Positions 1 to 64,000 of a stretch of 64,000 nucleotides of DNA are shown here, piece by piece. The position numbers were made by a program, and so were the translations under genes. This DNA is from an uncultured Alphaproteobacteria bacterium. GTDB lineage: Bacteria; Pseudomonadota; Alphaproteobacteria; HIMB59; GCA-002718135. The first letter of the stretch is position 1; every line of letters starts with the position of its first letter. The stretch lies in contig CACBQR010000002.1 of assembly GCA_902541435.1 (NCBI GenBank), positions 515 to 64,514 on the forward strand. The letters run 5' to 3'. The notes under the pieces are model-generated. The model saw only the letters and a list, made by a program, of their open reading frames with translations. It did no database searches and was not told the DNA's origin.

Positions 1-501
1 ATCAAAAATGAAGATACGCATCAATTAGCTGATGGAAGGAAAGTACTGATTACACACGGAGATGAATTTGATGCTGTGATCATTAATGCGAGGTGGTTAG
101 CCAAAGTGGGATCAGCACTTTATGAATATTTACTAAAGTTAAATAATGTATTTAATTTTATTCGACGAAAGATGGGCTTGTCTTACTGGTCACTGTCTCA
201 ATATTTAAAAAAGAAAACAAAGCATGCAACTAACTTTATTAGTAATTTTGAGTTTGCTGTATCTGATAGAGCTAGAAGAGAAAATGCCGATGTTGTTGTA
301 TGTGGGCATATACATAGACCAGAAATAAAAGAATTAAATGGTGTTCTCTATTGTAATGATGGTGACTGGATTGAAAGTTGTACAGCACTTGTTGAAGATG
401 AAATTGGCAATTTATCAATTCTTAATTGGCCCGAAGAAAGAGAAAATTTAAAATTAATTTCTTTAGAAGAAAGACGAAAAATAAAAGAGGATGCAGCCTA
501 A
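1..501 (+). CDS. plcP: PlcP-like metallophosphoesterase (LpxH / UDP-2,3-diacylglucosamine diphosphatase family), 5'-truncated by window edge
   Basis: Frame 1 is open from nt 1 (IKNEDTHQLADGRKVLITHGDEFDAV...). It aligns along its length with the C-terminal ~165 aa of the complete 268-aa paralog at 6941-7747 (HGDEFD, VVCGHIH, NDGDW). It overlaps the downstream GT gene by 11 nt. Confidence 0.85.
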   Translation: MKNEDTHQLADGRKVLITHGDEFDAVIINARWLAKVGSALYEYLLKLNNVFNFIRRKMGLSYWSLSQYLKKKTKHATNFISNFEFAVSDRARRENADVVVCGHIHRPEIKELNGVLYCNDGDWIESCTALVEDEIGNLSILNWPEERENLKLISLEERRKIKEDAA

Positions 502-1492
502 AAAAATCGCATTAATTAGTGATGCGTGGGTTCCTCAGGTAAATGGCGTAGTTACGACATTTCAAAGCGTTATACCTATTCTAGAAAAAAAAGGTTTTGA
601 AATTAAAATATTACATCCTGAGATGTTTAATAATTTTAGTTATCCTAGGTACAAAGAAATAAAGATTTCTTACAACACTAAGAAAGTTACTGAAAAATTT
701 TTTAAAGAATTTAATCCAGATATTGTTCATATAATGACTGAAGGTCCAGTAGGTTTTGCTGGTCGTAAGTACTGTCTTAAAAATAAACTACAATATACTT
801 CTTCCTTTCACACTCGTTTTCCTGACTACATTAAGCAAAGAGCTTTTATCCCAAAGAGATTTACTTATTCCATATTAAGAAAACTACATAGTGATTCTGA
901 AAAAGTTCTTGTTCCATCAGTTTCAATGCTAAATGAGTTAAAAAAATATAATTTTAAAAATTTAGTAGTTTGGAACAGAGGTGTTGATACAGAATTATTT
1001 AATCCAAATAAAAGAGACACAAACAGTAAAGATAGACAACTGACTTATGTTGGAAGAGTAGCAATTGAAAAAAATATTGAAGAATTTTTAAAACTTAAAG
1101 GAAATTATAATAAAATAGTTGTGGGGGATGGTCCTGAATTAGAAAAATATACTAATAAGTATCCTGAAGTAAATTTTGTTGGTTTAAAAACCGGAGAAGA
1201 ATTAGCAAAGTATTATGCAAACGCAGATGTGTTTGTATTTCCTTCTAAAACAGACACTTTAGGAAATGTAATACTTGAAGCATTGGCTAGTGGAACACCA
1301 GTTGCTGCATATCCAGTAACTGGGCCTATAGATGTATTAACAGATGAGAAGATTAACACTTTAGATAATGACTTATTACAATCAATTAAAAAAGCGCTTA
1401 AAGTAAAAAGGGTTGATTGTAGAAATTTTACACTTAATTTAACATGGGATAAATGCGTGAAAGAATTTTTAGAATACATGGTAAACGTCTAG
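491..1492 (+). CDS. GT4-family glycosyltransferase (Agt-like glycolipid synthase candidate), copy 1
   Basis: 333 aa. N-terminus has SDAW.PQVNGVV. C-terminus has the EKNI...GDGPE...FVFPS.TDT.GNV.LEA.ASG.PV GT-B retaining-GT signature. Roughly 60% aa identity by eye to 5949-6944. Coupled to the PlcP-like gene. Confidence 0.85.
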   Translation: MQPKKIALISDAWVPQVNGVVTTFQSVIPILEKKGFEIKILHPEMFNNFSYPRYKEIKISYNTKKVTEKFFKEFNPDIVHIMTEGPVGFAGRKYCLKNKLQYTSSFHTRFPDYIKQRAFIPKRFTYSILRKLHSDSEKVLVPSVSMLNELKKYNFKNLVVWNRGVDTELFNPNKRDTNSKDRQLTYVGRVAIEKNIEEFLKLKGNYNKIVVGDGPELEKYTNKYPEVNFVGLKTGEELAKYYANADVFVFPSKTDTLGNVILEALASGTPVAAYPVTGPIDVLTDEKINTLDNDLLQSIKKALKVKRVDCRNFTLNLTWDKCVKEFLEYMVNV

Positions 1493-1512
1493 TTATTTAG
1501 GGTAATTTTGTA

Positions 1513-2169
1513 ATGACATATTCTTTAAGACAAAAAATACTAGCAGAATTTATTGGGACATATTTTCTTGTACTAACAGTTGTAGGTAGTGGAATTATGG
1601 GAGAGTTAATGTCAAATGACCTTGGTATAATATTACTAGGAAACACAATTGCAACAGGTGCCATTTTATTTGTAATTATTTCTATGTTTATTAATATCTC
1701 AGGGGCATACTTTAATCCTGCTGTTGTATTAAGTGATATTATTCAAAAAAATATTCCTATTAATTATGGAATAATTTTTATTTTTACTCAGATTATTGCT
1801 GGTATATTTGGTTGTTTAACTGCAAATTGGTATTTTGAATATCCCATAATTGAATGGTCACTCAATGAAAGAGTTGGTGTATTTAAATTCTTTTCAGAAA
1901 TAATTGCAACTGTTGGATTATTATTAACTATTTTTATATTAAAAGAGGTAAACAAGGAAAGAATAGCTATTGGTGTCGCTCTATTTATTACTGCAGGATA
2001 TTGGTTTACATCATCAACAAGTTTTGCAAATCCAGCAGTAACCATAGGAAGAATGTTTACAGATAGTTTTAGTGGAATAAGTCCATCAAGCGTTATAGGT
2101 TTTATTTTAGCTCAGATTATTGGGGCTCTTATTGCTACAGTTACTGTTAGATTGTTTTTTAAAAATTAA
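1513..2169 (+). CDS. MIP-family channel (aquaporin/aquaglyceroporin-like)
   Basis: 218 aa and hydrophobic, with two NPA boxes (YFNPAV and FANPAVTIGR) in the expected half-repeats. Confidence 0.85.
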   Translation: MTYSLRQKILAEFIGTYFLVLTVVGSGIMGELMSNDLGIILLGNTIATGAILFVIISMFINISGAYFNPAVVLSDIIQKNIPINYGIIFIFTQIIAGIFGCLTANWYFEYPIIEWSLNERVGVFKFFSEIIATVGLLLTIFILKEVNKERIAIGVALFITAGYWFTSSTSFANPAVTIGRMFTDSFSGISPSSVIGFILAQIIGALIATVTVRLFFKN

Positions 2170-3071
2170 TTCAACATATCATGTAAATAACCTTCACGAA
2201 TTCCATATCTTACAAAAATAATATTTTTAATATTATAAAATGAAGCAAGGCTAAATAAAATATATGTAGATAATTTTAATTTATCTAATCGATTTGGTTG
2301 GACAACATTCAATTTTTTAATTTGTTTTTTATCCATAGAGTATAATTTGTGATAGAATATTTCTAACTCTGAAAATGGTATCAGGTAGCCATGTAGTTTA
2401 TTTTTCTTGATGCCATTTAGATGTAAATGTAGTTTTGCAAGATTGCGCCACATGCCTCCAATAACATAAATATTTCCGACGTTTTTAGAAAATTTAAGAG
2501 ATTGGTTTTTAAATTTCGAAAATAAAAAATTATCAAATTTAATTTTAGTAGTTTTGTACATATCAGATTCACTTCTTAAGATGCCAATTTTTAAACTTTT
2601 AGTCTCAAGTATGTTCTTATTTTTTATAGTACTAAGTTCTAAACTTCCACCTCCCAAGTCTGCAACTAAACCGATTGGATTTTTTATTGAACTAATTACA
2701 CCTAGGGATCCACATTTAGCCTCATTTTTTGGTGAGAGCACTTCTACTCTTACTGACTTTCTTTTCTTGAAAGGCTCAATAATTTCTTTTCCATTTATTG
2801 TTTCACGAATTGCGGCCGTTGCAATTATATGAATATCTAAGGACTCATAATCTTTTGCAATCTTAATATATTCTTCTAAGCATTTTATAGCTTCTTTTAT
2901 TTTTATCGATGGGAGTTTACCTGTGTTAATACTTTCACCTAATTTTAAAAATTCTCTTTTTTGATAAAGTATTGGAAAAGGATAAATAGCTTGCTCATAT
3001 ATAACCAGTCTAAATGTATTAGAACCTAGATCAATCACTGTTATGGGATTTTTGTTTTTCATTTTAGCCAT
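2166..3071 (-). CDS. ppx: Ppx/GppA-family phosphatase (exopolyphosphatase-like, short form)
   Basis: 301 aa. N-terminal ITVIDLGSNTFRLVIYE and DLGGGSLEL match ASKHA-fold Ppx/GppA motifs. 4-nt convergent overlap with the MIP gene. Confidence 0.75.
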   Translation of the reverse strand: MAKMKNKNPITVIDLGSNTFRLVIYEQAIYPFPILYQKREFLKLGESINTGKLPSIKIKEAIKCLEEYIKIAKDYESLDIHIIATAAIRETINGKEIIEPFKKRKSVRVEVLSPKNEAKCGSLGVISSIKNPIGLVADLGGGSLELSTIKNKNILETKSLKIGILRSESDMYKTTKIKFDNFLFSKFKNQSLKFSKNVGNIYVIGGMWRNLAKLHLHLNGIKKNKLHGYLIPFSELEIFYHKLYSMDKKQIKKLNVVQPNRLDKLKLSTYILFSLASFYNIKNIIFVRYGIREGYLHDMLN

Positions 3072-3103
3072 GGAAATGTATATATCTAAAGTATTAAACT
3101 CGA

Positions 3104-3562
3104 ATGCTACAAGTTTATTTATTACGTCATGCCAAATCTAGTTGGGATAATTTAGAGCTTGATGACATTGATAGACCTCTCAATAAAAGAGGTATGAGAA
3201 ATGCAAAACAATTTTCTAAAATATTAGATAAAAGAAAATTTCAAATTGGTCAGATAATATGTTCTCCTTCTAAAAGAACAACTAGCACATATAATATAAT
3301 TTCTAACTCGTTTGATCGCTCAGTAAAATTTACAATTGATAACGATATTTATGAATGTCCATCAAATATACTTGTAAGAAAAATTAAAAAATTAAAAAAA
3401 AATACTCTTATCATTGGACACAACCCTAGTTTGATAGAGTCAATTAATATTTTATGTAATTCAAATATTGAACATTTTCCAACCTGTGCTTTTGCTATAA
3501 TATCCTTTAAAAATAGCTGGACTATTGATAAAATTTTAAAACCAAAAAATAAAAATTATTAA
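3104..3562 (+). CDS. sixA: SixA-like phosphohistidine phosphatase (histidine phosphatase superfamily)
   Basis: 152 aa. N-terminal LLRHAKS (RH catalytic motif), D.DRPL..RG, later GHNP. Confidence 0.7.
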   Translation: MLQVYLLRHAKSSWDNLELDDIDRPLNKRGMRNAKQFSKILDKRKFQIGQIICSPSKRTTSTYNIISNSFDRSVKFTIDNDIYECPSNILVRKIKKLKKNTLIIGHNPSLIESINILCNSNIEHFPTCAFAIISFKNSWTIDKILKPKNKNY

Positions 3563-3622
3563 AGAAATATGAATTTTTTATGAACATGTTTTTTTTATAC
3601 CTAAAAAATATAAAAAAAAATT

Positions 3623-5722
3623 ATGTTAAAAAAAAATACCGCTTATAACTATGCAAACAGGGAATTGTCTTGGCTAAAATTCAATGAAAGAGTCTTAAGT
3701 CAGACATCTGATAGTAAAATTCCACTTTTAGAAAGGGTTAGATTTTTATCAATAGCATTCTCTAATTTAGATGAATTTTTTATGGTTAGAGTAGCAGGAT
3801 TGAATGTTCAAAAATTTTCACGAAATAAAAGTTTTGATGGATTAACACCACAACAACAACTCAAGCTGATAGATAAAGAAACATCGAAGATGATTTCAAA
3901 TATAAAATCAATATGGATAGATTTACTAAGAGAGCTTTCAGAAAACAAAATCCATATAGATGTAGAAAAAACACTGAAAACAAAAGATAAAACATTTATT
4001 AAAAATTATTTAGAAGAAAATAATTGGGGGGTTTTAACGCCAATTATTATTGATCCATCTCACCCATTTCCTTTTATACCAAATAAAGAAACAACCTTAG
4101 TATGTCGTTTAATGAATAATAAAAAAACTTTTTATGGAATACTAAGAGTGCCAGAGGGATTAGAAAAATTTATTAAATTACCTGGTAAAAAAACACGTTT
4201 TGTATCTATGGAGACAGCCCTACTTATTTCTTTAAAAGAAATTTTCCAGTGTGATAGGGTTTTGGATAAAGGTGTTTTTAGACCAATTAGGAATAGTGAA
4301 TTAGAATTAGGGGGTGAAGGAGAAGATTTATTTTTAGTATTTCAAAAAGCTATTTTTGAGAGAAGAAGACAAGAGGTAATAAGAATTGATTTTGATGAAA
4401 GTATATCTAGTCACTTAATTAAATTCATAAATAAAAAACTTAACTATAAGGATGTAAATACATATAAACTGCCAATACCCGTTAATCTTTCGAGTATAGA
4501 GTCAATTTTTTTGAAAGATTTTAAAAAATTATTTTTTCCAAAATTTAAGGTACGATTTCCTGAAAGAATTAAAGATTTTAAAAATGATTATTTTAAAGCT
4601 ATAGCAAATAAAGATATTGTTATTCATCACCCTTTTGAATCTTTTGAAGTAGTGACGCAGTTTATTGATCAAGCTGCAGATGATCCAAAAGTCTTATCAA
4701 TAAAACATACTTTATATCGAACTACTGATGACTCACCAATAGAAGCAAGTTTAGTTAGAGCAGCACAAAAAGGAAAATTAGTAACTGTCATTATAGAGTT
4801 GCAAGCACGTTTTGATGAAGAGCGTAACTTAAAATGGGCAAAAGAATTAGAATTAGCTGGAGCGCAAGTTGTTTTTGGCAATATTGATATGAAAACTCAT
4901 GCAAAAATTACACTTGTAACAAGGAAGCAAATGAATTCTGTTGTAAATTACGCACATTATGGAACAGGTAATTATCACCCGAGAAATGCAAGAGTTTATA
5001 TGGATTTATCTTACTTCACCTGTGACAAAACATTAACAAATGATGCTGCAAAAATGTTTAATTATTTAACTAGTTATTCTGAACCAACAACAATAAAAAA
5101 AATAGTATATTCTCCAATAACTGCAAGAAACAAATTAAATGAACTAATTAGAAATGAAATTACAAATGCTGGAAAAAATAAACCATCTGGAATAGTATGT
5201 AAGTGTAATGCTCTTGTTGATAAACAAATTATTGATGAATTTTATAAAGCATCTCAAAAAAATGTAAAAATTGAATTGTTGATAAGAGGAATTTGCTCTC
5301 TAATACCTGGTAAAGAAAATCTATCAGAAAATATAGTTGTTAAAAGCATAATTGGTCGTTTTTTAGAACATACGAGAATATATTGTTTTTATAATGGTCA
5401 TAAATTCCCTCATAGAAAAAATATCTTGTTTATTTCTTCTGCCGATTTAATGCAAAGAAATCTAGATAGGCGGGTTGAAACATTTATTCCTATTGAAAAT
5501 GAAACTGTACATGAACAAATATTAAATCAGATTTTAATTGCCAGTATGACAGATAATACAAATTCTTGGCAAATGTTAAGTAATGGCAATTATCAGAAAA
5601 AAGAAATATCAAGCAAAGAGAAAAAATTTTCCTCTCACAATTTTTTTATCAAAAATCCAAGCTTGTCTGGGAGGGGTTCAGCAAAACTCAAATCTAGAGC
5701 TAAGTCTAATTTAAAAATTTGA
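3623..5722 (+). CDS. ppk: polyphosphate kinase 1
   Basis: 699 aa. N-terminal NRELSWLKFNERVL, a central THAKITLV and C-terminal RFLEHTRIY PLD-like motifs are typical of Ppk1. Confidence 0.95.
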   Translation: MLKKNTAYNYANRELSWLKFNERVLSQTSDSKIPLLERVRFLSIAFSNLDEFFMVRVAGLNVQKFSRNKSFDGLTPQQQLKLIDKETSKMISNIKSIWIDLLRELSENKIHIDVEKTLKTKDKTFIKNYLEENNWGVLTPIIIDPSHPFPFIPNKETTLVCRLMNNKKTFYGILRVPEGLEKFIKLPGKKTRFVSMETALLISLKEIFQCDRVLDKGVFRPIRNSELELGGEGEDLFLVFQKAIFERRRQEVIRIDFDESISSHLIKFINKKLNYKDVNTYKLPIPVNLSSIESIFLKDFKKLFFPKFKVRFPERIKDFKNDYFKAIANKDIVIHHPFESFEVVTQFIDQAADDPKVLSIKHTLYRTTDDSPIEASLVRAAQKGKLVTVIIELQARFDEERNLKWAKELELAGAQVVFGNIDMKTHAKITLVTRKQMNSVVNYAHYGTGNYHPRNARVYMDLSYFTCDKTLTNDAAKMFNYLTSYSEPTTIKKIVYSPITARNKLNELIRNEITNAGKNKPSGIVCKCNALVDKQIIDEFYKASQKNVKIELLIRGICSLIPGKENLSENIVVKSIIGRFLEHTRIYCFYNGHKFPHRKNILFISSADLMQRNLDRRVETFIPIENETVHEQILNQILIASMTDNTNSWQMLSNGNYQKKEISSKEKKFSSHNFFIKNPSLSGRGSAKLKSRAKSNLKI

Positions 5723-5731
5723 AAATAGAAT

Positions 5732-5929
5732 TTAATCCCACTCACAATAATTGGACATAAGCAGGAAGAAATAATACTGCGAGTGGTAAGATGTAATTAA
5801 ATTTTATTTTTTACAGACGTGTTAATAGAATATTAAATTTTTATAAATTAAACTAATTTTTTAATTTATTGGTTTTCAAATAAATTTTTTAGTTCCTTCA
5901 ATTTTTGAAAATTGAATCTCTTACTTCTT
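5732..5929. repeat. Direct repeat copy 1 (~198 bp), homologous to 8743-8940; holds a hairpin plus a degenerate arsC 3' end
   Basis: By-eye alignment with 8743-8940 gives roughly 80-90% identity and few indels. The left edge nearly abuts the ppk stop (5722). The right edge lies 19 nt from the GT stop codon. Confidence 0.85.
5872..5929 (-). pseudogene. Relic of the 3' end of an arsC-like gene (frameshifted fragment)
   Basis: The reverse complement reads EVRDSIF then, after a 1-nt deletion, LKELKNLFEN in a shifted frame. The intact arsC C-terminus at 8880-8940 reads EVRDSIFDKLKELKNLFEN*. Confidence 0.6.
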
Positions 5930-5948
5930 AGTAACTATAATTTTAAAA

Positions 5949-6944
5949 TTAATTTTTTGCATTTACAACATTTGATAGAAATTGATTTGCACATTTATCC
6001 CAAGTAAATTGCATTGCAAATTTTCTACAATCTTTTCTATCAATCTTTAAGGCTTTATTAAGTGAGTTTTCAATATTATTATCAAGGCTATCAATTAATG
6101 AGTTTTCTAAAATATCTTTAGGACCTGTTACTGGGTAAGCAGCCACTGGTGTGCCAGAGGCTAAAGACTCTAAAATTACATTTCCAAATGTATCTGTTTT
6201 GGATGGGAATACCAATGCTTCAGCATTTGCATAATAGTTTGCTAGGTCTTGACCTTTTTTCATCCCAACGAAAGACACATATGGATATTTATTTTGTAAT
6301 CGTTGCTTTTCTGGACCATCTCCAACAACAATTTTATGCATCTTAGTTCTTATTTCTAAAAACGCTTCGATGTTTTTTTCTAATGAAACCCTACCAATGT
6401 AAACAATATACTTTTTCATTCCCTTTTTTCTTTTTAAAGGATTAAATAATTCAGTATTAACTCCCCTTGACCAAATTTTAAGATTTTGAAATTGATATTT
6501 AGTTAATTCGTTACGCATAGATATTGTTGGGACCAATACATTACATGCATTTTTATGAAAATTTTTTAAAAAAGAGTACCCAATTATTTTTGGTATCATT
6601 ATTCTTTGCTCTATATATTCTGGAAATCTCGTATGAAAAGAGGTTGTATATCTCAACTTATTATTCTCACAGAATTTTTTCCCCGCAATTCCAACTGGTC
6701 CTTCAGTGGCAATATGTATAACATCTGGATCATAATCACCAAAAAATTTTTCTGTTATTTTTTTTGTATTAATTGCTATTTTTATTTCCTTATACCAAGG
6801 ATAACTAAAATTAGTAAACATCATTGGGTGGAGTACTTCAATTTGATACTTTTGTTTTAAAAATGGATTAATATGTTGGTATGTATTTACCACACCATTA
6901 ACTTGGGGAAGCCAAGCATCGGTAATGATCGCTAATTTTTTCAC
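5949..6944 (-). CDS. GT4-family glycosyltransferase (Agt-like), copy 2
   Basis: 331 aa, collinear with 491-1492 (TDAWLPQVNGVV..., VVGDGPE, FPSKTDTFGNVILESLASGTPVAAYPVTGP). 4-nt overlap with the upstream PlcP-like gene. Confidence 0.85.
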   Translation of the reverse strand: MKKLAIITDAWLPQVNGVVNTYQHINPFLKQKYQIEVLHPMMFTNFSYPWYKEIKIAINTKKITEKFFGDYDPDVIHIATEGPVGIAGKKFCENNKLRYTTSFHTRFPEYIEQRIMIPKIIGYSFLKNFHKNACNVLVPTISMRNELTKYQFQNLKIWSRGVNTELFNPLKRKKGMKKYIVYIGRVSLEKNIEAFLEIRTKMHKIVVGDGPEKQRLQNKYPYVSFVGMKKGQDLANYYANAEALVFPSKTDTFGNVILESLASGTPVAAYPVTGPKDILENSLIDSLDNNIENSLNKALKIDRKDCRKFAMQFTWDKCANQFLSNVVNAKN

Positions 6945-7747
6945 ACTAATACACTTTCTGCTAGTTTGTTATGTTTATGTTGAAAAATTTTTTCTCTTTC
7001 AATTGACCAGTCAATAAGGGATAATTGTCCCTCATTATTTTCCACTAGTGCAGAACAACTCTCAACCCAATCACCATCATTGCAATATAAAACTCCATTT
7101 AATTTTTTTATAATGGGCTTATGAATATGGCCGCACACAACAACATCAGCATTTGCTCTTTTAGCACTATCAGATACGGCAAACTCAAAGTTAGAAATAA
7201 AATTCGTGGCTCTTTTTGTTTGATGTTTGAGAAATTGAGATAATGACCAATAAGATAGACCTAGTTTTCTTCTGACAAAATTTAGATAGTTATTCAACTT
7301 TAATATAAATTCGTATAGAGATGACCCAATACTTGCCAGCCATTTAGCGTTTAATATAACTGCATCAAATTCATCACCATGTAAAACAAGGGCATTTCTT
7401 CCATCAGCTAATTTGTGTGTAAACTTATTTTTTATTGATATATTCCCTAGTGAAAAACTTGTGTAACTTTTCACAAGTTCGTCATGATTACCTGGGATAA
7501 ATATTACTTTTGTACCTTTTCTTGCTTTACGCAAAATCTTCTGGATAATGTCATTATGAGTTTGATGCCAATAAATTTTTTTTTTCATTCTCCATGCATC
7601 AATAATATCGCCAACTAAAAATAAATATTTTGAATCTGTTGATCTCAAAAATTCAAGAAGCATTTCACTCTTGCTATTTTCTGTTCCAAGATGAAGATCA
7701 GATATCCATATAGTTCTATAATATGAAACTGATTGCTGATCTTTCAT
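6941..7747 (-). CDS. plcP: PlcP-like metallophosphoesterase (LpxH family), complete copy 2
   Basis: 268 aa. Calcineurin-like motifs ISDLHLG, VGDIIDAW, PGNHDE, HGDEFD, CGHIH, NDGDW. Gene pairing with a GT matches the phosphate-starvation phospholipase C/glycolipid module known from marine bacteria. Confidence 0.85.
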   Translation of the reverse strand: MKDQQSVSYYRTIWISDLHLGTENSKSEMLLEFLRSTDSKYLFLVGDIIDAWRMKKKIYWHQTHNDIIQKILRKARKGTKVIFIPGNHDELVKSYTSFSLGNISIKNKFTHKLADGRNALVLHGDEFDAVILNAKWLASIGSSLYEFILKLNNYLNFVRRKLGLSYWSLSQFLKHQTKRATNFISNFEFAVSDSAKRANADVVVCGHIHKPIIKKLNGVLYCNDGDWVESCSALVENNEGQLSLIDWSIEREKIFQHKHNKLAESVLV

Positions 7748-7825
7748 TTTATTAATAAATAATAGAAAGAATTTGTTAAAATTTTATTTCAATTACATTA
7801 ACTAAATTTTTTTTTTACAGAAGTA

Positions 7826-8668
7826 TTAATTAAATATTGAGTTTTTATTACTTGGATCTAATCTATAAGTGCTATTCCTTAAAAATTTTGTAATCTCAAT
7901 AAGATTGCCAATTTCTTTTATGGTTTCAAAGGGTATTCTTTGTCCAATATGAACATCAATTTTTTTTCCCATTCTTCTTTTAAGTTCATATATCATTAAA
8001 GAATATCGAAAGACTTGCCCAATTTTATCAGCAACATGAAAAAGTTCGCTATTTTGTCCTTCAAAAAAAATTGGGAGGACAGGTGATTGAGTTTTCATTA
8101 TTATTTTTGAAGTAAATTGTTTCCATTCACGATCTATTGCTTTGATTCCTTTTTTTAATTTTGGTTTCGTTGAAACTGATCCTGATGGAAAAATGATTAG
8201 TGCCCCATTATTTCTTAAGTGTTCTTCGCATTCTTTACGTGCAGCGATATTATTTATTAAAGCATTTCTATTTTTTGAAAAATCAAGAGGAATAATTTTA
8301 TTCTTAATAAGATCTGCTCCTTGTAAAACTTTATGCGTAATAATTTTGTAATCTTGTCTAATTTTACTAATTAAAGAGCATATTGTAAGACCATCAGCTA
8401 TTCCAAATGCATGGTTAGCGATTACTACAAGTTTGCCATTTTTAGGAATATTACTTTTAGAATGATAATGTGTCTGAATACGGAGACCTAATCTTTCAAT
8501 TGCATCATGCCAAAAATTCTCTGGAGGTAAATTTTCTCTTAAATAATCCTCATACAACTTACGTAACTTAATTTTACCCGTTCCCAATTCGGTTAATTGA
8601 ATAATAATCTTTCCAACAGGATTAACTTCGGAGTTAGAAAAGGTAAGCGCTGGTTTATTAATTTTCAT
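7826..8668 (-). CDS. lysophospholipid (PlsC/OlsA-like) acyltransferase family protein
   Basis: 280 aa. HX4D-type motif NHAFGIADG and a downstream FPSGSVS block are typical of glycerolipid/aminolipid O-acyltransferases. Confidence 0.7.
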   Translation of the reverse strand: MKINKPALTFSNSEVNPVGKIIIQLTELGTGKIKLRKLYEDYLRENLPPENFWHDAIERLGLRIQTHYHSKSNIPKNGKLVVIANHAFGIADGLTICSLISKIRQDYKIITHKVLQGADLIKNKIIPLDFSKNRNALINNIAARKECEEHLRNNGALIIFPSGSVSTKPKLKKGIKAIDREWKQFTSKIIMKTQSPVLPIFFEGQNSELFHVADKIGQVFRYSLMIYELKRRMGKKIDVHIGQRIPFETIKEIGNLIEITKFLRNSTYRLDPSNKNSIFN

Positions 8669-8742
8669 AAAATTTACTTTAAATTCTTAATTTTATAATG
8701 TTAAACAATTGTTAAAGTACTCGAAAAAGGAGAAATAAAAAA

Positions 8743-8940
8743 TTAATCCCACTCACAATTATTGGTAATTAGCAGGAGGAAATAATACTGTGAGTGGTAA
8801 GAAACATTTAAATTTTATTGTTTACAAATAGATTAATGGAATATTAAATTTTTATAAATTTAATTAATTTTTAACTTCATTAATTCTCAAATAAATTTTT
8901 TAGTTCTTTCAATTTATCAAAAATTGAATCTCTTACTTCT
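8743..8940. repeat. Direct repeat copy 2 (~198 bp); overlaps the genuine 3' end of arsC
   Basis: See copy 1. Contains hairpin 8749-8797 and the last ~20 codons of arsC. Confidence 0.85.
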
Positions 8941-9299
8941 CTAAATTTATCTAATTGGTTTGAATTAAAATGATCTGATGCCGGATCATCAAATGGTATT
9001 GAAAATATCTGAGCTTTGGAATTTAAAACTGGACATACCTCTTCTTTACAAAGCGTAAAAACGGTATTTAATTCATCTCTGAATTTGTTGTCTAAACTTT
9101 CAAAATCTTTTGAATAATGTTTTGATATATCAATATCGATTTCACCCATAACCTCGATAGCATTAGGATTAACTTCTTTGGGCACTGATCCTGCACTTTG
9201 AATAATGCAATTAGGATATAATTTTTTTGCAATTCCTTCAGCCATTTGACTTCTTGCTGAATTAGCAACACACATAAAAAGAATATTTTTATTTTTCAT
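8880..9299 (-). CDS. arsC: arsenate reductase, LMW-PTP (thioredoxin-coupled) type
   Basis: 139 aa. CVANSARSQMAEG is a CX5R(S) P-loop near the N-terminus. Two further Cys lie in LCKEEVCP. Confidence 0.8.
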   Translation of the reverse strand: MKNKNILFMCVANSARSQMAEGIAKKLYPNCIIQSAGSVPKEVNPNAIEVMGEIDIDISKHYSKDFESLDNKFRDELNTVFTLCKEEVCPVLNSKAQIFSIPFDDPASDHFNSNQLDKFREVRDSIFDKLKELKNLFEN

Positions 9300-9523
9300 G
9301 TTAGCAAATAAATATATCCAAAAATAAATAGTGGGAGTTGTAAACCAAAGTTTGTGAGCAGAGCTCTATCTTTTGTCATATAACCAACAATTGACCAACC
9401 AACAGCACCTGTACCGTGAATAATTATGTTAATTGGATACGCATTTAAATTGGTTAATAATATTCCTGATAAAATTAACGCGGTGCTAAACCACTTAATT
9501 CTATTAATTGATAAATCTGTCAT
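9296..9523 (-). CDS. small hydrophobic membrane protein (about 3 predicted TM segments), unknown function
   Basis: 75 aa, three hydrophobic stretches, 4-nt overlap with the arsC start. No recognisable motif. Confidence 0.45.
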   Translation of the reverse strand: MTDLSINRIKWFSTALILSGILLTNLNAYPINIIIHGTGAVGWSIVGYMTKDRALLTNFGLQLPLFIFGYIYLLT

Positions 9524-9579
9524 ATCTTCTCCTAAATTCTATAGATTGCGAATATTACACTTTACTTAAAGATAAAGAT

Positions 9580-9607
9580 ATTAATCAAATTGTAACAAAA
9601 ATTTAAC
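9580..9607 (+). promoter_or_regulatory. Candidate Pho-box-like element (three direct hexamers at 11-bp spacing)
   Basis: ATTAAT(9580) / TGTAAC(9591) / TTTAAC(9602), each followed by an A/T spacer, about 40 nt upstream of the DUF47-PiT start. The architecture resembles 7+4 bp PhoB boxes. Confidence 0.35.
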
Positions 9608-9646
9608 ATTTCTTTCTTTTTTTTTGAAAAGTTCTATAAGCACTCC

Positions 9647-10309
9647 ATGTTTGGATTAAAAAGTGCATCATTATTTGGTGATACCAAAAAGCTTGAAAGA
9701 GAAATTGATGAGTTTGTTGATATTGTCTCTGAAGTGGGCTTAGTATTTAAATCGATAGTTCCAACTTATCTCAATCATTCTGCCAATGGTAAATTTGAGG
9801 AAATGGTTGAAAAAGTAAAAGAAATGGAAAGTAAGGCTGACAAAATTACGAAAGATGTTGAGCATACTCTTTATGAAGAAACACTAATCCCAGATGCAAG
9901 AAGTGATGTGTTACGACTTCTAGAACACATCGACGAATTAATTGGAATGTACCAAGGGAATTGTTATCACTTCTCTATTCAAAAACCTAATTTTCCAAAA
10001 GAGTTTCACCAAGATTTAATTGAGTTAACAGAGACAGTTGTAAACTGTGTTGAGTCACTTTGTTTGACTGTCCGATCATTTTTTAGAGATATTAAATCTG
10101 TTAGAGATAATGCTCATAAAGTAACTTTTTATGAAAAAGAATCTGATATAAAATTTAGTTCTCTTGCAAGAAGAATTTTTGATTCTGAATTACCTCTAGA
10201 TCAAAAAATGCATCTTCGTTATTTTGTAGAGAAGATTGATCGTATTTGTGATCAAGCAGAAGACATAGCTGACGAGGTTCAAATTTACGCTATTAAACGT
10301 TCCGTTTAA
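9647..10309 (+). CDS. DUF47 / TIGR00153-type PhoU-like phosphate-transport regulator
   Basis: 220 aa helical protein directly preceding a PiT transporter, which is the canonical pairing. The C-terminal D.ADE...Y ending is typical of the family. Confidence 0.75.
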   Translation: MFGLKSASLFGDTKKLEREIDEFVDIVSEVGLVFKSIVPTYLNHSANGKFEEMVEKVKEMESKADKITKDVEHTLYEETLIPDARSDVLRLLEHIDELIGMYQGNCYHFSIQKPNFPKEFHQDLIELTETVVNCVESLCLTVRSFFRDIKSVRDNAHKVTFYEKESDIKFSSLARRIFDSELPLDQKMHLRYFVEKIDRICDQAEDIADEVQIYAIKRSV

Positions 10310-10315
10310 TTTTCA

Positions 10316-11368
10316 ATGGAAATTACAATTCTAATTTTTTTATTTGGTGGTCTTTTTTTAGGTTGGTCACTTGGCGCCAATGATGCAGCAAATGTTTTTG
10401 GAACTGCAGTTGGAACACGAATGGTTAGTTTCACAAGTGCAGCAATAATTTGTAGTGTCTTTGTTATTCTAGGTGCAATTATTAGCGGAGCAGGCACAAC
10501 AGAAACTTTAGGTAAGTTAGGTGCTATTAATGCATTGCCTGGTGCTTTTGCAGCATGTGTGGCTGCGGGAATATCTGTATATTTAATGACCAAAGTTGGC
10601 TTGCCTGTTTCAACAACGCAAGCGATTGTTGGAGCAATTGTTGGTTGGAATTTATACACGGGATCTTCAACTAATCTTCAAGTTTTAATTACTATTTTAG
10701 GAACATGGATACTCTGTCCTATTATTGCAGGAGTTATTGCAATGGGTTTATTTACTTTTACAAAAAGAGTTATACTCAATAGAAAGTTACATATTCTCAG
10801 ACTTGATGCCTATACAAGAACAGCTTTACTTTTAGCGGGTACTTTTGGTGCTTATAGTTTAGGTGCAAACAATATTGCCAATGTAATGGGTGTCTTCGTA
10901 CCTATATCACCGTTTACTGATGTTACTATTGGAAATTTATTTGTCTTTTCCTCAAAAGAACAATTATTTCTTCTAGGTGGTTTAGCAATAGCTGTTGGTG
11001 TTTTTACTTACTCGAAAAGAGTTATGTTTACCGTTGGTAATGATCTCTTAAAAATGACACCAGTGGCAGCATTTATTGTTGTTATATCGCATTCTATTGT
11101 TTTATTTTTATTTGCATCCCAGGGTATAAGTGCTTTTTTACAATCTATAAATCTTCCCTCTATACCTTTGGTACCAGTATCAAGTTCCCAAGCTGTTGTC
11201 GGCGGCGTAATTGGAATTGGTCTTTTAAAAGGAGGAAAAGAGGTTCAATGGTCAATTGCAGGTAGAATTTCTTTGGGTTGGATGACGCTACCTATAATTG
11301 CAGCTTTAATTTCTTTAATTGTTTTATTTATTCTAGAAAATATTTTTAATTTAACGGTCTCTTTTTAA
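10316..11368 (+). CDS. pit: inorganic phosphate transporter, PiT family
   Basis: 350 aa polytopic. GANDAANVFGTAVG in the first half and GANNIANVMG in the second half are PiT signature repeats. Confidence 0.9.
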   Translation: MEITILIFLFGGLFLGWSLGANDAANVFGTAVGTRMVSFTSAAIICSVFVILGAIISGAGTTETLGKLGAINALPGAFAACVAAGISVYLMTKVGLPVSTTQAIVGAIVGWNLYTGSSTNLQVLITILGTWILCPIIAGVIAMGLFTFTKRVILNRKLHILRLDAYTRTALLLAGTFGAYSLGANNIANVMGVFVPISPFTDVTIGNLFVFSSKEQLFLLGGLAIAVGVFTYSKRVMFTVGNDLLKMTPVAAFIVVISHSIVLFLFASQGISAFLQSINLPSIPLVPVSSSQAVVGGVIGIGLLKGGKEVQWSIAGRISLGWMTLPIIAALISLIVLFILENIFNLTVSF

Positions 11369-11889
11369 TTAACTGCTCGATAAGAAAAAATAAAATCTTC
11401 TTGGATTTTTGACTCAATAGCTCCTTTTCTTCTTGCTCGCACTAGATCAATAGCTTCTTGTTTTTCATAATTAAATTCAACAAGTAAAATAGCAGCTATA
11501 GTGCCAGCTCTTCCTTTTCCTCCACGGCAATGTAAAACTATGTTTTTACCATCTATCAATTCGTTCTTTAATAAAACTTTTGTTGTTTCCCATTTATATT
11601 TAAAATCTTTATCTGGTGCTCCCATGTCATAAATGGGTAAATGGTACCAATGTAATTTATGTTCATAAATATTTTTGACAAACAAAGTTTTATCACACAA
11701 TTTTTCAAATTCGCTATCTTCAACAAAAGAAGTAATAGAACTACAATTATTATTTTTAAATATTTCTAATTCGTTTGCTAAAATTGTTTCTTCAAATAAA
11801 CCATTAGAGTTAAGACCTGGGAAAGAAGTTAATATAATTTTGCCTGCAAATGACTTAGAGTCAATAAAATCATAATTGCTAAATTGCAT
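11365..11889 (-). CDS. Cys-based (dual-specificity/CDKN3-like) protein phosphatase family protein
   Basis: 174 aa. HCRGGKGRAGT is a CX5R P-loop with an upstream D (YDMGAPD). The start codon directly abuts the stop of the phnZ-like gene (TAAATG on the minus strand). Confidence 0.75.
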   Translation of the reverse strand: MQFSNYDFIDSKSFAGKIILTSFPGLNSNGLFEETILANELEIFKNNNCSSITSFVEDSEFEKLCDKTLFVKNIYEHKLHWYHLPIYDMGAPDKDFKYKWETTKVLLKNELIDGKNIVLHCRGGKGRAGTIAAILLVEFNYEKQEAIDLVRARRKGAIESKIQEDFIFSYRAVN

Positions 11890-12465
11890 TTACGCTTGTT
11901 TAGCTAAAAAAGACTGTCTTGCTTCTTCTAAATAGGGGCGGAAATGTTCAACATCGGGAGTTTTTTTATCTAGAATTTTTGCTAAATCATCAAATCTTCT
12001 AAGCTCTACTGCTTCATCCATAAAAGGTTTGCTTATAAACGCATCTGCTTCTTCTTTTGTGAAAGGACCACCTTGAACTTTTAACGAAAGTTTCGATGCT
12101 TCTGATAGACTATCATAATAACCTTCTTCAACACTTGATAAATATCTTTTTGAGTCAACATGTGCTCTAATTGGTAGAATAACATCCTCACCAAAATATT
12201 TTTTTAAAAAATCAGCACCTAAATTTTCATGATGACCATCTTTCCCTTCATGAATGGGATCGCCGTCCTCATAGATAAGGTGGCCAACATCATGCAGTAA
12301 TGCTGCAGCAATTGTTGGTCCTGGTAATTTATGTTTTTCAGCAAGTTCAGCACATTGGAGTGCGTGCTCAAGCTGGGTCACATCCTCATTACCATATTGA
12401 ATATCAGCACCTTTTGTTTTCAAAAGATGTAAGAGATAGTCTACAATATTTTCTTCCATTTTCAT
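11890..12465 (-). CDS. phnZ: PhnZ-family HD-domain (mixed-valent diiron) oxygenase, phosphonate C-P cleaving type
   Basis: 191 aa. QLEHALQCA, AALLHDVGH, HHENLGADFL, AHVDSKRYL and GGPF match the H...HD...H...H...D ligand pattern and spacing of PhnZ/TmpB-type proteins. Confidence 0.75.
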   Translation of the reverse strand: MKMEENIVDYLLHLLKTKGADIQYGNEDVTQLEHALQCAELAEKHKLPGPTIAAALLHDVGHLIYEDGDPIHEGKDGHHENLGADFLKKYFGEDVILPIRAHVDSKRYLSSVEEGYYDSLSEASKLSLKVQGGPFTKEEADAFISKPFMDEAVELRRFDDLAKILDKKTPDVEHFRPYLEEARQSFLAKQA

Positions 12466-12553
12466 TTATAATTAACTTATTAGAAAATAAATTCAATTCC
12501 AACTTTAATAAGATTGATCAAATTTATAATAATATTTATTAAGTAAATATTTA

Positions 12554-13651
12554 ATGGATAAAAAATTATTAACCCCTGGTCCTCTCACGACATCGATGTC
12601 AACAAAAGAGGCTATGCTTCATGATTGGGGTTCGAGAGATACAAAATTTATTGATCTCAATGCATCAATTAGAGATTCCCTTGTTAAATTAATAGACGGT
12701 GAAGATAAATATCAATGTGTTCCAATGCAGGGAAGTGGAACTTTTGCCGTAGAGTCGATGGTAAGCTCTCTTACTCAAAAAGATTCTAAAATTCTGATTC
12801 TGATCAATGGTGCTTACGGACAAAGAATGAAAAAAATGTGCACATATTTAGGGAGAGATTTTATTGAATATGAAGTTGCTGAACATGAAGTACATGACAT
12901 CAATAAAATTGAAGACTTAATTGATAGCAACAACTTAACACACGTCTTTGCCGTATATTGTGAAACAACATCGGGTATTTTAAATCCTATTGAAGACATT
13001 GCAAAATTGGTTGAGGGGAAAAATTTATCGTTATTCATCGATGCAATGAGTGCCTTTGGTGCATTACCCTTAAGTTCTAAAACAATTACTTTTGATGCTG
13101 TAGCCGCTTCATCAAACAAATGCTTAGAAGGTGTGCCAGGTGTTGGTTTCATTCTTGTTAAAAATGAAGTTATTCAAAATGCAAAAGGCAATAGTCACTC
13201 ACTAAGTCTAGACTTGTATGATCAATGGCAAGCAATGGAAAAAAATAAACAATGGCGATTTACACCTCCAACACACGTATTAGCTGCATTCAACCAAGCT
13301 ATTGAAGAACATAAAGAACAAGGCGGTGTAAAAGGAAGAGGTAAAAGATATAAAAAAAATTGTGAAATTATTTGTAATGGAATGAAAGAGTTGGGATTTG
13401 AGCAACTACTTCCTGATAATTTACAAGCACCAATTATTATTACGTTTAAACAACCTAATGATCCTAAATTTAACTTTGAGAAATTTTATAATGCTCTTAG
13501 TGAAAAAGATTTTTTAATTTATCCAGGAAAACTAACAGTGGCAGAAACTTTTAGAATTGGGTGTATTGGTAATTTAGATGAACAAGACATGATGGATACA
13601 ATAAAAGCTGTAAAAGAAGTCGTTACTGAATTGGGATTAACATTAAACTAA
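12554..13651 (+). CDS. phnW: 2-aminoethylphosphonate--pyruvate transaminase
   Basis: 365 aa. LLTPGPLTTS, YCETTSGILNP, SSNKCLEGVPG (PLP Lys), WRFTPPTH, FRIGCIG. Confidence 0.9.
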   Translation: MDKKLLTPGPLTTSMSTKEAMLHDWGSRDTKFIDLNASIRDSLVKLIDGEDKYQCVPMQGSGTFAVESMVSSLTQKDSKILILINGAYGQRMKKMCTYLGRDFIEYEVAEHEVHDINKIEDLIDSNNLTHVFAVYCETTSGILNPIEDIAKLVEGKNLSLFIDAMSAFGALPLSSKTITFDAVAASSNKCLEGVPGVGFILVKNEVIQNAKGNSHSLSLDLYDQWQAMEKNKQWRFTPPTHVLAAFNQAIEEHKEQGGVKGRGKRYKKNCEIICNGMKELGFEQLLPDNLQAPIIITFKQPNDPKFNFEKFYNALSEKDFLIYPGKLTVAETFRIGCIGNLDEQDMMDTIKAVKEVVTELGLTLN

Positions 13652-13658
13652 CAAAATA

Positions 13659-14291
13659 ATGACAAAAGAAATTGAAATACCATTAGTTAAAGCAACAAAT
13701 GAAAATCTTAAAGGATACGGATATTTAATCGATAGTTTTGAAAATAGTGATATTGAAATTGTTACTTGGCCAAAACAAGGATGGCGCGACATAGAAGAGG
13801 GAACTGGTAATGAAGGTGGAACTACCGAAGGTTCTTTTGATACCTGGTGGCAAGGTGATGTGCTTTATGGACAAAATAATGCTGTCCAACATAAGAGCGA
13901 TTATGAAGTAGATGGAAAATATATACTGGGTTATGCCAATAACCCCGATCAAGAATTGCAAAAAGATAAATATTCAGATCCAACAAAAATATTTCTATGG
14001 CATGCAAATTATCATCCTGATGGAGGTCAGCTTTTTTTTCCTGCAGAAAATAAACCATTTATTTGTCCTTTAGCTTTACCAACAGACGACATCGAACCAG
14101 AACATTTCAAAGCATTTTATTGTGATGGATCAAAAGGTTTGTATATTCATCCAAACATTTGGCATGAAGGGGTGTTTCCAGTTAAAGAAAAACAATCATT
14201 TCATGGAAAACAAGGTAAAGTACATGCAAGAGTTAGCATCGACTTAAAAGAGGAATTTAATAAGTATATTTATTTTAAAACTGCGATCTAA
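13659..14291 (+). CDS. ureidoglycolate lyase (AllA)-like beta-barrel protein, function here unknown
   Basis: 210 aa. N-terminal L..AT.ENLKGYGYLI, NYHPDGGQLFFP and GLYIHPNIWHEGVF parallel AllA blocks (AYG.VI, ERHP...Q.F.P, GVNYH..VWH.P). 7 nt downstream of phnW. Confidence 0.5.
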   Translation: MTKEIEIPLVKATNENLKGYGYLIDSFENSDIEIVTWPKQGWRDIEEGTGNEGGTTEGSFDTWWQGDVLYGQNNAVQHKSDYEVDGKYILGYANNPDQELQKDKYSDPTKIFLWHANYHPDGGQLFFPAENKPFICPLALPTDDIEPEHFKAFYCDGSKGLYIHPNIWHEGVFPVKEKQSFHGKQGKVHARVSIDLKEEFNKYIYFKTAI

Positions 14292-14311
14292 TTATAAATT
14301 TGTATAAAATA

Positions 14312-15100
14312 ATGAAAATTATTCATCTTTCAGACCCTCATATTTATATAGATAAGATTCATGGCATAGATCCTGTCAGTAAATTTAAAAAAGCATTAAG
14401 TCATATAAAAAATAATCATGGTGATGCAGATTTATTTGCCATCACTGGCGATATTACAGACTTAGGTGATAAAGATTCTTATCAGTTATTTATAAAAATC
14501 ATTGATGAAGCAGAGCTGCCAAAGAATTTAAATCCTCAACTCATTATAGGTAATCATGATAACAGAGATGAGTTTAAAATAAACTTTCCTAATATTGAAA
14601 CCGATCCAAATGGCTTTATTCAATACTTTAAGGATATAGATAATAAACGTTTAATTTTTATAGATACTAATCTGATTAATACTCACCAAGGACATTACTG
14701 TGAAGAGAGGCAAGAATGGTTAAATAATATTTTAGGTAAAACTAATACAGATACGTACATCTTTATGCATCATAATCCACTGGCATTAGTAAAAGAGGAA
14801 AGTGATGGAATAGGATTACAACAAAAAAAAGAGTTTCAACAAATTTTAACTAAAAATAATAAGATAATAAAACATATTTTTTTTGGTCATCAACACATTA
14901 CAAGTTCTGGTTCTTATTGTGGTATTACTTTTTCCTCCCCAAGAAGTACTTGGTCTCCTCTAATACCTAACTTTTCAAATGAATATCGTTTAGGAACGGC
15001 TAATACAGATACAAATTATAATGTTGCAATAATTCGATCTGACGCCTTAATTATTCATACAGAGGATTTTTTAAAAACAGAAGTTAATTGGTTTAAATAA
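14312..15100 (+). CDS. GpdQ/CpdA-like metallophosphoesterase (phosphodiesterase)
   Basis: Motifs HLSDPH, GDITDLG, GNHDN, FMHH and GHQH appear in GpdQ-like order. The ATG at 14312 is preferred over the TTG at 14300 reported by the ORF track. Confidence 0.75.
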   Translation: MKIIHLSDPHIYIDKIHGIDPVSKFKKALSHIKNNHGDADLFAITGDITDLGDKDSYQLFIKIIDEAELPKNLNPQLIIGNHDNRDEFKINFPNIETDPNGFIQYFKDIDNKRLIFIDTNLINTHQGHYCEERQEWLNNILGKTNTDTYIFMHHNPLALVKEESDGIGLQQKKEFQQILTKNNKIIKHIFFGHQHITSSGSYCGITFSSPRSTWSPLIPNFSNEYRLGTANTDTNYNVAIIRSDALIIHTEDFLKTEVNWFK

Positions 15101-15104
15101 AAAA

Positions 15105-16211
15105 TTATTTTTTTTCAATTACAAATATTTCATTGTTAAAATAAAGGCCTTTATTTTTAGCAACAATATTTTGAACTACTTTTTCGTAATTTTTTGTTTT
15201 TTCTACCTTCATTACTTTATCATCATCCATTTGATTGACATATATGGAGGCATTCCAAGCAGAAAAAACTAATGATGTCGCTATACCTCCACTGATTTCT
15301 GTTGGTAGAGCTCTCAATTTATATTTAATAATTTTTTTTTCTCCAAAAGATAAATTACTTAATAAATCTTTATCTAAATTTTTCTTAAGATAAGAAATGA
15401 TACTATTTCCAAGAGAAGGAAAAGGGTCCTCTTTTGGCCAAATTTTACGAATTATTTCATTAGCAGGATCTTTTCCTGAAGCATGAATAGTTAATAATTT
15501 CCCTTTTGATTTTAACGCTCGAATCATTGGTTCGATGACATATTTTGATTTCTTTTCTGCTGAAATTCTTGAACGATAAGGCTGTGAAGCAATAATAAGA
15601 TCAAATTTATTATCTGATTTTTTTTTGGTTGGTATTAATTCATTAACATTAAATTCTTGATCTTCACGGTAAATAACCATGACTGAAGGCTCCTTATAAG
15701 TATGGTTACCTGACTTTTTATTAATTTCTATATTCCATTTTTTTTCTAAAAATTCATTTTGTTTTCTTAATTGTTGGGCAAATTCAAGAGAGGTGTCACC
15801 TTTTAATTTAATAATATTCCAATTAATTTTTTTCTGTTTAACGTCATTTTTTGATTTTAGGTTTGCGGCTTCAGCGTAGTGTAAATTTGAAATTACAAAA
15901 ACAGTATTCTTATGCTCAACAAACCTATCGGGTAATTTTTCCAAACCTAATCTTACATCTTCAATACTTATTTCTTTTGTGCAAACTAATAGAGGTACGT
16001 TAGGCCTGGCCTCGTGGCACTGACGCATAACATTCATAAGTAAGGAACCATCACCCATACCAGCATCAAATATTTTTATACCAGGTTTTTGCGGTTTAAT
16101 TTTATTTACGTGAGGGCGTATCGCATCAGCAATTTGATTTTTTTCATTTGTTGTTGTGACAAATAATAAGTATTTTTGTCTGTTATCATAAAACCTGAAA
16201 TTTTTTTTCAT
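15105..16211 (-). CDS. class-I SAM-methyltransferase-like protein, unknown substrate
   Basis: 368 aa. IFDAGMGDGS looks like motif I and IIASQPY resembles an (N/D/S)PPY-like motif IV. Otherwise not recognisable. Confidence 0.45.
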   Translation of the reverse strand: MKKNFRFYDNRQKYLLFVTTTNEKNQIADAIRPHVNKIKPQKPGIKIFDAGMGDGSLLMNVMRQCHEARPNVPLLVCTKEISIEDVRLGLEKLPDRFVEHKNTVFVISNLHYAEAANLKSKNDVKQKKINWNIIKLKGDTSLEFAQQLRKQNEFLEKKWNIEINKKSGNHTYKEPSVMVIYREDQEFNVNELIPTKKKSDNKFDLIIASQPYRSRISAEKKSKYVIEPMIRALKSKGKLLTIHASGKDPANEIIRKIWPKEDPFPSLGNSIISYLKKNLDKDLLSNLSFGEKKIIKYKLRALPTEISGGIATSLVFSAWNASIYVNQMDDDKVMKVEKTKNYEKVVQNIVAKNKGLYFNNEIFVIEKK

Positions 16212-16213
16212 TA

Positions 16214-17326
16214 CTAATAAAGTCCCATTGATTTAGCAGAAGAGATGAAGGCTTCTTTATTGCCAATAAAGTTTTTACCTCGTTCTCCTAAAAACGCATC
16301 ATCTACTATATTATTCCATTCTTGAACAGGAACTTTTATTTCATTTAAGTTAAGAGGAACCTCTAAAGAACGCATAAATTCACTCAGATGATTTGCGGCA
16401 TTCTCTAGGTTATCGTTAAAAATTAGTTTTAGTCTTTCTTCAGCTACACTATCAATTCCAACCATACTTTTAGTAATCATGGGTAATGTAAATGAGCAAG
16501 CAATACCATGTTGAATGCCGTAATTGAGCGTCACAGGGTATGATAGATTGTGCGCAATAGCAGTTTTTGTATTGGAAAACGCTAAGCCAGCATGAACGCA
16601 TGCCAGTGCAATGTTTGAACGTAATTCAACGCTTCTTAAATCTTTAGCGAGAAGTGGTAAATTTTCTAATACTAATTTTGATGCTTGTATTGCATGAGAA
16701 GCAGAAATTGGGTTTGCATTAATATTCCAAATACTTTCCATTGAATGAGAGAGAGCATCTAAACCTGTTGAAATGGTCAAGCCTAAAGGCTTATCAACCA
16801 TAATTGATGGATCGATAATTGCTTTTTCTGCATAAAGAGATTTATGCGCCAAAGATAATTTATTGTTTTTTTCTTTATCCCAAATTGTGGCCCAACACGT
16901 AAGCTCACTTGATGTTCCTGAAGTTGTAGGTATTGCAATAATCTTGATTGGATTTTCGACTCTTGGACTTTTCTTATTGCGAACGAAATCTGTTAGATAT
17001 TCTTGTTTATCTTTAAAAGCAGCAATTGCTTTAGCTGTGTCTGTAACAGAGCCACCACCTATAGCTAAAATATAATCTACCGATTCATTGATTGAAGAAA
17101 ATTTTTTTTGTAGCTCTAAAATATCCTTATAATCTGGATTAGGTTGAACATCCGTCATAATGGATAGTGGTGGATTTGAAGAAGATTTTAATTCATCGCT
17201 ATATTTTTTAAAAATTTCTTCTGGATGAGTGATTATGATGTAGTTCTTATTTTTAAGAGCATCATGTACTTCTTTAAATCTATTTTCTCCAAAGATAATT
17301 TCAACAGGATTAAAATAATTCCACAT
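16214..17326 (-). CDS. iron-containing (group III) alcohol dehydrogenase
   Basis: 370 aa. AIGGGSVTDTAK is the GGGS NAD(P) loop. Metal-binding His blocks are DALSHSMES, AHNLSYP and HGIAC. Confidence 0.85.
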   Translation of the reverse strand: MWNYFNPVEIIFGENRFKEVHDALKNKNYIIITHPEEIFKKYSDELKSSSNPPLSIMTDVQPNPDYKDILELQKKFSSINESVDYILAIGGGSVTDTAKAIAAFKDKQEYLTDFVRNKKSPRVENPIKIIAIPTTSGTSSELTCWATIWDKEKNNKLSLAHKSLYAEKAIIDPSIMVDKPLGLTISTGLDALSHSMESIWNINANPISASHAIQASKLVLENLPLLAKDLRSVELRSNIALACVHAGLAFSNTKTAIAHNLSYPVTLNYGIQHGIACSFTLPMITKSMVGIDSVAEERLKLIFNDNLENAANHLSEFMRSLEVPLNLNEIKVPVQEWNNIVDDAFLGERGKNFIGNKEAFISSAKSMGLY

Positions 17327-17330
17327 TACA

Positions 17331-18410
17331 TTAAATTGATTTTGCCGCTTTAGTTAAAATTGTCATTTTCTCAATTGCTTGTTCTCGAGTAAAGAAACCT
17401 AAACCACAATCTGGTGCAGCTATTAAGCGGTGTTCATCAATATGTTCAAGTGAATCTTTGATACGAACTCTTACTTCTTCAACAGATTCCATTCTGCTTT
17501 TTGCAATATCAATAAATCCAAAAATTACTTTTGTTTTAGTAAATTTTTCTAAAAGATTTAAATCATTATGCCTATGTGAATCTTCTAAAGATACTTCATC
17601 AATAGTTGAATCATCTACAAGTGATGCAATTCTATCATAAGCATCTAAATCAGCCTTTTTATAACCTTCTGAATCTAATGAATTAGGATAACCACAACAA
17701 ATATGGCAAACACGTTGCACTTCTTTAGGTATACCATGCATCATTCTTTCTAAATTTTCCATACCATATGAATGAGCTTCATCAGGCTTTCTAGCAAATA
17801 CTGGTTCATCAATTTGAATATACTGACAACCTGCATTTACAAGTGCTTTAACTTCTTTATTAAGGGCTAATGCTAAATCAAAACCAAGTTTTTTCATGTC
17901 ATCATAGTAGTTGTTAGCAATTGAATCTGTTATTGTCATTGGTCCAGGTAGGGTAATTTTAACTGGATTTTTTGTAAATTGTTGTGCACTCTTCCAGTCT
18001 AGATGCATACGTATTTCTTTACTTGAAATCGGTGCAACAATAGTTGGAAGATCAGCTTCGAACGCGCCTTGTCTTACTGACTTATGTGTAACTTCTTTAA
18101 AACTTACTCCATTTAAAAATCGACATTGATATAATACGTAACTCTCACGTCTGACTTCTCCATCTGTTGGAACATCAATACCCGCATTTACTTGATCAGT
18201 TATAACTTCTTTAATTGCTGCTAAAAATAATTTTTCAGCATCTGCACCTGCAGACTCTAATGCTTTTTCATATGCGCCAGGTGACCAATTTGATAATAAT
18301 CCTTTTGACGCTTTTCTCTCTTCTTCTGATTTTGTCCCTAAAAACCAATCTTGAATAGGTGTTTGTTTCGGTTTTGGATAAGCACCTATTGTAGTTGTTT
18401 TAAGAGGCAT
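17331..18410 (-). CDS. short cobalamin-independent methionine-synthase-like (MetE C-terminal domain) Zn-dependent methyltransferase
   Basis: 359 aa. N-terminal TTTIGAYPKP. Zn-ligand motifs HICCGYP and APDCGLGF. Confidence 0.75.
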   Translation of the reverse strand: MPLKTTTIGAYPKPKQTPIQDWFLGTKSEEERKASKGLLSNWSPGAYEKALESAGADAEKLFLAAIKEVITDQVNAGIDVPTDGEVRRESYVLYQCRFLNGVSFKEVTHKSVRQGAFEADLPTIVAPISSKEIRMHLDWKSAQQFTKNPVKITLPGPMTITDSIANNYYDDMKKLGFDLALALNKEVKALVNAGCQYIQIDEPVFARKPDEAHSYGMENLERMMHGIPKEVQRVCHICCGYPNSLDSEGYKKADLDAYDRIASLVDDSTIDEVSLEDSHRHNDLNLLEKFTKTKVIFGFIDIAKSRMESVEEVRVRIKDSLEHIDEHRLIAAPDCGLGFFTREQAIEKMTILTKAAKSI

Positions 18411-18442
18411 CTATTTTTACTCCCATTTAAATTTAAAATAAA

Positions 18443-18467
18443 ACAGCGGCTTTTATAAAGCCGCTGT
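18443..18467 (-). terminator. Rho-independent terminator downstream of the SBP gene
   Basis: ACAGCGGC-loop-GCCGCTGT (8-bp GC-rich stem), followed on the minus strand by TTTTATTTT. Confidence 0.7.
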
Positions 18468-18497
18468 AATAAAAAGTTAATAATAAATAATCTCAAA

Positions 18498-19751
18498 TTA
18501 CATAAGATCGTTTATTTCTTCCATCATTTCTTCTTGGAGATCACCCATATCATCAGCGTCGCCTGTAGCAATTTCTTCTGTGTAATCATAGATTACCTGC
18601 GTAACAGCTAATCCATTTTCTCCAGGATATGCAAACCAATCTGCAAGAAGTGGAAGTTGTTCAACTGCAGTAAGTTTATTAGGGTTTTTACTATAGAAAT
18701 CACCTAATAATTCATTCGCTGCTTTGTTTGGTGGAACATATCCAGTTGTTTCAGCAACTAATGCAGCACCGATACCTGATGTAATGAACTTTAAGAAAGT
18801 CCATGCAGCATCAACTCTTGCTGGATCATCAGATGTAGACACTAACATTGCAGCGTTTCCACCTGCTGGTAATCTTGCAGGTGTTCCATTGTTAACTCCA
18901 GCCATTCCAGGGAATGGTGCAGTCTTTAAAACAAAGTCTGCCTTTGCAGCATTAACTGAACCCAAGCTTGAAGTAGACCAGAACATCATACCAATTGTAC
19001 CTGCGTTAAACGCAGCTTGACCATCAGCAATTGAATAGTTTGGCATATTACATCCGCTCATGATTGCTTTCATTTGCTCTAACGTTGCAAGTCCTGCATC
19101 ACCACCCATATTTACAGCCCCATCTTTAACCATTGGAACATTCTGAGTGTGCATTAATGCTTGGTGGAACCAGTTACCTGTGATGTTCCAACCAAAGTAT
19201 AGAGTTCCTTTACCTGCTGCTTCCAATTTATTACATGCTGCAATAACTTCGTCCCAGTTAGTTGGAATACTATTTACACCTGCTTCAGCTAATAAATCCA
19301 TGTTATAATATCCAACTGGCGTTGATACAGAAAATGGTAATCCATAAACTTCACCACCAAATGTTGAAAGACTTAACATAGCAGAATGGTAACCATCTTT
19401 TTCAAAAGCAGCTTCTTTTGCAATAAATGGCTCTAAAGACTTAGCAATACCTTTGTCAACTAGAGGTGCTTGTCTGTTAAGACCTTGCATTGTTACATCT
19501 GGTAAATTACCTGAAGTAGACTCTCTGAAGATTGTTGCAGTTGCATCCTCATAGTTTTCATAAGTTGCTCTAAATTTAACTTGAATATCTGGATGTGCTT
19601 TTTCAAACTCTGGCATAATAGCTTGGAAAGTTACATCGAATAATCCTGAATAAGGATAAGCAACTTCTATTTCAATAGACTTAGCTGAATTAACAGAACC
19701 ATAAAAACCAAAAGCTAATACGGCTGCAAATCCTGTAATTAATTTTTTCAT
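18498..19751 (-). CDS. ABC transporter substrate-binding protein, family 1 (UgpB/CUT1-like); ligand unknown
   Basis: 417 aa with an N-terminal signal peptide (MKKLITGFAAVLAFGFYGSVNSA). Family-1 SBP architecture, noticeably higher GC than its surroundings, own terminator. Confidence 0.8.
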   Translation of the reverse strand: MKKLITGFAAVLAFGFYGSVNSAKSIEIEVAYPYSGLFDVTFQAIMPEFEKAHPDIQVKFRATYENYEDATATIFRESTSGNLPDVTMQGLNRQAPLVDKGIAKSLEPFIAKEAAFEKDGYHSAMLSLSTFGGEVYGLPFSVSTPVGYYNMDLLAEAGVNSIPTNWDEVIAACNKLEAAGKGTLYFGWNITGNWFHQALMHTQNVPMVKDGAVNMGGDAGLATLEQMKAIMSGCNMPNYSIADGQAAFNAGTIGMMFWSTSSLGSVNAAKADFVLKTAPFPGMAGVNNGTPARLPAGGNAAMLVSTSDDPARVDAAWTFLKFITSGIGAALVAETTGYVPPNKAANELLGDFYSKNPNKLTAVEQLPLLADWFAYPGENGLAVTQVIYDYTEEIATGDADDMGDLQEEMMEEINDLM

Positions 19752-19802
19752 TTAATCCCTCCGATTCAAATATAATATTAAACTAACACGTAGCCTCAAA
19801 GG

Positions 19803-19830
19803 GTTACAATTTTATTACGAAAATATTACT
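19803..19830 (-). promoter_or_regulatory. Candidate Pho-box-like element (three direct repeats at exact 11-bp spacing)
   Basis: Minus strand reads AGTAAT-N5-CGTAAT-N5-TGTAAC (plus-strand GTTAC 19803, ATTAC 19814, ATTAC 19825). It lies 52-79 nt upstream of the SBP start, and a GGAGGG RBS follows. Confidence 0.4.
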
Positions 19831-19887
19831 AAAAAATAAGCTTATTTTTCCACAGCATTAAGAAAAATTAGAGAAAAACTGGTTTAT

Positions 19888-21330
19888 TTACCAAGGTAGC
19901 GAAAAGGTTTTTACATTAGTAAAACTTTTCATTGCTTCAATAACACCCTCTTTGTAACCAAGACCTGAATCTTTAATTCCTCCAAAAGGAGACATTTCAA
20001 TTCTATAACCTGGAACCTCCCAAATATTTACCGTACCAACATTTAAACCTTGAATATATTTTTTTGCTCGCATGAAGTTATTTGTACATACACCAGATGA
20101 TAATCCGAATGCGGTTGAATTAGATATTTTCATTACAGCTTCATCGTCATTAGGCACACGAATGATTGGGATAACTGGACCAAATGTTTCTTCTAAAACT
20201 AATTCACTTTTAGGATCAACATGATCTACAACTATTGGAGGTAACAAAGCACCCTTTCTTCCAGGGTGATATAAAATTTTTGCGCCGTCTTCTTCAGCCA
20301 TAGAAACTCTTTTATCAAAAAGTTCTGCAGCTTGAGCATTAACAACTGTACCTAAGTCTGTTTCCATATTCATAGGATCACCAAATTTAATTTTCTTTGC
20401 ACGCTCAAGAGCCATTTCAACAAATTGATCTGCAATGGATTCTTGAACCAATATTCTTTTAACAGCTGTACAACGTTGACCAGAATTTTTCGTTGCTCCC
20501 GTAACAGCTAGTTCAACAGCTTTTTTAAGATCATCACCATCTAAGTCATTTAAAACAATTAATGGATCATTACCACCTAACTCAAGAACAGTTCTTTTGT
20601 ATCCAGCTTGTTCAGCAATTAATTTTCCTACACCCACACTGCCTGTAAAAGTAATTAGATCAATGTTTGGATTTTTGATCATTTCTGATCCAATGTCTTG
20701 AGGCCATCCAGTTACAACTGAAAACATTTCGGGTGGCAGGCCTGCTTCATATAAAACATCGGCGAGTACCATTGCTGTTAAAGGTGTTAATTCTGTTTGT
20801 TTACATACAGTACAATTATTAGTTGCAATTGAAGGTGCAATTTTATGCGCTACCATATTCAAAGGATGATTAAATGGGGTGATTGCTGAGATTGCCGTTA
20901 AAGGTTCTCTTATGGTAAATATTTTTCTGGCTTTTCCATGTGGAGTTAAATCACAAGAAAATATTTCTCCATCATCATGAATACAAAGTTGAGCCGTTAA
21001 TGAAAATACATCGAAAGCTCTTCCTACTTCGTATAAAGAATCTTGTTTTGAGATACCAAGTTCTAAAGTAATAATATCAGAAATTTCTTCTTTTCTTTTA
21101 ACAAGTACTTCTGCAGCAGTTTGAAGAATTTTTTGTCTCTCATATCTTGTAAGTTTAGGCTGATAATTTGCAGCTATATCTAAAGCCTTTCTTGCATGCT
21201 CTGCGGTACCGGCTGGAACCGTTCCGATTACTTCACCTGTAAAAGGGTACTCAACATTTATTGTTTTATCTGAAGTAACTTTTTCTCCAGCAATACGCAT
21301 TGCTTCATTAATCATTTTTTTGTGCATCAT
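19888..21330 (-). CDS. phnY: phosphonoacetaldehyde dehydrogenase (aldehyde dehydrogenase family)
   Basis: 480 aa ALDH. ELGGNDP and GQRCTA (catalytic Cys) are present. 4-nt overlap with phnA upstream. Specific function is inferred from context. Confidence 0.75.
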
Positions 21331-22568
21331 AGGGCTCCATTTATTGCATAATAAAATGCATCATAGTTATATAATTGTTTGCTAGTATCTAAGTTTTGTA
21401 ATTTTAAATTTGATATGAATGGCACTTCTCTTTCATGGAGTCCTCCATGAGAACGTAAAGGTTCATTTAATCCAGAAAGATTGTGTTTATCTTCCGATGA
21501 ACCAATAGTCATAAATTCTGAAGACATACATATAATATCTCCCATTCTATCAGGAGGTAAATTGTAAGTAGAGCATCCTTCATCTTTTGTTAAAACAACT
21601 TCTATATCTTTTATTTCTTTAATAGCATTTACAACTGAATCTACCTTGCTCTTGTCTTCTAAATAAATTGTTGCAAAAGAACCAAGTGAACCATGATGAA
21701 CAACATATGGATCTGTAATTGGTAGGATGACTTTAGCCATGTTTGGTTCAAATTTTTTATCTAAATAATCTTGTAAAAATATTGCATTAGGTGAACCATC
21801 TTCTTTTGATTTTGGTTTCATTCCGTGATCTGCTGTGATGATTATAGAAACATTCTCATTATTTAAAAGACCAATATATTTATCAAACATTGCATAAAAT
21901 TTATTTGCTGTTTCATTTCCCGGTGCATATTTGTGTTGAATATAATCCGTAGTCGATAAATACATAATATTTGGTTTAAACTCTTCAAGAAGTTTTACAC
22001 CTGCAGCCATCACAAATTCAGAGAGTCCTTCAGAATATACTTCTGGCACTGGCATCCCCAACCAATCGTTTACATTATCTATACCATTGAGATCTTTTGT
22101 TGCTTGATCAGATTTTTCAGCAGAAAAACAAATAGCTCTCTCATCATCAAAACTTAATCCGTTTCCTAAAAGTGTTCTCAACTTGTCTTTTGCAGTAACA
22201 AGAGCAATTTTAGAACCAGAATTGTAAAATTTTTCAAAAATAGTTGGTGCTCGCATATATTTTGGGTCATTCATCATAACTTCTTCACCAGTCTCAGGTG
22301 TATAAAAGAAGTTTCCGCATATACCGTGTACAGAACTTGGTTGGCCTGTTACAATCGAAATGTTATTTGGATTTGTAAAACTTGGAATAGCGCTGTGAAC
22401 AAGTAGGTTTTCACCACTTGCAATTAATTTATCAAGATTTGGTGTAAGATTAGATTTTGATGCTTCTTCGAGATACTCTTTTTGACTACCATCAAGGCAT
22501 ATAACAATAGCAGTTTTTGAGAAAGAGTTTGGATATTCTCTTTTATTAATTTCTAAATTATCGGACAC
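21327..22568 (-). CDS. phnA: phosphonoacetate hydrolase (alkaline-phosphatase superfamily)
   Basis: 413 aa, GTG start. [42 protein letters not shown]. Confidence 0.85.
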
Positions 22569-22744
22569 GAATTCAACTAATATATATTATTAAAAATACG
22601 AATTTATAGTTATCTGCTAGTTAAACTCAATCATAATTTGAATATTTGTTAATAAAATTGAAATAAAACTGAAATAAATAGATTTAAAATATTCTCAAAT
22701 TTAATAAAATTTTGTAGATTAAAGTTAAGATACAGGGGGAATGA

Positions 22745-23878
22745 GTGGGGACAATATCACTTAAAAATATTTCAAAGTCATTTGGGTCTACACAAGTACT
22801 TAATAATTTGAATGTTGATATAAACGATGGAGAATTCTTAACGTTAGTTGGTCCATCTGGTTGTGGTAAATCTACATTACTTAGAATAATTGCAGGATTG
22901 GAACAGCAGACTTCAGGTGATGTATTAATAGATAATAAAAATGTAAATAGAGTTAGAGCCAGTGAAAGAGATTTGGCAATGGTCTTCCAATCATATGCTC
23001 TTTATCCTCATCTCACAGTAAGAAGAAATTTAGAAACTCCATTAAGACTCAGGGATTATAATGCATTTGAAAGACTGCCCTTGATTGGTAATTTTTCTCC
23101 AAGCAAAAAAGAGAAAACAGAATCTATAAATCAATTAGTAAATAAAACTTCTGAAACTCTAAAAATTTCAGAACTATTGGATAGAAAACCAGGACAATTG
23201 TCAGGTGGTCAAAGACAAAGAGTTGCTCTTGGTCGTGCTATGGTTAGAGAGCCTGTTGCCTTTTTAATGGATGAGCCTCTTTCAAATTTAGATGCAGCTT
23301 TGAGAGTTCACATGCGATCTGAACTATCTGAACTTCATAATTCACTTAAAACTACTTTTGTGTACGTAACACATGATCAAGCAGAAGCGTTAACTATGTC
23401 TTCTAGAATGGCAGTTATGATTGATGGAAATTTATTACAACTAGATACACCTCAAGAAGTATATGATAATCCTTCCTCATTAAGTGTAGCTCAGTTTGTT
23501 GGAAGTCCAAAAATAAATATATTTAAAGGAACTTCGGACTCAAGTGGGACAGTAAGTTTTCTCAACGTTAATTTAAAAAGAAAAAGTTCTGAAAGTAATA
23601 CAGATTTACATATTGGTATTCGACCAGAACATTTAGAAATTACAAATGAAAGTAATGAAAATACATTTAGTGGAACAGTTGCATATAGAGAAAATTTAGG
23701 TTCAGATATTTTCTTTCATGTAAATATTGAAGACGGTTCAAATAAAATAATTGTAAGGGGCTTACCACAATTTACTCACCAAATTTCAAACGGTTCAAGT
23801 GTAAATATAAAAAGAGTTTCAGATAAAGCATTACTATTTAATCAAGCAGGAATGAGGGTTCAATTTACTAATGCATAA
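22745..23878 (+). CDS. ABC transporter ATP-binding protein, UgpC/MalK type
   Basis: 377 aa, GTG start after a GGGGGA RBS. GPSGCGKST, LSGGQRQR, FLMDEP, plus a C-terminal TOBE-like extension. Confidence 0.9.
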   Translation: MGTISLKNISKSFGSTQVLNNLNVDINDGEFLTLVGPSGCGKSTLLRIIAGLEQQTSGDVLIDNKNVNRVRASERDLAMVFQSYALYPHLTVRRNLETPLRLRDYNAFERLPLIGNFSPSKKEKTESINQLVNKTSETLKISELLDRKPGQLSGGQRQRVALGRAMVREPVAFLMDEPLSNLDAALRVHMRSELSELHNSLKTTFVYVTHDQAEALTMSSRMAVMIDGNLLQLDTPQEVYDNPSSLSVAQFVGSPKINIFKGTSDSSGTVSFLNVNLKRKSSESNTDLHIGIRPEHLEITNESNENTFSGTVAYRENLGSDIFFHVNIEDGSNKIIVRGLPQFTHQISNGSSVNIKRVSDKALLFNQAGMRVQFTNA

Positions 23879-24827
23879 TTCAAAAGCTCACATATGGTTT
23901 ATTGCTCCAGCAATCATACTGATGATAATTATTTTAATTTTTCCTCTTTTTCTTGCAGGAGGAATTTCTTTTACTGACTATAATTTGGGAAACAAAACAT
24001 TCGAGTGGGTTGGACTAGAAAATTATGACAAGATGTTCAATCGAAAAACATATGTCAAAATGATTTGGGCCACAGCGACGTATGTTATTATTGTCGTTCC
24101 AATTTCTGTTGTACTTGGATTATGTGCTGCAATGCTCTTAAATTCACTAAGGTTTGGCGCTGATATATATAAAACAATTTTCTTTCTTCCAGTTATGGCA
24201 ACTCTTCTTGCAATGGCAATTGCATGGGAATTTACTCTTCATCCAACATTAGGAATTGTAAATAGTTTTTTAGCAAATGGGTGTGGAGGAGTTAGGGAAT
24301 TCATTCTTGGTTTTCATTGGTTGCCGTGGGTAGACTCACAAGAAAGCTGGTATGCTGTAGCATGTGCAAACAACATGGATTTTCCATATTGGTTAAAACA
24401 AAAAAATACAGCGATTTGGACAGTATGTTTCATCGGAATTTGGCAGGCTTTTGGTTTTAACATGGTTTTATATTTAGCTGGCTTAACAAGTATACCAAGA
24501 GAGTTATACCAAGCAGCAGAAATGGATGGGGCTAAATCTACATGGGAACAATTTAAACTTGTTACATGGCCAATGCTTGGTCCAACAACGTTGTTTGTTG
24601 TGACTATTACTACCATTAGAACATTTCAGGTATTTGATACAATCGAAATACTGACCAAAGGTGGTCCATCAAAAACAACGTATGTCATGATGTATGCAAT
24701 TTTTGAAAAAGCTATTCAACAAAACTTAACAAGTATCGGTGCAGCAATCACTGTTGTCTTTATTGGATTTATTCTTGTGTTAACGTTTTTCCAAAGATAT
24801 GTCATTGAGAAGAGGGTTCATTATTAA
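23871..24827 (+). CDS. ABC transporter permease, UgpA/MalF-like
   Basis: 318 aa, 6 TM, EAA-type loop AAEMDGAKSTWEQFKLVTWP. Confidence 0.85.
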   Translation: MHNSKAHIWFIAPAIILMIIILIFPLFLAGGISFTDYNLGNKTFEWVGLENYDKMFNRKTYVKMIWATATYVIIVVPISVVLGLCAAMLLNSLRFGADIYKTIFFLPVMATLLAMAIAWEFTLHPTLGIVNSFLANGCGGVREFILGFHWLPWVDSQESWYAVACANNMDFPYWLKQKNTAIWTVCFIGIWQAFGFNMVLYLAGLTSIPRELYQAAEMDGAKSTWEQFKLVTWPMLGPTTLFVVTITTIRTFQVFDTIEILTKGGPSKTTYVMMYAIFEKAIQQNLTSIGAAITVVFIGFILVLTFFQRYVIEKRVHY

Positions 24828-25720
24828 TGGAAGCTAAACAATATATTGGGGAAGGTTGGAAGCATGCAATCTTAATAATTGGTGCTATCGTAGTAATGCT
24901 CCCTTTTTATATGATGGTTTCAATGTCATTAAAATCTCAGCAAGAAATCCAATCAATTTCTGGTGGTCTCATTGGTGCGCAAGAAACTCAAACGTTTCCC
25001 GTATGTGTTAAAACTGGCTATTCAGAAGAAACATGTACAATGAAGCCATATCAATACAACTATTGGTTTGCTTTTGAAAAAGCTCCTATTCCTAGATACT
25101 TAATGAATGGTGTCATTGTTACTTTATCAATCTTCATCATTCAGGTTTTAGTCGCCTTACCATGTGCGTATGCACTCGCAAAGTTACGGTTTTACGGACG
25201 AGAATTTGTTTTCTCGATGGTTTTATTTTGCTTGCTCATTCCAGTTCACGGAATTGCGCTTCCATTATATGTTATGTTGGCTCAGGCAGGATTAGTTGAC
25301 ACCTATTCCGCCTTGATACTTCCCTGGACTATATCGGTGTTTGGAATTTTTTTAATGCGACAATTTTTTATGACTGTGCCCGATGAATTAATTGACGCCG
25401 CCAGGATGGATGGAATGGGAGAGTATGCTATAGTCTGGAAAGTAATGCTTCCAACTGCAATACCAGCATTACTTGCTTTTGCAATATTCTCAGTTGTTGC
25501 ACACTGGAATGATTATTTCTGGCCTCGTATGGTAATAACAGGAAATAGAGATCTCTTTACTCCACCACTTGGTATCAGAGAATTCAGAGGTGGAATTGAT
25601 AGTGACGAATTTGGTCCAATGATGGCTTCGATAGTTACTGTAACTGTTCCTCTTATTGTTGCTTTTATAATCGCGCAAAAACGATTTATTGAAGGAATTA
25701 CTTTGACAGGCATGAAGTAA
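24827..25720 (+). CDS. ABC transporter permease, UgpE/MalG-like
   Basis: 297 aa, EAA loop AARMDGMGEYAIVWKVMLP. Confidence 0.85.
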   Translation: MEAKQYIGEGWKHAILIIGAIVVMLPFYMMVSMSLKSQQEIQSISGGLIGAQETQTFPVCVKTGYSEETCTMKPYQYNYWFAFEKAPIPRYLMNGVIVTLSIFIIQVLVALPCAYALAKLRFYGREFVFSMVLFCLLIPVHGIALPLYVMLAQAGLVDTYSALILPWTISVFGIFLMRQFFMTVPDELIDAARMDGMGEYAIVWKVMLPTAIPALLAFAIFSVVAHWNDYFWPRMVITGNRDLFTPPLGIREFRGGIDSDEFGPMMASIVTVTVPLIVAFIIAQKRFIEGITLTGMK

Positions 25721-25734
25721 ATTCTTATCTACTG

Positions 25735-26583
25735 ATGACATTGTCAGTAAATTTTATTTTTATCTTAATTCTTGTATCTGCTCTATGTCACGCAGTTTGG
25801 AGTGCTATAATAAAATCAAGTAAGAACCCTTTATCGTTAATGGGTATAACATCTGTCTTAGAAGTTACTATTTTTTTACCCTTAACATTTACTGTTCCAT
25901 TTCCAACTTTGGAGGTTTGGTATTTTTTAATTGCAACTGTAATCATTCATGTCTTCTACAGACTAAATGTTATCTACTCATATAGGTACGGTGATCTCTC
26001 TTACATATATCCAATTTCTAGAGGAAGTTCATGTTTGTTTGTAGCGATCATTAGTATTTTATTTTTAAGTTCTGATATTAGTGTTGCTGGTTTCGTAGGA
26101 ATTTTAATTGTTTGTATTGGGTTATTTTTAATTTCTTATTCTAAAAATTTATCTTTTAACTTCAGAGGTTTTGCTCTCGCAATATCAACGGCTATTCTAA
26201 TTACTGCTTACACTTTAGTTGACGGAGTCGGGGTGAGACTTTCTGAAAATGGTTTTTCCTATATTTACTGGCTCTTCACACTTAATGGAATACCTTTGCT
26301 AATTATTGGTTTGATCTCGAAAGATGGTTTACGAAAAAGAGAAACATACACATTTAGATCGGGGATTGCTGCTGGTGTATTTGCAACAAGTAGTTACGCA
26401 ATTGTTGTTTGGAGTATGCAATTTATAGAAATAGCGTATGTCTCAAGTATCAGAGAAATCAGTATTGTCTTTGCCACCATTATTGGAATGGTTTTTTTAT
26501 TTGAAAGAAATGCTAAATCGAGAATAATTCCCTCTATTTTAATAGTAAGTGGTATTTCAGTGGTCTATTTTCAAATTCTTTAG
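25735..26583 (+). CDS. EamA/DMT-family transporter
   Basis: 282 aa, about 10 TM, two-repeat DMT architecture. Confidence 0.65.
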   Translation: MTLSVNFIFILILVSALCHAVWSAIIKSSKNPLSLMGITSVLEVTIFLPLTFTVPFPTLEVWYFLIATVIIHVFYRLNVIYSYRYGDLSYIYPISRGSSCLFVAIISILFLSSDISVAGFVGILIVCIGLFLISYSKNLSFNFRGFALAISTAILITAYTLVDGVGVRLSENGFSYIYWLFTLNGIPLLIIGLISKDGLRKRETYTFRSGIAAGVFATSSYAIVVWSMQFIEIAYVSSIREISIVFATIIGMVFLFERNAKSRIIPSILIVSGISVVYFQIL

Positions 26584-26627
26584 TTAAAAAACATAGACAT
26601 TTTGGGTTAAAATTTTATATGAGTTTT

Positions 26628-26789
26628 ATGGCAGATGATATTGTTGAAGTTGATCCTAAAACTGAAACTATCTCTTGCGATGGTGGTGAAGATGGTTTAG
26701 GACATCCCGCAGTTTATTATACCTTCAATAATGAGAATAAAATTATTTGTGGTTATTGTGGTAAAATATTTATAAGAAAAGAAGATTAA
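26628..26789 (+). CDS. zinc-finger (zf-CHCC) small protein; not in the ORF track
   Basis: 53 aa: MADDIVEVDPKTETISCDGGEDGLGHPAVYYTF..ICGYCGKIF. The C-x8-H...C-x2-C pattern is typical of alphaproteobacterial zf-CHCC proteins. An in-frame alternative ATG lies at 26619. Confidence 0.65.
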   Translation: MADDIVEVDPKTETISCDGGEDGLGHPAVYYTFNNENKIICGYCGKIFIRKED

Positions 26790-26790
26790 A

Positions 26791-27144
26791 ATGTATAAAG
26801 AATCCTGGGGTAATAAAAGAACGTGTCCGTGCAATAAGATACAATATTATGATCTTAATTTAGATAAAATGGATTGTCCTGAGTGTGGTAAAGAAATTGA
26901 AGTAACAACACTAGCTAGACCGCGAAGAGGGAGAAAGCCAGGAAGTACAAACGCGGCGCCACTCGCAAATCCAATTCCCCCAAAACCAAAAGAAAAAGAT
27001 GATGATCTTGATATCGATAATTTGGATGTAGATGACAATGAAGACAATCTTGAAGATGATACTGTTTTATTAGAAGATGAAACAGAAATTGATCCAATAG
27101 CTGAAGGTATTAAACCTAAAGACGACGGCGAAGAAGAATACTAA
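26791..27144 (+). CDS. FYDLN_acid (TIGR02300) family protein
   Basis: 117 aa. N-terminal CPC..I.YYDLN....CPECG zinc ribbon followed by an acidic D/E-rich tail. Confidence 0.7.
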   Translation: MYKESWGNKRTCPCNKIQYYDLNLDKMDCPECGKEIEVTTLARPRRGRKPGSTNAAPLANPIPPKPKEKDDDLDIDNLDVDDNEDNLEDDTVLLEDETEIDPIAEGIKPKDDGEEEY

Positions 27145-27166
27145 AATTTCAATAAAAATTTAGAAG

Positions 27167-28405
27167 ATGTTTAAGGTACTACAAAACACTTGGGCTCTTT
27201 TTTTTGGCTTTGCATTAATTAGTCTTGGTCATGGTTTGCAAGGAACACTAATTGGTGTTCGTTCTGTTTTAGAAGGTTTTAGTTTTTTTGCATCTGGACT
27301 TATTATAGCTGGTTATTACGTTGGATACTTAACTGGTGCATTAACAATTCCAATTTTTTTACAACGTGTTGGTCACATAAGAGTTTTTGCCGCTTTAGCA
27401 TCGCTTGCTTCTATTGCTATATTATTACACTCAGTATTTGTTCATCCCTATTCATGGATGTTTATACGAATATTAACTGGTTTAAGTCTTGCCGGAATTT
27501 ATGTCATCATGGAGAGTTGGTTAAATGAAAAATCAACTAATCAAACTCGTGGTCAGTTACTTTCCGTTTATATGATTATAACATTTGTATTTGTTGGAGC
27601 AGGACAATTTTTATTAAATTTAGGTGATCCAGCTAAAGTTGATTTATTTATTTTAGTCTCAATCTTATTATCATTCGCACTTCTTCCTATTCTTTTATCT
27701 TCAACAGAACAGCCAAATACAGAAAGTCCTAAATTTTTTTCTTTGAGCGAATTTTATACTGTTTCACCCTTAGGTTTTGTTGGCGCGTTAGCAACTGGTT
27801 TATCGCATAGTGCAGTTTTTGGGTACGGTGCAATTTATGCATCATCTATTAATTTAAGCTTATTTGAAATTTCTCTGTATATGATGATTATAACGTCAGC
27901 TGGCGCTCTATCCCAATGGCCTATTGGATATTTATCAGATAGAATTGATAGACGTGTTATTCTTATTGGTGTTTCTTTTATGGCTGCTGGTTTGAGTTTA
28001 TTTTTTGTTTTTGCAAACTTTATGCCACTAACATTATTCTTAATTTTTACTGGTCTTTTTTCAGTTGCTTGTTTACCAATGTATTCACTAACGATTGCTC
28101 ATACAAATGACTTCTTACAACCTAATGAGATAGTATCAGCGAGTGCAACCTTTGGCATACTTATTGGTATTGGATCAATTATCGGACCTTTGTTTGTTTC
28201 TGGTTTCATGGAAATTTTGGGAGCAGTAGGTTTTTACATCTATTTATTTTTAATACATGGACTGCTAGGTCTGTTTGGTTTGTATAGAATGACACAAAGA
28301 ACTAAACCACGTGATCTTGAATCACAATATAATCCTTTACCACGAAATATTAGTCCTGCTGGTATGGAAATGAACCCCGTTACTGAGCCAACTGAGGACG
28401 AGTAA
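27167..28405 (+). CDS. MFS transporter
   Basis: 412 aa, about 12 TM, with an MFS-like G..SDR.DRR loop (YLSDRIDRRV). Confidence 0.75.
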   Translation: MFKVLQNTWALFFGFALISLGHGLQGTLIGVRSVLEGFSFFASGLIIAGYYVGYLTGALTIPIFLQRVGHIRVFAALASLASIAILLHSVFVHPYSWMFIRILTGLSLAGIYVIMESWLNEKSTNQTRGQLLSVYMIITFVFVGAGQFLLNLGDPAKVDLFILVSILLSFALLPILLSSTEQPNTESPKFFSLSEFYTVSPLGFVGALATGLSHSAVFGYGAIYASSINLSLFEISLYMMIITSAGALSQWPIGYLSDRIDRRVILIGVSFMAAGLSLFFVFANFMPLTLFLIFTGLFSVACLPMYSLTIAHTNDFLQPNEIVSASATFGILIGIGSIIGPLFVSGFMEILGAVGFYIYLFLIHGLLGLFGLYRMTQRTKPRDLESQYNPLPRNISPAGMEMNPVTEPTEDE

Positions 28406-28985
28406 GTCTTTTAAATATTCTGTGAATTAACAAGAGAATAATTATTCCCATATAAATGACTGGTTCGGTTTTATCAGCGCGAACTAAAACATAAAAATGC
28501 ATACTGGCCAGAATAGCTACTGGGTAAATTAAATAATGAATTTTCTTCCATAATTTAAAACCTAGTCGTTTAATCATATTGTTTGTTGAAGTACTAGCAA
28601 GCGGGATTAAAAAAAGAAAACTTATAAAACCAAAAGTTATAAACGGTCTTTTTATAATATCTTGTATGATAAATTGTATATCTAAAAAATGATCTAAAAC
28701 TATGTAAGTGGAGAAATGCAAACAGACATAATAGAAAGCAAAAAGTCCAATCATTCTTCGTAATACAACTATCGATTTTAAAGTTCTAATATTTGATAGA
28801 GTAGTAATCATAAGAGTTATTATTATTAATCTGAGTGCCATTAGACCTAACTCATCCATTAGTTTTTCAATTGGATTTACTCCAAGATTCCCAGTAACAA
28901 ATTGGTATGCCCAGAGTAGACTAGGAAATAGAATTAAAATAAATAAGACAGGTTTACTGCGATTAAAATTTCTTGTTGAAAACAT
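28380..28985 (-). CDS. msrQ: protein-methionine-sulfoxide reductase heme-binding subunit MsrQ (YedZ)
   Basis: 201 aa ferric-reductase-like membrane protein immediately downstream of msrP. Confidence 0.75.
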   Translation of the reverse strand: MFSTRNFNRSKPVLFILILFPSLLWAYQFVTGNLGVNPIEKLMDELGLMALRLIIITLMITTLSNIRTLKSIVVLRRMIGLFAFYYVCLHFSTYIVLDHFLDIQFIIQDIIKRPFITFGFISFLFLIPLASTSTNNMIKRLGFKLWKKIHYLIYPVAILASMHFYVLVRADKTEPVIYMGIIILLLIHRIFKRLTRPQLAQ

Positions 28986-28988
28986 TCA

Positions 28989-29906
28989 TTAATAAAATTT
29001 AGTCAAATCTAAATCTTTATAGAGATGTGCTACTTCTTCTTCATAGCCATTAAACATAAGTGTTTCTCTTCTTTTAAACTCTCCAATTCGTCTCTCTGTT
29101 CCTTGACTCCATCTTGGATGATTAACATTAGGATTAACATTAGCATAAAAACCATATTCCCAAGGAGCTAAAGTTTCCCAAGATGTTTCAGGTTGAGTAT
29201 CTAAAAATCTTATTTCCACAATTGATTTAATTGATTTAAAACCATACTTCCATGGAACTACTAATCTGATGGGTGCACCATTTTGATTAGGCATTTCATG
29301 ACCATACAATCCAGTTGCTAATATTGTTAGAGGATTCATTGCTTCATCCATTCGAAGTCCTTCTCTATATGGCCAAATAATTGTTCTCTTTTGCTGACCT
29401 GGCATTTCTTCCGGCCTGAACACAGTTACAAATTGAACATACTTTGCTGAACTTAAAGGTTCGGCCATTTTTATAAGTTCAGATAACTGAAAACCTTGCC
29501 AAGGAATAACCATGGACCATGCTTCAACACATCTTAATCTATAAACCCTATCTTCTATTGTTACATTTGATAAAATTTTTTCTAAGTCAAATGTTTGAGG
29601 CTTTTTCACAAGACCATCTATTTTTATTGTCCATGGCCTAGGTTTAAAATTTCCAGAATTTAAATGGGGATGTTTTTTATGAGTTCCAAACTCATAAAAA
29701 TTATTGTACGTTGTGATTTCTTCGTAAGAATTAAGTTTGTCGTTTTCATTTAGATTTTTAGTATAAATTGAAAGATCACTATCGTGGTTTGCAAATGCTG
29801 ATGAGGTAACCGTTGCTAGCATGGCGCTAGCTAAAGATCCCTTTATAAACTTACGTCTATTTAAATATGTCTTATAGGGTGTGATTTCAGATCCTAAAAT
29901 TTTCAT
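28989..29906 (-). CDS. msrP: protein-methionine-sulfoxide reductase catalytic subunit MsrP (YedY, molybdopterin)
   Basis: 305 aa. Tat-like RRKFIKGSLA signal. YNNFYEFG, RLRCVEAWSMVIPW and PIRLVVPWKYGFKS are characteristic YedY blocks. Confidence 0.85.
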   Translation of the reverse strand: MKILGSEITPYKTYLNRRKFIKGSLASAMLATVTSSAFANHDSDLSIYTKNLNENDKLNSYEEITTYNNFYEFGTHKKHPHLNSGNFKPRPWTIKIDGLVKKPQTFDLEKILSNVTIEDRVYRLRCVEAWSMVIPWQGFQLSELIKMAEPLSSAKYVQFVTVFRPEEMPGQQKRTIIWPYREGLRMDEAMNPLTILATGLYGHEMPNQNGAPIRLVVPWKYGFKSIKSIVEIRFLDTQPETSWETLAPWEYGFYANVNPNVNHPRWSQGTERRIGEFKRRETLMFNGYEEEVAHLYKDLDLTKFY

Positions 29907-29957
29907 AATAATAATATATATCTTAAATATTAAAATTGAAGATTTGCTTCAATAATC

Positions 29958-30365
29958 TTAGCTTTTAAAATGGGAGTTATATTTATTTAGTATTTTTTCT
30001 GGCCATGTACTTTTGATAAATTCAAGAATAGACCAAACATCGTCATCTGATAACGCATCATTACCAAGCATTTTACCTTCATAATCAGGATTTGATTTTT
30101 TAAAACCATATTTAATGACATGAAATAATTGTGCAGGAGAGTGGTGCCAAGTATGCCCAGTGCCATTAAGAGGAGGTGCTCTTCTATGGCCATCTTCATC
30201 TAACGATTTATCCCACTCTTCATGACCTGCTAAATTACCCATATGACACCCTGCACAATTTTCAGCATATAGTTTCATACCTTTAAAAATATCAACTTCT
30301 GCTGCATGAATACTATGTCCAATACATAATATTATAAGTACCGAAATTAATTTAAGGGTTTGCAT
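29958..30365 (-). CDS. c-type cytochrome (class I-like)
   Basis: 135 aa, signal peptide, CAGCH heme-binding motif. Confidence 0.75.
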   Translation of the reverse strand: MQTLKLISVLIILCIGHSIHAAEVDIFKGMKLYAENCAGCHMGNLAGHEEWDKSLDEDGHRRAPPLNGTGHTWHHSPAQLFHVIKYGFKKSNPDYEGKMLGNDALSDDDVWSILEFIKSTWPEKILNKYNSHFKS

Positions 30366-30433
30366 TCTACTTATATAATTTTCTAAATTTATATTTCATT
30401 ACAAATCTGTCTTTTTTTTGATAGGATATATCT

Positions 30434-32224
30434 ATGAAAAAATTTCTAATCGCATTTGCCATTTTAACTTCAATAATTGCACTTAACAAACATGCGTACA
30501 GTGATAAAGTTCACGGTATTGCAATGCATGGAACACCAAAGTATGCCAGTGATTTTGAAAATCTAGATTATGTAAACCCAAATGCACCTAAAGGTGGAAC
30601 GGTAAAATTTGGATCATATGGTTCTTTTGATAATCTTAATAGAGTAGCATTTAAAGGTTCTAAAGCTGCTGGTCTTGGGTATGTTAATGATACGTTAATG
30701 AGAAGAGTATGGGATGAAGCATTCTCTCTCTATGGTTTAATAGCTGAAAAAGTAGAATTGCCTGAAGATAGATCATCTATAACTTTTTATTTAAATGCAA
30801 ATGCAACCTTTCATGATGGCTCACCAATAACACGCGATGATGTATTGTTTAGTCTAGAAACATTTCAAACAAAAGGTACTCCAAATCAGAAAAAAACATA
30901 TGGCAAAGTTGTTGAAACTCAATTGATTGGAAATGATGGAATAAAAATGATTTTTGAAAATAATGAAGATAAAGAATTGCCTCTTATTATTGCGGGCTTT
31001 CTTCCTATCATTCCAAAAAAGTTTTATGAAAATCTTGATGTTACAAAAACATTTTTAGATATCCCTCTAGGCAGTGGTCCATACCAAGTTGATAGTCTCG
31101 ATCCAGGCCGTCAAATAAAATACAAACGCGTTGAAAATTATTGGGCAAAAGATTTACCAGTAAATAAAGGTCTCTATAATTTTGATACAATTATTTATGA
31201 TTATTACAAAGACTCAAATGTCTTAGTTGAAGCATTTAAGGTTGGTGAATACGACTTTAGAAGAGAGTACAATGTTAAACGTTGGTTATCAGAATATGAT
31301 TTCAAAGCTGTTCAGAATGGAGAGGTAATACTGACAGAAATGAATAACGATAGACCTGTTGGAATGAATGGTCTTGTGATGAATACAAGACGTGACATAT
31401 TTAATAATAGAAATGTAAGACTTGCTTTAAGTTATGCCTATGATCATGAATGGATTAATAAAACAATATATCAAAATGCTTATGTGAGAACAGATAGTTA
31501 TTTTGATAATTCACCATTAGCCTCTTCAGGCTTACCGTCAAAAAATGAGTTAGAATTACTGAATGTATGGAAAGATGAAATTCCAGCAGAGGTATTTACG
31601 GAATCATTTACGCCACCTATTACGGATGGAAGTGGTAATGACCGTAAAAATTTATTGAAAGCAAAAGAAATACTTGAAAAAGAGGGATGGTTTGTTGAAA
31701 ATGGAAAACTGGTAAAAGATGGAAAAGAATTCAAGTTTGAGTTCTTGATTGTCAGTCCATCTGATGAGAAAATTGCCTTAGCCTATCAAAGTAATTTAAA
31801 AAAACTTGGCATTACAATGGATGTAAGAACTGTTGATTCATCACAGTATCAAGAACGTTTGTTAAGTTATGATTTTGATATGATTAAAAGATATTGGGGT
31901 GTCAGTTTAAGCCCAGGAAATGAGCAACAATTTTATTGGGGATCAGAAGTTGGTCAAAAAGATGGAAGCAGAAATTATCCTGGTATCAATAGTCCAGCAG
32001 TTGATGCATTAATTGAAAAACTAATTAGTGCAACAAATAGAGAAGAATTAACAACGGCGATCCACGCACTTGATAGAGTATTGTTATGGGGTCACTATGT
32101 AGTTCCTCTTTATCATAGCAACAAAGACAGAATTGCTTATTGGGATTTTTTTGAATACCCAGACGAAATTCCACTTTACGGAATTGTAATTGAGTCTTGG
32201 TGGATTAATAAAGATAAACAATAA
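30434..32224 (+). CDS. ABC transporter substrate-binding protein, family 5 (peptide/YejA-like), orphan
   Basis: 596 aa with signal peptide. Family-5 SBP size and layout. No adjacent permease genes. Confidence 0.7.
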   Translation: MKKFLIAFAILTSIIALNKHAYSDKVHGIAMHGTPKYASDFENLDYVNPNAPKGGTVKFGSYGSFDNLNRVAFKGSKAAGLGYVNDTLMRRVWDEAFSLYGLIAEKVELPEDRSSITFYLNANATFHDGSPITRDDVLFSLETFQTKGTPNQKKTYGKVVETQLIGNDGIKMIFENNEDKELPLIIAGFLPIIPKKFYENLDVTKTFLDIPLGSGPYQVDSLDPGRQIKYKRVENYWAKDLPVNKGLYNFDTIIYDYYKDSNVLVEAFKVGEYDFRREYNVKRWLSEYDFKAVQNGEVILTEMNNDRPVGMNGLVMNTRRDIFNNRNVRLALSYAYDHEWINKTIYQNAYVRTDSYFDNSPLASSGLPSKNELELLNVWKDEIPAEVFTESFTPPITDGSGNDRKNLLKAKEILEKEGWFVENGKLVKDGKEFKFEFLIVSPSDEKIALAYQSNLKKLGITMDVRTVDSSQYQERLLSYDFDMIKRYWGVSLSPGNEQQFYWGSEVGQKDGSRNYPGINSPAVDALIEKLISATNREELTTAIHALDRVLLWGHYVVPLYHSNKDRIAYWDFFEYPDEIPLYGIVIESWWINKDKQ

Positions 32225-32245
32225 AATAAGTAATCAAATATTTTT

Positions 32246-33130
32246 ATGAGTCATACAAGAGCTAACATACTCATGTTAATTGCCTCACTTATATGGGGAA
32301 CAGCTTTTGTAAGCCAAACTACTGGAATGGGAGCCATAGGTCCTTTTACTTTTAGCTTTGGAAGATTCTTTTTTGCTTTTTTAACAGTAATTCCATTTGC
32401 GATTTATCTAGAACAACAAAATATTGTTAAAATATTAAGTGATAGAAAAAAAGTTTATCTTTGTTTAGCTACAGGTTTTTTTCTTTTTGGTGGTATGGGT
32501 CTTCAACAATACGCTTTACAAAAATCATTAATATCAAATGCTGCTTTTCTTAGCACTCTTTACGTTCCTTTTGTTGGTATAATTTCAAGATTCATAATTA
32601 AAAAACAGGTACACTGGATTATCTGGATTGCTATTTTACTTTGTTTGTATGGATCATATCTTTTGTCCTCTAATCAATCAGTTGAAATTCAACAATCAGA
32701 TTCACTCTTGTTTATTGCTGCTTTATTTTTTGCCTTACATATTATTTGTATCGATATTTTTATGAAAGAACTTAACAGTCCTTTTTTATTTGGAAGTATT
32801 CAGTACTTTATTGTTTTTATTTTATCTATGATCTTAGCTTTTATGTGGGAGGAACCAAAGCTGTCAAATATGCAAATTGAATGGTTTGAAATTTTATATA
32901 CAGGTATTTTTTCTGCTGGCATTGGGTATACACTTCAAATTATTGCTCAACATAAAGCTAATCCTGCTCCTGCTGCTATCATTTTATCAATGGAATCAGT
33001 CTTTGCTGCAATAGCAGGTTGGATACTTTTAAATCAAATTTTAGACACACAAAAAATACTTGGATGCCTTGCAATATTTGTTGGAGTCATTATAGTACAA
33101 TTAGTACCTATAATAATTAAACAAAAATGA
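32246..33130 (+). CDS. EamA/DMT-family transporter
   Basis: 294 aa, 10 TM, LIWGT.F in the first helix. Confidence 0.7.
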   Translation: MSHTRANILMLIASLIWGTAFVSQTTGMGAIGPFTFSFGRFFFAFLTVIPFAIYLEQQNIVKILSDRKKVYLCLATGFFLFGGMGLQQYALQKSLISNAAFLSTLYVPFVGIISRFIIKKQVHWIIWIAILLCLYGSYLLSSNQSVEIQQSDSLLFIAALFFALHIICIDIFMKELNSPFLFGSIQYFIVFILSMILAFMWEEPKLSNMQIEWFEILYTGIFSAGIGYTLQIIAQHKANPAPAAIILSMESVFAAIAGWILLNQILDTQKILGCLAIFVGVIIVQLVPIIIKQK

Positions 33131-34101
33131 GTGATAAATTAGATGTAGTTGGAATTGGAAATGCTATGGTAGATGCCATAATTCCTTCCAATCAAAGTGA
33201 AATTGAAAAACATGAAATTAATAGAGATTCTATGAATCTTATTGATGAAAATTTGAAAAATAATTTGCATGAAAGTTATTCCATCAGAGAAATGGCTGGT
33301 GGAGGTTCCCTTGGTAACTCCATGTTTGGTATCACCTCTTTTGGCGGTAATGGAAGTTTTATTGGAAAAATTAAAAATGATGAAATTGGAGTATATCTTC
33401 AAAAAGATATGATCCGGGAAGGATTAAAATTTCCATTGGGATTTACATCTCCTGATATTTCAACTGGATGTTGTACAATTTTTGTTGAAGAAGATGGAAC
33501 AAGAACAATGTGTACTTTTCTTGGTGCTGGAACATTAATAGGTCCTGAAGATATAAAAGAGGATGATATTAAAAATCATAAGATTGCATATTTAGAAGGC
33601 TACTTGTGGGACAATGAGAATGCAAAAAAGGCTATGAAAAAAATGGTAGATATTTGTAAGGCTGATAATCAAAAAATTGCATTTACTTTATCTGATCTTT
33701 TTTGTGTTGATAGACACAGAGACTCTTTTAAAGAATTAATAACTGAGAATGTTGATATTCTTTTTGCTAACGAAGATGAAATCAAAGCAATGGCACAAAC
33801 AGAAAGTTTTGAAGAAGGTCTAGAATATGCAAAATCATTAAATATAATTGCTGCTATTACTAAAGGAAGTAGTGGATCAGTTATTGTTTCTGGTACTGAC
33901 ATCACTGAAGTTGCTGCAAAAAAAGTAGAAAAAGTTGTAGATACAACTGGAGCTGGAGATTTATTTGCAGCTGGTTTTTTATTTGGTTATTCTAAAGGTA
34001 AAGCAATGGATGAATGCGGTAATTACGCTTCAATTGCTGCCGCAGAAATTATTTCTCATTATGGTGCAAGACCTTTAGTAAAATTATCTAGTTTAATTTA
34101 G
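33127..34101 (+). CDS. PfkB-family kinase, adenosine kinase-like
   Basis: 324 aa. N-terminal VVGIGNAMVD and C-terminal DTTGAGDLFAAGFLFG. Confidence 0.75.
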   Translation: MSDKLDVVGIGNAMVDAIIPSNQSEIEKHEINRDSMNLIDENLKNNLHESYSIREMAGGGSLGNSMFGITSFGGNGSFIGKIKNDEIGVYLQKDMIREGLKFPLGFTSPDISTGCCTIFVEEDGTRTMCTFLGAGTLIGPEDIKEDDIKNHKIAYLEGYLWDNENAKKAMKKMVDICKADNQKIAFTLSDLFCVDRHRDSFKELITENVDILFANEDEIKAMAQTESFEEGLEYAKSLNIIAAITKGSSGSVIVSGTDITEVAAKKVEKVVDTTGAGDLFAAGFLFGYSKGKAMDECGNYASIAAAEIISHYGARPLVKLSSLI

Positions 34102-35068
34102 TTAATAATTTATTTTTATTTTCATCATCGCAAAAAGAATATTTTATTGCGTTATGAGTAAGGGAAGTTAGCTCCTTTTCATTTAAACCTAAATCTTCCA
34201 TGACTTTATATTCACCGTTTATCGTTGCATTAAAAAAAGGAGGATCATCAGAATTGACTGTTACTTTTACTCCTTGATCAAATAACGCTTTCACAGGATG
34301 ATCTACATAATCTTCATAAATCTTAGTTGCAATATTACTTGTTGGACAAGTTTCTAGAATAATATCTTTATCAATTATTTCTTTTACTAAATCAGGATCC
34401 TCTATTGATCGAACTCCGTGGCCTAATCTTGTTGGATGCAGTAGGTTAATAGCATTTCTTATATTTACAGGACCATCCCATTCACCTGCATGAACAGTGA
34501 TTGGAAAATTTTCTTTTTTTAACATATCAAATGTTTCAACAAATAAATTTGGTGGAAAATGCAATTCATCCCCAGCCAAACCAAAACCAACTAAACAAGG
34601 ATGAGGATTATTTAAAACTTCTTTTGCAGTTCCTTGAACTGACTCTGGTCCTAAATGTCTGATGCCATTCATTATGTAACGTGAAACAATACCAAAATCC
34701 TCTTCAGCTTTTTTGGAAGCTTCATAGACTCCTTCAATAAAAGAATGATAAGTCATGCCTTTTTCTTTAGCATGAGTTGAGGAAATCATTGCTTCGACAT
34801 AAAGAACATTATTAGCGGCACAATCTTTTAAATATTCATACGTTAATTCAAAATAATCTTCTGGCGTGTGTATTACAGAAGTAACAATGTCATACTTTTT
34901 TATAAAATCATAAAAATCATCCCATTGGTATGCGTATTTTGAACCAAACATTTCATCAGGTATTTCATGATTATTACGTTTGGCAAATTTCTTACATAAA
35001 TCTGGCGTAATGGTTGCTTCTAAATGAACATGAATTTCTGCTTTTTTAACTGCATTAAAAATATTCAT
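34088..35068 (-). CDS. add: adenosine deaminase
   Basis: KAEIHVHLEA, VGFGLAGDE, HAGE and NSDDPPFF. The start is moved to the ATG at 35068 (MNIFNAVKK...) rather than the ORF-track start at 35107. Confidence 0.85.
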   Translation of the reverse strand: MNIFNAVKKAEIHVHLEATITPDLCKKFAKRNNHEIPDEMFGSKYAYQWDDFYDFIKKYDIVTSVIHTPEDYFELTYEYLKDCAANNVLYVEAMISSTHAKEKGMTYHSFIEGVYEASKKAEEDFGIVSRYIMNGIRHLGPESVQGTAKEVLNNPHPCLVGFGLAGDELHFPPNLFVETFDMLKKENFPITVHAGEWDGPVNIRNAINLLHPTRLGHGVRSIEDPDLVKEIIDKDIILETCPTSNIATKIYEDYVDHPVKALFDQGVKVTVNSDDPPFFNATINGEYKVMEDLGLNEKELTSLTHNAIKYSFCDDENKNKLLTKLN

Positions 35069-35097
35069 ATAAATAAAATTACCTATATAATAATAAT

Positions 35098-36009
35098 ATG
35101 GAAGCAAGAATAAACAGAAGAAGCTTTGTTTTTGGCGCTAGTTGCTCTTTATGTGGTTCTGTGATTTTACCTTCTTGTACACAGGTACCATTAACAAATC
35201 GAAGTCAACTTAATTTATATGATAGCAACCTACCTATAATTTTAATGGGAGGTGGTGTTCTTGGTACTCCAAAAATTTATCCCAATGAAAGATCTCTAAA
35301 TCAAGAAGTTGAGAAAACATATTCAAGATTTTTATCAAAAGCTAAAGAAGATAAAATTTTATTAGATAACACAGATGAATCTAAAAAAATTGAAGAAATT
35401 GGAAAAGAAATTTATACCTCTCTGGATACGTTTTATCTTAATAAGCGTGAAAAAAATCCTGTAGAAAATTTTAATTGGCAATTTGCTCTAATTGAATCTG
35501 ATACAAAAAATGCATGGTGTATGCCTGGTGGTAAAATTGCTTTCTATACTGGCATACTTCCTGTTTGTAAAAATGATGACGGGATTGCTGCAGTTATGGG
35601 TCATGAAATTGCACATGCATTTGCTAGACACACAGTAGAAAAATTAACTCAAGCATCTATGATGCAAATGGCAACAATTGGAATATCGCGAAGTAAATAT
35701 GCAGAACTTCTTAATAAATCTTTTAGAGTAGGAAATGTAGGAGGTAATGTTTACAACTCCGTTGTAAAGTATGGTATTTTTCTTCCATTTAGTAGAAAGA
35801 TGGAAAGTGAAGCTGATTACTTAGGCATGGGATTTATGAATCTTGCTGGATTTAATATTAAAGAACCAGCTAAATTATGGCAAAGAATGATGTCAGGTCA
35901 AGAAGGGAGGGTGTCTGAATTTATGGGATCACATCCAAGTCCTGATAATAGATCAAAAAAGTTTCTTGAATGGGAAAGTGAAATTTTAGATAAATTTCCC
36001 CAAGTTTAA
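35098..36009 (+). CDS. M48-family Zn metallopeptidase (lipoprotein-like)
   Basis: 303 aa. Signal/lipobox-like N-terminus (ASCSLCGS), HEIAHAFARH zinc motif, distal E.EAD. Confidence 0.75.
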   Translation: MEARINRRSFVFGASCSLCGSVILPSCTQVPLTNRSQLNLYDSNLPIILMGGGVLGTPKIYPNERSLNQEVEKTYSRFLSKAKEDKILLDNTDESKKIEEIGKEIYTSLDTFYLNKREKNPVENFNWQFALIESDTKNAWCMPGGKIAFYTGILPVCKNDDGIAAVMGHEIAHAFARHTVEKLTQASMMQMATIGISRSKYAELLNKSFRVGNVGGNVYNSVVKYGIFLPFSRKMESEADYLGMGFMNLAGFNIKEPAKLWQRMMSGQEGRVSEFMGSHPSPDNRSKKFLEWESEILDKFPQV

Positions 36010-36030
36010 TTTTAGTGTAATAGGTATTTT

Positions 36031-37077
36031 ATGATTGCTGTTGAAGTTAAAGATCTTACTCATTCAATTAATAATAAAAAAATTTTAAATAATATTAATT
36101 TTAATCTCAATAAAGATAGTATCTCTTGTATTTTGGGACCGTCAGGTAGTGGAAAAACTACTTTATTAAAGCTCATAGCAGGTCTTGAAAAAGTACAATC
36201 AGGTAAAATTATTATTAATGGTGAAGAAGTAAGCAGTACTGCAAAACACTTACCTACAGAAAAAAGAAAAATTGGTTTTTTATTTCAAGATTACGCTCTA
36301 TTCCCACATTTGACAGTAAAAGAAAATTTGAGATTTCCAACTAACGCTAAAAATTCAACTAATAATGTTGATGAAATTATTGAATTAATAAAATTACCTA
36401 ATTCACTAGATAAATACCCACACGAGTTAAGTGGTGGTGAACAACAAAGAGTTGCACTTGCACGATCTATAATTTCACAACCCGATTTACTTTTATTAGA
36501 TGAGCCTTTTTCAAGTTTAGATTTAAGCCTTCGAGAAGAGGTGAGAGATGATACGCTGCATCTATTACAAAAATCAAATGTGACTGTAATTATAGTCACT
36601 CATGATCCTTTCGAGGCAATGTTTATCTCAAATCATATAAATATTTTTGATAAATCAGGTTCGATTGTACAGTCAGGAACTCCAAATGATCTCTATAACA
36701 ATCCAAAAAATTCATATGTTACAGGTTTTTTTGGTGAAACAAATAAATTTGAAGGTGTCGTTAAAGAATCTCACATTTACACACCGGTTGGGAAAATTAA
36801 AACACCTGGAAATTTAGAAGGTGAAAAAGTTGTGGTACACATAAGACCTCAAGGTATAAAACTCAACAAACAACCAACACCAGTTAATGGAATTAAGGGA
36901 ACTGTTATGGCGTCAAAATTAATGGGGTCATTTAGTTTTATCCATTTATCTGTGTTAGATAATAATAATGAAGTTGTTCATGTTCATAGCCACATGCCTG
37001 CTGACTTTAATCCAAAACAATCGTCTGCAGTCGAGATAGAAATTGATAATGATCAGGCTTACATTTTTAAGAATTAA
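36031..37077 (+). CDS. ABC transporter ATP-binding protein, Fe3+/polyamine (FbpC/PotA) type
   Basis: 348 aa. GPSGSGKTT, LSGGEQQRV, LLLDEP, TOBE-like C-terminus. Convergent with the Fe3+ permease gene. Confidence 0.85.
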   Translation: MIAVEVKDLTHSINNKKILNNINFNLNKDSISCILGPSGSGKTTLLKLIAGLEKVQSGKIIINGEEVSSTAKHLPTEKRKIGFLFQDYALFPHLTVKENLRFPTNAKNSTNNVDEIIELIKLPNSLDKYPHELSGGEQQRVALARSIISQPDLLLLDEPFSSLDLSLREEVRDDTLHLLQKSNVTVIIVTHDPFEAMFISNHINIFDKSGSIVQSGTPNDLYNNPKNSYVTGFFGETNKFEGVVKESHIYTPVGKIKTPGNLEGEKVVVHIRPQGIKLNKQPTPVNGIKGTVMASKLMGSFSFIHLSVLDNNNEVVHVHSHMPADFNPKQSSAVEIEIDNDQAYIFKN

Positions 37078-37080
37078 GTT

Positions 37081-38676
37081 TTAGTTTTTTATTGATTTAG
37101 TAATTGTTCTGTTAAGAAAAATTACCGGTCCTAATCCAGCAATAACGATAATTAGAGCTGCAAATGCTGACTCCTCCAACATTTCATCAGAGGCATATTG
37201 ATAAACATAGGTTGCTAGTGTCTCAAAATTAAATGGTCTTAATAAAAGTGTTATTGGAAGTTCTTTTAAGATATCTACGAAAACTAATATTCCTCCAACT
37301 AATAAATTTGTATACAGCAAGGGTAATATAATTTTTCTTATACTTTTGAAAAAGCTAACACCCATTGTTCTTGATGCATCTAATAAGTTTGGATGAATTC
37401 TTGAAATACCTGATGAAATTGCTCCATTACCAACAGCTAAAAATCTTATACTATACGCGAATAATAAAATTATAAATCCACCAACAGCATAACTCATACG
37501 AAAATAAATTAAATCATTAAGCCACCCAACAAATACCACTATTCCAACAGCAAGAATTGTTCCTGGAAAAGCATAACCAGAAGAAGCAAAAAATATTAAA
37601 ATTTTATGGAAATTATTTGATTTATATGCCCCAACTATAATCATTAATAAGGATAGCAACATAATGAATGATGAAGAAATAAATGCTAAAGATATACTTG
37701 ATAGTGTTATTTGAAAAATTTCAAAAAAATTTATTATAGAATAACCTTTAATTACAAAATTCAATAAAATTGAAACAGGTATTATAAAACCAAGACTTAA
37801 AGGTATTAGGCAAATCAAAAACAATAAAGAATTTTTGACACCAGAAACTGTTTGGGTTGGTGTATAAGATGCACCACTATATTTTTCATGAAATTTTCTG
37901 CTACGCCTACCCAAATACTCTAAAGTTAAAAGTACTATAACAATCATAAATAAAATACTAGAAATCTGTGATGCGCCAGATAGACTATTCATTCCTAGCC
38001 AAACATTAAACACACCTAAGGTTAATGTTTCAATTGCAAAATAATCAACTGTCCCAAAATCAGAAATTGTTTCCATTAGTACTAATGCCAAACCTGCAAT
38101 TATACCCGGACGACCAAATGGAATAGCAACGTTGAAGAAGGAATTCCTTCCGTAAATAGAACTAGTTTGAAAAAAAGATATAGGTGTCGTTATAAATGAT
38201 GCTCTAGTCATTAAATATACATATGGATACAGTACAGAGGACATTACCAAAATTGCACCTCCCATTGATCGCACATTTGGAAACCAGTAATCTTTCGTGC
38301 TCGTCCAACCAAATATGTCTCTTAACAATGATTGAAGAGGGCCAGCATATTCAAAAAAGTCGGTATAAGTATAGGCAATAATATAGGCTGGGACAGCAGC
38401 TGGTAATAATAACATCCATTCAAAAAATTTTTTCCCAAAAAAATTATATCTTGTCACTATCCAAGCAGTAGTTAAACCAAAGACTAAACTCAATCCTCCA
38501 ACACCAAACATTAGAATTATTGTATTGGTCAGATATCTGGGCAAAACAGTTGAGAATAAATGTGGCCATAGTGATGTATCGCCTAAGATCGCGTAATAAA
38601 ATATTGAAAAAATAGGGGCGATAATTACTAAAGCAATTATCGCCACAGAATTGGACCATAAATTAAAATTTATCAA
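37081..38676 (-). CDS. Fe3+ ABC transporter permease (fused two-domain, FbpB-like)
   Basis: 531 aa, about 12 TM, duplicated BPD-type permease modules. Confidence 0.8.
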   Translation of the reverse strand: MINFNLWSNSVAIIALVIIAPIFSIFYYAILGDTSLWPHLFSTVLPRYLTNTIILMFGVGGLSLVFGLTTAWIVTRYNFFGKKFFEWMLLLPAAVPAYIIAYTYTDFFEYAGPLQSLLRDIFGWTSTKDYWFPNVRSMGGAILVMSSVLYPYVYLMTRASFITTPISFFQTSSIYGRNSFFNVAIPFGRPGIIAGLALVLMETISDFGTVDYFAIETLTLGVFNVWLGMNSLSGASQISSILFMIVIVLLTLEYLGRRSRKFHEKYSGASYTPTQTVSGVKNSLLFLICLIPLSLGFIIPVSILLNFVIKGYSIINFFEIFQITLSSISLAFISSSFIMLLSLLMIIVGAYKSNNFHKILIFFASSGYAFPGTILAVGIVVFVGWLNDLIYFRMSYAVGGFIILLFAYSIRFLAVGNGAISSGISRIHPNLLDASRTMGVSFFKSIRKIILPLLYTNLLVGGILVFVDILKELPITLLLRPFNFETLATYVYQYASDEMLEESAFAALIIVIAGLGPVIFLNRTITKSIKN

Positions 38677-38693
38677 AACAGTTAACCTATAAT

Positions 38694-39707
38694 TTACCAG
38701 CCTACTCTATCAATGATTTTCTGAGCTACGGGAGCAAGTTCTGCAAGTTTTTCAACAGGCAGTTTATCTTCTTTAAACTCGCCCCATGATTTTAACTCAT
38801 CAGTCAATTGCATATCTGGATTAACCGGATATTCATAGTTTATAGAACTGTAAAGGACTTGTGCTTTTGGCTGAGTAAGAAATTCAAGTAGTGCAATCGC
38901 ATTGTCTTTATTTTTAGAGTACTTAATCACACCTCCGCCAGCAACATTAATGTGATTCCCTCTATCTTTTTGATTAGTAAAAACCAACTCTATTGAGTTA
39001 GCCCACTCTTTTTGTTCCGGATTCTTTTCATTAAATTTCATTTTTCCAAAATAATATGTATTCATTACAGCAATATCACAGACACCTTCATAAATTGCTT
39101 TTGCTTGAGCTCTATCATTACCCTCAGGTTTACGTGCTAAATTTGCAACAATGCCTGCAGCCCATTCTTCAGCAATAACTTCTCCATTTGCAGCAATTAT
39201 TGAAGCTAAAAGTGATCTATTGTAGTCATGGCTACCAGGTCTTGTACAAATTTTACCTTTCCATTTTGGATCAGATAAATCTTCTATTCTTTTAATTGAG
39301 TCTGTAGATACTCTTTCTTTTGATATTGCAACAATTCTAGCTCTCTTTGAAAGTGCAAACCATTTATTATTACTATCTCTTAAATGATTTGGGATATTCA
39401 TATTCAAAATATCTGAGTTAATTGATTGCAAAATATCCTTTTCAACAAATTGGTTTAACCTTGCTATATCAACTGTTAATACCAAGTCAGCAGGTGTATC
39501 TTCACCTTCAGCTAAAACTCTTTCTAGCAATCCTTTTTTTGCATGTAAAACATTTACCTTTATGCCAGTCAATTTTGTAAATTCCTCAAAGAAAGGATCT
39601 ATTAAAATTGGCTGCCTGTAAGAATAAACATTAACCTCTTTGGCAAACAAGTTTAGTGAAATTGTAGATGCAATTAGTATCAATAGTAATCTAAAAATAA
39701 TTTTCAT
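38694..39707 (-). CDS. Fe3+ ABC transporter substrate-binding protein (FbpA/AfuA/SfuA-like)
   Basis: 337 aa with signal peptide. VNVYSYRQP...L and other FbpA-type blocks. Confidence 0.8.
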   Translation of the reverse strand: MKIIFRLLLILIASTISLNLFAKEVNVYSYRQPILIDPFFEEFTKLTGIKVNVLHAKKGLLERVLAEGEDTPADLVLTVDIARLNQFVEKDILQSINSDILNMNIPNHLRDSNNKWFALSKRARIVAISKERVSTDSIKRIEDLSDPKWKGKICTRPGSHDYNRSLLASIIAANGEVIAEEWAAGIVANLARKPEGNDRAQAKAIYEGVCDIAVMNTYYFGKMKFNEKNPEQKEWANSIELVFTNQKDRGNHINVAGGGVIKYSKNKDNAIALLEFLTQPKAQVLYSSINYEYPVNPDMQLTDELKSWGEFKEDKLPVEKLAELAPVAQKIIDRVGW

Positions 39708-39724
39708 ATAACCTTCTTTTTTTT

Positions 39725-39747
39725 GTGGAGATAATAAATATCTCCAC
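39725..39747 (-). promoter_or_regulatory. Perfect 8-bp-stem hairpin / inverted repeat in the leader of the Fe3+ SBP gene
   Basis: GTGGAGAT-AATAAAT-ATCTCCAC, 18 nt upstream of the start codon at 39707. The core GATAAT...ATATC is loosely Fur-box-like. Confidence 0.4.
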
Positions 39748-40005
39748 GTTCTATGATTAAGAATCTAATTAAAAATTATCAGAATACTTATCTAGATCTA
39801 TATAAATTTTTTTTTGATATCAGTGTTGTTAAAATTTATGAAATTAGATTTATTCTAAATTTAAAGTAAAAAATGTTGGGGTTGATTTATTTTATAATGA
39901 AACTGTCTAGAATAAGTTAAGTTAATTTTAAAAAAATTATAAATCGTAATGTTTGTTAAAATAAGGAAATTCATTATGTATCAATCTACTTCTATCTAAT
40001 ACAAA

Positions 40006-41184
40006 GTGACATATCAGATAGAAAAAATTATAAAATTATTGATATGGATAATAATATGTCTAATAAAACCGGTTATGTATAAATTAATAGATTTATTGCT
40101 TAGAGATAATCAAATCCTAAGTATTGCCAATATTTCTTCCATAAACAGTATTGATAAATCCAAACTTAACTATCAAGCATATTTAGAAATAGAAAATCTA
40201 AACATCGAAAGTTTCATTAGCAAAAATAAAAATACATATGATCTAATAATTTTTGACATCAAAGATAATGAAGCTCAAAAAAATTTTCCTGATAATCTTA
40301 AAAAAATTATTAAGTTTTGCTCAAATACTATTATTCTAAAAGTAGATTACTCAAATTCTGGTGAGAAAAATAAAAACCTTTTAGAAACTAATAAGCTAAA
40401 GACAATAATTTTAGAAATTATTAAAAAAGATTTTGCTTTCCAATTATTTCCAGCACAAGAAAATCAATTACAACAAAATTTTGTTTTAATTGCAAAAAGT
40501 AATATTTCTCTTTCTAGGCCAAATCCTTTAAATATCAATCATGCAATAACAGACTTTAGTGCCATAAAAGATGATTATTTTTATGTTGCAGAAGGTTTTA
40601 AAGCAAATAATTTGAGAAAAGAAGTTAATGAATGTTTACCTTTTGTAAGGTCAAAGAACCATGCTATTGATGTTGGAGCTAGACATGGTTGCTTTACTAG
40701 AGCTCTTTTTAATGAAGGTTTTAAGAAAGTTACATCCTTTGAATTAGTTAGTCACTTTAGAGAGGCTTTCCTTAAAAATGTTGACACTAGAAATGTAGAT
40801 TTTTTCAATACTGGACTTTACGATAAAAAAACCCGGATTAAATTTGAAGGAAGAGCTGGTAAAGGAATAGCTGGTGTAAATGTTAATGATGGAAAGTTAG
40901 TCTATAGTCTGGATTGTTTTGATTTCACAGAATTAGATTTATTAAAAATCGATGTTGATGGGTGTGAAAGACAAATACTTAGGGGAGCAAAAAATTTAAT
41001 AAAAAAATTTAAACCTGTAGTGCATATTGAAACTGAAGATATTCAACTAAGACATGACCCAGAAAATCTTAAAAGGATTGAAGATATTTACCAATGGCTT
41101 TTAGATAATGAGGGTTATAAAATTGGGGTAAAAAATAATACAAAAGTTAGCAGAGGCAGAAATACTGTTTTGTACTACACCTAA
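40006..41184 (+). CDS. FkbM-family methyltransferase with uncharacterised N-terminal ~190-aa extension
   Basis: The C-terminal half has AIDVGARHGCFT...LLKIDVDGCE..IL.GA......KP.V.IE, typical of the FkbM family. One TM-like N-terminal helix. GTG start is uncertain (alternative ATG at 40075). Confidence 0.6.
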   Translation: MTYQIEKIIKLLIWIIICLIKPVMYKLIDLLLRDNQILSIANISSINSIDKSKLNYQAYLEIENLNIESFISKNKNTYDLIIFDIKDNEAQKNFPDNLKKIIKFCSNTIILKVDYSNSGEKNKNLLETNKLKTIILEIIKKDFAFQLFPAQENQLQQNFVLIAKSNISLSRPNPLNINHAITDFSAIKDDYFYVAEGFKANNLRKEVNECLPFVRSKNHAIDVGARHGCFTRALFNEGFKKVTSFELVSHFREAFLKNVDTRNVDFFNTGLYDKKTRIKFEGRAGKGIAGVNVNDGKLVYSLDCFDFTELDLLKIDVDGCERQILRGAKNLIKKFKPVVHIETEDIQLRHDPENLKRIEDIYQWLLDNEGYKIGVKNNTKVSRGRNTVLYYT

Positions 41185-41287
41185 TAAGTTTTAGTAACAT
41201 TTTAAGTTAAATATTATTTATAAATTTTAGCTAGTGTAATCATTTAGAACAAATGTTTTTATTAGGTTGCAACCTAAATAAATTGCT

Positions 41288-41308
41288 AGGGGCCACACTT
41301 TGGCCCCT
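41288..41308. terminator. GC-rich hairpin between convergent genes (candidate bidirectional terminator)
   Basis: AGGGGCC-ACACTTT-GGCCCCT, located between the FkbM-like (+) and hsp20 (-) 3' ends. The flanking T-tracts are weak. Confidence 0.5.
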
Positions 41309-41316
41309 ATCCAAAA

Positions 41317-41754
41317 CTACTTTATTGAAATTAATCTAGCTTTTTTTTCTTCTGGAATAATTCTCTCCAAATCAATCGCTAAAAGTCCATTCTTCAATTC
41401 AGCATCTTTAACTTTGATATCTTCTGAAATTGTGAACGATCTTTCAAACTGTCTTGTTGAGATTCCTTTATGGATTACACCATTACCATTTTCATTAACC
41501 ACTTTTTCTTTAGGTTTATTTCTAACAGTTAGGTTGTTTTCTTTTAATTCAATCTCAATATCTTCTTTACTATATCCAGCGAGAGCAACTTCAATTTTAT
41601 AGTTATGCTCATCAACTCTATGAATATTGTAGGGTGGATAATTTGTATTGTATCTTTCCGTAGACTCCAACATTCTATCAAATTCATCAAAAATTGAGTC
41701 AAATCCAACAGAAAATGGTCTTAGAGAATTCCAAACGGATAGGTTTCTAGTCAT
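41317..41754 (-). CDS. small heat-shock protein, Hsp20/IbpA family
   Basis: Alpha-crystallin domain YKIEVALAGYSKEDIEIEL...GLL.I.LER. The start is taken at the internal ATG (MTRNLSVWN...) rather than 41796. Confidence 0.8.
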   Translation of the reverse strand: MTRNLSVWNSLRPFSVGFDSIFDEFDRMLESTERYNTNYPPYNIHRVDEHNYKIEVALAGYSKEDIEIELKENNLTVRNKPKEKVVNENGNGVIHKGISTRQFERSFTISEDIKVKDAELKNGLLAIDLERIIPEEKKARLISIK

Positions 41755-41851
41755 AATAACTCCTTTATTAAGCAAGTTTATTTTGCCTGCACCCACAATG
41801 GCATACAGACATATATTATGTGGGGATGATTGTGTTTAATTCAAGTCTTTG

Positions 41852-42508
41852 TTATTTTTTTCTTATAAACGACAATCCATCAGAGAGTGGTAAAAGAGAG
41901 AATTCCACTCTTGTATCATTTTGTATTTTTAAATTTAAATCACGGATAGTTTTTGTTTGAGAGTCTTGTTTAGTTTCATCTGCCACATCACCATGCCAAA
42001 GCATATTATCAATAATTATTATCCCATTAGAGACTAATAAATTCAGAGACAATTCATAATAATTTGGATAATTATTTTTATCAGCATCTATAAAAATTAA
42101 GTCATAACTCTGTTGACGGTCTATCATGCTTTGCATTACCTCAACACCATCTCCAATAATCGATTCAATTTTTGAGCTCATTTTATCTAATTCCCAATAT
42201 TTTTTTGCTAAGGATAAAAATTCATCTGAATTATCAACAGTTACGATTTTCCCTGATTCAGGTATACCTCTAGCCAAAAACAAAGTGCTCATCCCTGTAA
42301 ACCTTCCAATTTCTAAACAGTTTTTAGCATTAGAAATTTTAGTTATCATTTCTAAAAACTGACCTTGTTCTTTTGCAATCTGCATTTGGGAAACACTACC
42401 AAGTTTTAAAGTTTCATTTTCTAGTTCAGTAATTATTTTATCTTCTCGGTAACCTACGCTTTGTAAGTATTGCACAAGTGCTTCATTAATTTCAGTTTGA
42501 GTGCTCAT
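41852..42508 (-). CDS. class-I SAM-dependent O-methyltransferase (caffeoyl-CoA OMT-like, Methyltransf_3)
   Basis: 218 aa. LEIGRFTGMSTLFLA (motif I), FIDADK, NGIIIIDN.LW.G. 1-nt stop/start overlap with deoA. Confidence 0.75.
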   Translation of the reverse strand: MSTQTEINEALVQYLQSVGYREDKIITELENETLKLGSVSQMQIAKEQGQFLEMITKISNAKNCLEIGRFTGMSTLFLARGIPESGKIVTVDNSDEFLSLAKKYWELDKMSSKIESIIGDGVEVMQSMIDRQQSYDLIFIDADKNNYPNYYELSLNLLVSNGIIIIDNMLWHGDVADETKQDSQTKTIRDLNLKIQNDTRVEFSLLPLSDGLSFIRKK

Positions 42509-43818
42509 TAATTTATGGTTTCAAATATTTCAGATAGTTTTTGAGTTTTTTTATCTGAAATAATGAAACAGCCTTTTATTTTATTTATTAAATTATCATC
42601 TATATTTTTACTTGAGTATAAACTTAACAGAGGAGTTGAGGAATTTACTTCATCACCTATATTGAGAACATTATCATATCCAACTCCATAATTTATTTTA
42701 TCGGTAACCTGTTTTCTTCCACCTCCAAGTTCAATAAGTATAAGGCCTAATTCTCTGGTATGAATATTTTCTATCCACCCACCCTCCATAGAAAATATAT
42801 CTTTTTTAATAGATGTTATAGTTAGATCTTTTTCATAAGATGTTAAAATATTTTTTGGTCCACCCAAGGCTGCAACCATCATTTCAAATTTTTCTGCAGC
42901 TAGTCCATTATTAATAACAGTATTAATTTTATTATAAGCCTCTTCTTTTGAAATTTTATAAATGTTTACTAATAGCGAAGATATTAATTCATTAGTGATC
43001 TTCTCTAATCGATGATCTTTAAAATCATTTTTAATATATTTTATGCATTCTAATATCTCCAGTGTATGACCAGCACTTTTACCTAGGACCTGATTCATAT
43101 CCGTTAATATAGCTTCGCAATGTAAACCTGCTCCTTTAGCGACTCTTACTAAGGAGTTGGATAAATCTCTTGCTATATCAATAGTGCTATTAAAAGATCC
43201 ATTACCAACTTTTACATCAAGTACTAAAGATGAAAGACCGCTTGCAATTTTTTTTGAAAGAATAGATGATGTTATTAAAGGTAAAGATTCTACTGTACCT
43301 ACAATATCCCTTATAGAATATAATTTTTTATCAGCTGGTGCTAAATTAGAGGTTTGACCAATAATTGCACAACCAACGTCTTTTACAACTTTTTTAAAAG
43401 TTTCTAAATCAGGCTTTGTATTGTACCCAGGTATTGAATCAAATTTATCTAGAGTACCACCGGTATGACCCAAACCTCTACCTGAAATCATAGGTACATA
43501 CAGTCCACAAGCTGCAAGTATTGGTGCTAAAATAACGCTCGTCTTGTCTCCAACACCACCAGTTGAGTGCTTATCACAAACCAACTCAGAATCTACAATC
43601 TCAGACCAATTTAGTGTATCGCCTGAGTTCGTCATCGCTTCAGTTAAACAAACAGTTTCTTCAGGAGTCATTCCATTTGAAAATATTGCCATGCTCATTG
43701 CTGCAATTTGCGCATCTGAAAAAGATCCATTTGTTAAACCGTCTACAAAAAAGTTGATATCTTCTTTTGATAGATCTTTGTTGTCTCTTTTTTTTCTAAT
43801 TATCTCTTGAGGTATCAT
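42508..43818 (-). CDS. deoA: thymidine phosphorylase
   Basis: 436 aa. N-terminal QEIIRKKRD, HSTGGVGDKTS, SGRGLGHTGGTLDK. Confidence 0.9.
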   Translation of the reverse strand: MIPQEIIRKKRDNKDLSKEDINFFVDGLTNGSFSDAQIAAMSMAIFSNGMTPEETVCLTEAMTNSGDTLNWSEIVDSELVCDKHSTGGVGDKTSVILAPILAACGLYVPMISGRGLGHTGGTLDKFDSIPGYNTKPDLETFKKVVKDVGCAIIGQTSNLAPADKKLYSIRDIVGTVESLPLITSSILSKKIASGLSSLVLDVKVGNGSFNSTIDIARDLSNSLVRVAKGAGLHCEAILTDMNQVLGKSAGHTLEILECIKYIKNDFKDHRLEKITNELISSLLVNIYKISKEEAYNKINTVINNGLAAEKFEMMVAALGGPKNILTSYEKDLTITSIKKDIFSMEGGWIENIHTRELGLILIELGGGRKQVTDKINYGVGYDNVLNIGDEVNSSTPLLSLYSSKNIDDNLINKIKGCFIISDKKTQKLSEIFETIN

Positions 43819-44626
43819 CGAATTGAACTTCTTGTATAAATTGTTTAATTAAATTTAAAACATTGTTCTCTGCTAAACTTGCATTCTCTAAAGTTTCCTG
43901 ATGACTTAATTTTGTTTTATTCATACCAGCAGCTAAGTTGGTGATTACGCTGATACCAATAACGGGAAGTCCGCAATGATTAGCAACTAAAACTTCTGGT
44001 ACTGTAGACATTCCAACTGCATTTCCACCTATTACTTTTAAGGCATTGATTTCAGCAGGAGTTTCAAAATTTGGTCCTGAGTACATACAATAGATACCTT
44101 CATAAATTTTTTGATCTATTTTTTTAGCGACTTGTATTAACTGATCTCTATAAAACTTGTGATACCCATCACTCATATCATGAAAGCGAGGGCCATACTC
44201 TTCAGCATTAGGTCCAATAAGTGGATTAAAACCACTCCAGTTAATATGATCTTTAATTGCCATTAAACTGCCAGCCGGCATAGCTTCATCTAAACTACCT
44301 GCTGCATTTGTAACAACTAATAACTTAGACCCAATGTCCTTTAATACTCTTATGGGTAAAGCTAAACTTTGAGGATTATGCCCCTCATAAATATGTGATC
44401 TTCCATACATACAAACAACATTTAAAGTATTTATTTTTCCTAAAACTAATTTACCTGCGTGACCCTTGACAGTTGGCTGTGGAAAATCAGCTAACTGTTC
44501 ATATGAGATTGATTCCTGAATATCTTTTTCTTCAAAAAAATTAGTTAGTCCGCTTCCTAAAATTACAGCAATGTCTGGTGAAGTATTACTAGTTATCTCT
44601 AAAAATTTTTTGGCCGAAGGTAACAT
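43796..44626 (-). CDS. purine nucleoside phosphorylase (trimeric PNP/PunA type)
   Basis: 276 aa. ILGSGL, GRSHIYEG, GPNFETPAE, VGMSTVPE. Confidence 0.85.
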   Translation of the reverse strand: MLPSAKKFLEITSNTSPDIAVILGSGLTNFFEEKDIQESISYEQLADFPQPTVKGHAGKLVLGKINTLNVVCMYGRSHIYEGHNPQSLALPIRVLKDIGSKLLVVTNAAGSLDEAMPAGSLMAIKDHINWSGFNPLIGPNAEEYGPRFHDMSDGYHKFYRDQLIQVAKKIDQKIYEGIYCMYSGPNFETPAEINALKVIGGNAVGMSTVPEVLVANHCGLPVIGISVITNLAAGMNKTKLSHQETLENASLAENNVLNLIKQFIQEVQFDDTSRDN

Positions 44627-45042
44627 TAAAGATTCTCTGGGCCAAAAGAATCTGGAAGTAATTCTTCGAGCGTAGATGTTTTCATATGACCATTTTCATT
44701 ACACATATGAATCTTAGTATCTAAAGTGGCAAATTCTCTTAACCTCTGTCTACAACCACCGCAAGGTGAGCATAATAATTCACCTGAGCCTATAACCACA
44801 ACTTCTAAAATTTTTTTGTTTCCATTAGATATCATATTTCCAATTGCAGTTGCTTCGGCACACTGGGATTGAGGATAGGCAGCATTTTCGACATTACAAC
44901 CAGTAATAATTTTACTATCTTCTGTTAGAAAAGCTGCTCCTACTTTAAAATTTGAATAAGGCACATGAGCTTGCTCTCTAACTTTTTTTGCAGCCTTGAA
45001 TAAACTATCAAAATTTTCTGAAACCATATTGTTGTTTAACAT
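44626..45042 (-). CDS. cdd: cytidine deaminase
   Basis: 138 aa. CAEATAI and PCGGCRQ zinc-binding motifs. Confidence 0.9.
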   Translation of the reverse strand: MLNNNMVSENFDSLFKAAKKVREQAHVPYSNFKVGAAFLTEDSKIITGCNVENAAYPQSQCAEATAIGNMISNGNKKILEVVVIGSGELLCSPCGGCRQRLREFATLDTKIHMCNENGHMKTSTLEELLPDSFGPENL

Positions 45043-45068
45043 GAAATTACTAAAAAAATTATTTATTT

Positions 45069-46220
45069 CTAAATCTTAAACAATTCTTGAGACAAATCAG
45101 GAAGTTCGTCTCCCCAAAAAACTTCTTTACGTAAAAATTCTGGATCTTGGTTAAAACAAACAGACATTGCAGAATTATAAACAGCCCTTGAGTCAATAGT
45201 CGAATTTAGATCTCTTCCCTCAAATAATTCTTTCTTTTTTAGTCCAGGCCAATCTGTATAAACTTGAGATTTTTTTAGCAAGCCTCCAGCCATTAGTATT
45301 GCACTTCCATATCCATGCTCAGTTCCATAACCTCCATTTTGTTTTATAGTTCGGCCAAATTCAGTCAGAGTGAGAATTAATGTATTATCAAATGCTTGGC
45401 CAAGATTTTCATGTAGAATAGTAACAATCTTATTTACTTCTTCTAGTTCATCAGCATGCGCTCCATCAACACCTCCTTGAGCAGCATGGGTATCAAAACC
45501 ATCTAAATCAAATACAGCAACTCGAGGACCACTTTGATCTTTTAATTGTTTAGCAGCTTCAAGAGCAAGTTTTTTTCTATCATCAGAGTCAGTAGCTATT
45601 TGCATAGACAATGGTCTTTGTCTTATTGTATCAAGTGTAGATTTAATTAGCTCGTTATGCTCACCCTTAAATTCATTATAAATTTGATCTATTAACTTTG
45701 TTTCAACAAAATCTGGTGATGGGAAGAAATTATTATTCTGTGGCACACCTCTTAGTAAAAGTGGCATTGGTAAAGATATTGCCAAACCTTTTCCTATAAT
45801 ATTTGAAGCTAGTAACCCCCTACCAAGCCATCCTGTTTTTTCTTTGTATGGAATGTGCGCTCCAGTTTCCATTAAATTTTGTCCATCAAAATGTGATCTG
45901 CCTGTGTAAGGAATATTTGTTGCATGAACAATTGCCGCTTGATTTTTTTGCCAGAGTTTATGAAAAATTTCTAATTTAGGATGAAGGCCGAAGTCACTGT
46001 TCAAATTAAGAACGTCTTCCAGAATGAGTTTTTTTCTTAATTTTTTGAGACGTTTATCTCCAATAACAGGAACAGCTGTTAAACCATCCATTCCTCCACG
46101 AAGTGATATAATAATTAGATTTTTTTTCTGCATTGAAGCAAAACTTATTTTTGGAAAATATCCAGAAAGAAACAATGTTGTTGATCCTCCAATTAAAAAA
46201 TTTCTTCTTGTGCAGTTCAT
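45069..46220 (-). CDS. DUF1501 domain protein (Tat-signal, sulfatase-fold-like)
   Basis: 383 aa. TRRNFLIGG twin-arginine N-terminus and a GFDTHA block. Paired with DUF1800, which is typical. Confidence 0.65.
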   Translation of the reverse strand: MNCTRRNFLIGGSTTLFLSGYFPKISFASMQKKNLIIISLRGGMDGLTAVPVIGDKRLKKLRKKLILEDVLNLNSDFGLHPKLEIFHKLWQKNQAAIVHATNIPYTGRSHFDGQNLMETGAHIPYKEKTGWLGRGLLASNIIGKGLAISLPMPLLLRGVPQNNNFFPSPDFVETKLIDQIYNEFKGEHNELIKSTLDTIRQRPLSMQIATDSDDRKKLALEAAKQLKDQSGPRVAVFDLDGFDTHAAQGGVDGAHADELEEVNKIVTILHENLGQAFDNTLILTLTEFGRTIKQNGGYGTEHGYGSAILMAGGLLKKSQVYTDWPGLKKKELFEGRDLNSTIDSRAVYNSAMSVCFNQDPEFLRKEVFWGDELPDLSQELFKI

Positions 46221-47653
46221 ATTTTTAATACTCCTGGCAAATTACAAATGACTCCATACTTTTGCCCTAAATCATAATCTGATGTGCCAAATCTAAAATT
46301 ATCAATAAGTGATGCCATATTTTCATGTTCTTCAAAATTATTTTTAAGACAAGATAAAATAAAACCATGGGATCTGTTTCCAGATTTAACAAGCATTGGA
46401 AGTTCGACTGAAGCAAACCAAAAGCGACGTAATAATAATTCTGGCGATACCCAATCTACCTCCAAATCACTCCAACCATTAGGTTGTTTAGCACGATAAG
46501 GTGAATGACCTATTTCTCTAAGTATCCAAGATAACTGTCTTTGTCTATTATTTGGCTTTATCTTAAAAGTATAATTCATTTTTTCAAATGAAAGCGGAAT
46601 ATTTAAATCAAACATTCTAGATAATTGCATTAACCATATTTCAGGTGGATGAAATTTATGTGTAATCTCATTATACTTATAAGCTTGCGTTATAACTGCT
46701 TTGTGAATTTCAATCAGGCTACCGTTGGATTTGTTCCATGCATCTATAACTGGGTTTATCATTTCATCTGTTGGTTCATCTGTAATAAAATGCCTGCATA
46801 ATTTTGTTGAAACAAATTTGATACATATTGGGTGTGTTGCCAAATCATGAATTACCTTTGCAAGTTCTCTTTTTGCATCATTTTTATATTTAACTCCTAA
46901 AACTACTTTATCTCCTTTTTGATGCATTTCCTGATCAAACCATATATCCCCGGTTTCTAAATTTTTTCTATCCCATTTGTGCGCCCAACCTGTCATGATA
47001 TAGGCTAACTGAATCACATCTTCCTGAGTGTATCCAGCATTTGGAGATACTGTATGTAATTCTAATAATTCTCTTGCATGATTTTCGTTTATCGTTTCTC
47101 CCCATTCCATTCCTTTTTTAGAATTGGGGCCAAAAGATTCTGAATTATCAAGGTGGTGAATCATACACCATGAAGTTGTAACTGACTGAACCATCTCTTC
47201 AAAAGTTTTAACCATGTTAGGTCTAATAATTTCACGCTGATAGGGTCCGGTACTAAACTCTGCTAAAAAATCTTTTTCACTTATTGCAAAATGATTTCCC
47301 CAAAAAAGCCAGAAACGCTCGAAAACGGGTTGTTTGGAATACTTTGTTTGAAAATGACGAATGGCATGTTCATTTAATTCAAAATATCTTTCTCCAGTTT
47401 TTATTCTTAATTCATCTTTTGCTTTCCTATAGGCATGTTTATCATTTTTAAATTTTTTTCTTAAAACTTCTCTATCTCCGTAGACCCATTCACCATATTT
47501 TTTTCTTAAATCTTTTTCTGTTGGGATTGTTCCAGGCCACAAGAGATCAGGGATGGTATCTAATTGATTTATTGCCCAATTAAGAGGATCTTTATCTGGT
47601 TTTTCATGTGGCGACAGGCCAAACGCTACTCGTCTATAAAAATTTAATGACAT
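46217..47653 (-). CDS. DUF1800 domain protein
   Basis: 478 aa. FWLFWGNHFA block. 4-nt overlap with the DUF1501 gene. Confidence 0.6.
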   Translation of the reverse strand: MSLNFYRRVAFGLSPHEKPDKDPLNWAINQLDTIPDLLWPGTIPTEKDLRKKYGEWVYGDREVLRKKFKNDKHAYRKAKDELRIKTGERYFELNEHAIRHFQTKYSKQPVFERFWLFWGNHFAISEKDFLAEFSTGPYQREIIRPNMVKTFEEMVQSVTTSWCMIHHLDNSESFGPNSKKGMEWGETINENHARELLELHTVSPNAGYTQEDVIQLAYIMTGWAHKWDRKNLETGDIWFDQEMHQKGDKVVLGVKYKNDAKRELAKVIHDLATHPICIKFVSTKLCRHFITDEPTDEMINPVIDAWNKSNGSLIEIHKAVITQAYKYNEITHKFHPPEIWLMQLSRMFDLNIPLSFEKMNYTFKIKPNNRQRQLSWILREIGHSPYRAKQPNGWSDLEVDWVSPELLLRRFWFASVELPMLVKSGNRSHGFILSCLKNNFEEHENMASLIDNFRFGTSDYDLGQKYGVICNLPGVLKI

Positions 47654-47705
47654 ATATAAAAAAAAATAGTTTACATATATTTATAATTTTTAAAAATAAA
47701 ATTTA

Positions 47706-48356
47706 ATGAAAAATATACCCCTAAAAATTTGTGGCGTAACAAATGTAAAGTCTGTTGAAGTGGCACATAAAAATAAAATAAAATCATTGGGTTTTGCAAG
47801 TAAAAATTTGAATGGACCAAACACAGTTAGTGATAAAAAAATACAATCATTAATTAAAGAATGTAAAAATTATAAGATAGAATCAGTACTTCTGACTCGG
47901 TATGTCTCTTTAGACAAGCTAATAGAACAAATAGATTTTACAAAACCAAAGACAATTTCATGTTCATATCATTTTCCCAAAAAAGATTTATTAAAAATAA
48001 AAAAAATATTTAGAAGATTAAAAATAGGTATTGCTATTAATCCAGAAAATTTTGATAAAAAGTACATTGAATCAATTAGAAAAATTGTTGATGTTATTTA
48101 TTTTGATATGAATGTTTATAGAAAAAAGAGTATTAAAAAATATTCATTGAGAAAAAGTATTAAACAAATACAATTTATAAAAAGTAAAAATATTCCAGTT
48201 TATATTGGTGGCGGTATAGACAAAAAAAATGTTTCAAACATTCTAAAACAAATAATACCTTTTGGATTAGATATTTCTAGAAGTTTGAAAAATCAGAGAA
48301 ATTTAATTTCTAAATCAAAACTCAAAGATTTTTTAAATCAAATTTCGGTAGGATAA
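47706..48356 (+). CDS. phosphoribosylanthranilate isomerase (TrpF)-like protein, divergent
   Basis: 216 aa. N-terminal LKICGVTN (catalytic Cys context), LGFA, and C-terminal VYIGGGID..NV......PFGLDISRSL parallel TrpF blocks. Very Lys/Ile/Asn-rich. Confidence 0.55.
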   Translation: MKNIPLKICGVTNVKSVEVAHKNKIKSLGFASKNLNGPNTVSDKKIQSLIKECKNYKIESVLLTRYVSLDKLIEQIDFTKPKTISCSYHFPKKDLLKIKKIFRRLKIGIAINPENFDKKYIESIRKIVDVIYFDMNVYRKKSIKKYSLRKSIKQIQFIKSKNIPVYIGGGIDKKNVSNILKQIIPFGLDISRSLKNQRNLISKSKLKDFLNQISVG

Positions 48357-48833
48357 TCTTTTAATAATATATTTATTTTGCAACTCTTTCGATAATACTT
48401 TTATTGATTTTTTTTCGATCGGATGTCTGAGAAAAGGATCAATATCAAGTATTGGATATAACACGAAGTCTCTTTCAGCTGCTCTAGGGTGAGGAATTAT
48501 TAAATTTTTTTTATTAAATATTTGTTTGCCAAAAAAAATAATATCTAAATCAATAATTCTTGGACCATTGATTATTTTTTTATTTTTTTTTAATTTTTTT
48601 TCAATTTCATAAATATTATTTATTAATTCTAATGGCTGCTGATTGGTTAATAGTTTAATTGCGGTGTTAAAAAAATTACTTTGCGATTTGTATCCATAAG
48701 GAGAAGAAATATAAATATTAGCAATTTTTTTTATATTACCAATATTTTCTAACTCTCTAACGGCAGAGCGTAAATTAAATATAGTATTACCTAGATTTGA
48801 GCCAAGTGCGATTATTGTTTCAGTTTGATACAC
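48333..48833 (-). CDS. folK: 2-amino-4-hydroxy-6-hydroxymethyldihydropteridine pyrophosphokinase
   Basis: 166 aa. IIALGSNLGN, GPRIIDLDIIFF, IPHPR. Confidence 0.85.
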   Translation of the reverse strand: MYQTETIIALGSNLGNTIFNLRSAVRELENIGNIKKIANIYISSPYGYKSQSNFFNTAIKLLTNQQPLELINNIYEIEKKLKKNKKIINGPRIIDLDIIFFGKQIFNKKNLIIPHPRAAERDFVLYPILDIDPFLRHPIEKKSIKVLSKELQNKYIIKRLSYRNLI

Positions 48834-49164
48834 TTAGTGATTCAGCTCCATATTTTTTTGCTACAGCTGTTTTATTAATTGTAATTTTAACTTTTTTTAT
48901 TTTAAATTTTTTTTCAAGAGCATTGGATGTTTTTATTATTAAATTCTCAAGAGTATGTGATTGAGATTCCTTTATGAAAGTTTTTAAATATTTAGTAATA
49001 GATGAATAATCCTTCACATTATTTATATTATTTAAATCTAGTGAGTTTTTAACAGGATAACTAAATTCTAATGTTACCTTTAATAACTGTTTTTTCTTTC
49101 GCTCTTGAGCAGTGATACCTATGTTTGCACTGATGGATAAGTTTTTAATTTCTACTTTGAACAT
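48820..49164 (-). CDS. folB: dihydroneopterin aldolase
   Basis: 114 aa. IGITAQER near the N-terminus, a DY tetrad context, position between folP and folK. Confidence 0.7.
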   Translation of the reverse strand: MFKVEIKNLSISANIGITAQERKKKQLLKVTLEFSYPVKNSLDLNNINNVKDYSSITKYLKTFIKESQSHTLENLIIKTSNALEKKFKIKKVKITINKTAVAKKYGAESLSVSN

Positions 49165-49970
49165 AGTTTTTCAAAAATTTTTAATGATTGAGACGTTTCT
49201 TTTATGTCGTGAACTCTAAATATATCAACTCCCTTTTGATAACAATATAATGCAGAAGCGATTGAACCTCCCAATCTTTGATTTGTTTCACTCTTATCTA
49301 TGAAGTTGATCCAGCTTTTTCTAGATGATCCTAATAATAATCCATATCCCTTAAACTTAAACTGATTAATTTTTTGCATAATTTCTATATTTTGTTTTAA
49401 ATTTTTACCAAAACCAATACCTGGGTCAAACCAAACTTTGGATGAAGGAATTTTTATTTTTTCTAATTGTTTAATTTTCTGAAGAAATATTTTTTTAATA
49501 TCTTGTACAACATTATTATATGAGTGTATTTTCTTTTGCATCGTTTTGGGTGGTGCAGGTGTGTGCATTAAAATTAAACCAGTTTTAAATTTTTTACTTA
49601 AAAAGAATAAATCTTCTGAGCCGCCGAAGACATCATTTATAATATGTGCTCCCATATTTAATGCATATTCTTGAGTTTCAATTTTATTAGTATCAACCGA
49701 TATGACAAATTTATTTTTTGGCAATTTTTTTAATATTGGTTCTAATCTTTTAACTTCTTCTTTGTGTGTTAATGGATCTGAACCAGGTCTTGTACTTTCA
49801 GCCCCAATGTCAATAATACTTGCTCCATTTTTGACCATTTCTTTAATATTTTTTAGTGCATCTAAACTTTTAAAACTCTTTCCACCATCACTAAAAGAGT
49901 CAGGAGTAACATTGCATATTCCCATTACCGTTGGACTAGTTAGTTTAAAATTATATTTTCCTAATTTCAT
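49152..49970 (-). CDS. folP: dihydropteroate synthase
   Basis: 272 aa. MGICNVTPDSFSDGG, IIDIGAESTRPG, DPGIGFGK. Confidence 0.9.
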   Translation of the reverse strand: MKLGKYNFKLTSPTVMGICNVTPDSFSDGGKSFKSLDALKNIKEMVKNGASIIDIGAESTRPGSDPLTHKEEVKRLEPILKKLPKNKFVISVDTNKIETQEYALNMGAHIINDVFGGSEDLFFLSKKFKTGLILMHTPAPPKTMQKKIHSYNNVVQDIKKIFLQKIKQLEKIKIPSSKVWFDPGIGFGKNLKQNIEIMQKINQFKFKGYGLLLGSSRKSWINFIDKSETNQRLGGSIASALYCYQKGVDIFRVHDIKETSQSLKIFEKLCSK

Positions 49971-50722
49971 TTCAATAATATTTTTGAATATTTTTTTGAT
50001 AAAAAATTATATATTTTTATAGAAGATCTATACCAATTAAATTGTTTAATAAAAGAAATACTAACCACCCCTTTGCCAGAGCCAACTAAAAGTATTTCAC
50101 TAAATTGATGTAAACTAGAAAAATTAATATCTGTTTTATAAATTTTATAAGGTAGATTTTTAATTAAGTATCCTAGAGTAATACCATAATAATAGTAATT
50201 TTTTGGTATAAATAATTTATTACCATTTACAAAAATTAAATTGGTCGTAGAGCCTTCTAAAATTTTATTGTTAAAGTAAAAAAGAATTTCTTCTTTTTGT
50301 AAATTAATTTTTTTTTGTAAAGAAATTATTTTTTTGTACTGTAAGTTTTTGAAGTTAGGTAAAGACCGCTGGTATCTAAAAAATTCTGCAGTAAAATACT
50401 TATGATCTTTGTTTCGTTTACGTACAGATAATGAAATTATTTTTTTTGTGACTGCAATTCTTAATAGGTGGTCGTAATTTTTAATTTTAGAATATTTATT
50501 TAAAAAATTAGTTAAAAGATTTTTTGAAATTTTAATATCAATGCCAAAATATCTTAAATCTCTATTTAGTTTTTTTAAATGCTTATCAACTAAGATAAAA
50601 TTTGGCTCTTTGCCAAATAGTCGAATAGTTGTAAAGATACCCTTGTATCCCCAAAGAGAATTGAACTTAAGTAATTTAAAATTCTTAGCGTGAAAGGATT
50701 TTTTTAATAAGATATTTTCCAT
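49967..50722 (-). CDS. pabC: aminodeoxychorismate lyase-like (class IV aminotransferase fold)
   Basis: 251 aa. ILEGSTTNLIFV...L.IP....YYGITLGYL and the E.LLVGS.KGVV.I tail. Sits between pabA and folP. Confidence 0.6.
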   Translation of the reverse strand: MENILLKKSFHAKNFKLLKFNSLWGYKGIFTTIRLFGKEPNFILVDKHLKKLNRDLRYFGIDIKISKNLLTNFLNKYSKIKNYDHLLRIAVTKKIISLSVRKRNKDHKYFTAEFFRYQRSLPNFKNLQYKKIISLQKKINLQKEEILFYFNNKILEGSTTNLIFVNGNKLFIPKNYYYYGITLGYLIKNLPYKIYKTDINFSSLHQFSEILLVGSGKGVVSISFIKQFNWYRSSIKIYNFLSKKYSKILLK

Positions 50723-51242
50723 GTGGAGTTAAAAATGAATCTGGGTGAAACTGTAATCCATACACTTTATTAATATCATCTTCAACCGCCATTGCTACAT
50801 TTGTTTTTACACAACGCATTGTAATTATCATTGATTGAGAAACAAATGGTTCAGCCATTTTTAAGGAATGATATCGACCTCCTAAAAAATTAAAATTTTT
50901 TTTAAAAATTGATTTATCGTTAGTAACTTTAATATGACTCTGATAACCATGAAGAATATTTTTTTGTTGAACTATTTTAGCTCCCTCACAAAAAACTATT
51001 TGTTGGAAACCTAAACATATTCCTAATATTTTTTTCTTTCCTTTATATTTATTGTAAATCTTTGTTGTTAATGGATAATCTTTTGGTTCACCAGGGCCTG
51101 GTGAAAGAACGATGGTCGAAGATTTTTCTAGTTTTGTTTGATCTATTTCATAATAATTTGAAACAAATGTTGGCTCAATACTATCTAGTAGATGAGCTAA
51201 ATTGTATGTGAATGAGTCTTCGTGATCAATGAGATAAATCAT
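50685..51242 (-). CDS. pabA: aminodeoxychorismate/anthranilate synthase glutamine amidotransferase component
   Basis: 185 aa. LGICLGFQ (nucleophile Cys), LQFHPDS. Confidence 0.85.
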   Translation of the reverse strand: MIYLIDHEDSFTYNLAHLLDSIEPTFVSNYYEIDQTKLEKSSTIVLSPGPGEPKDYPLTTKIYNKYKGKKKILGICLGFQQIVFCEGAKIVQQKNILHGYQSHIKVTNDKSIFKKNFNFLGGRYHSLKMAEPFVSQSMIITMRCVKTNVAMAVEDDINKVYGLQFHPDSFLTPHGKYLIKKILSR

Positions 51243-52447
51243 TAGTTAAATAGATCTAAAAGTGATTTAGCTTTAATATAATTTTCATTATATTCTTTTT
51301 TTGCGGTACTCCCTAAGATCACACCACTGGCAACTGATAATTCAATATCATTTTTAAAATTAAGTAGTGTTCTAATCATTATGTTAAATCGCATATCCCC
51401 ATTTGAATGTATAATTCCAAAACTGCCTGTATAAATATTTCTGTCAAATTTTTCTTTTCTATTTAGAAGTTGAATAGTACTAATTTTTGGACAACCAATG
51501 ACTGAACCACCTGGCATTAAAGAAGAAATTATATCATGGTTACTGATATTATTTTTTATAACTCCCTTGATTGTCGTAACGTAATGAAAAAGATCACGAT
51601 ATTCCTCAACTTTTTTTAGTTTATCTATTTTTACAGATCCTGTTTTACAAATTTTAGACAGATCATTTCTTTCCATATCAACAATCATATTATGTTCTTT
51701 GGTTTCTTTTTCATTTGTTCTAAAGAATGTGAGAGCTTTATTTTTATTTAACTGCTTTGTTTTTCTTAATGTTCCAGCAATAGGTTTAGTTCTAATTATG
51801 TTATTTTTTTTCAATATGAGTGTCTCTGGTGAACAACTTACAATATTATAGTCTTTTTCCCTGATAAGAAAACTTTCAGGCGATTCATTCATTTTCATTA
51901 GTTTCCAAAAAAGATCAATAGAATTGATATTACCTTTTTTCGAATATGTTTGAGCTATTTTAATTTGATAAGTTTTTCCCTGCTTAATATTTTTAGAGAA
52001 ATCGTTAAATATCTTAGAGTACTGCTTTAAAGATAAATTAAGATTAAACTTTTTATTTAACTGTAAATATTTTTTTGTATTTATACTTATATTTCTAAAA
52101 TTGGCTTTAATGCTTTTGATTATTATTTTTTTACCAATACTAATTTTAGTTTGTGGCTTGTAAAATACGCCGCTAGGAAAATTTTTAGATTGCTGTTTTG
52201 GAAACTTTATTCCTATATTTTCACAAAGAAGTTTATAACCAAAGAAACCAACATAACAATTCAATTCTTCAATCTTAGATTTTTTTGATTTTGATTGGAT
52301 ATTAAGAAAATATTTTAGATTTTTTTTGTTAATAATAATTCTTCTAGAAAAATCAGTATAGATGTCATAGCCCTTATCAGTTTTATAAATTATAAGAGGA
52401 TTATCTGATTGATATAGTGTATTTAGATATTCTTTATTGTTCAGCAC
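51242..52447 (-). CDS. pabB: aminodeoxychorismate synthase component I (chorismate-binding), short form
   Basis: 401 aa. KPIAGT, E...EH.MIVD..RND, PGGSVIGCPK. Confidence 0.75.
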   Translation of the reverse strand: MLNNKEYLNTLYQSDNPLIIYKTDKGYDIYTDFSRRIIINKKNLKYFLNIQSKSKKSKIEELNCYVGFFGYKLLCENIGIKFPKQQSKNFPSGVFYKPQTKISIGKKIIIKSIKANFRNISINTKKYLQLNKKFNLNLSLKQYSKIFNDFSKNIKQGKTYQIKIAQTYSKKGNINSIDLFWKLMKMNESPESFLIREKDYNIVSCSPETLILKKNNIIRTKPIAGTLRKTKQLNKNKALTFFRTNEKETKEHNMIVDMERNDLSKICKTGSVKIDKLKKVEEYRDLFHYVTTIKGVIKNNISNHDIISSLMPGGSVIGCPKISTIQLLNRKEKFDRNIYTGSFGIIHSNGDMRFNIMIRTLLNFKNDIELSVASGVILGSTAKKEYNENYIKAKSLLDLFN

Positions 52448-52475
52448 TTGATTCTATTATAATTAGGATACTTAT

Positions 52476-52898
52476 ATGAAAAGTTTTTTTACTAAAATAT
52501 TCTTTTTTTGCTTAACAGTCACATGGTCTTTAGGTCTTTTTGCACATGGAACTATCATTTTTCCAAATGTAGAACATGGTGATGGTTACATTGATGTTAA
52601 GATATATGACTCAAAAGAGAGCTTTTTGGATGAAGAATTAGCAATTGAGAGCGTTAGAAAAAGAGTGCAAAAGGGTGAGGTTGTAGTTCCTTTGAGTAAG
52701 ATACATGAAGGAAAAATAGCAATTGTTGCCTATCATGATGAAGATTCAGATGGAAAATTAAAGACTGGATTATTCTGGAGACCAAAAGAAGGTTTTGCCT
52801 TTAGTAATAATTATCAACCAAAAGGTCCCCCATCATTTGAAAAAGCTTCAATCATTTTAGTTCATGGCGAACCCGTGGTAATAGAACTTAATTATTAA
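52476..52898 (+). CDS. DUF2141 domain secreted protein
   Basis: 140 aa with signal peptide. IAIVAYHDEDSDGKL......P.EGFAFSNN....GPPSFE.A is typical of DUF2141. Confidence 0.65.
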   Translation: MKSFFTKIFFFCLTVTWSLGLFAHGTIIFPNVEHGDGYIDVKIYDSKESFLDEELAIESVRKRVQKGEVVVPLSKIHEGKIAIVAYHDEDSDGKLKTGLFWRPKEGFAFSNNYQPKGPPSFEKASIILVHGEPVVIELNY

Positions 52899-52909
52899 AA
52901 AATATATTG

Positions 52910-54292
52910 ATGTCGTTACAGTTACAAAACACATTAAGTGGTAAAAAAGAATTTTTTAAACCAGTTAATCCAGATCATGTAAGAATATATGCTTGCGGTC
53001 CAACTGTTTACAATTTTGCGCACATAGGTAATGCGCGTATGGCAGTTGTAAATGATTTATTAGTCCGTGTATTAAAAACACAATTTAAACAAGTGACCTA
53101 TGTATCTAATATCACTGATATTGATGACAAAATAATAGAAGCTTCTAAAGAAACAGGTGAGGACATTAGTTCTATCACAAATAAATATACAGAGATTTAC
53201 AATAATGACATGAGTGCACTTGGCGTTAATCTTCCTGATATTCAACCAAGGGCAACTGATCATATTAAAGAAATGATCGAGTTGATAAAAAAATTAATTG
53301 ATGAAAATAAAGCTTATGAAAAAGAGGGTCATGTTTTATTTCATGTGCCAAGTTTTGATAATTATGGAATTCTTTCAAAAAGAAATAGAGATGAACAAAT
53401 AGCTGGAAGCCGTGTTGAAGTAGCGCCGTTCAAAAAAGATCCAGCAGATTTTATTTTATGGAAACCTTCTCCCTCACCCTTACCTGGTTGGGATTCACCT
53501 TGGGGATTTGGAAGACCAGGATGGCATTTAGAATGCTCAGTTATGTCAGAAAAATCATTAGGTCTTCCTTTTGATATCCATAGCGGTGGTATTGACTTGG
53601 TGTTTCCGCATCATGAAAATGAAATAGCACAAACTTGTTCTATATCTGAAAATAAAGATCCTAAAGATTTTGCAACTTATTGGTTTCATAATGGATTTGT
53701 TAATGTTGAGGGAGAAAAAATGTCAAAGTCAATTGGTAATATTAGACTCGTTCATGATCTCAATAAAAAATACAAGGGAGAGGTTTTGCGATTAACATTG
53801 TTGTCAGCACATTACAAACAGCCATTGAACTGGACAGAAGAAATCATTGAACAAAATAGCAAAATGATAGATCGACTTTATAGAGTTCTATTAGAGCTGT
53901 CAGAAGTTGAAATAAATTTTAACTTACCTTCTGATACTATAATGGAATCATTTTTAGATGATTTGAATACACCCAAAGTCATTGCAAAACTTAATGAAGA
54001 AGCAAATGATGCTTCATCTGCATCTGATGAAAGAAAAAAAGAAATCAAAAAAAATCTTCTTTCTGCCGGTAAAATATTAGGTATTCTTGAAGATGATCCA
54101 AGAAATTGGCTAGGTTATAATCAAAAAGATACTGAAAATGCTGAAGAAATTGAAAGGTTGATAAATGAACGTAATGAAGCTAGACGCAGTAAAAATTTTA
54201 ATTTGGCAGATACTATTAGGGACACATTAAAAGATAAAGGCATAGAAATAGAAGATACTGATAAAGGAACGATTTGGCGGAAATCTAGATGA
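52910..54292 (+). CDS. cysS: cysteine--tRNA ligase
   Basis: HIGNAR (HIGH) and KMSKS motifs. The ATG at 52910 is preferred to the TTG at 52907. Confidence 0.95.
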
Positions 54293-56214
54293 GTGAAAAG
54301 ATAATAATTACATTTCCAGATGGAAATAAAAAGGAAGTTGATAAAGGCATCAATGGTCTTGAATTGGCATCACAAATTTCTAAATCTCTTGCCAAAGAAT
54401 CAGTTGCTATAAAAATTAATAATGAGATAAAAGATATTAGTTTACCTATTAATGGTAATGCATCTGTAGTGATTCTAAAGAGAGATAGCGAGGAAGCACT
54501 TGAATTAATACGACATGATTGTGCTCATGTAATGGCAGAAGCTGTCCAGGAATTATTCCCTGGAACACAAGTTACAATTGGTCCAGCAATTGAAAATGGT
54601 TTTTATTATGATTTTGCAAGAGATGAACCTTTTACTGTTGCAGATCTTCCAAAAATTGAAAAGAAGATGCACGATATCATTCAAAGAAATAAAAATTTCA
54701 TTAGAGAAGTGTGGTCTAAAGAGGAATCGATAAAATATTTTAAAGACAAAGGTGAAAACTACAAAGTTGAATTAATTAATGATCTGCCTGATATTGAGGA
54801 AATTAGTATTTACAAACAAGGTGATTGGTTAGACTTGTGCCGAGGCCCTCATATGGTTTCAACAAAACAAATTGGTAAAGCATTTAAATTAATGAAAGTT
54901 GCTGGCGCTTACTGGCGAGGTGATTCATCTAATACAATGCTAACAAGAATTTATGGAACGGCCTGGGCAACAGAAAAGGATCTTGAACAACACCTTTTAC
55001 AAATTGAAGAAGCGGAAAAAAGAGATCACCGAAAACTAGGAAGAGAAATGGATTTATTTCATTTTCAGGAAGAGGCTCCTGGAGCGGTGTTTTGGCATCC
55101 TAAGGGTTGGACATTATTCCAATCGCTAATAAATTATATGCGAAACAGACAAGACAAGGCAGGTTACGTAGAAACTAATACACCAGACATGATGGATAAG
55201 TCTCTATGGGAAACGTCTGGTCACTGGGACAAATTTAGTGACATGATGTTTAGAACAGAAGCAAAAGACGATAAAATTTATGCTATCAAACCAATGAATT
55301 GTCCTGGTGCTGTAGAAATTTTTAAACAAGGATTAAAAAGTTATAGAGACTTACCATTTCTATTGTCTGAATTCGGAAAAGTACATCGTTATGAACCATC
55401 AGGTGCTCTTCATGGATTAATGAGGGTGAGAGCATTCACACAAGATGATGCACATATATTTTGTACAGAAGATCAAATTACACAAGAGAGTAAAACAGTA
55501 TGTGATTTGATACTTAGTATCTATAAGGATTTTGGTTTCAATAATGTTAGAATTAAATTTTCTGACCGTCCTGAAAAACGCGTAGGGGATGATGCTATTT
55601 GGGATAAAGCTGAGGCTGCATTAATGCAAGCCATGGAAGCAACAGGTCTTGAGTATACACTCAACCCAGGAGAAGGTGCATTTTACGGTCCAAAATTAGA
55701 GTTTGTTTTACGTGATGCAATTGGCAGAGACTGGCAATGCGGAACACTGCAAGTAGATTTAAATTTACCTGGAAGATTGGGAGCCACTTATATTGGAGAA
55801 GATGGTAATAAAAAAATACCAGTTATGTTGCATAGAGCTCTATTTGGTTCCTTAGAGAGATTCACTGGTATTCTAATTGAACATTATGCAGGCCATCTTC
55901 CGTTTTGGCTTTCACCATTGCAAGCTGTAGTTGCTACAATTACATCTGATACAGATGGGTATGCTTATGAGGTACAAAAAGCATTAGTATCAAAAGGAAT
56001 TAGGGCCGAAATAGATACACGTAATGAAAAAATTGGTTATAAAATACGTGAACACAGTAATAGTAAAGTACCAGCAATTATTGCTGTCGGAAAAAAAGAA
56101 GCTGAAGATAAAACAGTATCTGTTAGAAGAATTGGATCCTCTGAAACAAAGACCTTTAAATTAGAAGATATTGTTACTAACTTATCTAAAGAAGCAAAAT
56201 CACCAATAGAATAA
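54289..56214 (+). CDS. thrS: threonine--tRNA ligase
   Basis: 641 aa. TGS domain (ITFPDG), editing-domain HDCAH, class II core ([24 protein letters not shown]). Confidence 0.95.
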
Positions 56215-56217
56215 AAA

Positions 56218-57219
56218 ATGAATAACATGCAAGGCAAGTTTCCAAGTACAAGACTTAGACGTAATAGAATGAAAGAATTTTCTCGTCGTTTAGTTGCTGA
56301 AAATACACTTAGTGTTAATGATTTAATCTTGCCTCTATTTGTATGCGAGGGAAAGAAGGTTGATGATCCTATTAATTCGATGCCTGGTGTAAGCAGATAC
56401 TCTATTGATAAACTTTTAAGTGAAGTAGAAAAAGCTGTTAAATTTAATATTCCTGCTATTGCAATTTTTCCGCAAATTGAAAGTGGCCTTAAAAATTCTG
56501 AGGGAAGTTTAGCTATAGATGAAAACAATTTGGTATGCAGATCAATTAAAAGTATCAAAAAAGATTTTCCAAATATTGGTATTGTATGTGATGTTGCGTT
56601 AGATCCTTTTACGGACCATGGGCATGATGGTTTAGTTATAAATGATAAAATAGATAATGATAAAACTTTGGACATTTTGGAACAACAAGCTCTAATCCAA
56701 GCGAATGCTGGTTGTGATGTAATCGCCCCATCAGATATGATGGACGGTAGGGTTGGAAGAATAAGAAATGCGTTAGATTCAAATAATTTAACTGATACCC
56801 TAATACTTTCTTATGCTGCAAAATACGCTTCAGGTTTTTATGGACCTTTTAGAGATGCTATAGGTTCTGGTTCTAGTTTAGGTAAAGATGGTAAATTAAC
56901 ATATCAAATGGATCCAGCAAACAGTGAGGAAGCGATTAGAGAAGTTGGATTAGATATAAGTGAAGGAGCAGATATGGTAATGGTTAAGCCTGGTATGCCC
57001 TATCTTGACATTATTTCTAGAATAAAATCAGAATTTAAAGTTCCAACTTTTGCCTACCAAGTATCTGGTGAATATTCGATGATAAAAGAATCAATCAATA
57101 AAGGTTGGGTCAATGAAAAAGTTATAATGGAATCTCTTTTGTCTTTTAAAAGAGCTGGGGCAAATGGTATACTAACTTACTTTGCATTAGAGGCTGCTGA
57201 AAGATTAAAATATGAATAA
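56218..57219 (+). CDS. hemB: porphobilinogen synthase (delta-aminolevulinate dehydratase)
   Basis: 333 aa. [38 protein letters not shown]. Confidence 0.95.
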
Positions 57220-57685
57220 CATTCAATTTGAAAAAAGAAAATCTGTAGAACAAGTTGAAGAGTCAAATGAACTGGCTCCGAAATTTGATTCAAATGGTCT
57301 AATACCAGTTGTGACAACAGATTTTTCATCTGGTGAACTACTTATGCAAGGTTATATGAATGAAGAAGCTTTTAAAAAAACTATAAGTTTGGGGGAAGCA
57401 GTTTATTTTTCTAGAAGTAGAAATACACTTTGGCATAAGGGTAAAACAAGTGGATTAACGCAGAAGATAAAAGAAATAAGAATTGATGATGATCAAGATT
57501 GTGTTTGGTTAAGGGTTGATGTCAAAGGTGGTGCTAGCTGTCATGTAGGATATAGATCATGTTTTTATAGAAGTATTCCATTGGATAATTCTAACTCTAA
57601 AGTTGTTCTTAAATTTGAAGAAAAAGAAAAAGTTTTTAATCCTGAAGAAGTATATAAAGATGCCCCAAATCCTACTAAACTATAA
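57212..57685 (+). CDS. hisI: phosphoribosyl-AMP cyclohydrolase
   Basis: 157 aa. GLIPVV, MQGYMN.EA, SRSR..LW.KG.TSG, CH.GYRSCFY. Confidence 0.85.
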
Positions 57686-58275
57686 TGTCAGACAAATTAA
57701 AGTTTATTGAGACTAGTAAACTTCCAACAGATATTGGAGAGTTCACTGTACATGCCTTTACAGATGAAAATGAATCTAAAGATCATTTAGCAATATGTAT
57801 GGGTGACTTGCTTACCGATGAGCCAGTTTTATCAAGAATTCATTCGCAGTGTATTACAGGGGAATCTTTTTTTAGTATGAGATGTGATTGTAGATTCCAA
57901 CTAACTGAATCATTAAAACAAATTGCTCAAAATGGAAGAGGGGCTATTTTTTATCTTCAACAAGAGGGAAGAGGCATTGGTCTTTCAAACAAAATTAAAG
58001 CATATAGTTTACAAGATAAGGGACTAGATACCGTTGAAGCTAATCATCAATTAGGTTTCAAAGATGATGAGAGAACATATGAAAATATTGCTGGAATGGT
58101 AAAATATCTAGCAATCAAAAAATTGGATTTGATGACTAATAATCCAAAAAAAATAAAAGCGCTTGAAGATATGGGTATTAAAGTAAACCAAAGAGTTCCT
58201 ATTTTCTCAGACACAAATAAATATAATGAAAAATATATCTCAACTAAGAAAAGTAAACTTGGTCATTTAATCTAA
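57685..58275 (+). CDS. ribA: GTP cyclohydrolase II
   Basis: 196 aa. RIHSQCITGE, CDCRFQL (Zn Cys), LQQEGRGIGL, MTNNPKK. Confidence 0.9.
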   Translation: MSDKLKFIETSKLPTDIGEFTVHAFTDENESKDHLAICMGDLLTDEPVLSRIHSQCITGESFFSMRCDCRFQLTESLKQIAQNGRGAIFYLQQEGRGIGLSNKIKAYSLQDKGLDTVEANHQLGFKDDERTYENIAGMVKYLAIKKLDLMTNNPKKIKALEDMGIKVNQRVPIFSDTNKYNEKYISTKKSKLGHLI

Positions 58276-58680
58276 GTGGAAGCAGATAATTTAATTAAAA
58301 AACTCAATATGATTAGTCATCCTGAAGGAGGGCATTATGTTGAAAATTTTAAGAATGATAATGTTAGTCAAATTTATTACCTATTAAAAAGGAACGAAAA
58401 ATCACATTGGCATCGATTAACTAAAAATGAAATATTACATTTTTATTCAGGAGATCCTCTAGAAGTTTTCACATCAAATGACGGAGTTAATTATCGAGTT
58501 TTTTGTTTAGGGTCAGATAATAATTATATTTACACCGTAACAGCGAACACATGGTTTGCTATGAGATCTTCGGGTGCTTTCAGTTTAATTGGATGCACTG
58601 TCGCACCTGCTTTTGATTTTGATGATTTTGAACTTGCACCTGCGACGTGGCGACCTGAAAATTTCAAAATTGAGTTATAG
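58276..58680 (+). CDS. cupin, DUF985 (YML079w-like) family
   Basis: 134 aa, GTG start. HPEGGHY, IYYLL, HWHRL, E.LHFY.G, GCTVAPAFDFDDFEL. Confidence 0.75.
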   Translation: MEADNLIKKLNMISHPEGGHYVENFKNDNVSQIYYLLKRNEKSHWHRLTKNEILHFYSGDPLEVFTSNDGVNYRVFCLGSDNNYIYTVTANTWFAMRSSGAFSLIGCTVAPAFDFDDFELAPATWRPENFKIEL

Positions 58681-58740
58681 TTTTCACTTTTCTTTAATTT
58701 AAATTCTTTATATATTAGTATTAAATAACGGAGGTTCTAA

Positions 58741-60876
<2,136 letters not shown>

Positions 60877-60899
60877 AAATAATTTAAATTAATTTAAAA

Positions 60900-60925
60900 G
60901 TGGAACTTAGAGTTCCACTTTTTTT
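60900..60925 (+). terminator. Rho-independent terminator after katG
   Basis: GTGGAAC-TTAGA-GTTCCAC followed by TTTTTTTATTTT. It overlaps the stop codon region of the convergent gene. Confidence 0.75.
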
Positions 60926-61244
60926 ATTTTGGCATATTGGTTGCCCCAGTTTCTAATGAAATTATTTTGCCATCTTTATATTTGTATACTGCCATCACAG
61001 CTTGTGTGTTACCATCTTTAAAAGTAACGAAAGAGTGATATATCCCAATCTCGTCATTTTCGTATACAATTCTAGACTTATCATCATTAATGTCGTCACT
61101 CATAGCCCAGCCTATAACATCAGACTTTGATAAAACATTACCAGTAGAATGCATTGTAAACTTGAAATTATCATGGATAATTTCGTTCATTCCTGCTTCA
61201 TCTTTTTCATTAAATACCTTCATGTATTTTTCAAGTATTGACAT
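60924..61244 (-). CDS. small NTF2/SnoaL-like fold protein (hypothetical)
   Basis: 106 aa. Size and the alternating beta-strand pattern at the C-terminus suggest an NTF2-like fold. No catalytic motif recognised. Confidence 0.4.
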   Translation of the reverse strand: MSILEKYMKVFNEKDEAGMNEIIHDNFKFTMHSTGNVLSKSDVIGWAMSDDINDDKSRIVYENDEIGIYHSFVTFKDGNTQAVMAVYKYKDGKIISLETGATNMPK

Positions 61245-61299
61245 ATTTTCTCCTAGTATCAGTAATGTATATAGGAACTTTTTTTAAATAAATATTTAA

Positions 61300-62271
61300 T
61301 TATCGCTCTTTAATGTAAGGTTGACCAATAGCATTAGGCGCAATTGCTTTTCCAACAAAACCAGCAAGCAATACTACTGTTAATATGTATGGAAGTGCTT
61401 GTATTAATTGAACAGGTATCTCACCAATTGCAGGTAGTTCAACACCTTGCAATCTAATTTGAAGAGCATCTGTAAATCCAAAGAGTAAGCAAGCAATTAA
61501 AGCTGTTTTAGGGTGCCATTTTCCAAAGATCATTGCTGCTAGTGCTAAGTATCCTCTACCAGCTGACATTTCTCTGAAGAAATTTGCATTAACGGCAGTT
61601 GATAAATGAGCTCCCGCAAAAGCAATTAAAACTCCATTGATTGCTAGTGCTTTATATCTCATAGTAAAGACATTGATTCCAGCAGTATCTACTGCACTTG
61701 GATTTTCTCCGACTGCTCTTAGACGCAAACCAAAGCTAGTTTTAAATACTATCCAAAAAACTAGTGGGACAGAAAGATATGCTAAATAAACAAAAACATA
61801 ATGACCACTTAATATATCACTATAAAGTGTTCCAATAACCGGAATATCTCTCAGTGCATCAGCAAAAGGAAGATGAATTTCTAAAAAACGCTGATCTTCA
61901 TTTAAAGTTGGCGTCAGACCTGCTTGCCCAAACCACGCAGCTGCTAATGCAGTTGTTAAACCAATAATTAAAATATTTATAGCAACACATGATACTACTT
62001 GATCACCTTTATGTGTTACCGAGGCAAATCCATGTAACATTGATAAACACACACATACAATTATAGCTAATAATAAACCTAACCATGGGTTACCTAAATA
62101 GTAAGAACCAACAGCTGCTACAAATGCGGCCATAAGCATTTTACCTTCTAAGCTAAAATCTATTACGCCAGATCTTTCAGCAAATATACCAGCCATTGCT
62201 GCAAAAACTAAAGGTGTAGATATTCTTAATGTAGAATTAATTAAAGAAGCAATATCAGATAAAAATTCCAT
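61300..62271 (-). CDS. ABC transporter permease (BMP/nucleoside-simple sugar type)
   Basis: 323 aa polytopic. Paired with a second permease and a duplicated-domain ATPase, as in nucleoside (BMP-family) importers. Confidence 0.75.
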   Translation of the reverse strand: MEFLSDIASLINSTLRISTPLVFAAMAGIFAERSGVIDFSLEGKMLMAAFVAAVGSYYLGNPWLGLLLAIIVCVCLSMLHGFASVTHKGDQVVSCVAINILIIGLTTALAAAWFGQAGLTPTLNEDQRFLEIHLPFADALRDIPVIGTLYSDILSGHYVFVYLAYLSVPLVFWIVFKTSFGLRLRAVGENPSAVDTAGINVFTMRYKALAINGVLIAFAGAHLSTAVNANFFREMSAGRGYLALAAMIFGKWHPKTALIACLLFGFTDALQIRLQGVELPAIGEIPVQLIQALPYILTVVLLAGFVGKAIAPNAIGQPYIKER

Positions 62272-63392
62272 TACACATTTACCTCTCTATTAAGTCTTCT
62301 AACAATAAAGCTTTCTATTTGTGGTCTAAAAAGATTTTCTAATGCACCACTAAATAATATTATTAATCCCTGAACAGCAACAAACATGTATCTAGTTATG
62401 TTTGGCATTTCGAAGGTAACTTCTGATCCTCCTTGGTATAAAATTCCAAATAAAAATGCTGCTGGTAAAATACCAATCGGATGATTTCTGCCCATTAATG
62501 CAACTGCAATTCCTGTGAATCCATATCCTGCTGGAAAGCCTGCTTGAATTTTATGGCTTACACCAAGAATTTCGTTGACGCCAAGTAGGCCTGCTAAACC
62601 TCCAGAAATACACATTGCGATGATAATATTTTTATGTGGTGATATTCCTGCATAAATTGCTGCTTGAGTATTATGTCCTACTGCTCGCATTTCATAACCC
62701 CATTTAGTTTTCCAAACTAAAAACCAAACAAAAAATAATGATGCAATTGCTAATAAAAAAGTCAGATTAAGTGGAGAATATCTTATTTTGATTCCAAGAA
62801 TTCCAGAGAATGCCTCAAAGCTTGGCAACCAAATTTCTTCTGGAAGCTTTACTGTATGAGGTGCCATTTGATTTGTATCTCTAATCACATCTACAAGTAA
62901 GAAAATCATTAAAGATGAAGCAATAAAATTAAACATTATTGTTGTAATAACAACATGACTTCCTCTTTTTGATTGAAGATAAGCAGGTATGTAAGCCCAT
63001 GCTGCACCAAATAAAAATGCACCAAAGATTGCCAAAAGCCAAACGATTGGAACAGGAAGAAAACTTAAATTTATTGCTACTAAAAAAACACCAAGACCAC
63101 CTATATACGCTTGTCCTTCCCCACCAATATTAAAAAGTCTGCAATGAAAGGCTACAGCAAAAGCTAGCCCAGTAAAAATAAAATTTGTTGTGTAATAAAG
63201 TGTATAAGCAAATCCTTGGATATAACCAAATGATCCATAAATAATTAACTTAACAGCTTCTATTGGATTTTCACCTGCAATAAAAACAAAAAGTCCTGAA
63301 ACTAATAACGCTAATGATAAGTTTACTAATGGAACAATAACATTAGAGACCCACCATGGAACTTTTGACTTATCGACTACAATATTACTCAT
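62271..63392 (-). CDS. ABC transporter permease (BMP/nucleoside-simple sugar type)
   Basis: 373 aa polytopic. 1-nt overlaps with both neighbours. Confidence 0.75.
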   Translation of the reverse strand: MSNIVVDKSKVPWWVSNVIVPLVNLSLALLVSGLFVFIAGENPIEAVKLIIYGSFGYIQGFAYTLYYTTNFIFTGLAFAVAFHCRLFNIGGEGQAYIGGLGVFLVAINLSFLPVPIVWLLAIFGAFLFGAAWAYIPAYLQSKRGSHVVITTIMFNFIASSLMIFLLVDVIRDTNQMAPHTVKLPEEIWLPSFEAFSGILGIKIRYSPLNLTFLLAIASLFFVWFLVWKTKWGYEMRAVGHNTQAAIYAGISPHKNIIIAMCISGGLAGLLGVNEILGVSHKIQAGFPAGYGFTGIAVALMGRNHPIGILPAAFLFGILYQGGSEVTFEMPNITRYMFVAVQGLIILFSGALENLFRPQIESFIVRRLNREVNV

Positions 63393-64000
63393 TATGCAAC
63401 ACCAGCCATTAGCAATCCTAGCTCACGATCAGTAACATTTTTATTTTCCTTTTCTCCAACAATTTTTCCATCAAACATAACGATGATTCTGTCAGATAAG
63501 GATAAGATTTCATCTAACTCAACTGATGCTAATAGTATCGCTGCACCTTTATCTCTCATATCAATAAGACGTTGATGAATAAACTCGATTGCTCCAATAT
63601 CTACACCTCTTGTTGGCTGCCCCACTAAAAGAACTTTTGGATTTTCATTAAGCTCTCTACTCAAAATAATTTTTTGTTGATTACCACCTGAAAAATTAGA
63701 TGTTATTAAGTTTGGAGAATTAGGTCTAACATCATATTCTTGCATGACCTTATTTGAATATTCAGTAATTTCTTTATTGTTCAAAATTGCAGATTTTGAA
63801 TATGGCTCTTGATCATGATAACCAAAAATTAAATTTTCATGAGCCTTGAAATCACTTATTAAACCCATTCTTTGCCTGTCTTCAGGTACATGTGCTAAAC
63901 CTTTTTCTTTAAGCATTCTTGGGTTTAAGAAATTATTCTGATCAGAAATTTTTTCACCAAATAATTCAATACTTCCTGACTCTACTTTTCTAATCCCAGA
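63392..64000 (-). CDS. ABC transporter ATP-binding protein (second ABC domain seen), 5' end beyond window
   Basis: The frame stays open to nt 64000. FSGGNQQK signature and LLVGQPTRGVD Walker B. The ORF-track Met at 63916 is internal. Confidence 0.8.
   Translation of the reverse strand, partial: SGIRKVESGSIELFGEKISDQNNFLNPRMLKEKGLAHVPEDRQRMGLISDFKAHENLIFGYHDQEPYSKSAILNNKEITEYSNKVMQEYDVRPNSPNLITSNFSGGNQQKIILSRELNENPKVLLVGQPTRGVDIGAIEFIHQRLIDMRDKGAAILLASVELDEILSLSDRIIVMFDGKIVGEKENKNVTDRELGLLMAGVA

Follow-up and report, generated by a model that had tools for sequence, protein, structure and literature searches.

The three minus-strand genes at positions 15105 to 18410 of the window, that is, of the whole 64,000-nucleotide stretch of DNA analyzed here, are three separately inherited pieces, and a single cassette is not supported by their distribution. 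We give about an even chance to the reading that the trio is a mosaic, in which a PhpC-type dehydrogenase for 2-hydroxyethylphosphonate (2-HEP), an importer-bound MetE-like protein (MetEL) and a methyltransferase-like protein (MTL) of the methionine/SAM cycle were each added separately to a phnA-phnY operon. The host setting appears to be the phosphonoacetate-route operon of a streamlined marine alphaproteobacterium of the order HIMB59. The region contains the following features:

14300 to 15100, plus strand: GpdQ/SpdA-like metallophosphoesterase (NF050112, 174.5 bits, below cutoff)
15105 to 16211, minus strand: MTL, class-I SAM-methyltransferase-fold protein of 368 aa (predicted fold)
16214 to 17326, minus strand: PhpC/TIGR03405-type iron alcohol dehydrogenase (Fe-ADH), candidate 2-HEP dehydrogenase (PF00465 and PF25137)
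17331 to 18410, minus strand: MetEL, core-MetE-type zinc homocysteine-methyltransferase-like protein of 359 aa (PF01717, 4.5e-35)
18443 to 18467, minus strand: terminator/attenuator-like hairpin in the interval between the solute-binding protein gene and MetEL (11-bp stem with 6 GC pairs, T-run)
18498 to 19751, minus strand: periplasmic solute-binding protein (SBP) of the UgpB/sugar (CUT1) type (PF13416/PF01547)
19888 to 21330, minus strand: PhnY, phosphonoacetaldehyde dehydrogenase (TIGR03250, 798.7 bits, exceeding the cutoff of 635)
21327 to 22568, minus strand: PhnA, phosphonoacetate hydrolase (TIGR02335, 468.6 bits, exceeding the cutoff of 407)
22745 to 25720, plus strand: ABC ATPase and two permeases of the importer (PF00005/TOBE_2 and two BPD_transp_1 proteins)

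The reading frames of MetEL (17331-18410), Fe-ADH (16214-17326) and MTL (15105-16211) encode 359, 370 and 368 aa, respectively, and lie exactly where an earlier sequence-only reading had placed them, with tight spacings of 4 nt (MetEL/Fe-ADH) and 2 nt (Fe-ADH/MTL). That reading had also located the trio 3' of the SBP gene and a terminator, and a strong terminator-like hairpin was indeed found at 18467-18443, 33 nt from the start of MetEL. The motifs that it listed, HICCGYP, APDCGLG, FDAGMGDGS and SQPY, were all recovered in the translations. On the other side of the trio, the metallophosphoesterase gene is convergent with MTL, and the two stop codons are 4 nt apart. The three reading frames are genuine genes and chance ORFs are ruled out, because each has thousands of homologues (environmental ones for both the MetE-like and the MTL family) and because the arrangement is kept across many genomes.

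Gene content was surveyed in 151 genomes of the order, which are related and thus not independent samples. In the genus of the window, PhnA was identified in 63 of 69 genomes, and so was MTL. The genus loci were of three types, phnA-phnY-MTL (n=8), phnA-phnY-ADH-MTL (n=5) and phnA-phnY-SBP-MetEL-ADH-MTL (n=17), with constant gaps between the genes. The constant block of the genus is phnA-phnY-MTL, and Fe-ADH is an optional insert, whose gene comes immediately after phnY in loci without SBP and MetEL. The complete genome G002 contains PhnA and lacks both MTL and MetEL; the joint absence of MTL and PhnA from four genus genomes is uninformative, because adjacent genes drop together in assembly gaps. 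Within the genus, 46 genomes, that of the window among them, contain the island MetEL, as do 26 genomes of a sister family; all are PhnA-positive with one exception, in which the contig stops before PhnA. MetEL and Fe-ADH are adjacent in every MetEL-bearing locus of the order. Within the genus, MetEL occurs only where an ABC importer of the UgpB/sugar type is also present, and the ATPase and permease genes were found in every SBP-MetEL locus whose flank is on the contig. Fe-ADH was thus found without MetEL, and MTL without either of them, which contradicts the idea that the trio is conserved as a unit. Because the genes are inherited separately, the related proposal that they form a single (de)methylation/oxidation branch finds no support in that form.

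The identification of the middle gene as a group-III Fe-ADH was confirmed by matches to PF00465 (Fe-ADH, 2.4e-36) and PF25137 (ADH_Fe_C, 3e-32), and by the nucleotide motif GGGSVTD, the metal-binding D/H of GLDALSH and the H...H of HNLSYPVTLNYGIQHG in the translation. The protein matched TIGR03405 over the full model length at 362.4 bits, as compared to a curated cutoff of 423.7 bits. TIGR03405 was ahead of all other Fe-ADH families by more than 200 bits, with the runner-up family at 159 bits. These HMM family scores gave no grouping with the 1,3-propanediol or butanol dehydrogenases. A TIGR03405 enzyme that scores 421 bits and is encoded beside a PhnD-type importer shares 46% identity with it; the mean identity in the PhpC class is 39% (PMC13576164). 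Enzymes of the PhpC/TIGR03405 class oxidize 2-HEP to phosphonoacetaldehyde, which feeds PhnY and PhnA (Piazza et al. 2026, PMC13576164). The locus resembles these systems in fold and family, in having TIGR03405 as the best HMM, and in its degradative phnY-phnA cluster, which is as published. It differs in that the Fe-ADH scores under the curated TIGR03405 cutoff, and in that the cluster in most genomes here also contains phnW, another type of importer, and MetE-like and MTase-like genes, which are all absent from the published description. In the order HIMB59, Fe-ADH is always located within the phnA-phnY operon. The earlier suggestion that the enzyme may oxidize 2-HEP is supported at the sequence level by its TIGR03405 type, by this operon and by the biochemistry of the class (PMC13576164). 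Its role would then already be explained by published work, and the HEP-catabolic route would thereby extend to a very abundant marine lineage.

MetEL was correctly recognized as a MetE catalytic domain with intact zinc ligands. It has PF01717 (Meth_synt_2) only, the N-terminal folate domain Meth_synt_1 is absent, and the zinc ligands H236, C238, E276 and C335 as well as the homocysteine-amino ligands E85 and D201 are kept in 115–116 of the 116 MetEL family members. The best NCBIfam models scored approximately 195 bits, under their cutoffs, and the closest PDB match was MesD (3RPD, 153.6 bits), a core methionine synthase that depends on MesX and oxygen (Price et al. 2021, PMC7857596). Like MesD, MetEL is a catalytic Meth_synt_2 barrel without the folate-binding N-domain and with the zinc and homocysteine Glu/Asp ligands kept; unlike MesD, it is low-scoring and tied to an ABC importer. 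Assignment to MesD was rejected, as the criterion is approximately 390 bits or 55% identity to a characterized MesD (PMC7857596), versus 154 bits here. Canonical MetE was rejected based on the length of 359 aa and the presence of PF01717 only. MesX (DUF1852, PF08908) had no match in the genome of the window (75% complete), and none in 14 control genomes, hence there is no positive control; no MesX-type candidate was seen among the window genes that neighbor MetEL. A different acceptor, considered because of Ala instead of Ser at the homocysteine-carboxylate position (GAYP versus GSFP in MetE), was also rejected, since 87 family members have Ala and 26 have Ser. The chemistry of MetEL is likely to resemble that of PF02574 proteins of the BHMT/MmuM type, in that a zinc-activated homocysteine thiolate would be methylated by a small donor that is not a folate, although the fold families are unrelated. 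The PF02574 homocysteine S-methyltransferases use betaine or sulfonium donors. In one genome (island variant L002), a PF02574 homocysteine methyltransferase replaces the MetE-like gene after MTL.

Neither MetH nor canonical MetE was found in five genomes of the order, four of them 92–99% complete (no PF02965 and no above-cutoff PF08267; the controls responded). These genomes contain PF02574 homocysteine methyltransferases. The order also has a MetE-like paralogue of approximately 50% identity, which is near-core and has variable neighbors, the fixed ones being the Ald and AptA genes. A PehA-like phosphonate-monoester hydrolase was rejected as an obligatory partner of the paralogue, being present in the window's own genome and in only 3 of 8 other loci. 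Given this near-core paralogue, MetEL may be no more than an additional methionine synthase.

MTL had no sequence match in Pfam, NCBIfam or PDB, other than a sub-threshold match to Methyltransf_31. A search with its AF2 model (pLDDT 83, pTM 0.85) in Foldseek gave 244 PDB matches at E<=0.001, and the best 50 of these 244 were all SAM-dependent methyltransferases, headed by histamine N-methyltransferase (E 1e-11) and followed by other small-molecule methyltransferases. MTL thus models as a small-molecule SAM methyltransferase. The predicted structure shares with histamine N-methyltransferase and small-molecule class-I methyltransferases a Rossmann-type core, a GxGxG motif I, an acidic residue after strand 2 and a substrate lid. 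It differs from these enzymes by an identity of only 13%, with a TM-score of 0.50–0.63, and by falling in no Pfam or NCBIfam family. The proposed SAM-methyltransferase motif I is borne out by the predicted Rossmann-type methyltransferase fold and by the family invariants FDAGxGDG (motif I) and E80 (acidic post-I residue). Specific to the family are an N-terminal block, FRFYDNRQKYL, and the motif ASQxxRxR, which is invariant in the MTL alignments. The likeness of SQPY to the (D/N/S)PPY motif of N-methyltransferases was not upheld, as the sister family has SQAF at these residues and the long forms, which carry an Xre-type HTH domain, have SQPW.

The genomic contexts of MTL point to the methionine/SAM cycle. 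Outside the island, MTL heads MTHFR-like-MetK-PfkB-AhcY-FTHFS operons, it comes after metY in Pelagibacteraceae, and in the sister family it is located near metK-ahcY and a BHMT-like gene. It had been considered that the trio might occur in genomes without phosphonate genes, next to sulfur or methionine genes. This was observed in many genomes for MTL alone, with methionine/SAM-cycle neighbors. In L157 and L162, the importer-MetEL operon is immediately preceded by a gene for an MTL homologue of 41% identity. No Rfam match to a SAM/SAH riboswitch was obtained for the metY-abhydrolase-MTL operon, the metK operons or the window, even at E<=1.

The best PDB matches of the SBP were G3P- and sugar-binding proteins, at low similarity (<=68 bits); assignment to the PF13343 AepX/AepS/PhnS type (PMC8316502) was rejected. 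In a phylum-wide sample of 400 genomes, a match to MetEL at even 50% identity was seen in just one, and metagenome contigs were used instead. Approximately 50 of the 80 metagenome loci represent a more distant MetE-like clade (48–55% identity) with none of the reference neighbors. The gene order ABC-permease-permease-SBP-MetEL recurs in L138, L139, L151, L152, L153-155, L157 and L159-163, and in convergent orientation in L149. In these unrelated marine bacteria, the genes next to MetEL and its importer include two classes of candidate HEP dehydrogenase, namely Zn-ADHs with TIGR03366 as their best match (300 and 287 bits) and a TIGR03405 Fe-ADH, as well as genes for metallophosphoesterases, PhnA/PhnY and MetK. 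The GpdQ/SpdA-like enzyme type again adjoins MetEL or its importer in four loci (L149, L150, L160, L163). MetEL without the importer was found in L136, L137, L150 and L164-166; an aldehyde dehydrogenase that follows MetEL in L136 was rejected as PhnY (30% identity). Because MetEL is recurrently linked to an importer and to genes of the HEP-dehydrogenase type in other lineages, a methyl-handling step tied to imported organophosphorus compounds is plausible.

In the mosaic, the Fe-ADH would be an NAD-dependent 2-HEP dehydrogenase, as family membership and context suggest, that supplies phosphonoacetaldehyde to PhnY, and PhnA would release phosphate after the PhnY step. MetEL would be a zinc-dependent homocysteine S-methyltransferase with a non-folate methyl donor, genetically bound to the UgpB/sugar-type importer. 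The putative donor would most likely be the imported organophosphorus compound or its product, the methyl group of which would be captured as methionine in a lineage that seems to have neither MetH nor canonical MetE. MTL may be a SAM-dependent small-molecule methyltransferase or a SAM-binding protein of the methionine/SAM cycle, and MTL and MetEL would together form a methyl-cycle add-on rather than phosphonate-specific enzymes. The Fe-ADH function is weakened by the score of 362 versus the cutoff of 423.7, and by PsrA, the prototype after which TIGR03405 was named, which has no phosphonate link. The donor step is weakened by the low similarity of the SBP to its G3P- and sugar-binding relatives, and by the importer-less occurrences of MetEL. 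For MTL, a common hot spot for insertions could account for its position beside the cassette.

We consider it unlikely that MetEL and MTL are ordinary methionine/SAM-cycle genes, the former for an additional isozyme of methionine synthase and the latter for a housekeeping methyltransferase or regulator, that are chemically unrelated to the cargo and were brought to the locus by a recombination hot spot or by phosphate-stress co-regulation. MTL does occur without phosphonate genes in Pelagibacteraceae, in other genera of the family and in Gammaproteobacteria. The phosphonate cassette of the sister family represents an indel that separates MTL-M24 from metK-ahcY, and MTL also occurs there in genomes that lack PhnA. 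The existence of the near-core paralogue fits this explanation too, and a lineage without MetH and MetE needs such methionine enzymes anyway. However, the island MetEL accompanies PhnA throughout the order, save for the contig-end case, and several lineages outside the order likewise have MetEL after this importer, close to genes for dehydrogenases and esterases of the phosphonate type. Three distinct MTL subfamilies adjoin the cassette, which also argues against this explanation.

That all three genes act in one linear pathway on a single imported substrate, close to what the earlier reading proposed, seems improbable to us; for instance, MetEL would demethylate a methylated 2-HEP or AEP derivative, the ADH would oxidize the product and hand it on to PhnY/PhnA, and MTL would work on this scaffold too. 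The 4- and 2-nt gaps would fit translational coupling, the MetEL-ADH adjacency holds in all MetEL loci of the order, and MetEL recurs next to both unrelated classes of candidate HEP dehydrogenases. Such a pathway is at odds with the occurrence of Fe-ADH without MetEL and of MTL without both, with the phnA-phnY genes of G002, which lack MTL and MetEL, and with the wider contexts of MTL, which are those of the methionine/SAM cycle and not of phosphonates. We also know of no natural methylated HEP derivative. An equally low probability is assigned to the Fe-ADH oxidizing another alcohol from an imported ester, for example one of the choline, glycerol or sugar type that is freed by the neighboring phosphoesterase. 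This would agree with the sub-cutoff TIGR03405 score and the lack of a phosphonate link for PsrA, with the phosphodiesterase genes (metallophosphoesterase, GDPD) that accompany the island, and with a weak similarity to the choline dehydrogenase GbsB (122 bits). It is opposed by the lead of TIGR03405 over other Fe-ADH families, by the position of the Fe-ADH gene directly 3' of phnY when SBP-MetEL is missing, and by the agreement of the locus with published clusters that combine phpC with phnY-phnA.

Beyond the mosaic itself, it is conceivable, if unlikely, that the importer and MetEL constitute a new methionine synthase system, which takes the methyl group directly from an imported organophosphorus compound in bacteria without folate-dependent synthases, and that MTL is the SAM-using enzyme of the cycle or a SAM-sensing regulator. 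Examples of donors for such a system are an N-methylated aminoethylphosphonate, a choline-type phosphoester or a phosphonate methyl ester.

Phosphate-poor surface oceans are dominated by HIMB59- and SAR11-type cells, and the trio bears on phosphonate mineralization and on the supply of methionine without MetH and MetE in such cells. If true, the importer-MetEL system would tie the scavenging of phosphonates in the sea to one-carbon and sulfur metabolism. The importer ligand and the methyl donor, once known, would define a new donor class for methionine synthases and could show what methylated organophosphorus compounds marine organisms exchange.

The three genes following the solute-binding protein (SBP) gene were found as minus-strand ORFs exactly where the sequence-only reading had placed them, and the sequence motifs that it listed were all recovered in the window proteins. 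They encode a MetE-like protein (MetEL), an iron-dependent alcohol dehydrogenase (ADH) and a methyltransferase-like protein (MTL), with intergenic gaps of 4 nt (MetEL/ADH) and 2 nt (ADH/MTL), in an AT-rich window of approximately 31% GC. The features of the locus are:

17331-18410, minus strand: MetEL, ORF of 359 aa
16214-17326, minus strand: ADH, ORF of 370 aa
15105-16211, minus strand: MTL, ORF of 368 aa
18467-18443: hairpin with an 11-bp stem and a T-run, directly after the SBP gene
upstream of the trio: SBP gene
upstream of the trio: phnY (TIGR03250, 799 bits)
upstream of the trio: phnA (TIGR02335, 469 bits)

The genes for an ABC ATPase and two permeases are located beyond phnA on the opposite strand. 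The other flank of the trio contains a metallophosphoesterase gene, an AllA-like gene, phnW and a PhnZ-like gene.

The window proteins were mapped onto 23 loci of the order HIMB59 and 80 loci of a genome-collection scan. The idea of the trio as a single unit was not borne out, since the genes are separable in the window's genus, where three architectures were observed: phnA-phnY-MTL (8 loci), phnA-phnY-ADH-MTL (5 loci) and phnA-phnY-SBP-MetEL-ADH-MTL (17 loci). This shows that MetEL, ADH and MTL are inherited separately. Gene spacing was constant across these loci, and the SBP-MetEL loci had ABC ATPase and permease genes beyond phnA in every contig extending that far. Presence was counted across 151 sampled genomes of the order, in which kinship makes the counts a pattern rather than independent trials. 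MTL was identified in 63 of the 69 genomes of the genus, and PhnA likewise in 63 of 69. The island-type MetEL (69–100% identity) was present in 46 genomes of the genus, the window's own among them, in one genome of another genus and in 26 genomes of a sister family within the order; all of these were PhnA-positive, bar one whose contig stops short of PhnA. One complete sister-family genome contained phnA-phnY with neither MTL nor MetEL. In genome G149 of genus g5 (C1:92754-98015), MetEL and PhnA were 96% and 92% identical to those of the window, as compared to 81% for the PhnA of congeners, which suggests that the cassette was recently transferred laterally from one genus to another. In the island variant of genome G067 (L002/L038; L002 11318-19248), the MetE-like gene is replaced by one for a PF02574 homocysteine methyltransferase, located after MTL. 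This variant also has another SBP/ABC importer and encodes a GDPD glycerophosphodiesterase.

The ADH contains the Fe-ADH N- and C-domains and scored 362 bits over the whole length of the NCBIfam model TIGR03405 ("Phn_Fe-ADH/PsrA"), whose curated cutoff is 423.7; the runner-up family reached 159. Full-length comparison showed 46% identity to a protein of another bacterium that scores 421 bits with TIGR03405 and is encoded beside a PhnD-type importer. The solved 1,3-propanediol, butanol and lactaldehyde enzymes were remote, at no more than 105 bits. According to Piazza et al. 2026 (PMC13576164), PhpC-type Fe-ADHs encoded alongside phnY-phnA or phnX in degradative clusters convert 2-hydroxyethylphosphonate (HEP) to phosphonoacetaldehyde, and identity within the class averages only 39%. 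No MetE-like or methyltransferase partner of these enzymes is mentioned in that study, and the phnA/phnY block is not described in the HIMB59 island paper (PMC10734472). The earlier proposal of the ADH as a candidate HEP-oxidizing enzyme is thus supported by the TIGR03405 homology, the phnA-phnY context and the activity reported for the class, and we infer that the ADH probably oxidizes HEP.

Genome collections contain few copies of MetEL (1 of 400 genomes sampled from the phylum), so its contexts outside the order were collected from the contigs behind protein matches and from one metagenome scan. The order ABC-permease-permease-SBP-MetEL was observed in at least 13 contigs of several GC classes (L138, L139, L151-L155, L157, L159-L163), which shows that the link between MetEL and the importer is recurrent. 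The association of importer-SBP and MetEL in L149 is convergent, and MetEL was found without the importer in L136, L137, L150 and L164-166. The SBP differs in type from the published AepX/AepS/PhnS proteins and shows only weak resemblance to G3P- and sugar-binding proteins. The Zn-ADHs near MetEL in L151 and L152 had TIGR03366, entitled "phosphonate catabolism associated alcohol dehydrogenase", as their best model (300 and 287 bits, versus 135 and 121 for threonine dehydrogenase), the score pattern expected as the signature of PbfG. Relatives at 68–70% identity were present in L154 and L166, and a TIGR03405 Fe-ADH was among the MetEL neighbours in L137. The recurrence of a candidate HEP dehydrogenase of either unrelated class is the best argument that MetEL may be functionally connected with HEP-type phosphonate use. 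Other neighbours were GpdQ/SpdA-like metallophosphoesterases (L149, L150, L160, L163), a sulfatase/PehA-like gene (L152), PhnA/PhnY (L161, L166) and MetK (L166). In L149 (7067-8680, 15976-17925), MetEL and a BCCT (betaine/choline/carnitine) transporter gene are oriented divergently, and genes for a URO-D/B12-binding fusion protein and MTHFR lie nearby; this is another methyl-metabolism neighbourhood of MetEL.

At other loci, the gene neighbourhoods of MTL point to the methionine/SAM cycle. Among the Pelagibacteraceae sampled, most have MTL behind a metY-like gene and a gene for an alpha/beta hydrolase. MTL is the first gene of MTHFR-like-MetK-PfkB-AhcY-FTHFS clusters in Gammaproteobacteria and one Rhodospirillales MAG, and these clusters are accompanied by a MetE-like gene. 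In the sister family, MTL overlaps an M24/creatinase-like gene and is itself a few genes away from metK-ahcY, and at some loci it is divergent from a BHMT-like gene. In the maximum-likelihood tree, all copies from the window's genus formed one clade (100/94), every one in a phnA-phnY context, with the Pelagibacteraceae clade as sister (97/98). MTL cannot, however, simply be regarded as foreign to the island. The phosphonate cassette of the sister family, where present, is inserted immediately beside the very divergent MTL of these genomes. A third marine lineage (37–38% GC) has a long-form MTL directly upstream of the importer-MetEL operon, with 41% identity to the window MTL and 64–66% to the operon-heading gammaproteobacterial MTLs. 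The gene that overlaps MTL at its 3' end in the sister family (L047:10060-11346, L053:10120-11406) encodes a protein with Creatinase_N and Peptidase_M24 domains. In a Haliangium MAG (L132), a protein of this kind is encoded next to an MTL homologue, and another lies near MetEL in L152:16022-17161.

Profile and sequence comparisons yielded no family assignment for MTL. Its structural model is confidently that of a class-I methyltransferase (pLDDT 83, pTM 0.85), and its closest structural matches are small-molecule enzymes, headed by histamine N-methyltransferase (E 1e-11, TM 0.50/0.63). MTL is predicted to use SAM. Family alignments showed both motif I and the acidic post-I residue to be invariant; SQPY, which the sequence-only reading had likened to the N-methyltransferase motif (D/N/S)PPY, is not. 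The long-form MTLs (L157:390-1832; L126:1716-2822 plus upstream; L118:7563-9113; L132:3418-4824) are approximately 470–480 aa where the start is clear and contain a conserved N-terminal block of approximately 55 aa, absent from the window MTL. The block was modelled as a four-helix Xre/HipB-type HTH (pLDDT 91) and matched HTH structures with TM scores of 0.58–0.66 and probabilities up to 0.99, but with E-values of only 0.2–3. Given this HTH-like block and their position at the start of methyl-cycle operons or of the importer-MetEL operon, the long-form MTLs may be autoregulators or SAM sensors.

MetEL consists of the PF01717 catalytic barrel only and scored well under the cutoffs of all NCBIfam methionine-synthase models. 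Its nearest solved relative is MesD (3RPD) at 154 bits, far under the MesD criterion of approximately 390 bits with MesX adjacency (Price et al. 2021); a search of the window's genome, run without a positive control, found no MesX. The zinc ligands and the homocysteine-amino-binding Glu/Asp are kept in 115–116 of 116 relatives. The carboxylate-binding Ser position was rejected as a diagnostic, as it varies among relatives (87 Ala, 26 Ser). A MetE-like paralogue with approximately 50% identity to MetEL is near-core in the family and genus. In the window's genome it lies outside the window (contig C8, 13770-14819; region 7772-14819), directly after a PehA-like hydrolase of 511 aa and an ABC importer of the SBP_bac_5 type. 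The hydrolase is of the phosphonate-monoester/phosphodiester kind and reached 410 bits with NF045661, which is under the cutoff. A PehA-like hydrolase and an ABC importer other than that of the island also directly precede the paralogue at three further loci, from two genera. This pairing is not constant, so the hydrolase was rejected as an obligatory partner; the constant neighbours are alanine dehydrogenase and an AptA-type aminotransferase.

Neither the MetH activation domain nor the MetE N-domain was found above cutoff in five genomes of the order (G000, the window's own, G001, G007, G003 and G002), four of them 92–99% complete, while control genomes responded. The same five genomes each encode one to five PF02574 homocysteine methyltransferases. 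The HIMB59 order thus seems to make methionine via non-folate methyl donors, which makes donor-specific MetE-like paralogues plausible, and MetEL would methylate homocysteine with a donor derived from the cargo of the importer.
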